Positions 1-64,000 of a DNA stretch of 64,000 nucleotides are shown here, piece after piece. Where the stretch lies: the IMG/VR virus record IMGVR_UViG_2540341247_000004, one strand, 5' to 3'. The notes beneath the pieces are model-generated. The model was not told where the DNA came from. It did no database searches and saw only the letters and a list, made by a program, of their open reading frames with translations. Numbering within the stretch: the stretch's first letter is position 1; the number at the start of each line of letters is the position of its first letter. Made by a program: the position numbers and the translations under genes. This stretch comes from an uncultured virus (IMG/VR IMGVR_UViG_2540341247_000004) (taxonomy: Duplodnaviria > Heunggongvirae > Uroviricota > Caudoviricetes).

Positions 1-10226: not shown

Positions 10227-10633
10227 TGGCCGGCTGGCGTGACAAAAAGGCGAAAGCCCTTTCTCGCGTCCACGAAACCTTCGTGGTCCCCGCCGTGTAT
10301 CTTACACACGCGGCGGGGACTCCTCTGCGAGTGGGAGTCCGAGTCCACACGAAGCAGGGCCGCGTCGAAAACGAATTCACATGGCCGAACACACCGGGTT
10401 TCCTTGAGCTTGAGCCGAGACTCATCTTCAAGGCGTCGGAAGTGTCCAACCCTGCCAACAAAGCGTTCGTCTTTGTGAGTTCGACCGAAGTCTACCGCCT
10501 GGGCGCAAGCAAGCCTGCGCGTGAAGGCTATATCGCAGTGGACGTGGTGGAAGCCTCTGCCGCCGAAATCGAAGCCGCCACCGCCCCATTCATTGGTGCG
10601 TTCGGCCCCGAATGGGAAGGGATTTATCCGTGA
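10226..10633 (+). CDS. Head-tail joining/closure protein
   Basis: Synteny; VHETF.VPAVY segment; coupled start/stop codons. Confidence 0.65.
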   Translation: MAGWRDKKAKALSRVHETFVVPAVYLTHAAGTPLRVGVRVHTKQGRVENEFTWPNTPGFLELEPRLIFKASEVSNPANKAFVFVSSTEVYRLGASKPAREGYIAVDVVEASAAEIEAATAPFIGAFGPEWEGIYP

Positions 10634-11280
10634 TCCCCACCCCATCAGTAGTGATCGAGATTGACGACGTGCTGTCGTCGCGCGGCCTTGATGACCTGAC
10701 GCCCGAGATCCAGACGGTTTTGGTAATGGCGCTGAACAAGATCGCTGCGAGTTCCCGCACAAAGTTCGACCGGGCGATCCGCAGGGAAGTTGCATTTCCA
10801 GCATCATATCTTCGACCGTCGGCCAAGCGCCTGTGGGTGCGGGAACGGGCCACCACGTCGAAGCTGGAAGCGACAATTCAGGGCCGTGGCCGCGCGACTT
10901 CACTCGCCCGGTTCACATCTGCCAAGCCGCTCAAGAGCGGGCAGAAGCGACGCAATCCCATTGAGGTCGAAGTGTCGCCGGGAAACCGGGTCAAACTGAA
11001 ACGGGCCTTTCTGGTAAACCTCAACACCGGGGAATCAAAGTCCGACGGTCTTAAGAACATGAATGTTGGGCTGGCGGTGCGAACCGACGGCACAAAACCT
11101 GCCAATTCCTACAAGCCCAAGCGCCTATCGAAAAACGCATGGCTTCTCTATGGGCCGTCGATTGACCAGACACTTATTGCGGCGACCGGCGGCGGTCTCG
11201 CCCTTGAAATGTCGGATGCCGCTCTTGCTGATCTGAACAAGGAAGTGGACCGCCTGCTTCGTTCGAAAGGAATAGTTTGA
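10630..11280 (+). CDS. Neck/tail completion protein (gpZ-like)
   Basis: Basic protein; TSLARF and LYGPSIDQ motifs; synteny. Confidence 0.7.
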   Translation: MIPTPSVVIEIDDVLSSRGLDDLTPEIQTVLVMALNKIAASSRTKFDRAIRREVAFPASYLRPSAKRLWVRERATTSKLEATIQGRGRATSLARFTSAKPLKSGQKRRNPIEVEVSPGNRVKLKRAFLVNLNTGESKSDGLKNMNVGLAVRTDGTKPANSYKPKRLSKNAWLLYGPSIDQTLIAATGGGLALEMSDAALADLNKEVDRLLRSKGIV

Positions 11281-11813
11281 TGCCAGCCGATCCGTTTCGC
11301 CTCCGAGTGCAAAAGGCCCTCACCGCAGCCCTCAAAGGGATCACGCCCGACAACGGTTTTGAACACGACCTGTCAGACTTCACCGACGATCACGGGCGGC
11401 CGGCTGAACGGGTTTTCCGTGGGCGGGATGAGTTCGGTGCGAACGATCCCCTTCCGATGCTTTCGGTCCTAGAGGACCCCCGTTCGCTTGACCCGAACAA
11501 CGCTTCGGATGGAAACCCCGAGACGACTGGGAACTACCGCCTTCTCATTCAGGGATTCGTTCCAGACGACCTGGAACATCCCACCGATCCCGCCCACCAT
11601 CTGGCGGCTGACGTCATAACTGCACTGGTTCGCACCAAGGCCGACAAGTTCGATATCCTCGGACTGGGGCGGCGCAGTCCCTGTGTCACCAAGATGGTGA
11701 TTGGTCAACCAGTGGTTCGTCCCGCCGACAACGACATATCGAGCGTGGCCTTCTGTTTCTTGTCTGTCACACTGACGCTTGTGGAAGACATGGAAAACCC
11801 TCGCGCCCTTTAA
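11277..11813 (+). CDS. Tail terminator protein
   Basis: ITPDNGF..DL, VFRGR..FG..DPLP.LS.LE; directly before major tail gene. Confidence 0.75.
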   Translation: MMPADPFRLRVQKALTAALKGITPDNGFEHDLSDFTDDHGRPAERVFRGRDEFGANDPLPMLSVLEDPRSLDPNNASDGNPETTGNYRLLIQGFVPDDLEHPTDPAHHLAADVITALVRTKADKFDILGLGRRSPCVTKMVIGQPVVRPADNDISSVAFCFLSVTLTLVEDMENPRAL

Positions 11814-11865
11814 GCGGGGTCTTTTTCACTGTATATGTGAATCAAACCAAAGGAGTGAAACTAAA

Positions 11866-12645
11866 ATGGCATCCGAATATCTTACACTGGGGCGCGGTGA
11901 AGTCTACTTCGCACCCTTCGCAGCCGGAACCAAGACGCCCCTGGGCTTCGACTTTTTCGGCAACTGCCCGTCCTTCAACCTGAACGTGACCGTCGAGGAA
12001 CTGACCCATCAGGACTCCACGAACAAGCTCAAGGAAGAAGACGAGGCCGTGATTACCGCGCGCATGATGGGCGGCACGATCAGCTGCGACGACATGCGTC
12101 CGAAGAACCTGGCCCGCTGGTTCCTGGGCACAGGGACGACCGTCACGCAGGGCTCCGTTTCCGAGACGACGGAAGAATTTGAAGACGTGGTTCAGGGTGC
12201 AATCTACCGCATCGGCGTGTCCGACTCGGCCCCGACCGGCCTCAAGAACATCACCGTCGATTCCATCGAAGATGATGAGGCCACTCCGACCGTCTTTGTC
12301 GCTGGGACCGACTACATCGTGGACAGCGAACGCGGCACGGTCCAGATCGTGGAAGGCGGCGGTATCGATGATGGCACCAACATCACCGTTACCTACGAAG
12401 CCGCATCGGCCACCTACGCCCAGGTGATTTCCGGCCAGACCGACATCATGGGTTCGTTGTGGTTCAAGTCGCAGAACGCCGTCGGCAAAGATGCAGATTA
12501 CATCATTCCGTATGTCAAGCTGCGCCCGGAAGGCGACCTGGCCCTGATCGGGGACGACTGGATCAGTTTCAGCTATACGGTCAAGGGCCTGCGCCTGCCG
12601 AACCGTGGCCTGCTGTATCGCGACGACGTGCCGGTGGTGATCTGA
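11866..12645 (+). CDS. Major tail tube protein
   Basis: LGRGEVYF..F, GNCP.F, L.PEGDLALIGDDW; AGGAG RBS. Confidence 0.85.
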   Translation: MASEYLTLGRGEVYFAPFAAGTKTPLGFDFFGNCPSFNLNVTVEELTHQDSTNKLKEEDEAVITARMMGGTISCDDMRPKNLARWFLGTGTTVTQGSVSETTEEFEDVVQGAIYRIGVSDSAPTGLKNITVDSIEDDEATPTVFVAGTDYIVDSERGTVQIVEGGGIDDGTNITVTYEAASATYAQVISGQTDIMGSLWFKSQNAVGKDADYIIPYVKLRPEGDLALIGDDWISFSYTVKGLRLPNRGLLYRDDVPVVI

Positions 12646-12649
12646 TCCC

Positions 12650-13078
12650 ATGAGCCTCGAAAGCTACCGCATCCCGACCGAAAAGGTCACTGTCGATGGT
12701 CAGGACGGCGAAGTTACCTTCGTCGTCCGTGGCCTTTCCGCAACCGCAATCAGCGCCCTGATCCGCAGTCAAGGCGAAACAATGCAGGGTCTCTACGTCC
12801 GCGCCATTTCCAACGAATTCGACGTGGGTGACGTGGAAACCCTGCTTCAAATCCTACTGGACGAGTCCCCGCTGCTGGTGGCGCTGATTATCGCCTTCGG
12901 CGTCGGTGAACCCGAACAGTGGCAAACGGCCCAGGACATGCCGTTTGCTGACCAAACGGTTCTGATTGACGCCATCGTTCGCATGACTTTTGCGCGTGAG
13001 GGCGGCGTAAAAAAGGTGATCGAGATCATCAAACGGGCAATGACGCAGGCGGAAGCGCACGACCCCCGAAAAGCCTGA
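12650..13078 (+). CDS. Tail assembly chaperone (G)
   Basis: Between tail tube and tape measure; VRGLS...I..L motif; slippery heptamer A-AAA-AAG at 13009-13015. Confidence 0.85.
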   Translation: MSLESYRIPTEKVTVDGQDGEVTFVVRGLSATAISALIRSQGETMQGLYVRAISNEFDVGDVETLLQILLDESPLLVALIIAFGVGEPEQWQTAQDMPFADQTVLIDAIVRMTFAREGGVKKVIEIIKRAMTQAEAHDPRKA

Positions 13079-13338
13079 GTGAGTGGTTTGCAGGGGTGCG
13101 CCGGCAGGTGAGTCTTCTGATCGAAGCAGGCCATACTGGTGCACCCGAATACCCACTGGGCAAGCTGACTGATGAGGTCGAATTGGTAGTAGCGCGGCAG
13201 AATACGCGCCTCGCTTCCGAAATGGCCCTGATGCAGATGGTGATCTCGACCCAGCCAAATGAGCGGATCAAGCCGTCCTCGACCCGCAAAACTATAAGCC
13301 GACTCAACGAAGTGCTTAACAAACTGACAGGTGCATAA
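12650..13338 (+). CDS. Tail assembly chaperone G-T fusion made by programmed -1 frameshift
   Basis: In-frame A AAA AAG at 13009-13015; the -1 frame stays open to the TAA overlapping the tape-measure ATG. Confidence 0.8.
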
Positions 13339-16300
13339 TGGCAGAGCGGCGTCGTGATATTGAAATCGCACTCAAGGCACGGGACGAATACAGTGCCGAA
13401 TTGAAGAAGGCGAAAACGGCGCTATCCGGTTTTGCCGCCGCGCAGGCTAAGACGCAGGCGCGGCGCACCATGCTGACCAATGCAAAGAGCGAGATCGAAG
13501 GCACCGCCGCAGCCTACAACCGGGCGCAGGCCGACGCGCAGCGTTACGCCAAATCCATGGTGGACGTCGCCCGAGCGGACAAACTCAGTGCAGCAGAGCA
13601 ACGTGAACTGCGCGACGCTTTCGCCCTGTCCCGCGACCGTGCGCGCGAACTCAAGACGGCCTTGACCGCCAAGCGCGCCGAGATGATGGCGCTTCGCGGG
13701 GCCACGAACGGATCGATCAAGAGCTTCTTCGAAAAAGCCAAGGCCATCGAAACTTCGGCTAACGCCGCGCGTGAGGAAACCGCTGCCCTGGGCGGGACGG
13801 CTGTTCAGCTGCGTCGCCTGCGCGAAGAGTCCAATGGCGCAGCATCCGCGCAAAAACGCCTTGCGACCCAGATGCGCAACACGACGGGTATGACTCGGGC
13901 AGGTGGGCCTGACTTCGCATCTCGCACAGCGGACGCATATGCTACCCGGCAAGGCCGTGGGCCACTGGGCCTGCGCCCCTACGAACTTACAAACCTGTCC
14001 TATCAGATCAACGACGTCGTGTCGGGTCTAGCAATGGGTCAGGCACCGATGCAGGTGTTCGCCCAGCAAGCGGGCCAGATCATCCAGATTTTCCCGAAGC
14101 TGATGACGGCGATCTTCCGGTTCGCCCCGGCGATTGCAGTTCTGACACCGTTCGCCGCCGCTCTGATTCGCATCAAGAACGAGGCGAACACCCTGCGCGA
14201 ACTTGAGCAAAACCTGACCCTCACAGGTGATGCTGCAATCTATTCCGCCGAGCGTCTTGCGAAGATCACCATTGAGGCAAGTCGGGCAGGCATGAGCCTA
14301 AAGGATGCGAAGGCTGCGGTTGCAGCATTTGTTGACGCCGATCTTGGACAATCTCAGATTGCTGGCCTTGTGGAAATGAGCCGCCAATTGGCGTCGGTGA
14401 CGGGGGAGGACGTGCCCGACGCGGCGAAGCGATTGGCCGATGCGTTCTCAGGCGGGATCGACTCCGTGCGGGAGCTGGATCAGGAAATGAACTTCCTGTC
14501 AGCATCCCAGTATGAATTGATCCGGTCCCTGTCCGACGGCGGCCGCGAAACCGAGGCGATGATTGTCGCTCAAAAGGCCCTTGCAGATCAACTGGACGAA
14601 GCGGCAGGCAAGGCCAGTGACGGAGGCCCTTGGACACAAGCGTTCTTGAACCTTGGGCAAGCGTGGAACAATCTCATCGAGTGGCTTTCCAGCACCGCAG
14701 TCATTGAAGGTGCCATCGCTCTGATGGAAGCCCTGGGTGTTGCCGCTGAGAAGGCTACCGGTCTGATCGCATCCGCCCTGGACAGCGCCAACGAAGAAAT
14801 CCCGTCGATTGAGATCCAAGTTTCGACCATGAGCGACGCGGAACTGGACAAGGAAATCTCCTGGATCAAGCGTGAGATTGAAGGCGAGAAGGTCGCCATT
14901 TCCGTGACGCCTTTCACCGACACGTCCCAATATCTCAAAGACCTTGAGTCCGAATTGGCATATCTTGAGCGTGTCCGCGCCATGCCCACGGACGAGCGGT
15001 CGGACGCGATGAATGTTCCGGTATTCGAGACCGAGCAAGCGGCCAAGTCTGCCGAAGACTGGAACGAACAGATGCAGGCTATTGACGCCGGGCACCGCCG
15101 TATCGCGGAAGAAGCCAAGCGTCGCCAGAAACTCGAAATCGACATCAGCCGGATCGTGGAAGATCAGCTTGAGTCCGTCGAAGAAGAACTCAAGCTGGCT
15201 GAACTGACCAAGCGCGAACGCACCATTGAAGAAGCCCTGATCGAAGCCAGAAACGAGGCACTGGAACGCGCGAACGAACTGGGACTGGAATTCCTTGGGC
15301 TGACCAAGAAACAGACTGCCGCGATCCGTGAGCAAGTCGGTGCCCTGTTCGACCGAAACAACCAGGCAGACTCTTCCCAGTATGAATCCGAATACACGGC
15401 AACGCGCTTCTCGGGTAAAGGTGAGCAACAAGCCGAGCTGGTGGCGGCTGCGGTCGAGGTAGCACGTCGCCTTGGCGTCGACGCCAAAGACATCCTGACC
15501 GCGATGAGCTACGAAACCGGGGGAACCTTCGACCCGTGGCAGGCCGGCCCGACTACCCAATGGGGTCAACATCGCGGCCTGATCCAGTGGGGCGAACCGC
15601 AGCGCGAGAAATATGGCGTCACGCAGGATCAGCCAATTGGCGACCAGGTGCGCGCGGCAGGCCGCTATCTGCAAGATGCGGGCGTGAAGGCGGGCGACGG
15701 CCTGCTGCAAATCTACGCGGCGATCAACGCCGGAAACGCCCGGAAATACGACGCCAGTGATGCCAACAATGGCGGGGCACCGGGCACCGTGCGCGACAAG
15801 GTGAACGACCAGATGGGCGGTCACAAGGCCCGCGCCGAAGGTCTCTTTGCGGCCTATTCCGGCATCGCGAAGACCGCCGAAGAAACGCTTGAGACCGAGG
15901 AAAAGCGCGCCGAGACCGCTGCCGAATTCCACGCCCAGAAGCGGATGGAACTGGAAGACGCATCCTACGAGCAACAGCTTGCCCAGCAAAACCTTGTCGA
16001 TCGCGAGGTTGCCCTTGCCCTGCGCGAAGCCGAGCGTGAGGCGCAGGAAGCCGGGACACAGTTGACGGCAGAACAGCGCGCTGAAATCGAGCGCATCACC
16101 CGTCTGAAATTCGAACAGAAAAGCCTGGACGAAGAACGCAACGCCTCGCTCAAGGAAGCGAAGGAGATGGAGGCTGAGGTCGCCCGCCTCAAGGAAAAGC
16201 GGGACTTCCTCAAGCAAGAAGGCGAGCTTGCCATTGCGGCGGGCGACCAGGAAGGGGCCACCGCCGCCGCGCAGGAACTCGAACTGGTCAACCAGCAATT

Positions 16301-17024
16301 GGACGAGGCCATCACCAAGGCCATCGCCTTTTGGCAGGCCCTTGGCGGCGAGGGTGCTGCATCCGCGATTCAGTCGCTTGAGATCCTGCGGGCAGAACTT
16401 GGTCGGACGGATCAGCAGACACGCATCACCGGGGACGCAATCAACCAGGTGATCGGGAACGCCGCAGTCAGCGCCTTCGACAATTTCGCCAAGGCCATCG
16501 CCAATGGTGAAGACGCGGGTGAGGCTTTCAAAAACGCCTTCATGCAAATGGCAAGTGAGATCCTTTTGCAGATTGGTCGGATGATCCTGCAACAAGCCAT
16601 CTTCAACGCACTAAGCGGCATGTTCGGCGGCATGGGCCTGGGCGGCAAGATCGCGGGAGGTATCAACGGACTCATGTTCCACACGGGCGGGATCGCAGGA
16701 CAAGGTAGTTCTTCGCGACGTGAGTTGCCCGCAGGTATCTGGGCGAACGCAATCCGCTATCACACCGGAGGGATCGCGGGACTCGCACCGAATGAAGTCC
16801 CGACCATCTTGCAGAAGGGTGAGGAAATTCTGACAGAGGACGACCCGAACCACCGCAATAACCGCGACAAGGGTCAGGGTAATGGCGGCCGGGGAATGAC
16901 CGTCGTCAACGCCTTTGACAGCCCAGGTTTCCTTGAAAGCGCACTGGCCGATAACCGTGGGCAGGATGCTTTCATCAACTTTGTCCGTGCCAATCAAGAC
17001 AGTATCAAACAGGCGTTGGGCTGA
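13338..17024 (+). CDS. Tape measure protein with internal lysozyme-like domain
   Basis: 1228 aa, Ala-rich; LSYQINDVVSGL..GQAP.QVF.QQ.GQI; internal MSYETGGTFDP...GLIQWG; C-terminal HTGG repeats. Confidence 0.93.
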   Translation: MAERRRDIEIALKARDEYSAELKKAKTALSGFAAAQAKTQARRTMLTNAKSEIEGTAAAYNRAQADAQRYAKSMVDVARADKLSAAEQRELRDAFALSRDRARELKTALTAKRAEMMALRGATNGSIKSFFEKAKAIETSANAAREETAALGGTAVQLRRLREESNGAASAQKRLATQMRNTTGMTRAGGPDFASRTADAYATRQGRGPLGLRPYELTNLSYQINDVVSGLAMGQAPMQVFAQQAGQIIQIFPKLMTAIFRFAPAIAVLTPFAAALIRIKNEANTLRELEQNLTLTGDAAIYSAERLAKITIEASRAGMSLKDAKAAVAAFVDADLGQSQIAGLVEMSRQLASVTGEDVPDAAKRLADAFSGGIDSVRELDQEMNFLSASQYELIRSLSDGGRETEAMIVAQKALADQLDEAAGKASDGGPWTQAFLNLGQAWNNLIEWLSSTAVIEGAIALMEALGVAAEKATGLIASALDSANEEIPSIEIQVSTMSDAELDKEISWIKREIEGEKVAISVTPFTDTSQYLKDLESELAYLERVRAMPTDERSDAMNVPVFETEQAAKSAEDWNEQMQAIDAGHRRIAEEAKRRQKLEIDISRIVEDQLESVEEELKLAELTKRERTIEEALIEARNEALERANELGLEFLGLTKKQTAAIREQVGALFDRNNQADSSQYESEYTATRFSGKGEQQAELVAAAVEVARRLGVDAKDILTAMSYETGGTFDPWQAGPTTQWGQHRGLIQWGEPQREKYGVTQDQPIGDQVRAAGRYLQDAGVKAGDGLLQIYAAINAGNARKYDASDANNGGAPGTVRDKVNDQMGGHKARAEGLFAAYSGIAKTAEETLETEEKRAETAAEFHAQKRMELEDASYEQQLAQQNLVDREVALALREAEREAQEAGTQLTAEQRAEIERITRLKFEQKSLDEERNASLKEAKEMEAEVARLKEKRDFLKQEGELAIAAGDQEGATAAAQELELVNQQLDEAITKAIAFWQALGGEGAASAIQSLEILRAELGRTDQQTRITGDAINQVIGNAAVSAFDNFAKAIANGEDAGEAFKNAFMQMASEILLQIGRMILQQAIFNALSGMFGGMGLGGKIAGGINGLMFHTGGIAGQGSSSRRELPAGIWANAIRYHTGGIAGLAPNEVPTILQKGEEILTEDDPNHRNNRDKGQGNGGRGMTVVNAFDSPGFLESALADNRGQDAFINFVRANQDSIKQALG

Positions 17025-17026
17025 CC

Positions 17027-18700
17027 ATGAGAACGATAAAGAACCGCATCGGCAGGATCGTAGCGCGACCGCCTAACTGGACTTCCAGTGTGGTAGAGGC
17101 ATACGAGTATCAGACCTCCATATTCACATCCAACGATGGACAGGAAGTTCGTGAAAGTTCGCGGGCGATCCCCAGAGTCACCGTTTCGTATCGTCAGGAC
17201 GCCTTGGATCAGGTGGCCGAAGAAGTGCTGTATGATGCGGTCGATTTCACCAACACAGGATTGAAGCGTGTGCCTTTGACATGGCGTTCGGTCACGCTTT
17301 CATCTGCGGCTTCCGCCGAGTCGGTATTTGTCCAGTTCAGCGGCGCAGCGCCATGGTGGCTTGTCGCCGGGGCGCAAGTCGTCCTTGAGTCCTCACACAC
17401 CATAGAAGCCGCCACCGTGCAATCTGTGGCGGGATCGGTCGTGACTCTGTCGGATGAACTGGCATCGGACTTTGCCGCAGGTGACCGCATGTGTTTGAGC
17501 TTTGACGCCCGTCACAGCGCCACCCAGAGCCTCGCCTCCCGTGTTCGCGGGCATCGGGGAGGGACTGTCGACTTCGAAGCTGACCCGGCGTCGGTGCCCG
17601 CGTGGCCTGTGTCCTACGACGATGTGTCCAGTCACGAAGGCTACGACGTGTTCCCGTTCAAGCCGAACTGGGCCTTGCAGCCCACAGTTCGGATGGACTC
17701 GATGGCCGATATCCTAGACCATGGCCGGGGCGTTATTCATGTTTCCCGAGATCCTGAATTCGGGTCGGTCCAGCAAACCATGCTGTTCACCGATCTGGAC
17801 ACTGGCAAGATGGACGCCCTCATCGGGTTCTTCCGTCGCAAGCGCGGCCGCCGTGGGCATTTCTGGATGCAATCGAGAGTCGGATTCCTGAACGTGACAG
17901 ACGGGGCTGCGGAAGGAAGCACGACCATCCAAGTTGAATCGGACGTTGCCTATCGCATGCGGGACGACCAGCGGTTCACCACCATCGTCGCGACCTGGCC
18001 CGATGGTGCGGTGCAGTTCAACAGGGTTCTTTCGTCTGCTCTGCACGTTTCGGGCGACACTATCCTGACGCTGGAAGACGAGTGGGAACGTGCTGTGCCC
18101 GCAGGCGATCAGCTGGACTGGGCTTTCTTCGCCCGGTTCGCATCAGATCGAATGACTATCAACTGGATCACCGCGAAGGTTGGCGAAACCGAATTGCCGT
18201 TCGAGATACTGCCCAACGATTGGGTGAACACCACAAAGGAATGGGAGGGTGGCATCAAGAAGTTTCCCGGCCCACAAGGTGCATGGAACGACCAGGATCA
18301 TAGTGACTATTACACCCATATCGTGTTCGAGGAAATCGGGTTCCCTCTGAGTCTGGTAGACCGAGAACGGGCCTACTTTTCCGCAAACATGAATTTGCTC
18401 TGGGAAAACGATAGCATCGTCCCCAGAAACGAAACCGTCGGGATCAGGGTCAGGTATTTTGACGGCGACGGTGTTGAGTTGGACGATGACTCAGACATGA
18501 GAACCGCGTTCAACGATGCAGGTTCAACAATAGTCGTGCCGCGCGCAATTGCGCGTCGCATGCTTCCCGTGGGGTGTAGGTCCATCAAAATCGTCTCGGG
18601 GATCACCAACGAACGAACCGGAAACGATGTCTCGGGTTGGACGCTTGAGGGTCGAAATTGGGGCCTGTTCTTTTCAGAGGATAATTTGCTATGGCCGTAA
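17027..18700 (+). CDS. Distal tail/tail tip protein
   Basis: Follows tape measure; PNW repeats, FFRRKRGR..HFW, RFASD. Confidence 0.7.
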   Translation: MRTIKNRIGRIVARPPNWTSSVVEAYEYQTSIFTSNDGQEVRESSRAIPRVTVSYRQDALDQVAEEVLYDAVDFTNTGLKRVPLTWRSVTLSSAASAESVFVQFSGAAPWWLVAGAQVVLESSHTIEAATVQSVAGSVVTLSDELASDFAAGDRMCLSFDARHSATQSLASRVRGHRGGTVDFEADPASVPAWPVSYDDVSSHEGYDVFPFKPNWALQPTVRMDSMADILDHGRGVIHVSRDPEFGSVQQTMLFTDLDTGKMDALIGFFRRKRGRRGHFWMQSRVGFLNVTDGAAEGSTTIQVESDVAYRMRDDQRFTTIVATWPDGAVQFNRVLSSALHVSGDTILTLEDEWERAVPAGDQLDWAFFARFASDRMTINWITAKVGETELPFEILPNDWVNTTKEWEGGIKKFPGPQGAWNDQDHSDYYTHIVFEEIGFPLSLVDRERAYFSANMNLLWENDSIVPRNETVGIRVRYFDGDGVELDDDSDMRTAFNDAGSTIVVPRAIARRMLPVGCRSIKIVSGITNERTGNDVSGWTLEGRNWGLFFSEDNLLWP

Positions 18701-19548
18701 GCGAGTTCATGCGTTCCAGGGCAGGTGGCAGCACTGTCGATCTGTTCGAGTTCGTATATGGCGATCAACCTGGCGATTATTGGGGATATACCAATTCGGT
18801 CACCGCTATTGATTGGGGAGGAAAAACCTACTCTCCCGCTCCGATCACACACGGCGGCTTCGAGTCGAAGGGTAAGGGTTCCGACAACGGCCTGAACGTG
18901 ACGGTATCACCAGACATGGCGATTAGTGAGCTGTTCAGGGGCACCCTGCCCCGCCGGGTGATCTATTTGCGGGTCTACACTGGCGACCTCGCTGACCAGG
19001 AGACTCCGACGGGGTGGCTGGACACAGGCGACCAGTTCGGCCTGATCTGGTTCGGGAGGGTGGTCGAGAAGAACCGCAAGCTGAACGAGGTCACCTTGAC
19101 TTGTTCGACCCTCGGAGCTGGCATGAAGGAACCCGGCCTTTCACGGTTCTATCAGCGCGAATGTGGGCACAGGCTTTATGGTCCCTACTGTCAAGCAGAC
19201 AAGGATGCGGCCAAGACAACAGTGGAAGTGGTTGACGGCAACGGTCTGGCGATCGAGCTAGCCGAGGGATGGGAAGGTTCAAGGAATCAGCGTGATTTCA
19301 TCGGTGGTCTGGCAGAATGGGAGACCTCTACCGGGCGCGAGTATCGCAGGATTGTCGGCGTCGGAAATGAATTCGTCCGGGTCGATAGTCCGTGCGTCGG
19401 ACTTTCCCCTGCTGTTGACTTGGACCTCTTTCTGGGCTGCGCCAGAACACTGGATGCCTGTGAGAACCTTCACGACAATATCGTCAACTATGGGGGGCAG
19501 TTCGCGATTCCCCAGATCAACCCCGTAAACCGCAACAATCATACCTGA
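18691..19548 (+). CDS. Tail tip protein (DUF2163/BR0599-type, Cys-containing)
   Basis: YQRECGHRLY.PYC and GCARTLDAC...HDNIVNYGG....P..NP. Confidence 0.85.
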   Translation: MAVSEFMRSRAGGSTVDLFEFVYGDQPGDYWGYTNSVTAIDWGGKTYSPAPITHGGFESKGKGSDNGLNVTVSPDMAISELFRGTLPRRVIYLRVYTGDLADQETPTGWLDTGDQFGLIWFGRVVEKNRKLNEVTLTCSTLGAGMKEPGLSRFYQRECGHRLYGPYCQADKDAAKTTVEVVDGNGLAIELAEGWEGSRNQRDFIGGLAEWETSTGREYRRIVGVGNEFVRVDSPCVGLSPAVDLDLFLGCARTLDACENLHDNIVNYGGQFAIPQINPVNRNNHT

Positions 19549-19557
19549 AAGTTAGCC

Positions 19558-19800
19558 ATGGCTATTCCATTTCTTGGACAATTGATAATCGGCGTGGTAA
19601 TGCTGATCGGGGCCTATATTTTTGCACCCAAGCCGAAACAACCCAAGCCACCAAGTCTGGATGACCTGGAAGCACCGACTTCGGAAGCCGGTCGCCCGAT
19701 CCCGGTAATTATGGGATCAGTTACGATCAAAGGTTTGAATGTGCTATACAGTGGCGACAAGAGTCGCAAAACCCGTAAGGTGAAAAGCGGAAAGAAATGA
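19558..19800 (+). CDS. Small tail assembly protein
   Basis: Hydrophobic N-terminus, then PTSEAGRPIPVIMGSV.IKG.NV. Confidence 0.75.
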   Translation: MAIPFLGQLIIGVVMLIGAYIFAPKPKQPKPPSLDDLEAPTSEAGRPIPVIMGSVTIKGLNVLYSGDKSRKTRKVKSGKK

Positions 19801-20006
19801 GCGAACAGAAAGTCACTATCAACGACTGCCGCGCAGCCGGGTTTTGCGTAAAAGGAGTCAAGGCCCACTGTGACACACTCGGGATCGATTTTCGCCGCCT
19901 TGTCCGCGAAGGGTTGCCTTTTTCGGAACTGGAAAAATTTGATGACCATGCGGTGGTGAAATCCATCCAAAAGGCAAAAGAGCGCACGGGAGTTTACAAT
20001 GGGTAG
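19797..20006 (+). CDS. Small tail assembly protein
   Basis: D.RAAGFC..G......LGIDFR....EG motif; synteny. Confidence 0.7.
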   Translation: MSEQKVTINDCRAAGFCVKGVKAHCDTLGIDFRRLVREGLPFSELEKFDDHAVVKSIQKAKERTGVYNG

Positions 20007-22602
20007 CGGCGGCGGCAAAGGCTCACGGACGGCGTATGATTTTCTGATGACCATTGACTATGGTATTTGCCATGGCCCAGTGGACGCGATCAATTCCGTG
20101 GAATCCAAAGACAAAGTTATTTATGCTGGACCGGCCACGGGTTCCGGCGCGAAGTTCATCAACAAACCGAAAATCTTCGGCGGTGATGATGCCGAAGGCG
20201 GTTTCCAAGGCATCATGGAAATCTACCTTGGCAGCTGGGCGCAACGAATGAGTTATGCCCTTGCCACGCGCTTCTCCAAGACCCCGGACGAGGTTCCGGG
20301 TTATCGCGGCCTGGCCCACATCCTGTTTCGCGGTGGCAACAGTCTTGCGTCCCTGACCCAATATACAGATTGGCTGGGTCAAACCCCCGATTATCTGGAC
20401 TCTTCAAACAATCCCTGGGGATTCGTGGACGAGGCCACTGGGACCTGGAATGTCGGTGGACCTCCTGCCGACTACGAACCTCCCGAACCCCCGGCGATAC
20501 CCGACGGACAGGACACCTACGACGGGGCGTCCATCAACCTCGATACGTCCTTCGGGGAGGACTTCGACAAGCTCGGGCTTCCGGGGACACGGCAGGGGTG
20601 GGTATGGTCGACCAACAATCCCTACATCCCTCAAATCGAAATCAGTGTCACACGCTCACCTGCGGGGCTGGACGCCCCGGCGTTGATCTACCCAATAACC
20701 GGGATAGACGAGGCTGGTGAACGGATCATCGCAGAACCGGGCGACGCCTTCCCTGCACCTGATGAGATCCTGAAATGGGCATTGCCTGACGCGAACCCGG
20801 CTGCGATGCTCTACGAGGTTATGACGAATGACCTCTGGGGGAAGGGTGAGACTCCCGAGGCGATGAACAAGGCCAGCTACGAGGCTGCGGCAGAACGCCT
20901 GGTGATCGAAAACTTCGGCCTGTCCATGCAATGGACCGAAGAAGACAGCTACGAGAAGATCGTTTCCGAAGTCCTCGACCACATCAAAGCCTTTCAATAC
21001 CAAGACCCGGAGACCGGAAAATGGACGCTCAAGTTGCTACGTGGCGACTACGTGGCGGAAGACGCGCCGTTGTTCGATCCGTCAAACTGCCGTGCCACTG
21101 GCATCAAGCGCACCCTCTGGGGTGAAACCGTCAACGAAATCAAAGTCACCTACACCGATCCGGTGACCGAAAAAGACGAAGTGGTGACGGCTCAGAACCT
21201 CGCCAGTATCGCCATCCTGGGCGGCGTCCGCAGCGAGACCCGTCCATATCATGGGGTGCGCAACCCGTGGCTGGCAAAGTGGCTGGCCGAGCGGGATGTA
21301 AACGAGGCGAGTCGCAGCTTGACCAGTGCGACCATCATCGCAAGCCGCGAAGCCTCCAAGATCACACCGGGCCAAGTGATCCGATTTACCTGGCCACATG
21401 AACTGATCGATGAAATGGTCATGCGGGTTGTGTCGGTCAGACCCGGCAACCCGAAGCGCCGGGAAGTCGAATTGAAAGTGCTCGAAGACGTCTACGCGGA
21501 CCCTGACACAAGCGTTGGAATCGTTACACAGCCAAACGATTTCGACACCAGTGATGACAGGCCGCAGGATCTCGACACGACGATGATTATGAGCTTGCCC
21601 ATGCCGTCACTGGTCCAGCAAGGTATCGATCCTGCTGAATTTGACGCGGACTATCCGCGCAGCGTGGTGGCCTTCTTCGCGAACGACCAAGGCTATAATC
21701 CGGTCGACATCCACGCCGTCACCGATGTTGCCACGGGTTCTGATGCAACGAAAAAAGAGTCGGTCGCCATCTTCAATGCCACTGGATTTTCCGTGGTATC
21801 AGTCGAAATGGTTCCGGCCGCCCGATCCGTGATTCCGGGTGACGTGATCGAAGCCATCAGCACCAATTCTTTCCCCGAACCGGGCGAATTCTTCGTGATC
21901 GGGGACTCCGAGGACCGCCATGAAATCATCATGCTGGATTTCTTCGAGCGCGATCTGAACAGATGGATCGTGCGGCGCGGTATGTATGACACGGTGCCTC
22001 AGACATGGACCGCACTGGATCGCATCTGGGCCTATCCTGCATCAAATGCCGAGCTGGACAATCAGGAGCGGCTTGCAGGGGATGAAGTGACTTACAAGTT
22101 CATCCCGTTCACGACCAAGGGGAACCTCTCCCTAGACGACGCGACCGAGCATGAGCATGTGGTTTCAGCACGTCCGAGTCAGCCACACAGACCCGGCAAT
22201 GTCCAAATCGACGGTAACGGGTTCGATGATACCCAGTATCTTGCGGGTGCCTATCCCAGTGACGTCACGATCACCTGGGCGAACCGAAATCGCCTCACAG
22301 AAGACGCGGTGGCACCTCTCTGGACAGATGGCAACATCACACCGGAAGCAGGGCAGGAGACTACTGTGCGGTTCGTGTCGTCGCTGACAGGCGAAGTGGA
22401 CCATACAGTGAGCGGTCTCACGGGAACATCGGTGACCGTGGACACAGACGACTTCCCCACCTTCCGTTTCTACGACGTGGAAGTGGTGGCGACCAGGGAC
22501 GGACTTGAAAGTTTTCGGAAGGTAGTCCGTAAGCTCGAAATCGAGCGACTCGGATATGGCAGCAACTATGGGTTTGACTACGGTCAAAACGACGGAGATT
22601 AA
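19999..22602 (+). CDS. Central tail fibre/tip attachment protein (J-like)
   Basis: GICHGPVD, IFGGDDAEGG, PGYRG, DANPA, LKLLRGDY, NEIKV.YTD, TWANRNR, GYGSNYGFDYG. Confidence 0.88.
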   Translation: MGSGGGKGSRTAYDFLMTIDYGICHGPVDAINSVESKDKVIYAGPATGSGAKFINKPKIFGGDDAEGGFQGIMEIYLGSWAQRMSYALATRFSKTPDEVPGYRGLAHILFRGGNSLASLTQYTDWLGQTPDYLDSSNNPWGFVDEATGTWNVGGPPADYEPPEPPAIPDGQDTYDGASINLDTSFGEDFDKLGLPGTRQGWVWSTNNPYIPQIEISVTRSPAGLDAPALIYPITGIDEAGERIIAEPGDAFPAPDEILKWALPDANPAAMLYEVMTNDLWGKGETPEAMNKASYEAAAERLVIENFGLSMQWTEEDSYEKIVSEVLDHIKAFQYQDPETGKWTLKLLRGDYVAEDAPLFDPSNCRATGIKRTLWGETVNEIKVTYTDPVTEKDEVVTAQNLASIAILGGVRSETRPYHGVRNPWLAKWLAERDVNEASRSLTSATIIASREASKITPGQVIRFTWPHELIDEMVMRVVSVRPGNPKRREVELKVLEDVYADPDTSVGIVTQPNDFDTSDDRPQDLDTTMIMSLPMPSLVQQGIDPAEFDADYPRSVVAFFANDQGYNPVDIHAVTDVATGSDATKKESVAIFNATGFSVVSVEMVPAARSVIPGDVIEAISTNSFPEPGEFFVIGDSEDRHEIIMLDFFERDLNRWIVRRGMYDTVPQTWTALDRIWAYPASNAELDNQERLAGDEVTYKFIPFTTKGNLSLDDATEHEHVVSARPSQPHRPGNVQIDGNGFDDTQYLAGAYPSDVTITWANRNRLTEDAVAPLWTDGNITPEAGQETTVRFVSSLTGEVDHTVSGLTGTSVTVDTDDFPTFRFYDVEVVATRDGLESFRKVVRKLEIERLGYGSNYGFDYGQNDGD

Positions 22603-22603
22603 A

Positions 22604-23272
22604 ATGGCAGGCGAACACACAAGCGGCGGTATCGGAATCGTTTCGGGCTGGACCCTCGGGTCCAATGGTTACAAGGACCAGATGGACCTGAATTTGCTCA
22701 AACTATCCGCACTGGTCCAGGCAACGGCGGTTTCTCGGACGACGACACTTCCCACCAGTCCAGCCGATAAACCCGTGTATATCGTTCCCACGGGCGACAC
22801 CAACGGCGACGACGTGGCGATCTACGAGCCTGACGCGGACACAGACGGGCCGTGGTTCTATTTCACGCCCGTTGAAGGCTGGATCGTCTACTTGCAGGAC
22901 GAAGACTTGCATGTGCGCTTCGACGGAACGAGTTGGCGGGTGTTCGGTGAACCTGATCCTGAGACGCCCACCGAAATTGTCGAGGTCACTGGATCGAACC
23001 GAGACCTTGGTGAAGTGGATTTCTCCGGGGTGCGAGTAATCAACATGACCAATTCGGGCGACAACACCGTGACCATTCCAGCTGGACTGACCGTCACGGA
23101 ACCTGTGCATATCACGCAGGGCGGCTCTGGGCAGACGACCATTGTCCCAGGAATATCCGTGACAGTGCAATCGGCAGACGGCAACCTGGCCCTGCGGTCC
23201 CAGTATTCCATGCTGTCGATTATTCCGATCAGTTCCAATGTCTATCGGGTGGTGGGAGACGTTACGTCATGA
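22604..23272 (+). CDS. Tail fibre adaptor (DUF2793-like)
   Basis: P..PA....YIVP.G, W.Y.TPVEGW.VY..DED....FDG.SW. Confidence 0.7.
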   Translation: MAGEHTSGGIGIVSGWTLGSNGYKDQMDLNLLKLSALVQATAVSRTTTLPTSPADKPVYIVPTGDTNGDDVAIYEPDADTDGPWFYFTPVEGWIVYLQDEDLHVRFDGTSWRVFGEPDPETPTEIVEVTGSNRDLGEVDFSGVRVINMTNSGDNTVTIPAGLTVTEPVHITQGGSGQTTIVPGISVTVQSADGNLALRSQYSMLSIIPISSNVYRVVGDVTS

Positions 23273-23946
23273 ACATGAGAAGCCTGCTGATGGCCTCAGT
23301 GGCGTCCTCGTTTCAAAGCGCCGGCGGTCCCGTCGATCCGCCACCGGCGACTTATACAAGGGCAAAGTGGGAACTTGGTGGTGCGAGTAGCACATACTCC
23401 CTTTCAGGGGACGACTATACTTTCACGACCGGCACCACCAGTGGCTCATACTATGTCATGTCCGATACAATTCTGGACGGTCGAGCGTCTCTAGGCACAT
23501 TCAACAGAATTGGCTTCTACTGGGAATTGGAATTCAGTTTCGCCAGTGACGCATACAATGGGGTCCAGCCGGAAGCGAGCTGGGGCGCGGTTGGTTCCCC
23601 GACGAAACTTTCACTACGGGGGAACGGTCGTTTCTATGTAAACGGCAGTCAATTCTTCGGGTATCCTAACTACAACAGCGGTGGCGATATAGTCATGTTC
23701 TGCTTCAACCCTTTCAATGGCGATTTTTGGGTGGGAGTAAACGGTGTGTGGCATGCCGAGCCGGGGGTAGATGCGCCGAGCGGCGTCGGTGATGCGGGGC
23801 TGAGATGGAAACTTCTCGGGCAATCACGATTCAACACCTACGGGGCAACGCTTCATTCCACACCGGACACCTTCAACTACACCGTGCCCGCCGGCGCAAT
23901 CGCTGTCGGAAAGGAACTGACTGAGGATGACCTGACTCCCCCGTGA
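23269..23946 (+). CDS. Putative receptor-binding protein (SPRY/lectin-like)
   Basis: FYWE....GVQ, GDIVMFC......FWVGVNGVW, FNYTVPAG. Confidence 0.55.
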   Translation: MNMRSLLMASVASSFQSAGGPVDPPPATYTRAKWELGGASSTYSLSGDDYTFTTGTTSGSYYVMSDTILDGRASLGTFNRIGFYWELEFSFASDAYNGVQPEASWGAVGSPTKLSLRGNGRFYVNGSQFFGYPNYNSGGDIVMFCFNPFNGDFWVGVNGVWHAEPGVDAPSGVGDAGLRWKLLGQSRFNTYGATLHSTPDTFNYTVPAGAIAVGKELTEDDLTPP

Positions 23947-24079
23947 TCTGACTGCATCCTTCTGACGACACCGATCATAAATGCGGCCTTTCTTTGGGTC
24001 GCATTTTCACGTTTGAGTTGACTTTCACGTTTGAATTCGTCACTACATATGGGAGTTTTTCAACCTCGGGGCACCAAAA

Positions 24080-24799
24080 ATGGCAATCACCAATTTCAAA
24101 GGTCTCGCCAAGCGTCTCGATGACGTCGATCTTCCTCGCATCGGGCACCGGATCGGCGTGGGCGAGGACGAAATCCATGCAGTCCTGGACGTTGAAACGC
24201 GGGGCGGTGGGTTTTTCTCCGACGGTCGGATCAAGATGCTGCCTGAACGGCACATCTTTTATCGCGAACTCGGGCCGGGTCCGAAGCGCGATGCTGCCGT
24301 TCGTGCGGGCCTCGCATACAAGAGCTGGGGCACCAAGAAATACCCGGTTTCCGCCGACGCCCGGTATACCCTGCTGCGCCAGATGATGGCGATCGACGCG
24401 GACGCCGCGCTGCGCAGCTGTTCGTGGGGCCTGGGTCAGATCATGGGGTTCAACTGCAAGCTGGCGGGATACCCGAGCGCCGCCGCCATGGTGAAAGCGT
24501 TCCGTGATGACGAAGACGTGCATCTGGAAGCCATGGTGGACTTCATCATCAGCACCGGGCTGCATGATGAACTGCGGAACCGTGACTGGGCAGGCTTCGC
24601 GCGTGGCTACAATGGTCCGGGTTACAAGAAGAACCGCTACGACGTGAAACTGGCCGAAGCGTTCGCCAAGTGGCAGCGCATCCCCGATACACCCTGGTCG
24701 CCTGAACGGGCCGAACCGAATCCGAACGAAGGTCTGGGTTTGATCGGCGCGCTGATGCGATTTCTGGATCTCATGTTCAACCGAAAGGCAGGTGCCTGA
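24080..24799 (+). CDS. Endolysin, N-acetylmuramidase (DUF3380)
   Basis: VETRGGGF, ERHIFYR, SCSWGLGQIMGFN, WAGFARGYNGPGY..N.YD.KL. Confidence 0.93.
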   Translation: MAITNFKGLAKRLDDVDLPRIGHRIGVGEDEIHAVLDVETRGGGFFSDGRIKMLPERHIFYRELGPGPKRDAAVRAGLAYKSWGTKKYPVSADARYTLLRQMMAIDADAALRSCSWGLGQIMGFNCKLAGYPSAAAMVKAFRDDEDVHLEAMVDFIISTGLHDELRNRDWAGFARGYNGPGYKKNRYDVKLAEAFAKWQRIPDTPWSPERAEPNPNEGLGLIGALMRFLDLMFNRKAGA

Positions 24800-25053
24800 T
24801 GAACCGTCAACTTCCGACGATGCCCGCGTGGCATGCCCGCAGCTTCTATGCGTCCGCTCTGATGGCGGCTACGGTGCTTTGCAATGTCATCGGGCTTGAC
24901 TTCCTCGCCTTCCTCCAAGGCATGGGCCTGGGTCAGAATGAAGACGAGATCCTGCGCAACGTCGAAATGCTGATGCCCCTGCTGTTCGGCCTGTGGGCAT
25001 GGATCGAGCGACGGGCACCGAACTTCCGCCTTGTTTGGCGGAAGTTGTCGTGA
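24799..25053 (+). CDS. Putative holin (2 TM segments)
   Basis: Two hydrophobic stretches, basic C-terminus, coupled to endolysin. Confidence 0.6.
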   Translation: MNRQLPTMPAWHARSFYASALMAATVLCNVIGLDFLAFLQGMGLGQNEDEILRNVEMLMPLLFGLWAWIERRAPNFRLVWRKLS

Positions 25054-25460
25054 ATCTATTTGCATGGTTGACTGGACCGGTGATCGAGAAGTTCACCGGT
25101 CCCCTGCTACAAGCCTACGACATGCGCTTGCGGGCAGAGAACGACTCCCAGCGACTGGATGCCGAACGCAGCATCGCATCGCTTGAGGCGGCCCGTGACA
25201 TCGCCCTGGCAGAGGCCCACGACCGTTGGAGTGCTACCCGCCTCGGGCGCACCCTGATCGTGGTTCCCTACGGCCTCTGGTGGGCTGCAATCTACCTGGT
25301 CCAGATCGCAAACCCTTGGCTATTCGAACCGCTGTTCGATTTCTCCTTGGTGGTCTACGACGTTCCGCCCGCGATCCATGAGATGGCAAAGTTCCTGGTC
25401 CCGGCAATCGTGCTGGGTGACGCAGGCATCTTCGCCGCCCGAAACCTAAAGAAACGGTGA
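25050..25460 (+). CDS. Membrane protein of lysis cassette (holin-like)
   Basis: Helical N-region plus TM segments; GTG overlaps upstream stop. Confidence 0.55.
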   Translation: MNLFAWLTGPVIEKFTGPLLQAYDMRLRAENDSQRLDAERSIASLEAARDIALAEAHDRWSATRLGRTLIVVPYGLWWAAIYLVQIANPWLFEPLFDFSLVVYDVPPAIHEMAKFLVPAIVLGDAGIFAARNLKKR

Positions 25461-25843
25461 GCGATATGAACAGCGACCAGATTCAGCAAGCGAATACACA
25501 GGCTTTGCTTCGCATGGCAGACTCCATGCACCAGCAAACCCAAGCCTTCACGTCCGCAATGAAGGCCCAGACTGACCAGATCGCCCGCCTTAGCGAGAAG
25601 GTGGACACGATGCAGGCACGGGTCATTCGGTTGGAGGAACAGCGCCACGGCACGGACATTCAGAACATGACGAAGAACATGGAAACTCTGATGACCCGCG
25701 TGGCCGCACTTGAGATCCTGCGGGCCAAGGGTGAGGGGATCGGCATGTTCATGACATGGATGCGTCAGTTCATGCCTTGGCTTGCAGCAATCGCAGTCGC
25801 GGGCCTGATCGCCCTCGGATTTGAATGGAGCGGTGAACCGTGA
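25457..25843 (+). CDS. Coiled-coil protein with C-terminal TM
   Basis: Heptad pattern, WLAAIAVAGLIALGF. Confidence 0.55.
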   Translation: MSDMNSDQIQQANTQALLRMADSMHQQTQAFTSAMKAQTDQIARLSEKVDTMQARVIRLEEQRHGTDIQNMTKNMETLMTRVAALEILRAKGEGIGMFMTWMRQFMPWLAAIAVAGLIALGFEWSGEP

Positions 25844-27027
25844 CAGACACCCCACACATGGACGAGAACCTGCGTCAGTTCGCCAGTGAACGGCAGATCG
25901 CCTACATTGATGCGATCAACCTACACGGCGGCCCAGAGGCCGCAGGGCGCGCACTGGGGGTCTCGGGAGGCACCATCCGCAATTCGGTAGCTCGCCTCAA
26001 GCGCAAGGCAGCTGCGCAGGGCTACTCCCCTGAACACGACATGACCCGAACAGCGCCCGATCCGTTCGTGGTCAAGGGTGTGTCGACCTACTACAACAAG
26101 GAGGGCAAGGCCGCTGGCCAATGGGTCAAGACTCGCATCGACGGGGACCGATGGTTCTCCCTGTTGCATGAGACTGCCGCCGCGTTGGCAGAAGACATCC
26201 CGCCCGCTTCCCCGGTCCAGGTGCCGACTGGCGAACCTTGGTCAGCTGATCTTCTGAACACCTACATCCTGACCGACGTTCATCTGGGGATGTTGGCCTG
26301 GCATGAGGAAGGCGGGGCGAACTGGAACCTCAAGATCGCGGAAAACGTCATCGAACGGTGTTTCCGAATGATGGTGGAAATGGCACCACCCGCCGAGACG
26401 TGCGTTGTCGCGCAGCTGGGCGACTGGTTCCACTTTGACGGTCTGATCCCCCAGACGAACAACAGCGGGCACGTCCTGGACGCGGACACGCGGTTTGCGA
26501 AGGTGATCCGCGCAGGTTATCTGCTTCTGCGCCGATTGGTGAATCACGCCCTGACGAAGCACAAGACCGTGACCTTGCTGCTGTCCGAAGGGAACCACGA
26601 CGAATCGTCGTCACAGTGGCTGCAAGTCATGTTCGAGGCCCTGTATGAATCCGAACCCCGCCTGAACGTCGTGGTGACGCCCAAGCCCTTCTATTCGGTC
26701 GAACACGGGAACGTCTCGTTGTTCTTTCACCACGGTCACAAGAAGCGCCCAGGTGACAAGCTGGCGCTGCTTCTGGCGGCCGAGTTCCGTGAGCTCTGGG
26801 GTCGGACCAAGAAAAGCTATGGTCACACCGGGCACCTTCATACCGAACTTGAACAGGCTTTCCCCGGCATCAAGATCATCCAGCATCCCACGCTTGCAGC
26901 ACGGGATGCCTACGCTTCACGCGAAGGATTTATGAGCGAACGACAAGCGTCTTCGATCACATATCACAAGAATTTTGGGGAGGTTGGCCGGAACGTGGTG
27001 ACGCCCGAAATGGTCAAGGAAGACTGA
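25840..27027 (+). CDS. Calcineurin-like metallophosphoesterase with N-terminal HTH
   Basis: D.H.G, GDWFH.D, GNHD, HHGH and GHLH motifs. Confidence 0.85.
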   Translation: MTDTPHMDENLRQFASERQIAYIDAINLHGGPEAAGRALGVSGGTIRNSVARLKRKAAAQGYSPEHDMTRTAPDPFVVKGVSTYYNKEGKAAGQWVKTRIDGDRWFSLLHETAAALAEDIPPASPVQVPTGEPWSADLLNTYILTDVHLGMLAWHEEGGANWNLKIAENVIERCFRMMVEMAPPAETCVVAQLGDWFHFDGLIPQTNNSGHVLDADTRFAKVIRAGYLLLRRLVNHALTKHKTVTLLLSEGNHDESSSQWLQVMFEALYESEPRLNVVVTPKPFYSVEHGNVSLFFHHGHKKRPGDKLALLLAAEFRELWGRTKKSYGHTGHLHTELEQAFPGIKIIQHPTLAARDAYASREGFMSERQASSITYHKNFGEVGRNVVTPEMVKED

Positions 27028-27028
27028 G

Positions 27029-27322
27029 TTAAACCGCAGACGCGGCAAGCTCAGCGATCTGATGAAAAAAGCCGACGACCAGGCCGTTGTTGCCGATTTC
27101 ATCAGATGTTTCTTCGAGGATCGAGAGTGACGCGAACATCAGAATCGATGGATTATCTCTTTCTGAGATGTATGCCGCAAGATCGTAGGCGTATGCTCGA
27201 CCTAGTTCACAATCCCTGGCGTAGTCTCCGGTCGGTGTTGGTTGCGCGGGCAAGGTCAAACTTGCGGTTGCGTCGAATTCTGATTTGAGATGCTGGTTCA
27301 TTTTTACCTCATGTCCATTCAC
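27029..27322 (-). CDS. Hypothetical protein
   Basis: 97-aa ORF filling the gap; start codon uncertain. Confidence 0.5.
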   Translation of the reverse strand: MNGHEVKMNQHLKSEFDATASLTLPAQPTPTGDYARDCELGRAYAYDLAAYISERDNPSILMFASLSILEETSDEIGNNGLVVGFFHQIAELAASAV

Positions 27323-27334
27323 GATGTTCCCCGG

Positions 27335-28753
27335 TCAACCCAGAAGGTCTTCAAAGTCGGCAGAAGAGTCAGTTTTAGCAGAGGGTTGACCAAGAAGATC
27401 GTGCAACGGCGACTTGTCCGTGCCACCGTAATCCCCAAGAAGATCAATGTCCCCATACTGATTCACTAAAGAGCTTTCACTTTTCACGCAATCGGATTCT
27501 TTCACGTTTAGCGCGAAAAAGCGATCATTGATAAATTCACAATACGCCGGATCGGCTTCCATCAGGATGCAGTCGAATCCCTCTGCCAGTGCGGCCGCCG
27601 CCGTGGTGCCCGTCCCAGCGAACGGATCAAGCACCACGCCTCCCGGCGGTGTGATATGGCGAACCAAGTGGCGGATCAGGCCAATTGGTTTGACTGTCGG
27701 GTGGTTACTTCCGGCCCGATCTTCTTTTCCCGCCTTGCCGTGGTAGAACAGCGGCGGGATCTCGTCATAGTCGAACGAATTGAAGAAGCGCGCCGCAGTC
27801 CCCGTGTCAGCATAGGTCTGGCCGCAGGGTTCACCGCTGCCGCTGGGTTCCCCTGGTTGGGCGAAACCGCCGTCCCGCGTCCCGTTGCATTTGCCGCGCT
27901 TGTCGCCGCCGCCAGTGGCCGGGAACAAGTCAACGACTTCTGGACTCCCGTCATGGAACAGGTTCGCCGGATATCTGCCGTCGGGCTGCGCGAACTCGCC
28001 CGCGCCGCCCCTGACCCAGCTTTTCCGTGCGTCTTCGCCCCACATTTGAGATCGTTCGGTGGGGTTCTTCGCGTAAGCCCCGCCGCCCAATTGTTCGTCG
28101 GTCGGCACCCGGCATCCGTCGATGTTCACCGCGCCCAGTCCGTGGTCCAACAAGTTCTCAGCACCCGTCTTGGTGGCGAAGGGCTTCTGGGCCAGGTAGA
28201 TCGGTTCAAGCGCCGGCTTGTGCGCCCCTGCCCCCAGCTTCCACCCCTGCCACCGTGCGGCCTCTGGAGTCGCCGGGATGTAGCCACCCTTGTCGCCTGC
28301 CTGACCCACATGCCCCAGCTTCTTGTCGATGCTCTTGGCGGCGTCCAGGGCCTTGGGGTAACCCTGCCCGTAGACCCACCCGTGGAAGGGATACATGATG
28401 AACCCTGCCTGTTCCATGGCACACGCCTGCCAGTGTCCCGTGCGGGCGGCCGAGAACGCGAAAACGAAACCGCCCGGTAGCAGGATCTCGTAGATCAGCG
28501 CCCAGAACTCTGGGTCCCGTTCGATCCCGCTTGCGTCCCAGCTCTTGCCCATGAACCCGCCTGACAGGCGCGAGAATGACCCGTCGTTGCCCTCTGTGCG
28601 CGCGGCAGCGGCGTCGCCCTTGCCGAACCTCTTGGCGATGCTCACCAAGCCATACGGCGGGTCTGTGACAACCGAGTGGACGCGCACCCCCTGATCGATC
28701 AGACGCTGGATCGATTCACGGTTGTCGCCCCGGTGCAGCTCGATGTTGCTCAT
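27335..28753 (-). CDS. N6A/N4C DNA methyltransferase (beta class)
   Basis: VVTDPPY, HPTVKP, VLDPFAGTGTT; ATG overlaps upstream TGA. Confidence 0.92.
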   Translation of the reverse strand: MSNIELHRGDNRESIQRLIDQGVRVHSVVTDPPYGLVSIAKRFGKGDAAAARTEGNDGSFSRLSGGFMGKSWDASGIERDPEFWALIYEILLPGGFVFAFSAARTGHWQACAMEQAGFIMYPFHGWVYGQGYPKALDAAKSIDKKLGHVGQAGDKGGYIPATPEAARWQGWKLGAGAHKPALEPIYLAQKPFATKTGAENLLDHGLGAVNIDGCRVPTDEQLGGGAYAKNPTERSQMWGEDARKSWVRGGAGEFAQPDGRYPANLFHDGSPEVVDLFPATGGGDKRGKCNGTRDGGFAQPGEPSGSGEPCGQTYADTGTAARFFNSFDYDEIPPLFYHGKAGKEDRAGSNHPTVKPIGLIRHLVRHITPPGGVVLDPFAGTGTTAAAALAEGFDCILMEADPAYCEFINDRFFALNVKESDCVKSESSLVNQYGDIDLLGDYGGTDKSPLHDLLGQPSAKTDSSADFEDLLG

Positions 28754-29361
28754 GCCCGGACTTCCAGAAACTTGCGGTTCTGAGTCCATCCGGGCAGGTT
28801 GCCGTGCAGATGAGGATTGTCGTATATCACTTCGCCATCCACAGTCTGAAAGCTGTCTGGCGACGCCTGGTGTTCAAACGGTGACCAGTGGTGTTGCTTG
28901 CGCAGACGCTTGGCGAGGTCCAGGTCGAGGCTGATAAGCGGGTCACTCTTGTCATGGTTCAGGTAACTGGACCGCGCGCATCTTGCGGCGCTGATGTCGC
29001 GCAGAATATTGGTATGATATTTCAGACGCTCGATCCAAGTGACCAGGGGCAAGTGCCATTCCCCTGGTTTCAGTTCTTTCGGAAGGCTTTCATTCATCGC
29101 CCGCTGCATCTCGACCGCCAGTGCGCCCGCCTGCATGCCAGGTTGGTTCGATCCCCATTCCACAGGCTCCGCAGCGTCTTCGATCACCCGCCGCAACAAC
29201 CGCATGACAGGCACGGCGCGAGATGAAGAAACCGAATGTGACATGCGCCGGTCCCGAAGAACTTCCGGGTGGATCATTCGAGGGTAGTTCGCGAGGAACG
29301 TGGTGACGCGGACACCAGTAGGCGAAATGCTGTCCTCAAGAATCGTGGCGGAAATGGTCAT
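28750..29361 (-). CDS. thyX: ThyX-like FAD-dependent thymidylate synthase, apparently with an internal deletion
   Basis: DSISP.G.R.TT....YPR.IH.E, SSSRA.P, WG.NQPGMQA, GEWHLP, SAARCAR.SY, H.SPFEHQA; the usual central block seems absent. Confidence 0.75.
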   Translation of the reverse strand: MTISATILEDSISPTGVRVTTFLANYPRMIHPEVLRDRRMSHSVSSSRAVPVMRLLRRVIEDAAEPVEWGSNQPGMQAGALAVEMQRAMNESLPKELKPGEWHLPLVTWIERLKYHTNILRDISAARCARSSYLNHDKSDPLISLDLDLAKRLRKQHHWSPFEHQASPDSFQTVDGEVIYDNPHLHGNLPGWTQNRKFLEVRA

Positions 29362-29588
29362 CCTAACAGGTCCTCGAACTCGCCCAGGTCTGGGGCTATT
29401 GGTTTTTCATCAAGAAGGCCGTTTACGACAAAGGCATCGCGCAGCGATTTGCCTTTCTTCCCGGCGATCCACAGGTAGTGGTTCTTGCGATAGTTGATAC
29501 GGACGCCCTTGGTCTCGGGACGGATCGAAAAGCACTCGATCCCCTGTTCGCGAAGTCGGGCTTCAATGACGGCGAACTCGTCAATCAT
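29358..29588 (-). CDS. Hypothetical protein ending EFEDLLG
   Basis: Coupled ORF in minus-strand operon. Confidence 0.7.
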   Translation of the reverse strand: MIDEFAVIEARLREQGIECFSIRPETKGVRINYRKNHYLWIAGKKGKSLRDAFVVNGLLDEKPIAPDLGEFEDLLG

Positions 29589-29857
29589 CCAAGCAACCCT
29601 TCGAGTGGGTCGGAGGTAGCTTCCATTCTCGAAAGAAGCGACTCGTTCGGCTGCGCAACTGGCCGCGCCCTTCGGGATGCCAGGCGCTTATCGATGGCGT
29701 CCTGCACGGCACCTTCAAATGTCGGGCAGACATCTCCCGTGGTCCATCCGCTCGAGTCTGTGCGCACATTGGCCCGCCAACCGTCGGTAGCGGGGCCAAT
29801 GGTCAGAAACGCGATCTTCGCTTCGACAAGCCTTTGCTCAAGGGATCGGAAATCCAT
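29585..29857 (-). CDS. Hypothetical protein ending DPLEGLLG
   Basis: Coupled ORF in minus-strand operon. Confidence 0.7.
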   Translation of the reverse strand: MDFRSLEQRLVEAKIAFLTIGPATDGWRANVRTDSSGWTTGDVCPTFEGAVQDAIDKRLASRRARPVAQPNESLLSRMEATSDPLEGLLG

Positions 29858-29860
29858 GGC

Positions 29861-30211
29861 TCAACCCAGAAGGTCCATATCGAGGTCGATGCCCCCTTCA
29901 ACGGGATCAGGGGCGATCTCTGACAGGCCCAGGTCCAAATCAAGACCGAGATCCATGTCGAGGTCGGGGCCATCGGTCTGAATCGGTTCCACATCAAGCT
30001 GCGCGTCGACCAGCTCCTTTGTCGTGACAACCCCATCATCCGTGAAAATCAGGCCGGATTCTGTGGCCTTGTTTTCACCGAACGCATCCAGCATTGTGAT
30101 GAAGCTGGTTTTCTGCACTGGGATATCCACCACAACCCCGCCCAGTTCTGCGCGGGCAAGAACGCCGCCTTTGTGCTTGCGGATCGCAGCCCTCAGTTCT
30201 CCGAGTTTCAT
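29861..30211 (-). CDS. Hypothetical protein with acidic (DL)n tail ending DMDLLG
   Basis: AGGAG RBS; fits operon. Confidence 0.75.
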   Translation of the reverse strand: MKLGELRAAIRKHKGGVLARAELGGVVVDIPVQKTSFITMLDAFGENKATESGLIFTDDGVVTTKELVDAQLDVEPIQTDGPDLDMDLGLDLDLGLSEIAPDPVEGGIDLDMDLLG

Positions 30212-30228
30212 TTTTACTTCTCCTGATT

Positions 30229-30495
30229 TCAGTGGTCCAGCGCGCCCATGGACAAGGCGGCGCGATACATTTCCAGAACGGCTTCTTCTTCGGCCACATC
30301 ATCAGCTGAACGCTTCCGTTCCGCGATGACCTTTCGCATGACCTTGACGTCGTAGCCTCGGGCCTTGGCTTCCGCGAAGACTTCCTTGATGTCCTCCTGG
30401 ATGTCCTTCTTGTCGAATTCGAGTCGTTCCGCCCGTTCGATGAATTGACGGAGCTCATCAGCTGCGACGCCGTAGTTGTGATCTTTGTCGGCCAT
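30229..30495 (-). CDS. gapR: GapR/DUF2312 nucleoid-associated protein
   Basis: AADELRQFIER.ERLE.DKK.I.EDIKEVFAEAKARGYDVK.MRKVI..RK....D..EEEA.LE.Y..AL. Confidence 0.93.
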   Translation of the reverse strand: MADKDHNYGVAADELRQFIERAERLEFDKKDIQEDIKEVFAEAKARGYDVKVMRKVIAERKRSADDVAEEEAVLEMYRAALSMGALDH

Positions 30496-30558
30496 GGCGG
30501 CGTGTCGTCCTCTTTTATATGTGGTTGTCACATTAAACGTGAAAATGTGCGCGGTCAA

Positions 30559-30939
30559 TCACGAAACAGGTGAAACGATGCGGTTCGGTGCATCCACGGT
30601 TTCGCTTTCCGACACTTCCGTGAGGATTTCTTGAAGGATCGTCAAACCGCGTGGCTTTCGGATGCGGTAGCGAACGACCTTTCCAGCGTAGAACAAACCA
30701 CCTTTATATGGCCCGGACGTGTAGATGTGTGGCATCCCGAACAATGAGTGATACCACATGGGATTCTCTGCGTCCGAGGGTTTCACGACAAGTTCCTGGA
30801 CGCGAATTTCTCCCGGCCCGCCGCCCCACTCGTCAGCGCATGCCAACACGAATTCGACACAGATGAACTTTCCAACAATTCCCGATGGGAATTCGAGTCC
30901 GTCGTGTTGAATCCAATCGCCCCATTCTTCGCCTGACAT
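30559..30939 (-). CDS. Hypothetical protein
   Basis: EWGDWIQHDG ... RYRIRKPRGLTIL pattern recalled from Rhodobacterales phages; RBS present. Confidence 0.7.
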   Translation of the reverse strand: MSGEEWGDWIQHDGLEFPSGIVGKFICVEFVLACADEWGGGPGEIRVQELVVKPSDAENPMWYHSLFGMPHIYTSGPYKGGLFYAGKVVRYRIRKPRGLTILQEILTEVSESETVDAPNRIVSPVS

Positions 30940-30951
30940 TTCAACTTCCCT

Positions 30952-31800
30952 CTACTTCTGGGTGAACGGGGGCAAGGAATCTGGATGACGCTCAAACAGA
31001 TCATCGACCGCGCGCTGCATGTCCGTGCGAAATTGATCGAGTTCCGCACGAGGCGGCCGGTCGTCGGTCAGCATGTTCTGGATCATGGCGTCGCGCAGGA
31101 CGACCAATGATGCGATGGCCTTGGTGACATGGGACAGGCCGGATTCCTTGTCCACGTCTTCGCCTTCCCACCACTGGGCGATATGGCCTATGGCTGCGTC
31201 GACGTAGACTGACGCCCGAACCCCGGCCACGCGGTAGTTGTGGCGTCCGTATTTCCTCGCCCCTTCCATCATGGCGACACCGATTTCAGCAACGACGGTC
31301 ATGGGAACTGTGACGAACTGACGCCACTTGCGGACACCGACCGCATCCTTCGGATTCGTGTCTTTGCGGTTGGCGTCTCTGACGTAAGCCGGGTCATCGT
31401 TGTGGCGAATATGGTGCCGCGCATTTTCAACCATTTCGCGCATCAGCTCCGAGTCTGACCCAGGCAGCGCCGGGATGCAGATATGAGGGGTGCCGTGATG
31501 ATCGCAACCTTCATCCTCGCACAACCCCGCTTGTGACGGGTTGAAATCTCTTGCTCTGACGTCAGAGCGAAGCCACTCCGAGGGGGTATAAACCTTCACG
31601 TCGTTTTCCAGAACGAAAACCGCCGCCTTGTTCGGTAGTCCCGAAACCCCGCCAATGGCGACGATCACCTTGAGGTTTTCGTCTAGTGTGTCGGTAAGGC
31701 GGAAGCCCCGTGAGATTGCACTGGTTGCAATTACTTCCTTGATACTTGGGTTCATGCTTCCGGCCCGAATAGACAGACCGGGTTTGTTCGAAGTGTTCAT
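30952..31800 (-). CDS. dATP/dGTP diphosphohydrolase domain protein (DUF5664-like)
   Basis: TNPKDAVG..K, GARKYGRHNYR, S.Y.DAA..H...WWEGED.D.ESGLSH, DDRP. Confidence 0.85.
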   Translation of the reverse strand: MNTSNKPGLSIRAGSMNPSIKEVIATSAISRGFRLTDTLDENLKVIVAIGGVSGLPNKAAVFVLENDVKVYTPSEWLRSDVRARDFNPSQAGLCEDEGCDHHGTPHICIPALPGSDSELMREMVENARHHIRHNDDPAYVRDANRKDTNPKDAVGVRKWRQFVTVPMTVVAEIGVAMMEGARKYGRHNYRVAGVRASVYVDAAIGHIAQWWEGEDVDKESGLSHVTKAIASLVVLRDAMIQNMLTDDRPPRAELDQFRTDMQRAVDDLFERHPDSLPPFTQK

Positions 31801-31818
31801 TGGCTTTCCCTTCTGGAT

Positions 31819-32151
31819 TTATTTGGGGCCACGGTTGTAGCGGCGCACCATTTCGTGGGCGATTTCCTTCTGCACATCGTCCGCAATGACGGTTTGCCAT
31901 TCGTCGCAGAAGATATTCACGGTGCCCCTGGTCTGCTGACCGTCACCCCATCCGGCCGCCCGCAGGCGTTCGGGATATTCGACAATCGGTTGGCTTTGCT
32001 TCTTGAAGTGGGACCGGAAATCGAGGCCCACCTTTTCAAGAAAAAGGTCGATCGCCCCATTGGTCGCGCGCAGGGCGTAGACACCTGCCGCCCATCCGAA
32101 ACCGAGCATGAACGCCAGCCACATCAATTCGTATAGGTCAAGGTTTTCCAT
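31819..32151 (-). CDS. Hypothetical membrane protein
   Basis: N-terminal TM segment; fits operon. Confidence 0.6.
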   Translation of the reverse strand: MENLDLYELMWLAFMLGFGWAAGVYALRATNGAIDLFLEKVGLDFRSHFKKQSQPIVEYPERLRAAGWGDGQQTRGTVNIFCDEWQTVIADDVQKEIAHEMVRRYNRGPK

Positions 32152-32152
32152 C

Positions 32153-32821
32153 TTAATAAGCCTTCCCGCCCGCCTTGGCGCGATTTTCAGGGCGGTGATC
32201 TGGACGGATCGCGTTGAACCGCATCTTGGCGATGATCGCGCCAGCCAAGTCGTAACCCCGGTGTCCGGACGTGTCGGCACAGCGAACGAACAGATCGCCA
32301 AATTCGACCTCGGGGCCGGGACGATCCGGCAGCTTGTCGTCCTGCGTTCCCTTGCGGTGATGTTCCAGTGCCTCGGACAGTTCCGAGTGCATCAAGGCCA
32401 CCACTTCGCCAAAGTTGCGTTCGATGGGTTCACCCGTGGCCGGGTCGAAATACCACTTCTGGGCATTGCGATGGGCAAGGCTGCATAGGGCTTTCACGCC
32501 GTCATAGATCGTGCGTTCCTCATCGGTCATGTTGGGCGGTTCATCGCCCGCGCACAGATACCAACGGCTTGCGTCTTCCATGGCGTCGGTGAAACTGACC
32601 ACGCGCGCCGCATAGCCGAAGTGTGTTTCGCTGAGGTCCTTATTCGTCAGTAGCAACGCGGGCACTTCGAACCCGTTCAAGACTGCGCGAAGATCGTCCA
32701 TCGACATTCCGTCGGCTTCGAAGACGACCATGCAGTCATAGTGCGCGGCAAGGATATGGGCGTTGGTCGTCTTGCCGCACCCTTGGGGGCCATAGACGAT
32801 TGTATGGAGGGGGAGGTTCAA
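32153..32821 (-). CDS. P-loop domain fused to MazG-like NTP pyrophosphohydrolase
   Basis: GPQGCGKTT; ALMHSELSEALE..RK...DDKLP....EVEFGD; TTG overlaps upstream TGA. Confidence 0.75.
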   Translation of the reverse strand: MNLPLHTIVYGPQGCGKTTNAHILAAHYDCMVVFEADGMSMDDLRAVLNGFEVPALLLTNKDLSETHFGYAARVVSFTDAMEDASRWYLCAGDEPPNMTDEERTIYDGVKALCSLAHRNAQKWYFDPATGEPIERNFGEVVALMHSELSEALEHHRKGTQDDKLPDRPGPEVEFGDLFVRCADTSGHRGYDLAGAIIAKMRFNAIRPDHRPENRAKAGGKAY

Positions 32822-33126
32822 AGCTGATCCCCCTTCGCTGGATTGAGGAATTCCGTGAGAACCTGGAAAGATTCGCCATAGGCACGAATACATGTGACGC
32901 CGTTCGCGTTCGTCGTGGTCACGGTGAATGTCCCGGTCTCGGACGAGACGAAAACTTCCAGTGCGAAACCGTCGCTGGTAAGCCCGTATCCAAGTCGGAT
33001 CTCCCCATAGCGTTCTTCGAGCATCACAATGACCGATGACCGTTCGGCGCATTGCGGGGTGCTTGGTTGTGACATGGCGGCCGTCGATATCGCCGCAAGT
33101 GCGGCAGAAATGATAAGAGTCTTCAT
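32818..33126 (-). CDS. Small exported protein
   Basis: Signal peptide; CAER......L..RYGE....GL....C pattern. Confidence 0.7.
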   Translation of the reverse strand: MKTLIISAALAAISTAAMSQPSTPQCAERSSVIVMLEERYGEIRLGYGLTSDGFALEVFVSSETGTFTVTTTNANGVTCIRAYGESFQVLTEFLNPAKGDQL

Positions 33127-33719
33127 TGTGGTTTCCTTTCATCCACGAACTGCTTGAAATGGTTGAGAATGTCGTCGCGCGCCTCTGCATCCGGTTGAAG
33201 GAGGTAATAGAAACCGTTCGGCAAATTCACGGCATGACGGGAAGCGTGATAGTCGTTGATCTGACGCAGCTGGCGACTTGCCACGCCGAGACATCGCGCC
33301 ACGTTCCAGGTCGCCCAGGCATGGGGAGGTCCACCTGCAACACAGAGTCGCTTCACGTTCTGAGAAGTTGCGAAAACCTTGTGGACCTTGGTCTTGCGGT
33401 CCCCCAACATGCGCCAGTCGGTGGCGATCAGGTAGTCACCCTGCTGGAAGGGATAGAGTTTGTGGGCACCGTGCAGGGTCACAATCGACCGCTTCGGGGC
33501 AAGGTGCTTCGGCTTTTTCAGATCGACCCATTCGTAGCCGATTTTGCGAAGCATTTCTCCTTCCACTCGGGTTCGGACAACCGCGATCACGCGGACTCCT
33601 GGGTCGAAGTCCATGGCCTCCTTGCGGGTGCCCTCACCCGGCCTGCAAAGAATGAAGGGCCTCGTCAGGTTGGGCTTTACGCCGAAATCCCATTCGTCAA
33701 TCTGATCGCGGGTGAGCAT
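33123..33719 (-). CDS. Hypothetical protein
   Basis: 198-aa coupled ORF. Confidence 0.65.
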   Translation of the reverse strand: MLTRDQIDEWDFGVKPNLTRPFILCRPGEGTRKEAMDFDPGVRVIAVVRTRVEGEMLRKIGYEWVDLKKPKHLAPKRSIVTLHGAHKLYPFQQGDYLIATDWRMLGDRKTKVHKVFATSQNVKRLCVAGGPPHAWATWNVARCLGVASRQLRQINDYHASRHAVNLPNGFYYLLQPDAEARDDILNHFKQFVDERKPQ

Positions 33720-33722
33720 GAC

Positions 33723-34097
33723 CTATTTCCCCGCGTCTTCGACTGAGATCAGCGTAAAGCGACCGTCATCGAACCGATCTGCGCATTGGGCAAATTTCTT
33801 CCCGGCTGCGTTTTCGTAATCGACCAGTGTGTAGGCGGCGTCGTTGGTGACTTCGAGGCGGTCGCGCCCCGTCACCCGGTAAAGCCCGCCGCTGGCAACG
33901 TGCATATGCGTCGGCACGAAATCCGAGTTGAAGATCACAAACAACTGGTCGAGCGTCATATTGCGATATTCGAACGGCACCTTGCGCTCATTGCGAATTC
34001 GCATCTTGGCACCATCGGCCTTTTTCGCCTCGGGACGGTCTGCCGTGAGTATCGGAGACCAGCGCCCCATCGGATTGATCTGTTCGCTATACCACAC
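33723..34097 (-). CDS. Hypothetical protein (C-terminus DUF1653-like)
   Basis: H..SGGLYRV ... V.Y.....F.....F.DGRF. Confidence 0.6.
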   Translation of the reverse strand: MWYSEQINPMGRWSPILTADRPEAKKADGAKMRIRNERKVPFEYRNMTLDQLFVIFNSDFVPTHMHVASGGLYRVTGRDRLEVTNDAAYTLVDYENAAGKKFAQCADRFDDGRFTLISVEDAGK

Positions 34098-34305
34098 GGT
34101 ATTTTCTCCTGGTTCTCAGCCTCTTGGGCTTGTGTTTCTGCCCGACGTGCCAATGACCGCAGGCTTTGCATTGGTAGGCGCTGACGCCCGTGTATTTGCT
34201 CTTGCGCGCGATCATGGTGGCGGTGGGCCGATCCATGGCTTCCTTCCCGTAGCAGGAGGCAAGACGGTATGTTTCCGGGTCGTTTTCATAACTCCTGTCG
34301 GCCAT
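34087..34305 (-). CDS. Small zinc-finger protein
   Basis: C.GK ... AYQCKACGHWHVG. Confidence 0.7.
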   Translation of the reverse strand: MADRSYENDPETYRLASCYGKEAMDRPTATMIARKSKYTGVSAYQCKACGHWHVGQKHKPKRLRTRRKYRVV

Positions 34306-34312
34306 CAGCCCC

Positions 34313-34969
34313 TCACACTTTCACGCTTTCCGTGACATCCAGGACATGCGAAATCACGCCCATAAGGGAGTGTTCCCAGCGAATTTCTCTCGGGTGAGAA
34401 TCCACCTGGTCGCGATTGTGCGGGTGATGGATCATGTAGGTCTCGAAACCCAACTTCCATCCGATGGTTGCGTTGTGAAAGTGGTCCTCGACCCAGACAC
34501 ACCTTTCGTCAGGGCGAATGGCTTGGATTTCAGCAAGCGCGGAAGCCTTCTTTCCGCCGAGTGACAGGCAGATGATGCTGTCGAAAACATCCCCGAAGAC
34601 CGCGCGCAGGTTGCGGCGACGCATTCCATGGGTCTTGGGTTTGTCCCCGCAGCTGGTCACAACGGAAATGCGGGCACGGCCCTTTTTCATTTCGTTCACA
34701 GCCCAGATCGCGTTGAAGCAGGGCCACAGTGAACCGAACCAGCTCGACTCGTTGAACTCGTTCACCCAGTCCATGACTTGGGCGTGATCCTTCGCCCCGG
34801 TCCAGGTCACCATGTCATAACTGCATGGACCCTTGGTATCGACCGGCAGACCTTTCATCACACCTAGCCAAGAGGCAAACCCACCCGCCCAGTTCAAAAG
34901 AACGCCGTCGCAGTCCAGAACGAAATGCACACCTTCGAGGTTGATTTTCGGGGGCTTCGTGTCACGCAT
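34313..34969 (-). CDS. HAD-family 5'(3')-deoxyribonucleotidase-like protein
   Basis: LDCDGVL, VVTS, K, WVED motifs. Confidence 0.8.
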   Translation of the reverse strand: MRDTKPPKINLEGVHFVLDCDGVLLNWAGGFASWLGVMKGLPVDTKGPCSYDMVTWTGAKDHAQVMDWVNEFNESSWFGSLWPCFNAIWAVNEMKKGRARISVVTSCGDKPKTHGMRRRNLRAVFGDVFDSIICLSLGGKKASALAEIQAIRPDERCVWVEDHFHNATIGWKLGFETYMIHHPHNRDQVDSHPREIRWEHSLMGVISHVLDVTESVKV

Positions 34970-35234
34970 GGGACAGTCCTTTCAGCGCATCGATCGCCAG
35001 GCCAGCCGGGATCTCCGTGGTTGTGATGGAATGATCGCAGGCCACGCAGACGCGCTTGCGCCAGGTCAGCCACACGTCGTTGACTGCGATCACCGTTTCT
35101 TCGGCGATGTTCAGCGCCCCAGCGCAGCATGGGCACTGTGCCGTGCCGAACATCCGATCCGCAGTTTGGCTTGGCCGCTGCGACGGGAACGGGATGATGG
35201 CGGCACCCCTTTTCTGAATATCGGCTCCGGTCAT
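34962..35234 (-). CDS. NrdR-N-like zinc ribbon protein
   Basis: CPCC ... RKRVCVAC....TTTEI. Confidence 0.65.
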   Translation of the reverse strand: MTGADIQKRGAAIIPFPSQRPSQTADRMFGTAQCPCCAGALNIAEETVIAVNDVWLTWRKRVCVACDHSITTTEIPAGLAIDALKGLSHA

Positions 35235-35440
35235 TCTTCATCCTCCGAAAAAACGTCCATTGCGATTTCTGTGGGGATCTCTGCGGTCGTGTAGCGGGCA
35301 TCACACATTGGGCATCGCTTGCGCCGGTGCATGATCTGGACGCCGCCTATTTCTCTCGGGCGACTCTCCAAGGTCTGCATCTTCGGGGCTTCCGCACAGA
35401 CCCTGCACCGCACGGAATTCAGATGGGTGTGCTGGATCAT
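35231..35440 (-). CDS. NrdR-N-like zinc ribbon protein
   Basis: CRVC...TLESRP...RRKRCPMCDARYTTAEI. Confidence 0.75.
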   Translation of the reverse strand: MIQHTHLNSVRCRVCAEAPKMQTLESRPREIGGVQIMHRRKRCPMCDARYTTAEIPTEIAMDVFSEDEE

Positions 35441-35649
35441 CGGCTCGCCTCGTAGATAAGAGACGTAACGCGATCAAAGGTTTGATAGATGCTGACCGAG
35501 TGGTTACCCTTGACCCGGTGTTTGTCACCGTTCTGCATGGACACGATGACGCACTCATCCCCCGTTTCGAAGCTACGAGGATTGATGAAGATGGATTCAA
35601 CCTGCGCAGGGTTCACGCGGCAGGTTGGGCTGATTGTGACCATCTTCAT
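35437..35649 (-). CDS. Hypothetical protein
   Basis: Coupled ORF; VNPAQVESI. Confidence 0.6.
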   Translation of the reverse strand: MKMVTISPTCRVNPAQVESIFINPRSFETGDECVIVSMQNGDKHRVKGNHSVSIYQTFDRVTSLIYEASR

Positions 35650-35930
35650 GCCTTCGCCCCCTGCGTTGTATCGTTCGTCCAAGTCGCTTTCAGGCCCAGT
35701 TCAAAGCCTTCGTTGACGGCTTCTGCGCGGGCCTTTCCGATCAACTCAGCCGCAAGGATCGCTTTGCTGACTGATTTGCCCACCAGTTCAACAGGCACTT
35801 CGGCCAAGTTCCGACCGGTTTCGGCCTCGATCACCTGCCACCAGCCAGTTCCAGCTCGCATCTGGACGATGTAGCCTTGAATTTCTTCGCGGTGCGCAAA
35901 CACACTCGCAGGTTCGTCATCGGGAAGCAT
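35646..35930 (-). CDS. Hypothetical protein, first gene of leftward operon
   Basis: AAGGA RBS; perfect TTTCAC-N7-GTGAAA site directly upstream. Confidence 0.65.
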   Translation of the reverse strand: MLPDDEPASVFAHREEIQGYIVQMRAGTGWWQVIEAETGRNLAEVPVELVGKSVSKAILAAELIGKARAEAVNEGFELGLKATWTNDTTQGAKA

Positions 35931-35941
35931 TTTGTTGTCCT

Positions 35942-35960
35942 TTTCACGTTTGATGTGAAA
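35942..35960. promoter_or_regulatory. Perfect copy of genome-wide palindromic operator TTTCAC-N7-GTGAAA
   Basis: TTTCACgtttgatGTGAAA; second perfect copy at 49954-49972; about 16 more variants. Confidence 0.75.
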
Positions 35961-36001
35961 GTTATGCGGCGATTCTGTTCGCATCGTCAACTTAAAATTG
36001 A

Positions 36002-36066
36002 ATTTCTCCGTGGCCCCTATTTCTCCGTGGCCCCTATTTCTCCGTGGCCCCTATTTCTCCGTGGCC
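36002..36066 (+). repeat. 17-bp tandem repeat x4 (ATTTCTCCGTGGCCCCT)
   Basis: Read directly from the sequence. Confidence 0.95.
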
Positions 36067-36069
36067 GGC

Positions 36070-36275
36070 GCAGGATCGACCAGGTGGCGCAGCTGGTGGC
36101 AGGATCGACCAGGTGGCGCAGGGCGGCGCAGCTGGTGGCAGGATCGACCAGGCGGCGCAGGGCGGCGCAGCTGGTGGCAGGATCGACCAGGCGGCGCAGG
36201 GCGGCGCAGCTGGTGGCAGGATCGACCAGGTGGCGCAGGGCGGCGCAGCTGGTGGCAGGATCGACCAGGCGGCGG
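36070..36275 (+). repeat. Array A: 39-bp tandem repeat with 5 GCTGGTGG on + strand
   Basis: GCAGGATCGACCAGGYGGCGCAGGGCGGCGCAGCTGGTG units; octamers at 36092, 36131, 36170, 36209, 36248. Confidence 0.95.
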
Positions 36276-36281
36276 CGCTGG

Positions 36282-36338
36282 ATAGTCAACGCTTGACTAT
36301 GTGTAATATTTCACTCTTCATGTGCATATCACGAATCG
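36282..36338 (+). promoter_or_regulatory. Early promoter cassette, copy 1
   Basis: ATAGTCA-N5-TGACTAT inverted repeat overlapping TTGACT, then TTTCAC-N7-GTGCAT. Confidence 0.7.
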
Positions 36339-36368
36339 GGCGCTGCCCCTTACCCAAAGGAATCCAAA

Positions 36369-37295
36369 ATGTCCTACCTGATCCAAAACGAAACTTTCCT
36401 GCACCTGGCCCCCGGTGGCGATGCCTACCGCGTCCAGTTTTACGTTGATGACAACCCCATTGAACCTTGGGATAATGACGGCTTTGTGCCTTTGGTCGCC
36501 TACAGTAACGGGCGTTTTGACACAGACCCGGCGCGCGGTTTCGATCTGCTGAATCCGCTGGGCCACATGACCGACTCCCAGGTCAAGGCCAAGCTGCCCG
36601 AGATCGTGGCGGCGCTGGATTGCGCCCGCGACGGCGCGGCACTTGATCGACTGGCGCGGGATGAATTCCCCGATTTGACCTTGCACGAAGCGCGCCGGGA
36701 ATACCTGGCCGAAATTCTGGGCGACGGGTGGGAAACCCAAGACCGACTCGAGGCGCTGGCGACGCTTTGGAACCTGGCCGGGGTGCCGGCCGCCGTCCAC
36801 ACGTCGCGCGGTTACTCGCAAGGCGATTTTGCGGCGCTTCTGGTGGTCGCGCATCCTGACGCCGTTGTGCAATTCGGATTCACCAGGTCGAACGGCAAGC
36901 CGGATTTTCGCAAGTATCTGGCCACCTGCCCCGATGATCTGGAAAACGCCGCGATTGCATGGGGCGCTTGGTGCTGGGGCGGCGTTATCGGTTACACGGT
37001 CGACCGGATCGACCGCCGGGAATTCGAACGCGCCGGCCTGGAACTGGACCCGGCCACGATAAGCCCCGCCGCCCTGAATGCGCTTGTGTGCTGCACTGAG
37101 GTTGACTCCGGCTGGGGTTTCTATCCTGACCACGATTCCGACTATTTCCCACTTGACCGGAATCACGCTTACGCAATCGGGCAGGCTATCGCGGTGGCAA
37201 ACGCCGACTCCGAGGAAATGGCCGCAGGGCGTGCCGTAGTCATGGCGGCGGCTGTCATGGAAGCGCGCCCCGATCTTGCGCCGCAATGGGTCTAA
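36369..37295 (+). CDS. Hypothetical acidic early protein
   Basis: AAGGA RBS; SRGYSQGD and DSGWGFY motifs. Confidence 0.75.
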   Translation: MSYLIQNETFLHLAPGGDAYRVQFYVDDNPIEPWDNDGFVPLVAYSNGRFDTDPARGFDLLNPLGHMTDSQVKAKLPEIVAALDCARDGAALDRLARDEFPDLTLHEARREYLAEILGDGWETQDRLEALATLWNLAGVPAAVHTSRGYSQGDFAALLVVAHPDAVVQFGFTRSNGKPDFRKYLATCPDDLENAAIAWGAWCWGGVIGYTVDRIDRREFERAGLELDPATISPAALNALVCCTEVDSGWGFYPDHDSDYFPLDRNHAYAIGQAIAVANADSEEMAAGRAVVMAAAVMEARPDLAPQWV

Positions 37296-37297
37296 CC

Positions 37298-37498
37298 ATG
37301 GCTGCGGCGCTGGAAGGCTTGCGGCGGGCACGTCTCGCCGCAGGTATCACCCAGGTGCAGGCCGGGGCGCATATTGGTAAGACGCAATCGCATTTCGCCA
37401 AGATCGAACGCGGCGCGGTTGCCCTGCTGGCCCGCGACGCCGTGGCCCTGGCCGGTCTGCTGGGCGTATCCGTGGAGTCCCTGATAGTCACCGCTTGA
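37298..37498 (+). CDS. XRE-family HTH protein
   Basis: LRRARLAAGITQ...GAHIG.TQSHFAKIERG. Confidence 0.85.
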   Translation: MAAALEGLRRARLAAGITQVQAGAHIGKTQSHFAKIERGAVALLARDAVALAGLLGVSVESLIVTA

Positions 37499-37559
37499 CT
37501 ATGTGCAGATTTTCACGCTTACTGTGAATATCACGAATCAAGAAAGGATCGTTTGAATG
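37484..37559 (+). promoter_or_regulatory. Early promoter plus RBS cassette, copy 2
   Basis: 76 bp, 3 mismatches to 40031-40106. Confidence 0.85.
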
Positions 37560-38288
37560 TCTTATGAAGAACAGAAGGCCCGCGAAATCGCAGCCCGCGC
37601 CGAACGCAGCGACGCCCGCAAGGCGCTGGCGGCTGCGTTGTCTGCCGAACTGGAAAAGCTGACCGGGAGTCCCTGGTCCGTGTCGATCCGTCAAGACGAC
37701 GAGTCGGCATATTGCCCCGGCGAATTTCACGCCGCGAAACTCAGGGAAGCGAAAACCGGCCTTTGCGTCTGGATGATGAATTCGGCGGGCTGGAATGAAC
37801 AGGAAAAGGCCAACTTTTCGGTCTCTGTCCCCATTGACCCGGTCGACGGCGGTGCGCGCGGTTTCGGATCGTGCCCCGGTGTTCCTTACGGACGCAGCGC
37901 CCCCGAGACCAAGGCGAACACAAGCCGCCCGCCCGCTGCTATTGCAAAACAGATCGTCGCCAAGGTGTTGACCGATGAAACCCGCGCGGCGCTGGCGGCA
38001 CTGGCCGAGCTGGACGCCGAACGCCTGGACGAAAAAAGCGCGGCTGCGCTTTGGCGCGAGTCCGTTTCGGTTGCCTCTGGCATCGGCGCGCACGAGTCCG
38101 AACACAACCGGGGCCGCGTCCACTGGCACAACGGGGGCCGCGACCGCTGGGCAGACATTGAATCCGAGGCCAACCGGGCCGGGGGAAAAATCACCCTTGC
38201 GCTACCCAAGGAACACGACCGCGCCGCGCTTATGGTGGCCGAATTGCGCGCCGTGGCGGCCCGTTACTCGAACCGGGGGCAGGCATGA
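37557..38288 (+). CDS. Hypothetical protein
   Basis: Starts at the end of the promoter/RBS cassette. Confidence 0.75.
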   Translation: MSYEEQKAREIAARAERSDARKALAAALSAELEKLTGSPWSVSIRQDDESAYCPGEFHAAKLREAKTGLCVWMMNSAGWNEQEKANFSVSVPIDPVDGGARGFGSCPGVPYGRSAPETKANTSRPPAAIAKQIVAKVLTDETRAALAALAELDAERLDEKSAAALWRESVSVASGIGAHESEHNRGRVHWHNGGRDRWADIESEANRAGGKITLALPKEHDRAALMVAELRAVAARYSNRGQA

Positions 38289-38542
38289 TGCGGGGCCGCG
38301 ATTACCGCGCAGACCGGGCCGCGCTGGCCCGCCGCGCCCTGAAATTCGAACGGCTGGCGGCGTCCTGCCGTGTGCCATTTGAAGCGGAATGTTTTGCCCA
38401 CATGGCGCGCAAGATCAAAGGTGAGATCATGGACTCGCACATTGCAGAACAGCGCCACATTCACGGGCCGCGCCTTTCGCGTCTTTTGCAGGACGTGGCC
38501 CACCTGGACGAAAACGAAACACTGGGGAATCAGCATGCTTGA
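38285..38542 (+). CDS. Hypothetical protein
   Basis: ATGA-coupled ORF. Confidence 0.6.
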   Translation: MMRGRDYRADRAALARRALKFERLAASCRVPFEAECFAHMARKIKGEIMDSHIAEQRHIHGPRLSRLLQDVAHLDENETLGNQHA

Positions 38543-39215
38543 GCTTTGCAAAGTCACCCGCACCGCAGAAAAAACGCAACTTGAATTCATGGGGGCGCGG
38601 GCCGAAGTCTCGGAATCGTGGGCACACCGCCGCGCGGTCCACCATGACCGCAACCGGGGAACCCGCACCGCGCATCTTGTCGACTTCTGGGCCTATTTCC
38701 TGCCCGGTTGGGAACACTACACCCACCCGACGCGGGAAGGGGCCGAAAAACTGGCGGCGCGTCACCTGGTCCAAGAGATGCGAGCCGAATTGCCCGAAGG
38801 CAACGAGTCCTTGTCGATCCCTGACAGGTGCCAGCTTGCCCGGATCATCGCCCGCCGCGCGGTTATGGTGCAGGCAAACCACGAACCCCGAGTCGGTGAC
38901 TTTGTGCAGATGCCAGACGGGACGCGCGAAAGGCTGGTTTATGGTTGGCCGGTGCAGGAAACCCCGGTCGACGGCGAACCTATGCGCAAGGAATGGCAGA
39001 CCTTTCCGGGCGGATCGTTTCACCTGGTCAAATGGGGTAGCGTTTCGCATTCCGGTTCATGCAATGAAACTCTGCCCGGTTCTGACCGCATGGCCCCCAT
39101 GGGGCAGGCCGTGGGGCGGTTCTGGATATGGCGAGACGGTATCAGCGGCGCGCACCGGGGAGTCGACGTGTTCGCCCCTGCGACGGTCTGGGAATTGATG
39201 GAGTCGGGCGCATGA
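38535..39215 (+). CDS. Hypothetical protein (DUF4121-like C-terminal half)
   Basis: PRVGDFV..PDG...R ... GSFHL....SHSG ... FW.W.DG.SGAHRGV. Confidence 0.6.
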   Translation: MLELCKVTRTAEKTQLEFMGARAEVSESWAHRRAVHHDRNRGTRTAHLVDFWAYFLPGWEHYTHPTREGAEKLAARHLVQEMRAELPEGNESLSIPDRCQLARIIARRAVMVQANHEPRVGDFVQMPDGTRERLVYGWPVQETPVDGEPMRKEWQTFPGGSFHLVKWGSVSHSGSCNETLPGSDRMAPMGQAVGRFWIWRDGISGAHRGVDVFAPATVWELMESGA

Positions 39216-39481
39216 AATACCGAACAAAGGCAAACGCGCACGGCGTCCTTGATCTGCGCGCCAGTGCATACGGGACAATGGGCAAGCGTTGGGAATGGTC
39301 CTTTCCTGCTGGCCTGCTGTGCACCCCTGCGGCCCTTCTGGACGGCACAGGAAAACCAGACGCGGCCGCCGGATATTTCCTGACCGAATATACCGGGCAA
39401 ATTCACCCAATTTTCCACCATGACGCGGAATACCGGGGAATCCTGGTCAATGCGCAAGACGTAGAGGAAACCGAACAATGA
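39212..39481 (+). CDS. Hypothetical protein
   Basis: GGAG RBS, ATGA coupling. Confidence 0.65.
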   Translation: MKYRTKANAHGVLDLRASAYGTMGKRWEWSFPAGLLCTPAALLDGTGKPDAAAGYFLTEYTGQIHPIFHHDAEYRGILVNAQDVEETEQ

Positions 39482-39849
39482 CACGCACAATGAATCCCCG
39501 CGCCGCGCTGGATTTTCCGACGCTTAACCCCGCTCTATGGGTTTGCTGGTCGAACCATGGCCGCCCGAGCTGGCCCCATGGGAGTCGCGACGTTGTTTAT
39601 TTGTCGAAAAATCGGCGCAGCCCTTCGGGTTTTGCGAATGGTAAATGGTCCTTCAAGATCGACGGTTTCGCCCTCTATACCAACGATTGCAGGAACGCCG
39701 CCACATTCGAGACCGAGGCCCAGGCGCGGGAATGGCTGGCAGAACAGGAATTCCGCCGCCCCTCTGCCTATTTGGTGAATGTCTCGACCGTTGCAGACGT
39801 CATCCTGCGCGAATTCAACAACGGGGAACCGATGGAGTCCGGGGCATGA
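39478..39849 (+). CDS. Hypothetical protein
   Basis: GAGG RBS, ATGA coupling. Confidence 0.65.
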   Translation: MTRTMNPRAALDFPTLNPALWVCWSNHGRPSWPHGSRDVVYLSKNRRSPSGFANGKWSFKIDGFALYTNDCRNAATFETEAQAREWLAEQEFRRPSAYLVNVSTVADVILREFNNGEPMESGA

Positions 39850-40034
39850 TGCGGGAAGTTACACAGGATGAATTTTACAAGCGGGTTAATCCGCTTGACG
39901 CCGTGGGCGACTGCTACAAGAACCGAGACGGAGAACATGAAATCGAACTGAGAGTCCGCCATAGTCGCAAGGTCATAGGGCGGCGCGTCGATCCGGGCTA
40001 CCCTAAGCCGGTCCGCTTCTACCTGGCCGAATAG
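39846..40034 (+). CDS. Hypothetical protein
   Basis: GGAG RBS, ATGA coupling. Confidence 0.6.
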   Translation: MMREVTQDEFYKRVNPLDAVGDCYKNRDGEHEIELRVRHSRKVIGRRVDPGYPKPVRFYLAE

Positions 40035-40106
40035 TCACCGCTTGACTATGTGCAGATTTTCACGCTTAGTGTGTATATCACGAATCAAGGAAGGATCGTT
40101 TGAATG
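40031..40106 (+). promoter_or_regulatory. Early promoter plus RBS cassette, copy 3
   Basis: Near-identical to 37484-37559. Confidence 0.85.
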
Positions 40107-40433
40107 TTTGAATCTGTGAAACTGACCGAACGCCGCGCCGATGCTTACGCGCGGGCACAGGCGGAACGGGGTAAGCCTGACTTTTGCTTTGTCGCCGTGA
40201 CGCCACAGGAATCCGACCGGCTGCCCGGCCAAGGTGTGGCCCTTGGTATCGCAACCGCGAACCGCCCCGGATACATGCCCATCCCTTGCGCTTGGGCGCG
40301 CTTTGCAAGCTGGGACGACGCCGCCGACCATGCGGACGAATTGAACGCCGCAACCGGCATTGACGCAGAAACCGCGTTCAAGATCACCGCGTCGACCATG
40401 GGCGGAATGCGTTTCACGGGGGCCGCACAATGA
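40104..40433 (+). CDS. Hypothetical protein
   Basis: Starts at the end of the promoter/RBS cassette. Confidence 0.7.
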   Translation: MFESVKLTERRADAYARAQAERGKPDFCFVAVTPQESDRLPGQGVALGIATANRPGYMPIPCAWARFASWDDAADHADELNAATGIDAETAFKITASTMGGMRFTGAAQ

Positions 40434-41109
40434 CCGGGGAACGCTTTTTCACAATCGCCCGCGATGAAACCGAATACTGGGATTCCGCCGTTCTGGCGGA
40501 CCTTGGCGCGGTCAAAATGTTTGGCTTGTATCTGGTGCGCGAAGGTGAGGCGACTCACGTTTGCAGCCTGACCCCGGCGGGCTGGTGCGATTTCGTGGGC
40601 AACTTTCCCGGTTGGGCCGAGGAACCCACGGACTCGCAATTCGAGGCGGGCGCGGCGCTGCGCTATGAAGGCGGCGCGGAGTCGTCGCGGAGTCGTCGCA
40701 CTATGCCGAACGCCTGGACCTGTCCAAGATCGACTCCCGGTTCATAGCTGGCCCTATGGTGATCGAACCCGAGGACGTCGACGCCGATCCGGCGGACCCC
40801 GACGCATACCACGCGGAATTGTGGGAAACGGCGCGGGATTGGTGGAATCAAGGCCCGGACGAACCCGGAATCCTTGAAGCGGATACGCTTGCCGCCTGGA
40901 TGATCGAGGAACGCGACCGGCGGCGCGCGTTGAACCTGCCGCCACTCGAACGGACGGACGAAACCCAGCAACTGCCGCTTTTCGTCACCGCCGCAAACCA
41001 GATCACGGCCAAGCGCGAGTCGATCTGGAACCGGGCTTCGGATCGTTTCGGCCCCATGGTCGCAGCCCGCATGCAACGCCGCGCCTTTGCGCGCCTCAAC
41101 TGGATTTAA
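40430..41109 (+). pseudogene. Single gene of about 222 aa frameshifted by an 11-bp tandem duplication
   Basis: GCGGAGTCGTC twice at 40676-40697; removing one copy joins ORFs 40430-40747 and 40756-41109 in frame. Confidence 0.75.
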
Positions 41110-41121
41110 GGAGTCGTCACC

Positions 41122-41628
41122 ATGACCCGCCCCCGCTGGAAAAAACCCGACGCCCGCAAAACGATTGAATCGCTTGCGGATACCGTGGCCGATGCTTTCG
41201 CCGTCGATCGCCCCACGGTTGGCCCCGGCCTACTTGAACGCGGGCCGAACGACTGGAAATTCAGATTCGATTCGCCGCTGGTCTGGACAACGTGCGGCGC
41301 GGGCCGCCTTTCCGTCGATATTTCCCCGACATTCGCGCACCTTTACTTTTGCTTTGACGATGTGGCCCGCGCGGTCGAGTCGCTGCACTACGCCGCGCAG
41401 CGGCTGAATCCGTGTTCGGGGAAATGGAATCTATGGGAGGCCGCGCCGACTCCGCTGCTGACCTTTGCCCGAGACGTGACCGCCAGTTTTCACGCGGTAG
41501 CCGAGACCGAACCCACGCCCGAAGAGCTGGACGCCTGCCGCCTGAAAAAAGAGCGAGACGCGGCGCACTGGGCCGCCATGCGGGCAGACTTTGCCGCCGC
41601 GCAACTTGAAAAGGAAAATGCGAAATGA
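41122..41628 (+). CDS. Hypothetical protein
   Basis: AAGGAG RBS; LNP.SGKWN motif. Confidence 0.7.
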   Translation: MTRPRWKKPDARKTIESLADTVADAFAVDRPTVGPGLLERGPNDWKFRFDSPLVWTTCGAGRLSVDISPTFAHLYFCFDDVARAVESLHYAAQRLNPCSGKWNLWEAAPTPLLTFARDVTASFHAVAETEPTPEELDACRLKKERDAAHWAAMRADFAAAQLEKENAK

Positions 41629-42008
41629 TTTATCTTGGCAGATCAATCGGCGCGGGCGACGTGCTGGAAATCCAGACGCCGCAAGGCTGGGAACCCTTCA
41701 CCGTGTCAGACTTTGCCCCGTCGACGGGCGAGGTTTACGGGCGCACCCCCGGCGGGGAATACGAACGCGCCGACGCTGGCGGGCGGGCGGTGCGCTGGCC
41801 GCCGCCGCTGCATGCCCCCACGCTTGCGCAAGCCCTGGCCGCGCATGGTATCAGCTACATTCCAGAACCCGACGCCCGCGCATTCCGCAAGTGTTTGACC
41901 GGGCCAGACGGGCAAGAGCTGGGGGCGTTCAACGCACAAGAGGCATGGGCCGAACTGCGCAAGCCGAATCCTTTTGGCTTGGATTGCAAGGGGCCGCGCG
42001 AAAAATGA
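41625..42008 (+). CDS. Hypothetical protein
   Basis: AAGGA RBS; ATGA coupling at both ends. Confidence 0.65.
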   Translation: MIYLGRSIGAGDVLEIQTPQGWEPFTVSDFAPSTGEVYGRTPGGEYERADAGGRAVRWPPPLHAPTLAQALAAHGISYIPEPDARAFRKCLTGPDGQELGAFNAQEAWAELRKPNPFGLDCKGPREK

Positions 42009-43315
42009 CCGCCGCCCCCTTTGTGAATATTGGCCCCGGCGCATCCGTGCCCCTGCGCTATCTGACACGCCACGCGGGAATCTATGGCGCGACCGGGACC
42101 GGCAAAACCACCACCGCCGCCGCCCTGGTTGAACGTATGGCAGACGCCGGAGTCCCGGTCCTTGTGCTGGATGCGAAAGGCGACCTTGAGTCCTTGTCAC
42201 TTGCGGGCGGCGCGGTCTGGGATGTAACGGGCGAACGCGGCGCACGCCGCCGCCTGGACCTGGGCCGCATGGGGCCGGATGAACTGGCGCGGGCGCTGGA
42301 ATTGTCAGAGGCACAGGCCGGGACTCTTGAGATCGCCCACGCTTACGCGCGGCGGCGCGGCGTCAAATGTCACAACCTGGACGATTTGCGGCGCTTGCTG
42401 GGGGACGTGGTGGCGCATCGTGAAACCGTGGCGGCCGAATTCGGATTAGTCACACCCGCGAGCGCCGCCGCGATTCAGCGTGCCCTATTGCGCCTGGATC
42501 GCACCGCCCCCGCCGCCTTTGGTCTGCCCCCGCTTGATCCTTTCGAGGCGGCAACGCGGGGACCGGATGGCCGGGGCAATGTTACCGTTTTGCGCGCCGC
42601 GCCCCTGACCGTGACACCCGGTCTATATGGTGCAGCCGTCGCGCACCTGCTGGGCACGCTCTACGCCGAAGCCGGGGAGCTAGGCGACGTCCCGGCCCCC
42701 GCCCTTGCCGTGTTTATTGACGAGTCGCACATGGTTTTTGATAGTGCCCCTTCTGTGATTATTCGCCGCCTTGAAACCGTGGCCCGGTTGATCCGGTCCA
42801 AGGGAATCGCGCTGATTTTCGCCACGCAATCGCCCGCCGATCTGCCCCCGGCAATCGCGGGGCAACTGGCAACGCGAATCCAGCACGGACTCCGAGGGGC
42901 GACCGGGCGGGGGCTGGCCGAAATTCGCGCCGCCGCTGATACCATGCCGGGGTCTCATTGGCGCGAAACCGTCGAACAGATCAAGACGCTAGGAGTCGGG
43001 CAAGCCCTGGTTTCTGTGCCCGGTGCGGGCGGCGTCCCACAGCCGGCGCGGCTGGTCAATGTGGTGCAGGGCCAAACGCAAGCCCGACCCCTTGCAGATG
43101 ATGAACGCAAGCCCGAGACCTTGCCCTATTTCTCCGACGCCCCGCCGCCTATTTCTCCGACGCCCCGCCGCCCTGAATCGATCTTGCCCCAAGGTTACTT
43201 TGACCGCCCAGGGGGCAACGTCGCCCCGGATCACTGGAAAAAAACGCGCAGCGCCTGGACTCGTTGGACTTCGATTGGATTTTGCGCTTATCTCCTGATT
43301 TTTTTAGTCGGTTAA
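42005..43315 (+). CDS. HerA/FtsK-superfamily ATPase (DUF853/YjgR-like) with predicted C-terminal TM
   Basis: RHAGIYGATGTGKT, DAKGDL, FIDESH, RLIRSKG....ATQSP.DLP..I.GQL..RIQH.LR, LGVGQALVS.....G.PQP; hydrophobic C-terminus. Confidence 0.88.
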   Translation: MTAAPFVNIGPGASVPLRYLTRHAGIYGATGTGKTTTAAALVERMADAGVPVLVLDAKGDLESLSLAGGAVWDVTGERGARRRLDLGRMGPDELARALELSEAQAGTLEIAHAYARRRGVKCHNLDDLRRLLGDVVAHRETVAAEFGLVTPASAAAIQRALLRLDRTAPAAFGLPPLDPFEAATRGPDGRGNVTVLRAAPLTVTPGLYGAAVAHLLGTLYAEAGELGDVPAPALAVFIDESHMVFDSAPSVIIRRLETVARLIRSKGIALIFATQSPADLPPAIAGQLATRIQHGLRGATGRGLAEIRAAADTMPGSHWRETVEQIKTLGVGQALVSVPGAGGVPQPARLVNVVQGQTQARPLADDERKPETLPYFSDAPPPISPTPRRPESILPQGYFDRPGGNVAPDHWKKTRSAWTRWTSIGFCAYLLIFLVG

Positions 43316-43430
43316 TATTTCTCCGACGCCCCGCCGCCTATTTCTCCGACGCCCCGCCGCCTATTTCTCCGACGCCCCGCCGCCTATTTCTCCGACGCCC
43401 CGCCGCCTATTTCTCCGACGCCCCGCCGCC
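43125..43430 (+). repeat. 23-bp repeat CCTATTTCTCCGACGCCCCGCCG: 2 copies at 43125-43170 (inside the ATPase gene) and 5 at 43316-43430
   Basis: Read directly; shares the TATTTCTCCG core with the 36002 repeat. Confidence 0.95.
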
Positions 43431-43583
43431 CAGGGTCGCGCGCAGGCGGGCACACGCGGGCGCGCAGGCGGGCACATAGGCGCGCGGGCAGGCAGAAATC
43501 GTTGAAAAACAAGGGTTTAGCGAGTCATTCCGATTGACACATGACCCAGGAAAACGACCGGAAACCCTTATTTCCAAGGGTTT

Positions 43584-45257
43584 GCGCCGCTGCCCGACCC
43601 TGCGTCCAGATCGCCACCAGCTGCCCGACCCTGCGTCCAGATCGCCACCAGCTGCCCGACCCTGCGTCCAGATCGCCACCAGCTGCCCGGCCCTGCGTCC
43701 AGATCGCCACCAGCTGCCCGACCCTGCGTCCAGATCGCCACCAGCTGCCCGGCCCTGCGTCCAGATCGCCACCAGCTGCCCGGCCCTGCGTCCAGATCGC
43801 CACCAGCTGCCCGACCCTGCGTCCAGATCGCCACCAGCTGCCCGGCCCTGCGTCCAGATCGCCACCAGCTGCCCGGCCCTGCGTCCAGATCGCCACCAGC
43901 TGCCCGACCCTGCGTCCAGATCGCCACCAGCTGCCCGGCCCTGCGTCCAGATCGCCACCAGCTGCGCCGCTGCCCGGCCCTGCGTCCAGATCGCCACCAG
44001 CTGCGCCGCTGCCCGACCCTGCGTCCAGATCGCCACCAGCTGCCCGGCCCTGCGTCCAGATCGCCACCAGCTGCCCGGCCCTGCGTCCAGATCGCCACCA
44101 GCTGCGCCGCTGCCCGGCCCTGCGTCCAGATCGCCACCAGCTGCGCCGCTGCCCGACCCTGCGTCCAGATCGCCACCAGCTGCCCGGCCCTGCGTCCAGA
44201 TCGCCACCAGCTGCCCGGCCCTGCGTCCAGATCGCCACCAGCTGCCCGACCCTGCGTCCAGATCGCCACCAGCTGCCCGACCCTGCGTCCAGATCGCCAC
44301 CAGCTGCCCGGCCCTGCGTCCAGATCGCCACCAGCTGCCCGACCCTGCGTCCAGATCGCCACCAGCTGCCCGGCCCTGCGTCCAGATCGCCACCAGCTGC
44401 CCGGCCCTGCGTCCAGATCGCCACCAGCTGCCCGACCCTGCGTCCAGATCGCCACCAGCTGCCCGGCCCTGCGTCCAGATCGCCACCAGCTGCGCCGCTG
44501 CCCGGCCCTGCGTCCAGATCGCCACCAGCTGCGCCGCTGCCCGACCCTGCGTCCAGATCGCCACCAGCTGCCCGGCCCTGCGTCCAGATCGCCACCAGCT
44601 GCGCCGCTGCCCGGCCCTGCGTCCAGATCGCCACCAGCTGCGCCGCTGCCCGACCCTGCGTCCAGATCGCCACCAGCTGCCCGGCCCTGCGTCCAGATCG
44701 CCACCAGCTGCCCGGCCCTGCGTCCAGATCGCCACCAGCTGCCCGGCCCTGCGTCCAGATCGCCACCAGCTGCCCGACCCTGCGTCCAGATCGCCACCAG
44801 CTGCCCGACCCTGCGTCCAGATCGCCACCAGCTGCCCGGCCCTGCGTCCAGATCGCCACCAGCTGCCCGACCCTGCGTCCAGATCGCCACCAGCTGCCCG
44901 ACCCTGCGTCCAGATCGCCACCAGCTGCCCGGCCCTGCGTCCAGATCGCCACCAGCTGCCCGACCCTGCGTCCAGATCGCCACCAGCTGCCCGACCCTGC
45001 GTCCAGATCGCCACCAGCTGCCCGGCCCTGCGTCCAGATCGCCACCAGCTGCCCGGCCCTGCGTCCAGATCGCCACCAGCTGCCCGACCCTGCGTCCAGA
45101 TCGCCACCAGCTGCCCGGCCCTGCGTCCAGTCGCCACCAGCTGCACCAGCTGCCCGGCCCTGCGTCCAGTCGCCACCAGCTGCCCGACCCTGCGTCCAGA
45201 TCGCCACCAGCTGCCCGGCCCTGCGTCCAGATCGCCACCAGCTGCGCCGCTGCCCGG
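43584..45257 (-). repeat. Array B: about 51 tandem 31-bp units (some with +8 or +9 bp), each with GCTGGTGG on - strand
   Basis: CCCTGCGTCCAGATCGCCACCAGCTGCCCGR units, counted by hand. Confidence 0.97.
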
Positions 45258-45379
45258 ACATTGTGCCTTTTTTCACGTTTTGTGTGTTTTTCACTTGCGA
45301 ATCGCCTAGTGACACGTCTAGACCTGTTTTCACACTTTATGTGCATGCTTGCACTGGATAGCAGGAAAGAGCCGGAACA

Positions 45380-45682
45380 ATGTTCAACCTTATCAAGCGA
45401 AACTTTACCAAAGATACCGCGCCAGTGGCGGCCGAATTCGAATTGCCGCGTCACAAAGGCTTTACCGCAACAATGCGAGTCGGTGGCCTGACAATGCACA
45501 AAACTTTCCCGACTCTGTATGCCGCGCAAGTCTGGATCATGCAGCGCCGCGAATTCGCCCAAACAATGGCAAACGCAATCGGCAAAACGACTCCAGCTGG
45601 TCGCGCCTATACTATTCGCAACTTGGAGACCGGAAAATTCGCCCCTTACAAATGGCAACTGACTCGCGCGGATTTGGTCTAA
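45380..45682 (+). CDS. Hypothetical early protein
   Basis: First gene after array B and operator sites at 45271 and 45328. Confidence 0.7.
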   Translation: MFNLIKRNFTKDTAPVAAEFELPRHKGFTATMRVGGLTMHKTFPTLYAAQVWIMQRREFAQTMANAIGKTTPAGRAYTIRNLETGKFAPYKWQLTRADLV

Positions 45683-45795
45683 TGGAATTGATTGAATTCG
45701 CCCTGACAACTATTCGCCCTGAGATGCAAAACGTCATTGTGTTTCTTGCCGCGCCATTGCTGGCAATTTGGGCAATCGATTCAATCTTCAGATAA
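45682..45795 (+). CDS. 37-aa membrane peptide
   Basis: TAATG coupling; hydrophobic C-terminal half. Confidence 0.5.
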   Translation: MELIEFALTTIRPEMQNVIVFLAAPLLAIWAIDSIFR

Positions 45796-45807
45796 GGAAT
45801 CCGAACA

Positions 45808-45903
45808 ATGATTAAACGCGCTTTCCAGATAGTCGCCTTGATTGCGTTTACCCCTGTTCCGTTAATCGCTGGGGCAATGAACGCAATCAAGGAGTCAATC
45901 TAA
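45808..45903 (+). CDS. 31-aa membrane peptide (not in the ORF track)
   Basis: TAAGGA RBS; MIKRAFQIVALIAFTPVPLIAGAMNAIKESI; TAATG coupling. Confidence 0.6.
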   Translation: MIKRAFQIVALIAFTPVPLIAGAMNAIKESI

Positions 45904-46094
45904 TGACAAGTAACGCCCTTTGGTCAGTTGTGCCAACACTAACGCCATGGCGCGGCGATATGAGACGCAATCCCGCGCCCTATTACATAGGGGCAAGCAT
46001 TAGTCTGACCGAATTCAGTTTTGCGCAACACGTTAAACAAGTCCTGAATCGTCGCGGGATTGCTTGCCACGTCGAATTGATGGAGTCGGAATGA
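45903..46094 (+). CDS. Hypothetical protein
   Basis: AAGGAG RBS, coupled. Confidence 0.65.
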   Translation: MTSNALWSVVPTLTPWRGDMRRNPAPYYIGASISLTEFSFAQHVKQVLNRRGIACHVELMESE

Positions 46095-46291
46095 TGGATA
46101 AAGAGCTCCATACCGCCCTTGGCTTGTCCGATACAGGCCACGTTGAATTGCATGATGCACATTCGCAATCTGAATTGCGCCAATGGATAAGACAATACAT
46201 CCGCTGGGGCGATTGGGGCGGATACTACGGAATCGCAATAGTCGCGCCCTGCGGCGATTGGCTGGAAACATTCGAAAAGGAGTCTGAATGA
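46091..46291 (+). CDS. Hypothetical protein
   Basis: GGAG RBS, ATGA coupling. Confidence 0.65.
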   Translation: MMDKELHTALGLSDTGHVELHDAHSQSELRQWIRQYIRWGDWGGYYGIAIVAPCGDWLETFEKESE

Positions 46292-46608
46292 TGTTTGTTG
46301 CATCTGAAAAGCAATTGCGCGGCTCAATGCGCGGCGCGAAACTTGGCGAATTGACTCCGGCCATTGTTCGGGCAATCGCCAAGGATAGTCACCTGACAAG
46401 ACTCGAGAGAATGGCAAAGCTGAATTCAATTGGCGAATTCCATGGAGTCGAGTATTTGGGCGAATTCAAGAGAACGGGCGAACCAGTTGTCTACTGCAAC
46501 GCCGGTGACACCTATGCCCTTACATTTGTTGCAATTGGCAATCGCGTCCTGCGGCTAACAACTTGGGGCGATATGGTGGAAAGAAACCAAATCAGGGAGT
46601 CGGAATAA
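46288..46608 (+). CDS. Hypothetical protein
   Basis: HGVEY ... YCNAGDTY..T ... WGD.VE motif; AAGGAG RBS. Confidence 0.7.
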   Translation: MMFVASEKQLRGSMRGAKLGELTPAIVRAIAKDSHLTRLERMAKLNSIGEFHGVEYLGEFKRTGEPVVYCNAGDTYALTFVAIGNRVLRLTTWGDMVERNQIRESE

Positions 46609-46835
46609 TGGCCTATGATATGAAAGGCGCGGCAATGCTCAAGCTAGCGATTGCCGGGAATGAACCAGCCCAACGCGCGGTTTATCTGGATTACGTTAAC
46701 AACTTCCTGACCGTGGCCGGATTCGCGTCCTATTACGGATTGAACCAGAAAACCGCCCAAGACTATCTGCAATGGTGGCGCGACATTCACGAGTCGCATT
46801 GCGCGGCAATGAAACAAATTCAGGAGTCGAAATGA
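46608..46835 (+). CDS. Hypothetical protein
   Basis: YLDYVNNFLTV..FA.YYGL motif; GGGAG RBS. Confidence 0.7.
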   Translation: MAYDMKGAAMLKLAIAGNEPAQRAVYLDYVNNFLTVAGFASYYGLNQKTAQDYLQWWRDIHESHCAAMKQIQESK

Positions 46836-47281
46836 TGCAGTTTCAATCAATCGAACAAATCAAGGCGGCCGTTGATTCCGGCCAATCCGTCAAATGGTCG
46901 AATTCGGGATATGACGTTATCAAGGATTCAATCGGGCAGTATCTGATTATATACCGCCCTAACGGATATGCTATTGGTTTGACCAATCAAGCCGGCGAGT
47001 CCCTTAATGGTGATATGGCGGAATTCTACACCGTCGATTCCGAATTCTGGAACAACTGGCAAGTCACGCGCAACGTCATTGCGTGGCAGCTGGAGTTTTT
47101 CGGAAACAACTTTCACCACGTCGAATCCACGTTGATTTCATCGGCTGGAAAGATTCCGGGCAAGCATGAGGAATGTGAATTCGGAATCCGCCCTGAACTT
47201 GGTGGCGGATATACCGCGCAAGTTGTCTGTCCGGAATACATTGCCGCGCGGATCAATGCTGCACAATTGGAGTCGGTGTAA
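46832..47281 (+). CDS. Hypothetical protein
   Basis: IK.AVD.G..V.WSN.GY.VIKD..GQYLI....NGYAIGLT; AGGAG RBS. Confidence 0.7.
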   Translation: MMQFQSIEQIKAAVDSGQSVKWSNSGYDVIKDSIGQYLIIYRPNGYAIGLTNQAGESLNGDMAEFYTVDSEFWNNWQVTRNVIAWQLEFFGNNFHHVESTLISSAGKIPGKHEECEFGIRPELGGGYTAQVVCPEYIAARINAAQLESV

Positions 47282-47613
47282 TGTCGGATCAACGCCCAGC
47301 CTTTTATGTCGCCTTGCATGGCATGCCCGGATTTATGCCGGATCATGTGTCAGGGCCATATCGCTTTGACCGGCGAGTCGACCTGACTCGTTGGGTCACG
47401 GATGAATTGCGCGCGTCTGACTTTTCAGACCGTAGCAGGCGGCAAGTCGACCTTGTGCGCGTCTGGCGTTGGATTCAATCCAATGATTCGTCTGGCAAAT
47501 GCTCTTTTGTCATTGCCGCAACTGATCCGAGTCAACGTGGCCGGATAGTCGAATTCCGCGCCATGACGGCCGCCGAATTCAAATCAGAAGAGGAGTCGGA
47601 ATATGACGCATGA
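47281..47613 (+). CDS. Hypothetical protein
   Basis: GGAG RBS, TAATG coupling; GMPGFMPD. Confidence 0.65.
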   Translation: MSDQRPAFYVALHGMPGFMPDHVSGPYRFDRRVDLTRWVTDELRASDFSDRSRRQVDLVRVWRWIQSNDSSGKCSFVIAATDPSQRGRIVEFRAMTAAEFKSEEESEYDA

Positions 47614-47818
47614 TTGCAAATATGGGCCATGGCCGCATGAGGACTCGCCAGAGTGGCGACGCATGGCAAAACAGGCAATCGCGGAATCCCGCGCGGCGCT
47701 AGATGTAATCCCGCCCCATATGCGAGACGTTGGCAATCCGAATTCGCCTATAAATTCGGGATTGTTCGGAATGGAAACAAGCGCATTCATGGCAATGCAA
47801 TACAAGGAGTCGGAATAA
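47603..47818 (+). CDS. Hypothetical protein
   Basis: GAGGAG RBS; LFGMET..FMAMQYK. Confidence 0.65.
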   Translation: MTHDCKYGPWPHEDSPEWRRMAKQAIAESRAALDVIPPHMRDVGNPNSPINSGLFGMETSAFMAMQYKESE

Positions 47819-48033
47819 TGTTTGGCCAAACTTGCCCCTTTGAAATTTTGCGCGGCGCGATGCTAAAATTCGCGCAAGACTCGCAATTTGAAAACAACTA
47901 TCGCAACACTTGCCCGGAATTTGCAAAAGAGATTACCAGTGCAATTTCACAAATTCAATGCGCCACCACGTTTGAACAATTGGCCGCCGTGCCTTGGGTA
48001 GCAGGACAAGCGGCAATGACCGGAGTCCACTGA
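47818..48033 (+). CDS. Hypothetical protein
   Basis: AAGGAG RBS, TAATG coupling; followed by a terminator. Confidence 0.6.
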   Translation: MFGQTCPFEILRGAMLKFAQDSQFENNYRNTCPEFAKEITSAISQIQCATTFEQLAAVPWVAGQAAMTGVH

Positions 48034-48060
48034 CAAGTTACCGCCTGACGTGACACGATT

Positions 48061-48089
48061 AAACCGCGCCGCATTGGCGCGGTTTTTTT
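48061..48089 (+). terminator. Intrinsic terminator
   Basis: AAACCGCGCC-gcatt-GGCGCGGTTT plus T run. Confidence 0.88.
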
Positions 48090-48091
48090 AT

Positions 48092-48913
48092 GCCCTGCGT
48101 CCAGATCGCCACCAGCTGCACCAGCTGCCCGGCCCTGCGTCCAGATCGCCACCAGCTGCACCAGCTGCCCGGCCCTGCGTCCAGATCGCCACCAGCTGCA
48201 CCAGCTGCCCGGCCCTGCGTCCAGTCGCCACCAGCTGCACCAGCTGCCCGGCCCTGCGTCCAGTCGCCACCAGCTGCACCAGCTGCCCGGCCCTGCGTCC
48301 AGTCGCCACCAGCTGCACCAGCTGCCCGGCCCTGCGTCCAGTCGCCACCAGCTGCACCAGCTGCCCGGCCCTGCGTCCAGATCGCCACCAGTCGCGCCGC
48401 TGCCCGGCCCTGCGTCCAGTCGCCACCAGCTGCACCAGCTGCCCGGCCCTGCGTCCAGTCGCCACCAGTCGCGCCGCTGCCCGGCCCTGCGTCCAGATCG
48501 CCACCAGCTGCACCAGCTGCCCGGCCCTGCGTCCAGTCGCCACCAGTCGCGCCGCTGCCCGGCCCTGCGTCCAGATCGCCACCAGCTGCACCAGCTGCCC
48601 GGCCCTGCGTCCAGTCGCCACCAGCTGCACCAGCTGCCCGGCCCTGCGTCCAGTCGCCACCAGTCGCGCCGCTGCCCGGCCCTGCGTCCAGTCGCCACCA
48701 GCTGCACCAGCTGCCCGGCCCTGCGTCCAGTCGCCACCAGCTGCACCAGCTGCCCGGCCCTGCGTCCAGTCGCCACCAGCTGCACCAGCTGCCCGGCCCT
48801 GCGTCCAGTCGCCACCAGCTGCACCAGCTGCCCGGCCCTGCGTCCAGTCGCCACCAGCTGCACCAGCTGCCCGGCCCTGCGTCCAGTCGCCACCAGCTGC
48901 ACCAGCTGCCCGG
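48092..48913 (-). repeat. Array C: about 21 tandem 38-40-bp units, about 17 with GCTGGTGG on - strand
   Basis: CCCTGCGTCCAG(A)TCGCCACCAGCTGCACCAGCTGCCCGG units, counted by hand. Confidence 0.97.
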
Positions 48914-49039
48914 ACATTGTGCCCTGACATTGCGTTGCATGATGCAAGCAAGGCTATCATGCGCTTTGACACATGATCTGACACATGGAAACACGGAAAA
49001 ATCGTTGCTTTTCAATGGGTTGCCGGTCGCGGTGGCTTT

Positions 49040-49194
49040 GGGTCCCTCTTGCGCCTGGCCGCAGGGGGCGGGGACGCGGAACCCCGAATCTCGCGCAATT
49101 TGAAACTTTCCTCAATAAAACAGCAATGATTATGAGGTTGGACTCATGTAAATAGGCTTAACATAGTATTTTAGTATGTAAATAGGCTTAACAT
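49040..49194 (+). other. Candidate cos region (cosQ-like, cosN-like, direct repeats)
   Basis: GGGTCCC at 49040; GGGCGGGGACGC at 49066-49077 (9/12 to lambda GGGCGGCGACCT); ATGTAAATAGGCTTAACAT x2 at 49146 and 49176. Confidence 0.5.
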
Positions 49195-49276
49195 CGACCT
49201 GCCGAGGCGTTTCCTGCAAAAACCCCCTAAATTTGGTCGGATCTCTTGAATAGTCACAGATTGACTATTTTGGAAC

Positions 49277-49307
49277 AAAAAAAGGGGACCATCCGAAGAT
49301 GGCCCCG
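49277..49307 (-). terminator. Possible leftward intrinsic terminator
   Basis: A-run, then GGGGACCATC-cgaa-GATGGCCCC stem. Confidence 0.5.
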
Positions 49308-49485
49308 AGTTGACTGCGCGCCGTATCGCGCCATTGCCTACAGCAAGAAACCCCCTTCTACCGCGAATCTTTTTCACGGTCAACGTGCTTCTCACACCTT
49401 GGTCAAGGCTGGACTGGGACAGCAGATCGCACCTGGCGCAAAGCCTAGCTGTCGCATCATGCGATATTTCGCATTTCCTCGGATT

Positions 49486-49840
49486 TGTTACAGGAGTTAC
49501 AGGATTTTCAAGGCTGTAACACAAGGCTGTAACAAGTTAAGTCCTTGTTTTTTTTGATTTTTCTTTAATTTGTTACAGGTGTTACAGGAATCTCTTAGAG
49601 AGTATAGAGAAATAGGGGAAAAGTGAAAATCGGAAGGGGGAATAGGAAATAGGGCTAAAGCCATCATACAACTGGTCATAGCATGGTGATGAACAGGTGC
49701 ATCGGGGAAGCCCGTATCGTGTAGAGACATAAGAGATTCCTGTAACACCTGTAACATCTCAGAATTTTCTTTTAGTTACATACACTTACGCTGTTACAGC
49801 CTTTGTTACAGCCTTGTTACAGGATTCAAAGCTGTAACAC
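49486..49840. other. Putative replication origin with TGTTACA/TGTAACA iterons
   Basis: 11 full copies in both orientations with AT-rich spacers, downstream of the primase/VirE gene. Confidence 0.75.
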
Positions 49841-50019
49841 TCCCTACGCGATCATCGGACACAGCGCATCATGCGCCCTGTCGCATCATCGCCTACGTTG
49901 CATCATACAACCATTTCAATCTTCGTTTGTGTTACATCATTGCGTGTGTGTTATTTCACTTGAAATGTGAAACATGCGATCATAGTATATGTCTCATCTT
50001 CAACAGAAAGGATTCTGAC

Positions 50020-50475
50020 ATGAAACCTCACGCGAAACCCCGCAGCCGAGCCATATTGGCCCTGATGACACTGGCAGGGATGGATGAAAAGAAGCCGAAT
50101 CCGGCTATCGAAACCCCTTCCGCCGACCGTGCGAGGCCGCTTTTCATGGCACTGGAAGGCGTCGTTATGGCCGCGATCCCCGGACCGAGAAGCGAGGCCC
50201 TGGTTACTCAGGCGGAGCTCGCACGGCGCTTGGACGTGCCCAAACTCGTCGTCGGTGCCATTGTCAAAGTGCTGGAACAGGATGGCCGGGTGCAGCGCTA
50301 CCCGAGTTTCCGCGAGGATGACGGCCTTATCTGCGGAACCGGCTATCAACGGGTATCGGACGGCCCGCTGATCGGCTCCGTCCCCGGCGCAGATGCGGGC
50401 GCGGCAGAGGTATGGGAAGACAAATGGGGGAAAGAGACCGGGGGAGCCTGGTGGTCGAAGGGGTCGAAGACATGA
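50020..50475 (+). CDS. Winged-helix DNA-binding protein
   Basis: TQAELARRLDVPKLVVGAIVKVLEQDG.V; AAGGA RBS. Confidence 0.7.
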   Translation: MKPHAKPRSRAILALMTLAGMDEKKPNPAIETPSADRARPLFMALEGVVMAAIPGPRSEALVTQAELARRLDVPKLVVGAIVKVLEQDGRVQRYPSFREDDGLICGTGYQRVSDGPLIGSVPGADAGAAEVWEDKWGKETGGAWWSKGSKT

Positions 50476-50510
50476 AAGGGTTTCAAGTGATCTGACCTGA
50501 ACCCCAGACC

Positions 50511-50541
50511 AAAGAAAAGGGCCGCTAATGCGGCCCTTCTT
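50511..50541. terminator. Bidirectional terminator between convergent genes
   Basis: AAGGGCCGC-taat-GCGGCCCTT with A/T-rich flanks. Confidence 0.75.
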
Positions 50542-53066
50542 CATTTCGGAACGATGCGGTCAAACATCCTCTGGATGCCGTGGACCTTGTGCCGCCTGGG
50601 CTTCGGGTCGGGCATCCAGCCACTGAGCATCCGCAGTGCCCTGCCAACGAGCTGTGCGTTGCGCTGGTCAAGCAGACTGGCGTCCCTGCCCAGGCACTCG
50701 ACCCAGATTTCTCTGATGCAGGTTTCATTTCTGTATTCAGGGCCGACGCCATCGATATCGGAGAAGTCCGCGCCCACGGGCAGATCAAGCCAATGCTCGA
50801 TTTGCCCAGCCAACATTTCTTCGGCGCTTTCCACGCGGCGGCTTTCTTGGAACAACCGGGCTTCTTCGATCGCCTGCGGATCGGTCATGTAAAGCGGCAG
50901 GTAGTCGCCGTGTTCCTTGTGCAGCGCGCGGAACATAACCACCGCTTCGGCCCAAATCTGCTGAATGTTCCTGGACAGCGTGTCAATGTCGATTGGCTCA
51001 GTGCGGTTGACCCTGATAGGCCAGAAGCGCCTGCCGCCGGTGTTGTCGCGCAGATACGTGTCTTCGTTGGTGGAACCGATGAAGACCTGTTGCCGTGGGA
51101 AGACCCTGGGACGCTTGTCGTAGGCCAGGCGTCGCTTGTCGTGCGTCCGTGATATGAACCCTTTGAGGATGTTGCCGTCGGCCTTCGAGTGGCCTTGCAG
51201 TTCCGGCATTTCCAGAATCCATGATCCTTCCATGCTTTCGATCATCCGGTTCGGGTCGTGGAAGTCGGCAGCCAATTCCCCCGTCCACTCGCCGCCCAGC
51301 ACGGCGATGAAGGTGGACTTCCTGATCCCCTGGGTGCCTTCGAGGATCGGGACGAAATCAAACTTGCAGCCCGGAATGAAAATGCGCGCGACCGCACCGA
51401 TCAGGAACAACCTCGCCGCCTCATGGTGATAGGGCGTGTCCGGGCACCCCAGATAGTCGATGAACAGCCGGGTCATGCGAGGCACCCGGTCCCATTCGAT
51501 CTGATTCAGGAAGTCCTGAACGGGATGAAATGTGTTCTCAAGCGACGCCTCGATTACAGCGGCTTTTAGGTCGCGGTCAGTGACCTTCATGGCGTATCCG
51601 CCCTGCCGGATAGGCGCTTCAATGAACCGTCTGACCCCTACATCATGGTCATCGGTCCAAAGATCGCCGTTAACCTCATCCTTCACGTCCCAGATTGACT
51701 TGCTGAGTTGGACGACGGGCTTCGGGCTTTCCTTTTTCAACTTCGCCACACCGGGCTTCTGGATCAGAACGATCTGCTCACTGAACAGGTTCTTGCCGAG
51801 AACGCCGCATGTTCGAACGTCGTTGCGCAGGACCAGGCAAGTGTTGGGCATGGTGTTTGCATACCCGTCACCGTCCTTGTTCACCTGCATGCAACTGCGC
51901 CACTCATCCATAGGTTCGAGCTGTCTACGGGTGACGCGGATGTCCTTCTGCGCAGGTTGATCGACGCCAAGAAGGTCCAGTAGCGGGTCCGATCCGACCG
52001 GCACCAGAGCTACCCCTTCCGGTGGCAGGTCAAGGAGGTCTTCAAACTCACCTTGCGATGAAAAATCGTCCTCATCGAACGACAAATCACCTTCCAGACG
52101 ATGCCGGTTTGCAGCCTGAATAAGCGATGCCATCGTGACTGGGTTCTTGGACCCCTTGAACGAATTCCACACCACCAGCTGGTTCTTGGCGTCGAATTTC
52201 TCTGACCGCCTCGACCACTCGCACCATCTTTCATACCCGTCTTCACCACCTTCGAACTGGTGACTGAGGGCCTGGCCGACGCGCAACCACTCGTCGCGGT
52301 CATCAACCCAGTCTTCCGGCAGATCACGCAGGACGCGGGAAACATCGTCTTCCTCAAGGTCCAGCTTTCGCTTTCGGACCTCCGACATCAGCCACTCGCC
52401 GTCGTCTTCGTCGTCCTCAAGCGATCCAGTATCGGCCTTGATACCCCACGATTCTACCAGTGAGGCGGGCACCGTAGGCCCTATTCCGAGATCCACCATC
52501 GTCAGATCAAGAGGGGTCTCCCATCGGTAGGGTTGACCTGTATCCGGGTGGATCGAAGGAGGTATGACGGCCTGTTTTCCTGTGCCGAATAGTTCGATCT
52601 CCCAGTCGTTCTTCTTGACCTCACGACCCTTGGTTTCGTCCCATACCATCTTGAAGGTTTTCGACTTCGCCAGCTTGCGAGACCGGAACGGCATGTCTGT
52701 GATGAAATAGAAGTGCCTCGACTCGCCGCCCGATCCGCTGATGACCGTCGGGAACGCCTCGAAACCCGGCCAGATGGACCGGAGATAGTCGCGACAATCC
52801 CCTGCCATCGCGGGGTCGCGGATATCGAGGTCTATGAGGTAGATGAAGCCGAGGTTCGTCTTCGAAAACTCGCCCAGGCGGATGCCCACATTGGCCCCGC
52901 TTCTGTAGTTCCCTCGCAAATCTTCAAGTGTGTTGCGTCCGAGTTCTGACCAGTTTTCGGCAATCGGAGCTTTGCTTTGCGGCCTCAACCAATGGAGGGC
53001 CGCCCCGCCTTTGACGAGCGGTTCAATGGACTTGAACGCCTCATCACGGGACAGTGAATTCGCCAT
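50541..53066 (-). CDS. Bifunctional primase-polymerase + PriCT-2 + VirE-type helicase
   Basis: K.P...W, NVGIRLG, IDLD, SGSGG..H.YF, PPSIHPDTG.PY.W; W..WS..S.KF; PG.KFD..PILEG.QG.RKST, YLRD.TG.RRFWP. Confidence 0.92.
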   Translation of the reverse strand: MANSLSRDEAFKSIEPLVKGGAALHWLRPQSKAPIAENWSELGRNTLEDLRGNYRSGANVGIRLGEFSKTNLGFIYLIDLDIRDPAMAGDCRDYLRSIWPGFEAFPTVISGSGGESRHFYFITDMPFRSRKLAKSKTFKMVWDETKGREVKKNDWEIELFGTGKQAVIPPSIHPDTGQPYRWETPLDLTMVDLGIGPTVPASLVESWGIKADTGSLEDDEDDGEWLMSEVRKRKLDLEEDDVSRVLRDLPEDWVDDRDEWLRVGQALSHQFEGGEDGYERWCEWSRRSEKFDAKNQLVVWNSFKGSKNPVTMASLIQAANRHRLEGDLSFDEDDFSSQGEFEDLLDLPPEGVALVPVGSDPLLDLLGVDQPAQKDIRVTRRQLEPMDEWRSCMQVNKDGDGYANTMPNTCLVLRNDVRTCGVLGKNLFSEQIVLIQKPGVAKLKKESPKPVVQLSKSIWDVKDEVNGDLWTDDHDVGVRRFIEAPIRQGGYAMKVTDRDLKAAVIEASLENTFHPVQDFLNQIEWDRVPRMTRLFIDYLGCPDTPYHHEAARLFLIGAVARIFIPGCKFDFVPILEGTQGIRKSTFIAVLGGEWTGELAADFHDPNRMIESMEGSWILEMPELQGHSKADGNILKGFISRTHDKRRLAYDKRPRVFPRQQVFIGSTNEDTYLRDNTGGRRFWPIRVNRTEPIDIDTLSRNIQQIWAEAVVMFRALHKEHGDYLPLYMTDPQAIEEARLFQESRRVESAEEMLAGQIEHWLDLPVGADFSDIDGVGPEYRNETCIREIWVECLGRDASLLDQRNAQLVGRALRMLSGWMPDPKPRRHKVHGIQRMFDRIVPK

Positions 53067-53078
53067 GTGATTCCCCGA

Positions 53079-53417
53079 TCAGATGCCAGTGAACCGGGCG
53101 ATTTCATCCTGTGAAATAAGGGGTTCGGCATCCTTGCTGGGACGTGACATTTCGCGGATCGCCCGCGCAGCCTTGGGGGACAGGTTTTCTGCCCGGAACC
53201 AGCGGTAGACTGTGTAGCGCGCAACTCCCGCCCGCCTGGACATTTCCAGCGTGTCGATCCGCCCGCCGCTCACAAGCCCTTGGATCTCCGAGAACTTCGG
53301 ACAGAGGAATCGGTGCAGATCAGTGTCCCAGTAGGCGCTTTCGGTGCGGTCGCGAGGAAGCCGGGTTTTTTTCTGTTCTCTTTTGGCGGCCATCTGATGA
53401 TCCAATCGCGATTTCAT
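53079..53417 (-). CDS. Cro-like HTH protein
   Basis: EMSRRAGVARYTVYRWF; AAGG RBS; at a divergent promoter region. Confidence 0.7.
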   Translation of the reverse strand: MKSRLDHQMAAKREQKKTRLPRDRTESAYWDTDLHRFLCPKFSEIQGLVSGGRIDTLEMSRRAGVARYTVYRWFRAENLSPKAARAIREMSRPSKDAEPLISQDEIARFTGI

Positions 53418-53586
53418 GGTGTTTCCCTTGCGGTTCGACCTGAGCTTACGGACTTATGCGACCAGAATCAACTAATCTGTGAAAGTTCGCACATTTTGTG
53501 TTGAGTTTAATTGCGTCCTGTGGAATAAACGTGACTGTTACAGAAAAGGTGAAACCTCATCACCCCGCCCAAGGAGACCCTGGCAC

Positions 53587-54075
53587 ATGGCACTTGAAGA
53601 CAAACTCGTTGAACTGATTGACGCGCTGAACCGCAACACCGCCGTCACCGAAAACCTGATGAATCTGCGCGCGCAGACAATCGAGGAAATCAAGGGCGCG
53701 GCCAAGCCGGCCACCAAATCGACGGAAAAAACCCCGACGACTTCGGACACCCCCAAGCCGAACATCAGCGAGACGCCCGAGGATCGCAAGGACCCGGAAA
53801 CCGGCGGCTCCGATCCGTATGAGAACCTGGGGAAGGTCATCAGCGAATTCGTCGGCATGGATGACAACGCCGAACTGCGCGACGAACGTGCCGCAATCGT
53901 GAAGAAGCTGTTCGGCCATGACAAGATCAAGGCGGCCAACCACAAGGAAGTGCCCGAACCGATGATCCCCGTCGTGATCGCCAACATCGAAAAGGTGGCC
54001 CCGGACTTCAAGAAGAAGTCGGACGCTGCGAAAGCGGCCACCACGACCGGCTCCGACGATCTTCTGGGAGGCTGA
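53587..54075 (+). CDS. Hypothetical protein ending DDLLGG
   Basis: AAGGAG RBS; MALE.....L..AL..NTA N-terminus, as in genes preceding DUF2800. Confidence 0.75.
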   Translation: MALEDKLVELIDALNRNTAVTENLMNLRAQTIEEIKGAAKPATKSTEKTPTTSDTPKPNISETPEDRKDPETGGSDPYENLGKVISEFVGMDDNAELRDERAAIVKKLFGHDKIKAANHKEVPEPMIPVVIANIEKVAPDFKKKSDAAKAATTTGSDDLLGG

Positions 54076-54077
54076 CC

Positions 54078-54380
54078 ATGGCGGCCGCAATCTCAAGGCA
54101 GGTTCGACGCGCGGAAGAACGCCGCGCGTCGAAGCCCGCCCCCGGCCATATCGCGCTGACATCCCGGCGTCACATGGCCGTTCGCACCAAGGGTCGTGCC
54201 TTCCGTCGCATGATTCTGGTTGACCTGGTGGAAACCAACATCGGCCTGCCGAACACCTTCGTCCTTCGGCATCCGACACGCAAGACAGGGGAAAAGCGCA
54301 TGTCTGCAACCCCTGAACTGCTTTCCACTTTCTTCCCGTCCCTGCCCCCGGAGCTCTTTCGCTATCACCTGGGCGCGTAA
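54078..54380 (+). CDS. Hypothetical basic protein
   Basis: GGAGG RBS; LRHPTRK. Confidence 0.65.
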   Translation: MAAAISRQVRRAEERRASKPAPGHIALTSRRHMAVRTKGRAFRRMILVDLVETNIGLPNTFVLRHPTRKTGEKRMSATPELLSTFFPSLPPELFRYHLGA

Positions 54381-54402
54381 CCTCTGAAAGGAACTGACCA
54401 CA

Positions 54403-54594
54403 ATGGGTATCACCTTGACCGAAAGCCAGCGCAAGTGGCTTGGCACACTGACCACCAAAGGCATCGGCCCGATCCCGATTGCCAGCTACACGAAACTGGC
54501 CGAGGCCGGTCTGTGCGAGAAGACCGGCGAAGGCTCCGGGCGGCGCGGCTTCGTGATGGTCGCGATCACCGAGGCAGGCCGGAACGCCCTTTGA
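54403..54594 (+). CDS. Small winged-helix-like protein
   Basis: LT..Q...L ... L...GL ... ITEAGRNAL; AAGGA RBS. Confidence 0.7.
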   Translation: MGITLTESQRKWLGTLTTKGIGPIPIASYTKLAEAGLCEKTGEGSGRRGFVMVAITEAGRNAL

Positions 54595-54619
54595 CCTGAA
54601 TTCGACCGACCGACTTTTA

Positions 54620-54650
54620 GGGGTGTGGCGATCTACGCCCACCCCTTTTT
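54620..54650 (+). terminator. Probable intrinsic terminator
   Basis: GGGGTGTGGCG-atcta-CGCCCACCCC-TTTTT. Confidence 0.6.
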
Positions 54651-54681
54651 ACGCTCATACCAAAAGGTGCTGACCTATTTC

Positions 54682-55905
54682 ATGGCCCATCTATTTGAAG
54701 CCATTGCTCATGCAGAAATGGGACCATCCGCCGCTGATCGGTGGATGAACTGCACGAAGTCTGTCGAGCTTATACGAGTTTTGAAGCGCCGGGGCGACAT
54801 ACCAGCGCGTGAAACGAGTGAGTTCGCTGCGGAGGGCACAGTAGCCCACCAAGTCCGCGAAGATGCGTTGAACCTTGGTCTCGATCCTCACGATTTCATC
54901 GGCCAGAAGATCACCACCGACGGGTTCACGTTCGAAATAACCGAAGAAATGTCCGATCACATTCAACCGGGCGTGGACTGGATTCGTGAGATCCTGCCGC
55001 GCTTCGACGTTGAAATTCGTGTCCGTCTTGACCCTTGGTTGCCCAATCAGTTCGGGACGATGGACACAGGCGGCGTCTTCGGTGACACCCTGGTCGTTTG
55101 CGATTTCAAATTCGGCGCAGGTGAACCCGTCGACGCCAAGATGAATCGCCAGATGCGCCTATATGCCCTTGGATACTGGCATTTCATCGGACGTCCGAAG
55201 GTCAAGACCGTCCTGATGGTGATTGACCAGCCGCGCGCAGGGGAGATGAAATTCTGGGAAATCTCCCTGGACGAGTTGCTGGAATTCGCAAAGGAAGCGT
55301 CCGACAAGTTCCTGCGGATCAAGACGGGTCGAACAGAGTATAAACCGGACGTCAAGGGATGCCGCTGGTGCCCCGTGCGTCGGACCCGTGCCGGATGCCC
55401 AGCATACAACGAAATGATGCACAAAATCTTCGGTGAAGCCTTTGCCGATGAATACTTCGACCTGACAGGCGGTCCCTGGTTCACTGATCCCAACCTGATG
55501 ACACCTGAGAAGCGCGCCCGCGTCGCGCTGTTCGCATCAGACGCCAAGGCTTGGATCGACAAGGTGGCGGGCGACTCCTTGGCGCAGGCCGTCGAGGGGG
55601 ACCCCGATCCCGGCACGAAGGCGGTCGTTGGTCGCAACGGCGCAAGATACTTCCGAGACGAGAAACGCGCCGCAGAAATCCTGTTTGCTGCGGTGGGCAT
55701 GGATGCCTTCAAACCCTTGGCGTTGAACGGCATCACCGAGATCGAAAAACTGGTCAAGCCCGGTCGCCGGAAGGCGGGTCACCCCGAGGCATGGCAGTTG
55801 CTCCAAGAACTTCTCGACCAGAAGCCGGGTTCGCCCGCGCTGGCCCCGGAAGACGACCCCAGGCGGGCCTATGTGCCCATCGGGGATGAGTTTGAAGACC
55901 TGTGA
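54682..55905 (+). CDS. DUF2800 Cas4-like PD-(D/E)xK exonuclease
   Basis: HA..GPS.A.RWMNC, AAEGT.AH, FGT.D, DFKFG.G, N.QM.LYALG, I.QPR, CRWC. Confidence 0.9.
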   Translation: MAHLFEAIAHAEMGPSAADRWMNCTKSVELIRVLKRRGDIPARETSEFAAEGTVAHQVREDALNLGLDPHDFIGQKITTDGFTFEITEEMSDHIQPGVDWIREILPRFDVEIRVRLDPWLPNQFGTMDTGGVFGDTLVVCDFKFGAGEPVDAKMNRQMRLYALGYWHFIGRPKVKTVLMVIDQPRAGEMKFWEISLDELLEFAKEASDKFLRIKTGRTEYKPDVKGCRWCPVRRTRAGCPAYNEMMHKIFGEAFADEYFDLTGGPWFTDPNLMTPEKRARVALFASDAKAWIDKVAGDSLAQAVEGDPDPGTKAVVGRNGARYFRDEKRAAEILFAAVGMDAFKPLALNGITEIEKLVKPGRRKAGHPEAWQLLQELLDQKPGSPALAPEDDPRRAYVPIGDEFEDL

Positions 55906-55921
55906 TCGAAAGGAAAACACC

Positions 55922-56671
55922 ATGGGTAAAGTGATGGACCGCGACCCGTCTGGGCGCACAGTGCTGATTACCGGGGGCCGCTTGTCCTTCGGTGACAGCT
56001 TGCAGGAAAAGAAGAAGCCTGCCAAGGCCGACTCCGACGCAACGCCGGCGCACAGCGCCAACATCATCCTTGAGCATGACCACAAGGATTTTGCATCCAA
56101 TCAGGCCGCTATCATTGAGGCGTTGAAGGCTGCCGGGACGGAATTCAAGAAGCGGGAAGGCTTCTGGAAGGAACTGTGGGATGACAGCCCGAAACAGCTG
56201 TGTTTCCGCAAAGGGGACAAGTTCAAAAACGACGAATCCGGGGAAGTCTATGCCGGGTATGCAGGCAACCTGGTGGTGACCGGAAAGGGACCGCGCGCTG
56301 GGCAACAGCGCCCGGTTCTCAAGGATCGATACAAGCGGGACGTCGGATACGATGACATTCCCGACGTCTTCTACAACGGCACCTATGGCGACTTCATCGT
56401 GAGCTTCTACGGCACCGACAAGGGGGGCACCGCCCGTATCACCTGCTCAATTGAAGCGATCCGCTCCTATCAGGAAGGTGAGCGCATGGGCGGCGGCGGC
56501 ATTGACGTCCGTGACGATGACTTTGACGACATGCCCGAGGATGACAGCTTCGGTGGGGACTCGAAGCCCAGCGGCGGGGGTGACGATCTGCTTGGCGGGT
56601 CCAAATCAGGCGGGGGTGACGATCTGCTTGGCGGGTCCAAATCAGGCGGCGACCTCGACCTTCTGGGCTGA
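55922..56671 (+). CDS. DUF2815 ssDNA-binding protein with acidic tail carrying three DLLG motifs
   Basis: RLSF...L, RKGD, YAGYAG, RP, FYNG.Y, GERMGGG; position between DUF2800 and polymerase. Confidence 0.85.
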   Translation: MGKVMDRDPSGRTVLITGGRLSFGDSLQEKKKPAKADSDATPAHSANIILEHDHKDFASNQAAIIEALKAAGTEFKKREGFWKELWDDSPKQLCFRKGDKFKNDESGEVYAGYAGNLVVTGKGPRAGQQRPVLKDRYKRDVGYDDIPDVFYNGTYGDFIVSFYGTDKGGTARITCSIEAIRSYQEGERMGGGGIDVRDDDFDDMPEDDSFGGDSKPSGGGDDLLGGSKSGGGDDLLGGSKSGGDLDLLG

Positions 56672-56690
56672 CCCGGCCCTAGTCATACCG

Positions 56691-56719
56691 AGCGGGCCGC
56701 GAAGATCAGCGGCCCGCTT
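56691..56719 (+). terminator. Stem-loop after SSB gene
   Basis: AGCGGGCCGC-N8-GCGGCCCGCT; weak U-tract. Confidence 0.5.
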
Positions 56720-56751
56720 GCCATTCACCTTTCATGGGAAAGACACCTGAA

Positions 56752-57369
56752 ATGCGCGACTGCATGATCGATCTTGAGACACTGGGAACCAGCTCCAACG
56801 CACCGATCTTGTCGATAGGCGCGTGTTTTTTTGATATTGAGACGGGTGCAATCGGACAGAAATTTCACGAGAAGATCAAAGTTGCAGACGCACTGAACTA
56901 TTCGCGCATGTCGGGCGACACGTTCGTATGGTGGATGCGGCAGTCCGACGCCGCGCGCAAAAAGGTTATCACAGGCACCCGCGCATCGCTTGAGGTATTG
57001 CACGACTTTTGCCGATTTCTTGGTGCTTGTGACTCCAAAGAGCTGCGCCCGTGGGGCAACGGTGCATCGTTCGATATTACCATTCTGGAATCCAGTTACG
57101 CCCGCATTTGCGGTGACCACCTGCACCCGGCAGACCGCCGCAGCCCTCCCTGGAAGTTCTGGAACGTCCGCGACTGTCGGACCATCAAAGACCTGGGGGA
57201 GGCGGCGGGATACCGATGGACCGAGAAGCTGGACGGCACCGCGCATGACGCCCTGGACGACGCAATCTTTCAGGCCCGGTGGACCAGTTTCTACTGGCGC
57301 AATCTGACGCAGAAGGAAACCACTGGCGAGCTGCCCGTTTCCGACAATGTGATGGGCCTGCTGGGATGA
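56752..57369 (+). CDS. DEDDh 3'-5' exonuclease (DUF5051/ExoVIII-like)
   Basis: MIDLETLG, WGNGASFD, RDCRT, HDALDDA. Confidence 0.9.
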   Translation: MRDCMIDLETLGTSSNAPILSIGACFFDIETGAIGQKFHEKIKVADALNYSRMSGDTFVWWMRQSDAARKKVITGTRASLEVLHDFCRFLGACDSKELRPWGNGASFDITILESSYARICGDHLHPADRRSPPWKFWNVRDCRTIKDLGEAAGYRWTEKLDGTAHDALDDAIFQARWTSFYWRNLTQKETTGELPVSDNVMGLLG

Positions 57370-57662
57370 TAAAAGCGTTGACAGAAGCTGAACGCAAAGC
57401 CGTCGACGCCTACCTAGATTCCGGGGGTCGCGTTTATACCGCGCGCACGGGCGAAAGTGGCCTTTATGACGAGACGGGGCTTCCTCTGCGACCCGGTATC
57501 GATGGGGTGGGAAGACATACCCGTGCGCGCGTTCAGGCGTTTCGTCGGATGAAGGCCGAAGGTGCCACCAATGTTGAGATTGCGGAGCATCTGGGGATCA
57601 GCCTTTACGCATTGAGGGGCACCCTCAACCGCTGGGCTGGTTGGGATGGTGACGACAAATGA
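57366..57662 (+). CDS. HTH protein
   Basis: G.TN.EIAEHLGIS; ATGA coupling. Confidence 0.65.
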   Translation: MIKALTEAERKAVDAYLDSGGRVYTARTGESGLYDETGLPLRPGIDGVGRHTRARVQAFRRMKAEGATNVEIAEHLGISLYALRGTLNRWAGWDGDDK

Positions 57663-59635
57663 ACACGATCCTTCTCGATATCGAAGTCTACAAGGATTAC
57701 TTCTTCCTCGGGATGTTGCGTGTCGAGGACGGAGTCCGTCGGGGCTTCGAGATGAGTTCACGCACCCCGGAAGGCCCGGATCGCGAAGATCAGATCGAGC
57801 GGATGCGCCTGGATGTTCGCAAGTATCTGCACCAGTTCAACACGGTGGGCTTCAACTCCCTCGGATACGACCTCCCGATGATATGGTATTGGGTCGAGGG
57901 GGCCACCAACGAACAGCTGAAAAGCGCAAGCGACCGGATCATCAAAGGCAATGTGAAGTGGTGGGATGTAGAGGACATGCTTGGAGTCCGAATTCCGTTC
58001 AAGGTCAAGCAACAGCACGTAGACCTGATCGAACCCCAGCCCAACCCTTTCGCCAGCCTAAAGATTCTGAACGGTCGTCTGCATGGCAAACAGTTGCAGG
58101 ACTTGCCGTATGATCCTGACATCGACCTGACCCCTGTCCAAATGGACCGGCTGAATCATTACTGCCTGCAAAACGACCTCGACGCGACGCACAACCTCTG
58201 GACCACCATGGGCGAGGCGATCGATCTTCGACGCAAGGTTTCAGACGAACTGGGCGTGAACGTCATGTCCAAGTCGGACACCCAGATGGGTCTTGCGATC
58301 ATCAAGAAGCGCGTCGAGGACATCACAGGCAAACGGGTGAAGCGCACAGGGGCCACACCGGGTCAGACCTTTCGATACAAGGCCCCCGCTTACATCCATT
58401 TTGAAACACCCCGGCTTCGCGAGATTCTGACCCAAATTCAGAAGCACGATTTTGTGGTGACCGAGACCGGGAAAGTCGACCTTCCGAAATGGCTGAAAGA
58501 CGCCAAGATCGGAATCGGCAGTTCGGTCTATCAGATGGGCCTGGGTGGCTTGCACTCGACCGAGTCCAACCGGGCTGTGAGATCCACCAACAGCCACGCC
58601 CTTTGCGATTTCGACGTGGCGTCCTATTACCCGGCGATCATCCTTAACACCGGGCTTTACCCGGAAGCCATCGGCCCGGTCTTCACCGACGTCTATCGCG
58701 GTATCAGGGACGACCGGATCGTAGCGAAGAAGGCCAAGGACAAGGTTACCGACAAGTCGATGAAGATTGCCCTGAACGGCACCTTCGGCTCACTCGGGTC
58801 ACCCTACTCCTTCGTCTACGCACCGCATCTTCTGATCGCGGTGACGCTCACCGGGCAACTGGCCCTGCTGATGTTCATAGAGCGCGCCGAGCGGGCCGGA
58901 ATCGAGGCTGTGAGCGGCAACACAGACGGCGTGGTGTTCCGCATACCCAGGGATCTCTGGGACGGGCTTGCTGGTGACCGTCCACGACCGTCTGTGTTGG
59001 CTGACGTGGTGGAAGGCTGGGAGCGCGACACTGGGTTCACTCTTGAGGGGACCGAGTATTCCGCACTCTATAACCAGTCGGTCAACAGCTATTATGCGGT
59101 GAAGAAGGACGGCGGGAAGATCAAGCAAAAGGGTCCGTTTGCGGACTGGTGGGACTACAACCCCGACCCCCGCGAACAGATGATGCACAACCCGAGCGCC
59201 ACGATCTGTTCCGTGGCGGCTGCTGAGAAGATCGCCAACGGGACTCCTGTTGCCGAAACCATTCGAGCAAGCCGCGATATCAAACAGTTTGTCACGGTAA
59301 TCAACGCGACCGGCGGGGCGACCTGGCGGGGCGAGTATCTGGGTAAAGTTGTCAGATACTACTGGTCCACTGATGGAGATCCGATCTTCAAGAAGAAGGC
59401 TCATCCGAAAACCGGGAACCATCCCAAGATTCCGAAGACAGACGGTGCCAAAGAGTGCATGCGCCTGCCCGACGAATTCCCTGATGACATCGACTATAAG
59501 CGATACGTTGCAGAAGCCGAGGCGATCCTGAAAGCCATTGGCTACTACGGTGACGTGATCCAGGCGCAGAAGCCAGTCAGGCTTACAAAAGCGAATAGAA
59601 AGGCGGTGCTTGAGGCATGGGTGACATCAGCATAG
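57659..59635 (+). CDS. DNA polymerase, family-B-like, with N-terminal 3'-5' exonuclease
   Basis: DIEVY, GFN..YD, YC..DL; GGLHS, DFDVASYYP, K...NG.FG, T.TGQ, SGNTDG. Confidence 0.88.
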   Translation: MNTILLDIEVYKDYFFLGMLRVEDGVRRGFEMSSRTPEGPDREDQIERMRLDVRKYLHQFNTVGFNSLGYDLPMIWYWVEGATNEQLKSASDRIIKGNVKWWDVEDMLGVRIPFKVKQQHVDLIEPQPNPFASLKILNGRLHGKQLQDLPYDPDIDLTPVQMDRLNHYCLQNDLDATHNLWTTMGEAIDLRRKVSDELGVNVMSKSDTQMGLAIIKKRVEDITGKRVKRTGATPGQTFRYKAPAYIHFETPRLREILTQIQKHDFVVTETGKVDLPKWLKDAKIGIGSSVYQMGLGGLHSTESNRAVRSTNSHALCDFDVASYYPAIILNTGLYPEAIGPVFTDVYRGIRDDRIVAKKAKDKVTDKSMKIALNGTFGSLGSPYSFVYAPHLLIAVTLTGQLALLMFIERAERAGIEAVSGNTDGVVFRIPRDLWDGLAGDRPRPSVLADVVEGWERDTGFTLEGTEYSALYNQSVNSYYAVKKDGGKIKQKGPFADWWDYNPDPREQMMHNPSATICSVAAAEKIANGTPVAETIRASRDIKQFVTVINATGGATWRGEYLGKVVRYYWSTDGDPIFKKKAHPKTGNHPKIPKTDGAKECMRLPDEFPDDIDYKRYVAEAEAILKAIGYYGDVIQAQKPVRLTKANRKAVLEAWVTSA

Positions 59636-59871
59636 AACCGAACCGCTACGCGGGAACATGTGTCCGATGCGGCGGCCGAGTGGCCGAAGGGGCGGGATCG
59701 TTCCGTTTCGTGAAACCCGGCGCGCTGTCCGACTGGCCCCATGTTGGCGGTCTGAATTTCCGCGATGTGGCGCTTCTGGAACACATCGCATGCCGTCAAA
59801 AGTATGACGGAACCAATGTTCACTTCCGTTATTTCCCCGACCCATCCTGCGAAGGTTTCAGCGATGAGTGA
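59617..59871 (+). CDS. Small Cys/His protein
   Basis: NRYAG.C..CG..V..G.G ... H..C. Confidence 0.65.
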   Translation: MGDISIEPNRYAGTCVRCGGRVAEGAGSFRFVKPGALSDWPHVGGLNFRDVALLEHIACRQKYDGTNVHFRYFPDPSCEGFSDE

Positions 59872-60166
59872 CTTTCACTTTTCCCGTGATTTGGAATCAA
59901 CAGTAGAAGATTCCGTGGTCGCCTGGGCCACCAACAACGGTTGGATAGCCAGATTCATGAAGTATCGCGGCCGCCGTGGTTGCCGGGATGTCGATTTCTA
60001 CGGATTCGGCCAGATCGTAATGTGCGAGTTCAAGAAGCAGGACGGAGGTGAGCTGGCCCCCGCCCAGGTTCGAGAACGTGGGCGGATGCGTGACGCGGGC
60101 CTGACTGTTCATGTCATTGACAAGGCGGACGACGGCATCAGTCTGCTGCGGGGCCTCATGGCATGA
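59864..60166 (+). CDS. VRR-NUC domain nuclease
   Basis: ES.VE ... G.RG..D ... CEFK....L...Q ... V.VID. Confidence 0.85.
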   Translation: MSDFHFSRDLESTVEDSVVAWATNNGWIARFMKYRGRRGCRDVDFYGFGQIVMCEFKKQDGGELAPAQVRERGRMRDAGLTVHVIDKADDGISLLRGLMA

Positions 60167-61575
60167 ACAGACCTATCCGAACCAGAAGCATGCTTCGGGA
60201 CAAACAGCTCATAATCGCCAAGTATGTCACAGACGAGGACGGTAAGCTGATCGTCAGCGGAATGGGGTCCGGTAAGACGGGCGCGACGCTGACAGGCATG
60301 CGCAAACTACTCGACTCGTTCGCTGTTCGACATTGGCTTGTGGTGGGGCCGAAATTCGTGGCCCAAAATACCTGGCCCGATGAGATCGAAAGCTGGGAAC
60401 ACACCCGCTGCATGTCCTATGCGGTCGCGGTGGGGACGGACGCGCAGCGGCGCGCGGCGATCGCGGCACGGGCTGAAATCACGACGATCAATTTTGAGTC
60501 CCTGCAATGGCTGGCGAAGCATATCGGATCGGTGAAGAACTGGTATTGGGACGGCGTGGTGATCGATGAATCCAGTCGTTTCAAAGCGGGTAAGAAGCGC
60601 ACCACCCGTGCCCGTGTCAAGGACTCCAAGGGGAACATGAAAATTCGAAAAGGCGGCAACATGACCCGATTTGGCGTTATGGCGACCGCCAGGAGCAAGG
60701 TGAACCGAATTGTCGAGCTCACCGGCACCCCTCTACCGCAGGGCATCCATGACGCCTGGGGTCAGATTTATCTGATTGACCAAGGGGAAAGACTGGGCCG
60801 GTCGATGACCGAGTTCGAAGAACGCTGGTTCATCAAGAACCAATACACGCATCAGATCAAACCCAAGTCAGGGGCAGAAGCCGAAATCATGCGGCTGATC
60901 TCAGACGTCATGGTGACCATTCCCCAAGAGAAACTGGTCGAAGAACCTCGTTTCATTCCCGTGAAAGTCACGCTGCCACCGAAGGTGATTCGCGCTTACA
61001 AGGAGTTCGAACGCACACTTTACGCCACGGAATACGACGTCGAGGCTGTTTCGCGGGGCGTCCTTGCTAACAAACTTTTGCAGTTTGCAAACGGGTCAAT
61101 GTATCGCGAAGACGGGTCAGTTGTGTCGGTTCATGGCGAAAAGATGTCGGCTTTGGACGAGATTGTGGCACAAGCTACAGGCGAAAATATCTTAGTCTTT
61201 TACTCGTATAAGTTTGATCGCGATTCCATACTAAAGAAGTATCCTCACGCAGTAGTTGCAAACGAGGACACAGACGCGATCCGCAAATGGAACAATGGCG
61301 AAATATCAATGATGCTTGCTCATCCCGCGTCTATCGGGCACGGGACAAACCTTCAATATGGGGGTCATATTGCGGTTTGGTTCGGTCTCCCGTGGAGCCT
61401 TGAACTCTACCTGCAAGCGAACTGGCGTCTCCCTCGACCGGGCCAGACCGAGCAGGTTCTGATCTACCAGATCATAGCCGAAGACACCTATGACAAGGTG
61501 GCGATCGACGTCCTGGCCCGGAAGGACGCCACTCAAGAATCACTGGTCCAATCCGTGCTTCACCGAATGGTGTGA
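60163..61575 (+). CDS. SNF2-like SF2 helicase
   Basis: MGSGKT, DESS, LTGTP, KLLQ.ANG, HPAS.GHG.NLQ, WSLELY.Q...RL.RPGQ. Confidence 0.93.
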   Translation: MNRPIRTRSMLRDKQLIIAKYVTDEDGKLIVSGMGSGKTGATLTGMRKLLDSFAVRHWLVVGPKFVAQNTWPDEIESWEHTRCMSYAVAVGTDAQRRAAIAARAEITTINFESLQWLAKHIGSVKNWYWDGVVIDESSRFKAGKKRTTRARVKDSKGNMKIRKGGNMTRFGVMATARSKVNRIVELTGTPLPQGIHDAWGQIYLIDQGERLGRSMTEFEERWFIKNQYTHQIKPKSGAEAEIMRLISDVMVTIPQEKLVEEPRFIPVKVTLPPKVIRAYKEFERTLYATEYDVEAVSRGVLANKLLQFANGSMYREDGSVVSVHGEKMSALDEIVAQATGENILVFYSYKFDRDSILKKYPHAVVANEDTDAIRKWNNGEISMMLAHPASIGHGTNLQYGGHIAVWFGLPWSLELYLQANWRLPRPGQTEQVLIYQIIAEDTYDKVAIDVLARKDATQESLVQSVLHRMV

Positions 61576-61659
61576 CTTTCAACTATTTCTTGCCTGAGAC
61601 GTGCAATTGATCTAAGTCAATAAACGTGAAATTAATCGCACTTCAATCAACAGTGGATC

Positions 61660-62355
61660 ATGCCGATGCTTGACAAGAAAATATTGCACCCCGATTTTGC
61701 CGAGCGTTTTCAGCTCGCCTGCGAGGGTAACCCCCATGTCCCGCCCCAGCACTACGGGCGGCTGGGTTGGATCGTCAAAGAAATGAAATCCCGCTTTGAC
61801 ATCAAGACGACACCAGAAACCGTTCGTCGTTGGTCGTCGGGTGAGGCACGTCCGCGCACAGACAAGCTGCGCGCCCTTGCGCAGCTTTTACAGGTTGACC
61901 AGGCATGGCTGGCCCTTGGGCAACAGCCTACCGACACACCCAAGGAACGTCGCCTGCGCGACGCCGAGCGCGATGGTGCAGTCAACCTTCTGGCAGGCGC
62001 AATCCGCATGTGCGGGGGAAACCCAGCCTTCCCCACGGACGATGACACCCAGGCAAAAGAAAACCTGACCGACCTGTTCGCGATCATCAAAGGTGCCCAA
62101 TACGCAATACACGTTACGACTCCTGTGATCGAAGGCGACAAGATGACGTTCGCGATCCCGGTCAAGGCCCGGAACTCGCTGGCACTTGCCGTCGTCATGG
62201 AACCCAGATTGCAGTTCAGTTTCTACGAACTTCCCTGGGATCAAGTCGAGGAACTGGGGCAGATGAAATCCGGCAACTACCATCTTGAGGTTCCCGTGTC
62301 GCAGCTCGCGACTGTGGGTGCCCGGAAAATCGAGACATTTGCAGAGCGGATTTGA
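61660..62355 (+). CDS. XRE-type repressor/regulator with uncharacterised C-terminal domain
   Basis: FAERF..AC ... TPETVRRWSSGEARPR...LRALAQLL.V...WL.LG. Confidence 0.8.
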   Translation: MPMLDKKILHPDFAERFQLACEGNPHVPPQHYGRLGWIVKEMKSRFDIKTTPETVRRWSSGEARPRTDKLRALAQLLQVDQAWLALGQQPTDTPKERRLRDAERDGAVNLLAGAIRMCGGNPAFPTDDDTQAKENLTDLFAIIKGAQYAIHVTTPVIEGDKMTFAIPVKARNSLALAVVMEPRLQFSFYELPWDQVEELGQMKSGNYHLEVPVSQLATVGARKIETFAERI

Positions 62356-62426
62356 CAATCACCTTTAATGTTGTGACTTTCACTAATTAAGTGTATTCTG
62401 AATCCTTGTCGAAGGGGGTTTAGGAC

Positions 62427-64000
62427 ATGCGTTTCGGAAGTGTTTGCAGCGGGATTGAAGCTGCGTCTGTAGCCTTCGCCCCCCTTGGGTGGGAAGCCGC
62501 TTGGCTGGCCGAAACAGACCTGGCGGCGTCTGCTGTCCTTTCGCACCGATATGGGGCGACCGCACCCAGATTCCCGGTCTCGGAAAAGGATGCAAAGCGC
62601 GCCGCGAAGATCGAGTGGGGGGATCGCGTCACCAACTGGGGTGACATGACCCGCATCCCAGACCTGGTCCGATCAGGTGAAGCCGAGGCCCCGGACGTTC
62701 TCTGCGGCGGGACGCCGTGTTTTCCGGCAGGAGCTTTGGTTTCCACGCCAAAAGGTTTCAAGGAAATCCAGACAATCCGACCAGGGGACATAGTTCTGAC
62801 TCATGAGGGTAGGTATCGCAAAGTCCTGCGGACAGGTTCAAAGTTCGCCACCAATACGGTCTGCATAACCGGTCAAGGCCACCATGGGTTAAATTCGACC
62901 TCGAACCATCCGTTCCTGACTCGGCAGAGAACCTTTAGTTCCACACGCAAGAACGGGAAAGCGGTGGCTCTGACTGGCGTAACCCATCTTCAATGGACGG
63001 ATGCGGCTGATTTGAAGGGACACCACTGGGCAGCACTCGAACGCTACCCGGAGCATCCCATAATGTCCCCGGAAGCTGTGGGGCGTGAGACACCTGTTCC
63101 AGGTATGTGCGAGGCCCTAGCATGGCTGGCGGGCGCGTATGTAGGGGACGGCTGGACCAGAATCAACGACCGACGGGGTTATGTCCTCTACGGTGTGAAT
63201 GATTCAAAGGCAGAATTAATACGAAAAACACTTTCTGATTACGGGCTAACCCACTCCGAGTCGCGCGAACGAACAACACTTCGAATCCAGATTTCTTCGC
63301 GCCCACTTGCCCGTTGGATGGTCACGAATTTTGGAAGCGGATCGGAAGGCAAGGAACTTCCGACATGGCTGTTCGGCGCGGATGAAGGAATTCGTCGGGC
63401 GTTCTTTGAAGGCTACGCTGCAATGGACGGGACCAAAATTCGCCTAGGTCACAGAATCGTAACAGTAAGCCGAAAGCTTGCCCTTGGGACCAAAATTCTA
63501 GCAAACACTCTTGGTATGGCGGCAAGCGTTCGGCTTGTTGAGCCAACTCGAAATAAGTGTTTCATCGAAGGCCGGGAAGTTCGTGAAAAAGCATACTATA
63601 CCGTGTCTACTTCGACATCCAGTAGAACGTCTTTCTCAGATGGAAAGTATCGATTCGGCTGTGTAAGATCGGTAACCCCATCCAAACCATGTATGGTCTA
63701 CAACCTAGAGGTAGAAGAAGATCACACCTACTTAGTGGATGGAATTGTAGTCCATAATTGCCAGTCGTATTCGATTGCCGGCCGCCGCAAGGGCCTGGGT
63801 GATGAACGCGGTCAACTGACCCTCAAATTCGTGGAAATCGCAGATGAAATCGACAACGCCCGCGCAAGACTCGGCCTCCAACCTTGCATTGTCTTCTGGG
63901 AAAACGTGCCCGGAGTCCTCACCGATGCCGGAAATGCCTTCGGAAACTACCTTGCGGATCTCGCCGGCGACGACCAGGCTCTTGAGCCGGGGCCGCGACC
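62427..64000 (+). CDS. C5 DNA cytosine methyltransferase with intein; truncated by the window end (not in the ORF track)
   Basis: FGSVCSGIEAAS, GD, GGTP-[intein]-CQSYS.AG.RKG..DERG.L, WENVPG. Confidence 0.93.
   Translation, partial: MRFGSVCSGIEAASVAFAPLGWEAAWLAETDLAASAVLSHRYGATAPRFPVSEKDAKRAAKIEWGDRVTNWGDMTRIPDLVRSGEAEAPDVLCGGTPCFPAGALVSTPKGFKEIQTIRPGDIVLTHEGRYRKVLRTGSKFATNTVCITGQGHHGLNSTSNHPFLTRQRTFSSTRKNGKAVALTGVTHLQWTDAADLKGHHWAALERYPEHPIMSPEAVGRETPVPGMCEALAWLAGAYVGDGWTRINDRRGYVLYGVNDSKAELIRKTLSDYGLTHSESRERTTLRIQISSRPLARWMVTNFGSGSEGKELPTWLFGADEGIRRAFFEGYAAMDGTKIRLGHRIVTVSRKLALGTKILANTLGMAASVRLVEPTRNKCFIEGREVREKAYYTVSTSTSSRTSFSDGKYRFGCVRSVTPSKPCMVYNLEVEEDHTYLVDGIVVHNCQSYSIAGRRKGLGDERGQLTLKFVEIADEIDNARARLGLQPCIVFWENVPGVLTDAGNAFGNYLADLAGDDQALEPGPR
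62718..63758 (+). mobile_element. 347-aa intein with LAGLIDADG homing endonuclease
   Basis: Starts CFPAGALV; block B TSNHPF; AWLAGAYVGDG and FFEGYAAMDG; ends YNLEVEEDHTYLVDGIVVHN, followed by Cys. Confidence 0.95.

Follow-up and report, generated by a model that had tools for sequence, protein, structure and literature searches.

Three tandem-repeat arrays with the E. coli Chi octamer in a cos siphophage allied to the RcD cluster of Rhodobacter capsulatus phages

Background

The window analysed here comprises 64 kb of the approximately 67-kb genome of a cos siphophage whose relatives include the RcD cluster of Rhodobacter capsulatus. It raises a simple question: why should a phage of this type carry the Chi octamer of E. 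coli, GCTGGTGG, tens of times over in three tandem arrays (A, B and C) and in a single orientation within each? The initial annotation proposed a Chi mechanism, in which the arrays could serve as nuclease firebreaks or recombination hotspots walling off a dispensable region, or as an enzyme sink. We compared the arrays with those of related phages and with genomes of the probable host family. The explanation that we favour, with moderate confidence, is that a C-rich boundary element, specific to the lineage and bordering accessory cassettes, has recently expanded into arrays by slippage or unequal recombination, and that these provide homology tracts for cassette gain and loss.

Results and discussion

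Architecture of the arrays

The window contains 78 exact matches to GCTGGTGG, both strands included. Dinucleotide-preserving shuffles give a mean of 2.67 (standard deviation 1.52, maximum 7) and none of 100 shuffles reaches 78. Seventy-three matches are located inside the arrays, 5 on the + strand in A, 51 on the - strand in B and 17 on the - strand in C, with none on the opposite strand in any of them; the number and orientation originally annotated are therefore correct. The remaining five are at 12874 and 15437 (+) and at 2215, 35838 and 52172 (-). The 73 sites are not independent events but reflect the origin of one unit and one inversion, and the chance of finding the octamer, on either strand, in one 31-39-nt unit of such composition is about 0.002-0.005.

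Tandem Repeats Finder (TRF) delimits array A at 36086-36274 (period 39, 4.8 copies), B at 43589-45245 (period 31, 51.2 copies) and C at 48092-48913 (period 39, 21.0 copies). Together with a unit census, which counts 51 units in B and 21 in C, this agrees with the unit lengths and numbers first described. Within B the spacings are 31 bp (40 cases), 39 bp (nine) and 30 bp (one), and all 51 units include the octamer. Only seven sequence variants occur among them, distinguished by a single G/A position and an 8-bp insertion, and these follow one another in block-like order, the final B units being of the C type; the arrays are young. In C, four of the 21 units lack the octamer and read CCACCAGT in place of CCACCAGC. 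Arrays B and C have unit variants and the right flank GGACATTGTGCC in common. Array A is the reverse complement of their orientation, and a 17-nt block, GCCACCAGCTGCGCCGC, is identical between A and the 39-bp variant of B, which confirms that the arrays are mutually related with A inverted. The word GCCACCAG (= CTGGTGGC) is unchanged in 77 of 77 units of the three arrays. On the + strand, A contains G at 0.49 and C at 0.27 and B contains C at 0.48 and G at 0.25, so that + is the G-rich strand of A and the C-rich strand of B.

Each array occupies an intergenic gap at an operon boundary, as had been proposed (Table 1). Array A is in a divergent region, between a leftward gene ending at 35990 and a rightward gene starting at 36369. 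Array B separates the HerA-like ATPase gene, the counterpart of the RcD 'AAA-ATPase' annotation, from an operon at 45380. Array C begins directly after the intrinsic terminator, and its far end is 158 bp short of the inferred cos; 12-nt 5' overhangs are reported for RcMcDreamy's cluster (PMC8601537). The order at both A and B is TTTCTCCG cluster, array and operon start, and the TTTCTCCG clusters have a C content of 0.40-0.52 and a G content of 0.17-0.18. The origin-like TGTTACAG repeats at 49.49-49.84 kb are an element separate from the arrays.

Table 1. Coordinates of the arrays and of neighbouring features in the 64-kb window
Feature	Position	Strand	Description
Cluster of ATTTCTCCGTGGCCCCT	36002..36066	+	17 bp, 3.8 copies, directly upstream of array A
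Array A	36086..36274	+	About 5 units of 39 bp; 5 GCTGGTGG on +
HerA-like ATPase gene	41591..43315	+	Last gene before array B
TATTTCTCCGACGCCCCGCCGCC, two copies	43125..43172	+	Within the 3' tail of the HerA-like ATPase reading frame
TATTTCTCCGACGCCCCGCCGCC, five tandem copies	43316..43430	+	23 bp each, 158 bp upstream of array B
Array B	43589..45258	-	51 units; 51 GCTGGTGG on -
B-C cassette	45259..48091	+	Small genes with no family matches, between direct arrays B and C
Intrinsic terminator, strong	48061..48085	+	11-bp stem followed by T run; ends cassette operon
Array C	48092..48913	-	21 units of 38-40 bp; octamer on - in 17
Inferred cos overhang GGGACGCGGAAC	49071..49082	.	Region aligns to both RcMcDreamy ends
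Exonuclease	54625-55905		PHROG match; RcD homologue annotated as Cas4 family
Gp2.5-like ssDNA-binding and annealing protein	55871-56671		PHROG match
Exonuclease	56734-57369		PHROG match

Array B is noncoding because its period of 31 is not a multiple of 3, and a protein-coding repeat was rejected for the same reason. Five of the six frames do yield open reading frames (ORFs) that span the array, because the unit contains no stop codons; the frames flanking it give no family match. Rfam returns no match in the window, and folding of the array RNA is not above chance for either strand (z of +0.42 and +0.68). Iterons, centromere-like repeats and CRISPR arrays are also tandem or regularly spaced direct repeats in the noncoding DNA of mobile elements. 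The arrays resemble them as direct tandem noncoding repeats, but the scanned reading frames yielded no partition genes, and the units are arranged head to tail with no spacers, so that a CRISPR array was rejected.

Copy number and loss of the cassette

The copy numbers of A, B and C are taken from the assembly. In Logan contigs of run X1, possibly the source sample, word depth is 1,069 over the unique cassette and reaches 87,298 and 28,727 in the array-edge bins of B and C (approximately 82 and 27 times the unique depth); this depth is summed over contigs and is not itself a copy number, and the ratios fit tens of copies in both arrays. In a second run (X2), a contig end at 47344 runs on with letters identical to 43515-43539. 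This 43539/47344 junction implies a variant without 43540-47343. With this and with a GC content of 50.5% in the B-C cassette compared with 58.7% for the window, the DNA bounded by the arrays looks dispensable. To this extent the idea of a walled-off dispensable region survives; the nuclease or recombination mechanism based on Chi is unsupported.

Repeats in related phages

The closest known system is the RcD cluster itself (RcMcDreamy, RcRios and others; Casjensviridae), which has the same genome architecture. Identity to RcD proteins is 49-50% for the primase and 62-64% for TerL. The right-end repeats of these phages receive a one-sentence mention in the literature (PLoS One 2021, PMC8601537). 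We find repeat units in the corresponding slots of eight complete relatives, in 1-4 copies, their homology being inferred mainly from position.

A unit core, GCTGCCCTAGGGCCGATCTG (allowing up to three substitutions), is present on the + strand only in all seven RcD phages examined. In each of them, the gap that follows the HerA-like ATPase operon contains a TTTCTCYG cluster with a unit downstream of it. The neighbourhood is also alike in detail: two TATTTCTCCGACGCCCCGCCGCC-type copies occur at the matching place in the ATPase tail, and at least four TTTCTCYG copies in the corresponding gap precede a single unit copy. Whether a second gap and the right end also have units varies with the phage (1-4 copies per site). 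The RcD phages share with the present one the slots after the ATPase and beside the right cos end, the C-rich strand of B and C, the word (C)CGCTGCCC and the flanking of variable accessory cassettes by units. They differ in having 1-4 copies per site of 35-129-bp units, compared with 5, 51 and 21 copies of 31-39-bp units here, in the absence of GCTGGTGG from their units and in having no unit in the divergent region that corresponds to array A, which is inverted here.

The units themselves diverge considerably. A 70-bp unit is found in 2.7 copies in RcMcDreamy and 3.7 in RcRios, with no TRF array call in RcPescado; the units of RcCWillis are different (35, 40 and 129 bp). A viral contig (L001) has repeat units of 16 bp (7.8 copies) and 19 bp (14.6 copies), and a prophage (L006) one of 39 bp (6.8 copies). 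The B and C units and those of RcD have only 8-10 nt alike, (G)CCGCTGCCC, in the same orientation. (C)CGCTGCCC is common to both, again in the same orientation, and CGCTGCCC is also present in L001, but the octamer is not common. Array A has 8-10 nt in common with L001 only, and reversed. The strand asymmetry of the L001 arrays relative to neighbouring genes is opposite; with A inverted as well, the description 'polar element' fails in places. Within RcD, the conserved position, short word and orientation suggest a sequence-specific function of the single unit.

Cassettes come and go at these sites in RcD phages also. Regions 10430-10934 and 12182-12396 of RcRios (L013) align to adjoining stretches of RcAqua, and the cassette between them (11117-12174) is absent from RcAqua and RcPeripeteia. 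A cassette between two unit sites is thus present or absent with its junction inside units; the breakpoints coincide with units, by whatever mechanism they arose. The unit of the present arrays has no match in phage records (blastn) or in viral contigs, and 34 metagenome loci contain only isolated, non-tandem matches in unrelated reading frames; in these three sources it is found nowhere else as an array.

Is the octamer a Chi?

If the arrays were true Chi elements, the AddAB or RecBCD enzyme of the host would read the octamer itself or a word overlapping it (for instance CTGGTGGC or GGTGGCG), and resection would be attenuated, recombination promoted or the enzyme titrated. The 73 copies and the invariance of GCCACCAG across 77 units are what such a role would lead one to expect, as is the inward orientation of A and B toward the 36.3-43.6-kb segment, which we confirm. 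A Chi sequence with a GGTGG core is described for an alphaproteobacterial AddAB (Caulobacter GCGGTGGT; PMC5443536). However, the octamer does not occur in the repeat arrays or unit sites of the seven RcD phages, L001 or L006, and the eight complete relatives contain 3-8 scattered octamers per genome, compared with 2-5 of the reversed control word. Since these relatives have repeats at matching spots without the word, the Chi match looks coincidental.

Genomes of the probable host family point in the same direction. These are Rhodobacteraceae genomes standing in for the phage's own host. AddB is above the cut-off in three of four and RecC in none, in keeping with the reservation, already made in the initial annotation, that such hosts use AddAB. 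In G367 (800 kb of one replichore) the octamer is found 39 times on the leading and 31 times on the lagging strand (z 0.96, rank 7,959 of 18,148, observed/expected 0.95), and words of the same composition have a higher leading fraction (0.62) than the octamer does (0.56). In contig C8 of G002 (246 kb) the ratio is 20:8 (rank 389 of 5,081, observed/expected 0.90). A positive control, GGGCAGGG, is clearly polarised (103:15 and 35:3, respectively). No other unit word is prominent (the highest, GTGGCGAT, has a z of 3.41 and rank 158), and none is polarised beyond background in these two genomes. Counts of the octamer and its reversed word over whole metagenome-assembled genomes (MAGs) are 579/479, 328/249 and 195/132.

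Orientation is a further difficulty. By the Chi orientation rule for an enzyme entering at an exposed end, as set out in PMC12315714, the octamers of B and C, on the - strand and to the left of cos, are inactive for entry at the right cos end, and only the five copies of A are active; the earlier caveat that B and C face the wrong way was correct. The same source (Zheng, Casjens, Davidson, Amundsen and Smith, Genome Res 2025) reports 8-25 Chi sites clustered near the right end of cos lambdoid phages without a Rec module, 32 Pseudomonas Chi sites in phage MD8, and few sites where a Rec module is present. In E. coli LLS and P. aeruginosa MD8 the sites, 8-32 in number, are dispersed, on the top strand and active for right-end entry, and the word is the proven Chi of the host. 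The present sites, in contrast, form noncoding tandem arrays, those of B and C having the word on the bottom strand; the word is unpolarised in host-family stand-ins that use AddAB, and the phage has a Cas4-family exonuclease and a Gp2.5-like annealing protein of its own. An engineered array of 15 GCGGTGGT sites in the Caulobacter chromosome attenuates resection in one orientation only, according to Badrinarayanan et al. (PLoS Genet 2017, PMC5443536). It is similar as a tandem GGTGG-containing word in an alphaproteobacterial AddAB setting, but it is a synthetic construct with another word, absent from the units of A, B and C in our census, and its effect has been demonstrated, whereas the role considered here is a candidate one. 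Thus, two of the three outcomes named at the outset as telling against Chi, repeats without the octamer in relatives and no polarised unit word in host genomes, were observed with the material at hand. A Chi-type role is disfavoured, and we consider true Chi elements highly improbable.

Other explanations

The units could be sites for a phage or host DNA-binding protein, with the arrays acting as an insulator, a sink or an accessory to packaging or termination. Candidates include the small terminase subunit near cos, a 70-amino-acid helix-turn-helix (HTH) protein (37286-37498) or a nucleoid protein. Unit sites hold their position in relatives, including beside cos, short palindromes occur in the units (CAGCTG in the present phage, CCCTAGGG in RcD), motif TAGGGCCGATC is found again near cos beyond the RcMcDreamy array, and the main period of B, 31 bp, corresponds to about three turns of the DNA helix. 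Against this, the units of different lineages are strongly unlike, with periods of 16, 19, 35, 39, 40, 70 and 129 bp and no common phasing; array A is inverted, the cos flank conserved with RcMcDreamy ends well short of the arrays and no binding protein was identified. We regard this explanation as unlikely.

Rho loads on C-rich, G-poor, weakly structured RNA, and rightward transcripts of B, C and the RcD units, following the last gene of an operon, would be of this type. A function as Rho-dependent terminators or insulators would fit the sense-strand composition of B and C (C 0.48-0.49, G 0.25-0.26) and of the TTTCTCCG clusters (C 0.40-0.52), the failure of four B units to fold better than shuffled RNA (z +0.42) and the start of RcD units 20-70 bp past stop codons; dependence on composition would also account for rapid unit turnover with a retained C excess. 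It is nevertheless improbable: array C is already preceded by a strong intrinsic terminator, the C-rich strand of L001 is antisense to the adjoining accessory genes, array A is upstream of a promoter region rather than at an operon end, and 51 copies are left unexplained. Finally, array expansion might provide stuffer DNA, holding a cos-packaged genome within the capsid length range after loss of accessory DNA. The arrays total 2,681 bp (4.0%) of a genome of about 66,957 bp, which would be 64,276 bp without them, RcD genomes are listed at 65,779-68,972 bp and the arrays adjoin cassettes that come and go. This is purely correlative, with a single genome carrying large arrays, and we give it only a slim chance; it is compatible with boundary repeats rather than an alternative to them.

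A proposed boundary element flanking accessory cassettes

Our preferred explanation, expansion of a boundary element, would operate as follows. Arrays A, B and C would be noncoding minisatellites, recent large expansions of a strand-asymmetric, GC-rich element that in RcD-like Casjensviridae of Rhodobacteraceae would be located between right-arm accessory operons and beside the right cos end. The element may have been duplicated through replication slippage or unequal recombination, probably with help from the exonuclease and annealing protein that the phage encodes. Copies would then have been homogenised between sites, as the common variants and flank of B and C suggest, and direct repeats could provide homology tracts for loss, gain or exchange of the cassettes between them. 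The E. coli Chi octamer falls in the lineage-variable part of the unit and is most likely coincidental, not a nuclease signal. Fifty-one copies are more than homology-driven exchange requires, and 2,681 bp is costly to a cos-packaged genome, so that some selected function of the long arrays is possible.

A different reading, which we consider a long shot, would be a phage device against host end-processing, in which a word of the invariant core (CTGGTGGC or GGTGGCG, both overlapping the octamer) is the AddAB Chi of the true host and dozens of tandem copies near the right cos end attenuate or sequester AddAB, or promote the loading of RecA. If so, the arrays would be an extreme tandem form of the Chi clustering recently reported for lambdoid phages, and their core word would reveal the Chi of a Rhodobacteraceae host.

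Organization of the three arrays

The octamer GCTGGTGG occurs 78 times in the window, compared with a mean of 2.67 and a largest value of 7 in shuffled sequences. Arrays A, B and C contain 73 of these occurrences (5 on the + strand in A, 51 and 17 on the - strand in B and C, respectively). A census of the individual units showed that the 51 units of B are spaced at 31 bp (40 cases), 39 bp (9 cases) or 30 bp (1 case) and fall into 7 variants, distinguished by a single G/A site and by the presence or absence of one 8-bp insert. The 21 units of C are 38-40 bp long and 4 of them carry CCACCAGT instead of CCACCAGC. A is the reverse complement of B/C and has a 17-nt block identical to one in the 39-bp variant of B, while GCCACCAG is unchanged in all 77 units. 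On the + strand, B and C have a C content of 0.48 and a G content of 0.25; in A, G is 0.49 and C is 0.27. In its counts, strands, periods, conserved core and inversion of A, the description in the initial annotation was accurate.

The arrays are noncoding: their main period is 31, and ORFs cross them simply because the unit contains no stop codons. Together they place 2.7 kb of repeats, or 4% of the genome, at three borders between operons, which is unusual given the compactness of phage genomes. Two other tandem repeats, with periods divisible by 3, are probably coding: one at 10002-10193 (57 bp, 3.3 copies) follows the major head gene, and one at 56573-56649 (36 bp, 2.1 copies) falls within the tail of the Gp2.5-like gene.

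Coordinates of the arrays and neighbouring features
Feature	Coordinates	Strand or composition	Details
Small terminase subunit (TerS)	1802-2533
TTTCTCYG clusters, window	36002-36066, 43125-43172, 43316-43430	+
TTTCTCYG clusters, related locus L010	12165-12209, 18131-18154, 19112-19213	+
Array A	36086-36274	G-rich on +	Period 39, 4.8 copies (Tandem Repeats Finder)
HTH protein	37286-37498
HerA-like ATPase gene	41591-43315
Array B	43589-45245	C-rich on +	Period 31, 51.2 copies (Tandem Repeats Finder)
B-C cassette	45259-48091		2.8 kb
Strong intrinsic terminator	48061-48085
Array C	48092-48913	C-rich on +	Period 39, 21.0 copies (Tandem Repeats Finder)
Putative cos	49071-49082
Leftward terminator	49306-49285		Near cos
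Probable replication origin	49488-49840		TGTTACAG-type direct and inverted repeats
182-aa protein	49927-50475		Weak MarR-type match
Primase-helicase	50541-53066	-	PHROG/Pfam scans

The phage and its genomic setting

PHROG and Pfam scans identify the window as a siphophage. Its genes encode an integrase, both terminase subunits (small and large), portal, protease, capsid, tape measure and endolysin, as well as a methyltransferase, ThyX, a Cas4-type exonuclease, a Gp2.5-like annealing protein, a DNA polymerase and a primase-helicase. The closest records are the 23 phages of the RcD cluster of Rhodobacter capsulatus (Casjensviridae, 66-69 kb), with identities of 49-50% for the primase and 62-64% for TerL. 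Remoter relatives are the viral contig L001 and loci resembling prophages in Amylibacter, Amaricoccus and Rhodobacteraceae MAGs. A primase search of 401 host-family genomes found full-length relatives only in G002, and no closer prophage. The nearest virus record, the fragment G001 (18,978 bp, 99-100% identical), spans positions 57007-64000 and 1-8982, excluding the arrays. Its segment C1:8988-11944 bridges the window ends with 2,957 further bases, making the circular map about 66,957 bp long; the reading frame of the integrase (1-1248) probably starts in this end gap.

Array A occupies a divergent gap, with leftward genes up to 35990 and a rightward operon from 36369, and is directly preceded by 3.8 copies of ATTTCTCCGTGGCCCCT. 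The 308-aa protein encoded after it has no relative among viral contigs. B lies downstream of the HerA-like ATPase gene, with the next operon starting at 45380; two copies of TATTTCTCCGACGCCCCGCCGCC are found in the tail of this gene and five more just past it. C lies between a strong intrinsic terminator and cos. A sigma-70 promoter scan was uninformative (7 sites against 4.8 expected).

The putative cos and its flanks align to both ends of RcMcDreamy, and PMC8601537 gives 12-nt 5' overhangs for RcD phages; we infer the cos position from this alignment. In the surrounding region (flanks 48990-49130), conservation with RcMcDreamy extends about 80 bp leftward and 50 bp rightward and includes TTTGAAA..TTCCTCAAT.AAAC. 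Measured from the inferred right end of the packaged DNA, C is 158 bp, B 3.8-5.5 kb and A about 13 kb away. The TGTTACAG-type repeats fall in AT-rich DNA that separates cos from the primase gene, probably the replication origin, and the 182-aa protein adjoins them. Different short repeats occupy the corresponding place in RcMcDreamy and L001. With these separate repeats present at 49.49-49.84 kb, an origin or iteron role for the arrays was dropped.

Repeats in related phages

We compared the right arms of seven RcD phages (RcMcDreamy, RcCWillis, RcPeripeteia, RcRios, RcPescado, RcAqua and RcAquaphina). All seven have the same layout of TTTCTCYG clusters and a GC-rich unit. The unit core, GCTGCCCTAGGGCCGATCTG, is found on the + strand only. 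Every one of the seven has it in the gap after the HerA-like ATPase; further sites, which vary with the phage, lie in another gap and at the right end, with 1-4 copies per site. A 70-bp unit is present in 2.7 copies in RcMcDreamy and 3.7 in RcRios, and RcCWillis has units of 35, 40 and 129 bp. L001 carries two arrays downstream of its primase, one with a 16-bp unit (7.8 copies) and one with a 19-bp unit (14.6 copies), and the related prophage L006 has a 39-bp unit in 6.8 copies; no such array was seen in the DNA examined from two further loci (L005 and L007). The longest word that is common to B/C and the units of the RcD phages is GCCGCTGCCC, which has the same orientation in both.

The other family of repeats, in which (A)TTTCTCYG precedes GC-rich bases, is also confined to the + strand (10 copies in the window against 0.03 expected) and is better conserved than the large arrays. 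This phage and the seven RcD phages share its three cluster positions: one in the divergent promoter region, another within the 3' tail of the HerA-like ATPase gene and the third in the gap that follows. Such sites may be recognised by a phage regulator. Mycobacteriophage 'stoperator' sites have one orientation, and the TTTCTCYG layout recalls them.

No close relative carrying arrays A, B or C was found in the phage records, viral contigs or metagenome contigs searched: a sensitive blastn search of phage records with array B gave no match and the exact unit pattern was absent from viral contigs. In metagenome contigs the pattern occurs at 34 loci, which we treated as chance matches since all are isolated, non-tandem and in unrelated reading frames (LVAxWTQ-type peptides).

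Evaluation of the Chi interpretation

The initial annotation related the octamers to Chi and suggested that the arrays could act as nuclease firebreaks, recombination hotspots or a sink for the host enzyme. If true, this would provide the AddAB signal of a Rhodobacteraceae host together with a new anti-nuclease tactic. The repeats of relatives occupy the same slots, but GCTGGTGG is absent from all arrays and unit sites of the seven RcD phages, L001 and L006. Eight complete relatives contain 3-8 scattered copies each, against 2-5 of a reversed control word.

Host polarity was analysed in Rhodobacteraceae genomes that serve as stand-ins for the phage's own host. Of four such genomes, three have AddB of the alphaproteobacterial type above cut-off, and none has RecC. 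In 800 kb of one replichore of the complete chromosome G367 (GC skew of the same sign in 37 of 40 windows), GCTGGTGG occurs 39 times on the leading and 31 times on the lagging strand (z 0.96; rank 7,959 of 18,148; observed/expected 0.95), a leading fraction of 0.56, below the 0.62 of words of the same composition. The positive control GGGCAGGG, which we take to be a word of the FtsK-orienting type, was the most polarised 8-mer in G367 (103:15, rank first) and among the top three in G002 (35:3). In 246 kb of an Amaricoccus MAG with a related prophage, GCTGGTGG is distributed 20:8 (rank 389 of 5,081; observed/expected 0.90), and whole-MAG counts are just 1.2-1.5-fold above those of the reversed word. 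In G367 and G002, no other unit word stands out, no strongly skewed word is abundant in the arrays, and a search for Chi candidates gave nothing clear beyond GGGCAGGG. The best leads for an AddAB Chi were CGCTGGGC (104:35) and GCGCTGGG (102:38) in G367 and GCTGGCGG (64:23) in G002. The Caulobacter AddAB signal given in PMC5443536, GCGGTGGT, is related but not identical to GCTGGTGG.

Orientation also counts against Chi. In the cos lambdoid phages that use Chi, as described in PMC12315714, the sites lie close to the right end on the top strand, so as to face the enzyme as it enters, and the phages have no Rec module. B and C, by contrast, carry the word on the bottom strand, in a phage with a Rec module. 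The initial annotation had itself cautioned that B and C face the wrong way for entry at cos, correctly so with cos to the right of C. A Chi role is thus unlikely, the host tests being those of stand-ins, and we give very little credence to the arrays as true Chi-type elements. Because the copies are tandem, the 73 sites go back to one unit, and the probability of finding the octamer on either strand in one unit of such composition is about 0.002-0.005. For a single array this is a low probability; across a scan of very many windows it is not. When a famous 8-mer falls inside a tandem unit, one chance event is enough to produce an impressive count. The feature is both real and odd, but its striking interpretation as Chi does not hold up.

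Sequence exchange and the origin of the arrays

B and C have a common right flank, GGACATTGTGCC, and B ends in units of the C type, indicating that the two exchange sequence. The cassette between them has a GC content of 50.5% (58.7% for the window) and its small reading frames match no PHROG or Pfam family; it is therefore probably a recent acquisition. A megablast search of phage records with the cassette gave no match. In sequencing run X2, the sequence past a contig end at 47344 matches 43515-43539 letter for letter, and CATG is found at either edge. This implies that molecules exist which lack 43540-47343, a span made up of array B and roughly two thirds of the cassette. Relative to the unique cassette, depth in the contigs of run X1 is about 82-fold at the B edge and 27-fold at the C edge, which agrees with tens of copies, the values being summed contig depths and not themselves copy numbers. 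Unit contigs and parts of the cassette are also present in run X4, from another sample and study. A low-depth contig of run X5, which has another organism label, joins 45410-45541 to letters identical to 49686-49708 in the origin region and is either a rearranged relative or chimeric. Among the RcD phages, RcRios has a cassette of about 1.1 kb between two unit sites that is missing from RcAqua and RcPeripeteia, with homology breaking inside the units.

We lean towards considering the arrays a young, expanded, lineage-specific form of a boundary element. Its copies would be made and homogenised by slippage or unequal recombination and could then serve as homology tracts for the loss, gain and exchange of cassettes. 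For the ancestral single unit, the main candidate functions are a protein-binding site, which we rate as rather doubtful, and a Rho loading site, which is less probable still: the sense strand is C-rich and unstructured, as it would require, but neither L001 nor array A fits. Length buffering, though compatible with a boundary element, seems slightly less credible even than Chi. A G-quadruplex on the G-rich strand was dropped because A-variant units lose a G tract, as was a GATC methylation target, GATC being lost in 15 of the 21 C units.

Low-copy repeats at the right end of RcD phages are already on record in one sentence of PMC8601537, and a literature search of limited coverage found no description of tandem Chi arrays or of noncoding tandem repeats adjoining a phage cos. 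The new details are the 51- and 21-unit arrays, the inverted third array and the fixed slot architecture across the group. Repeats in fixed slots, with cassettes coming and going between their copies, point to a simple modular exchange mechanism for early genes.
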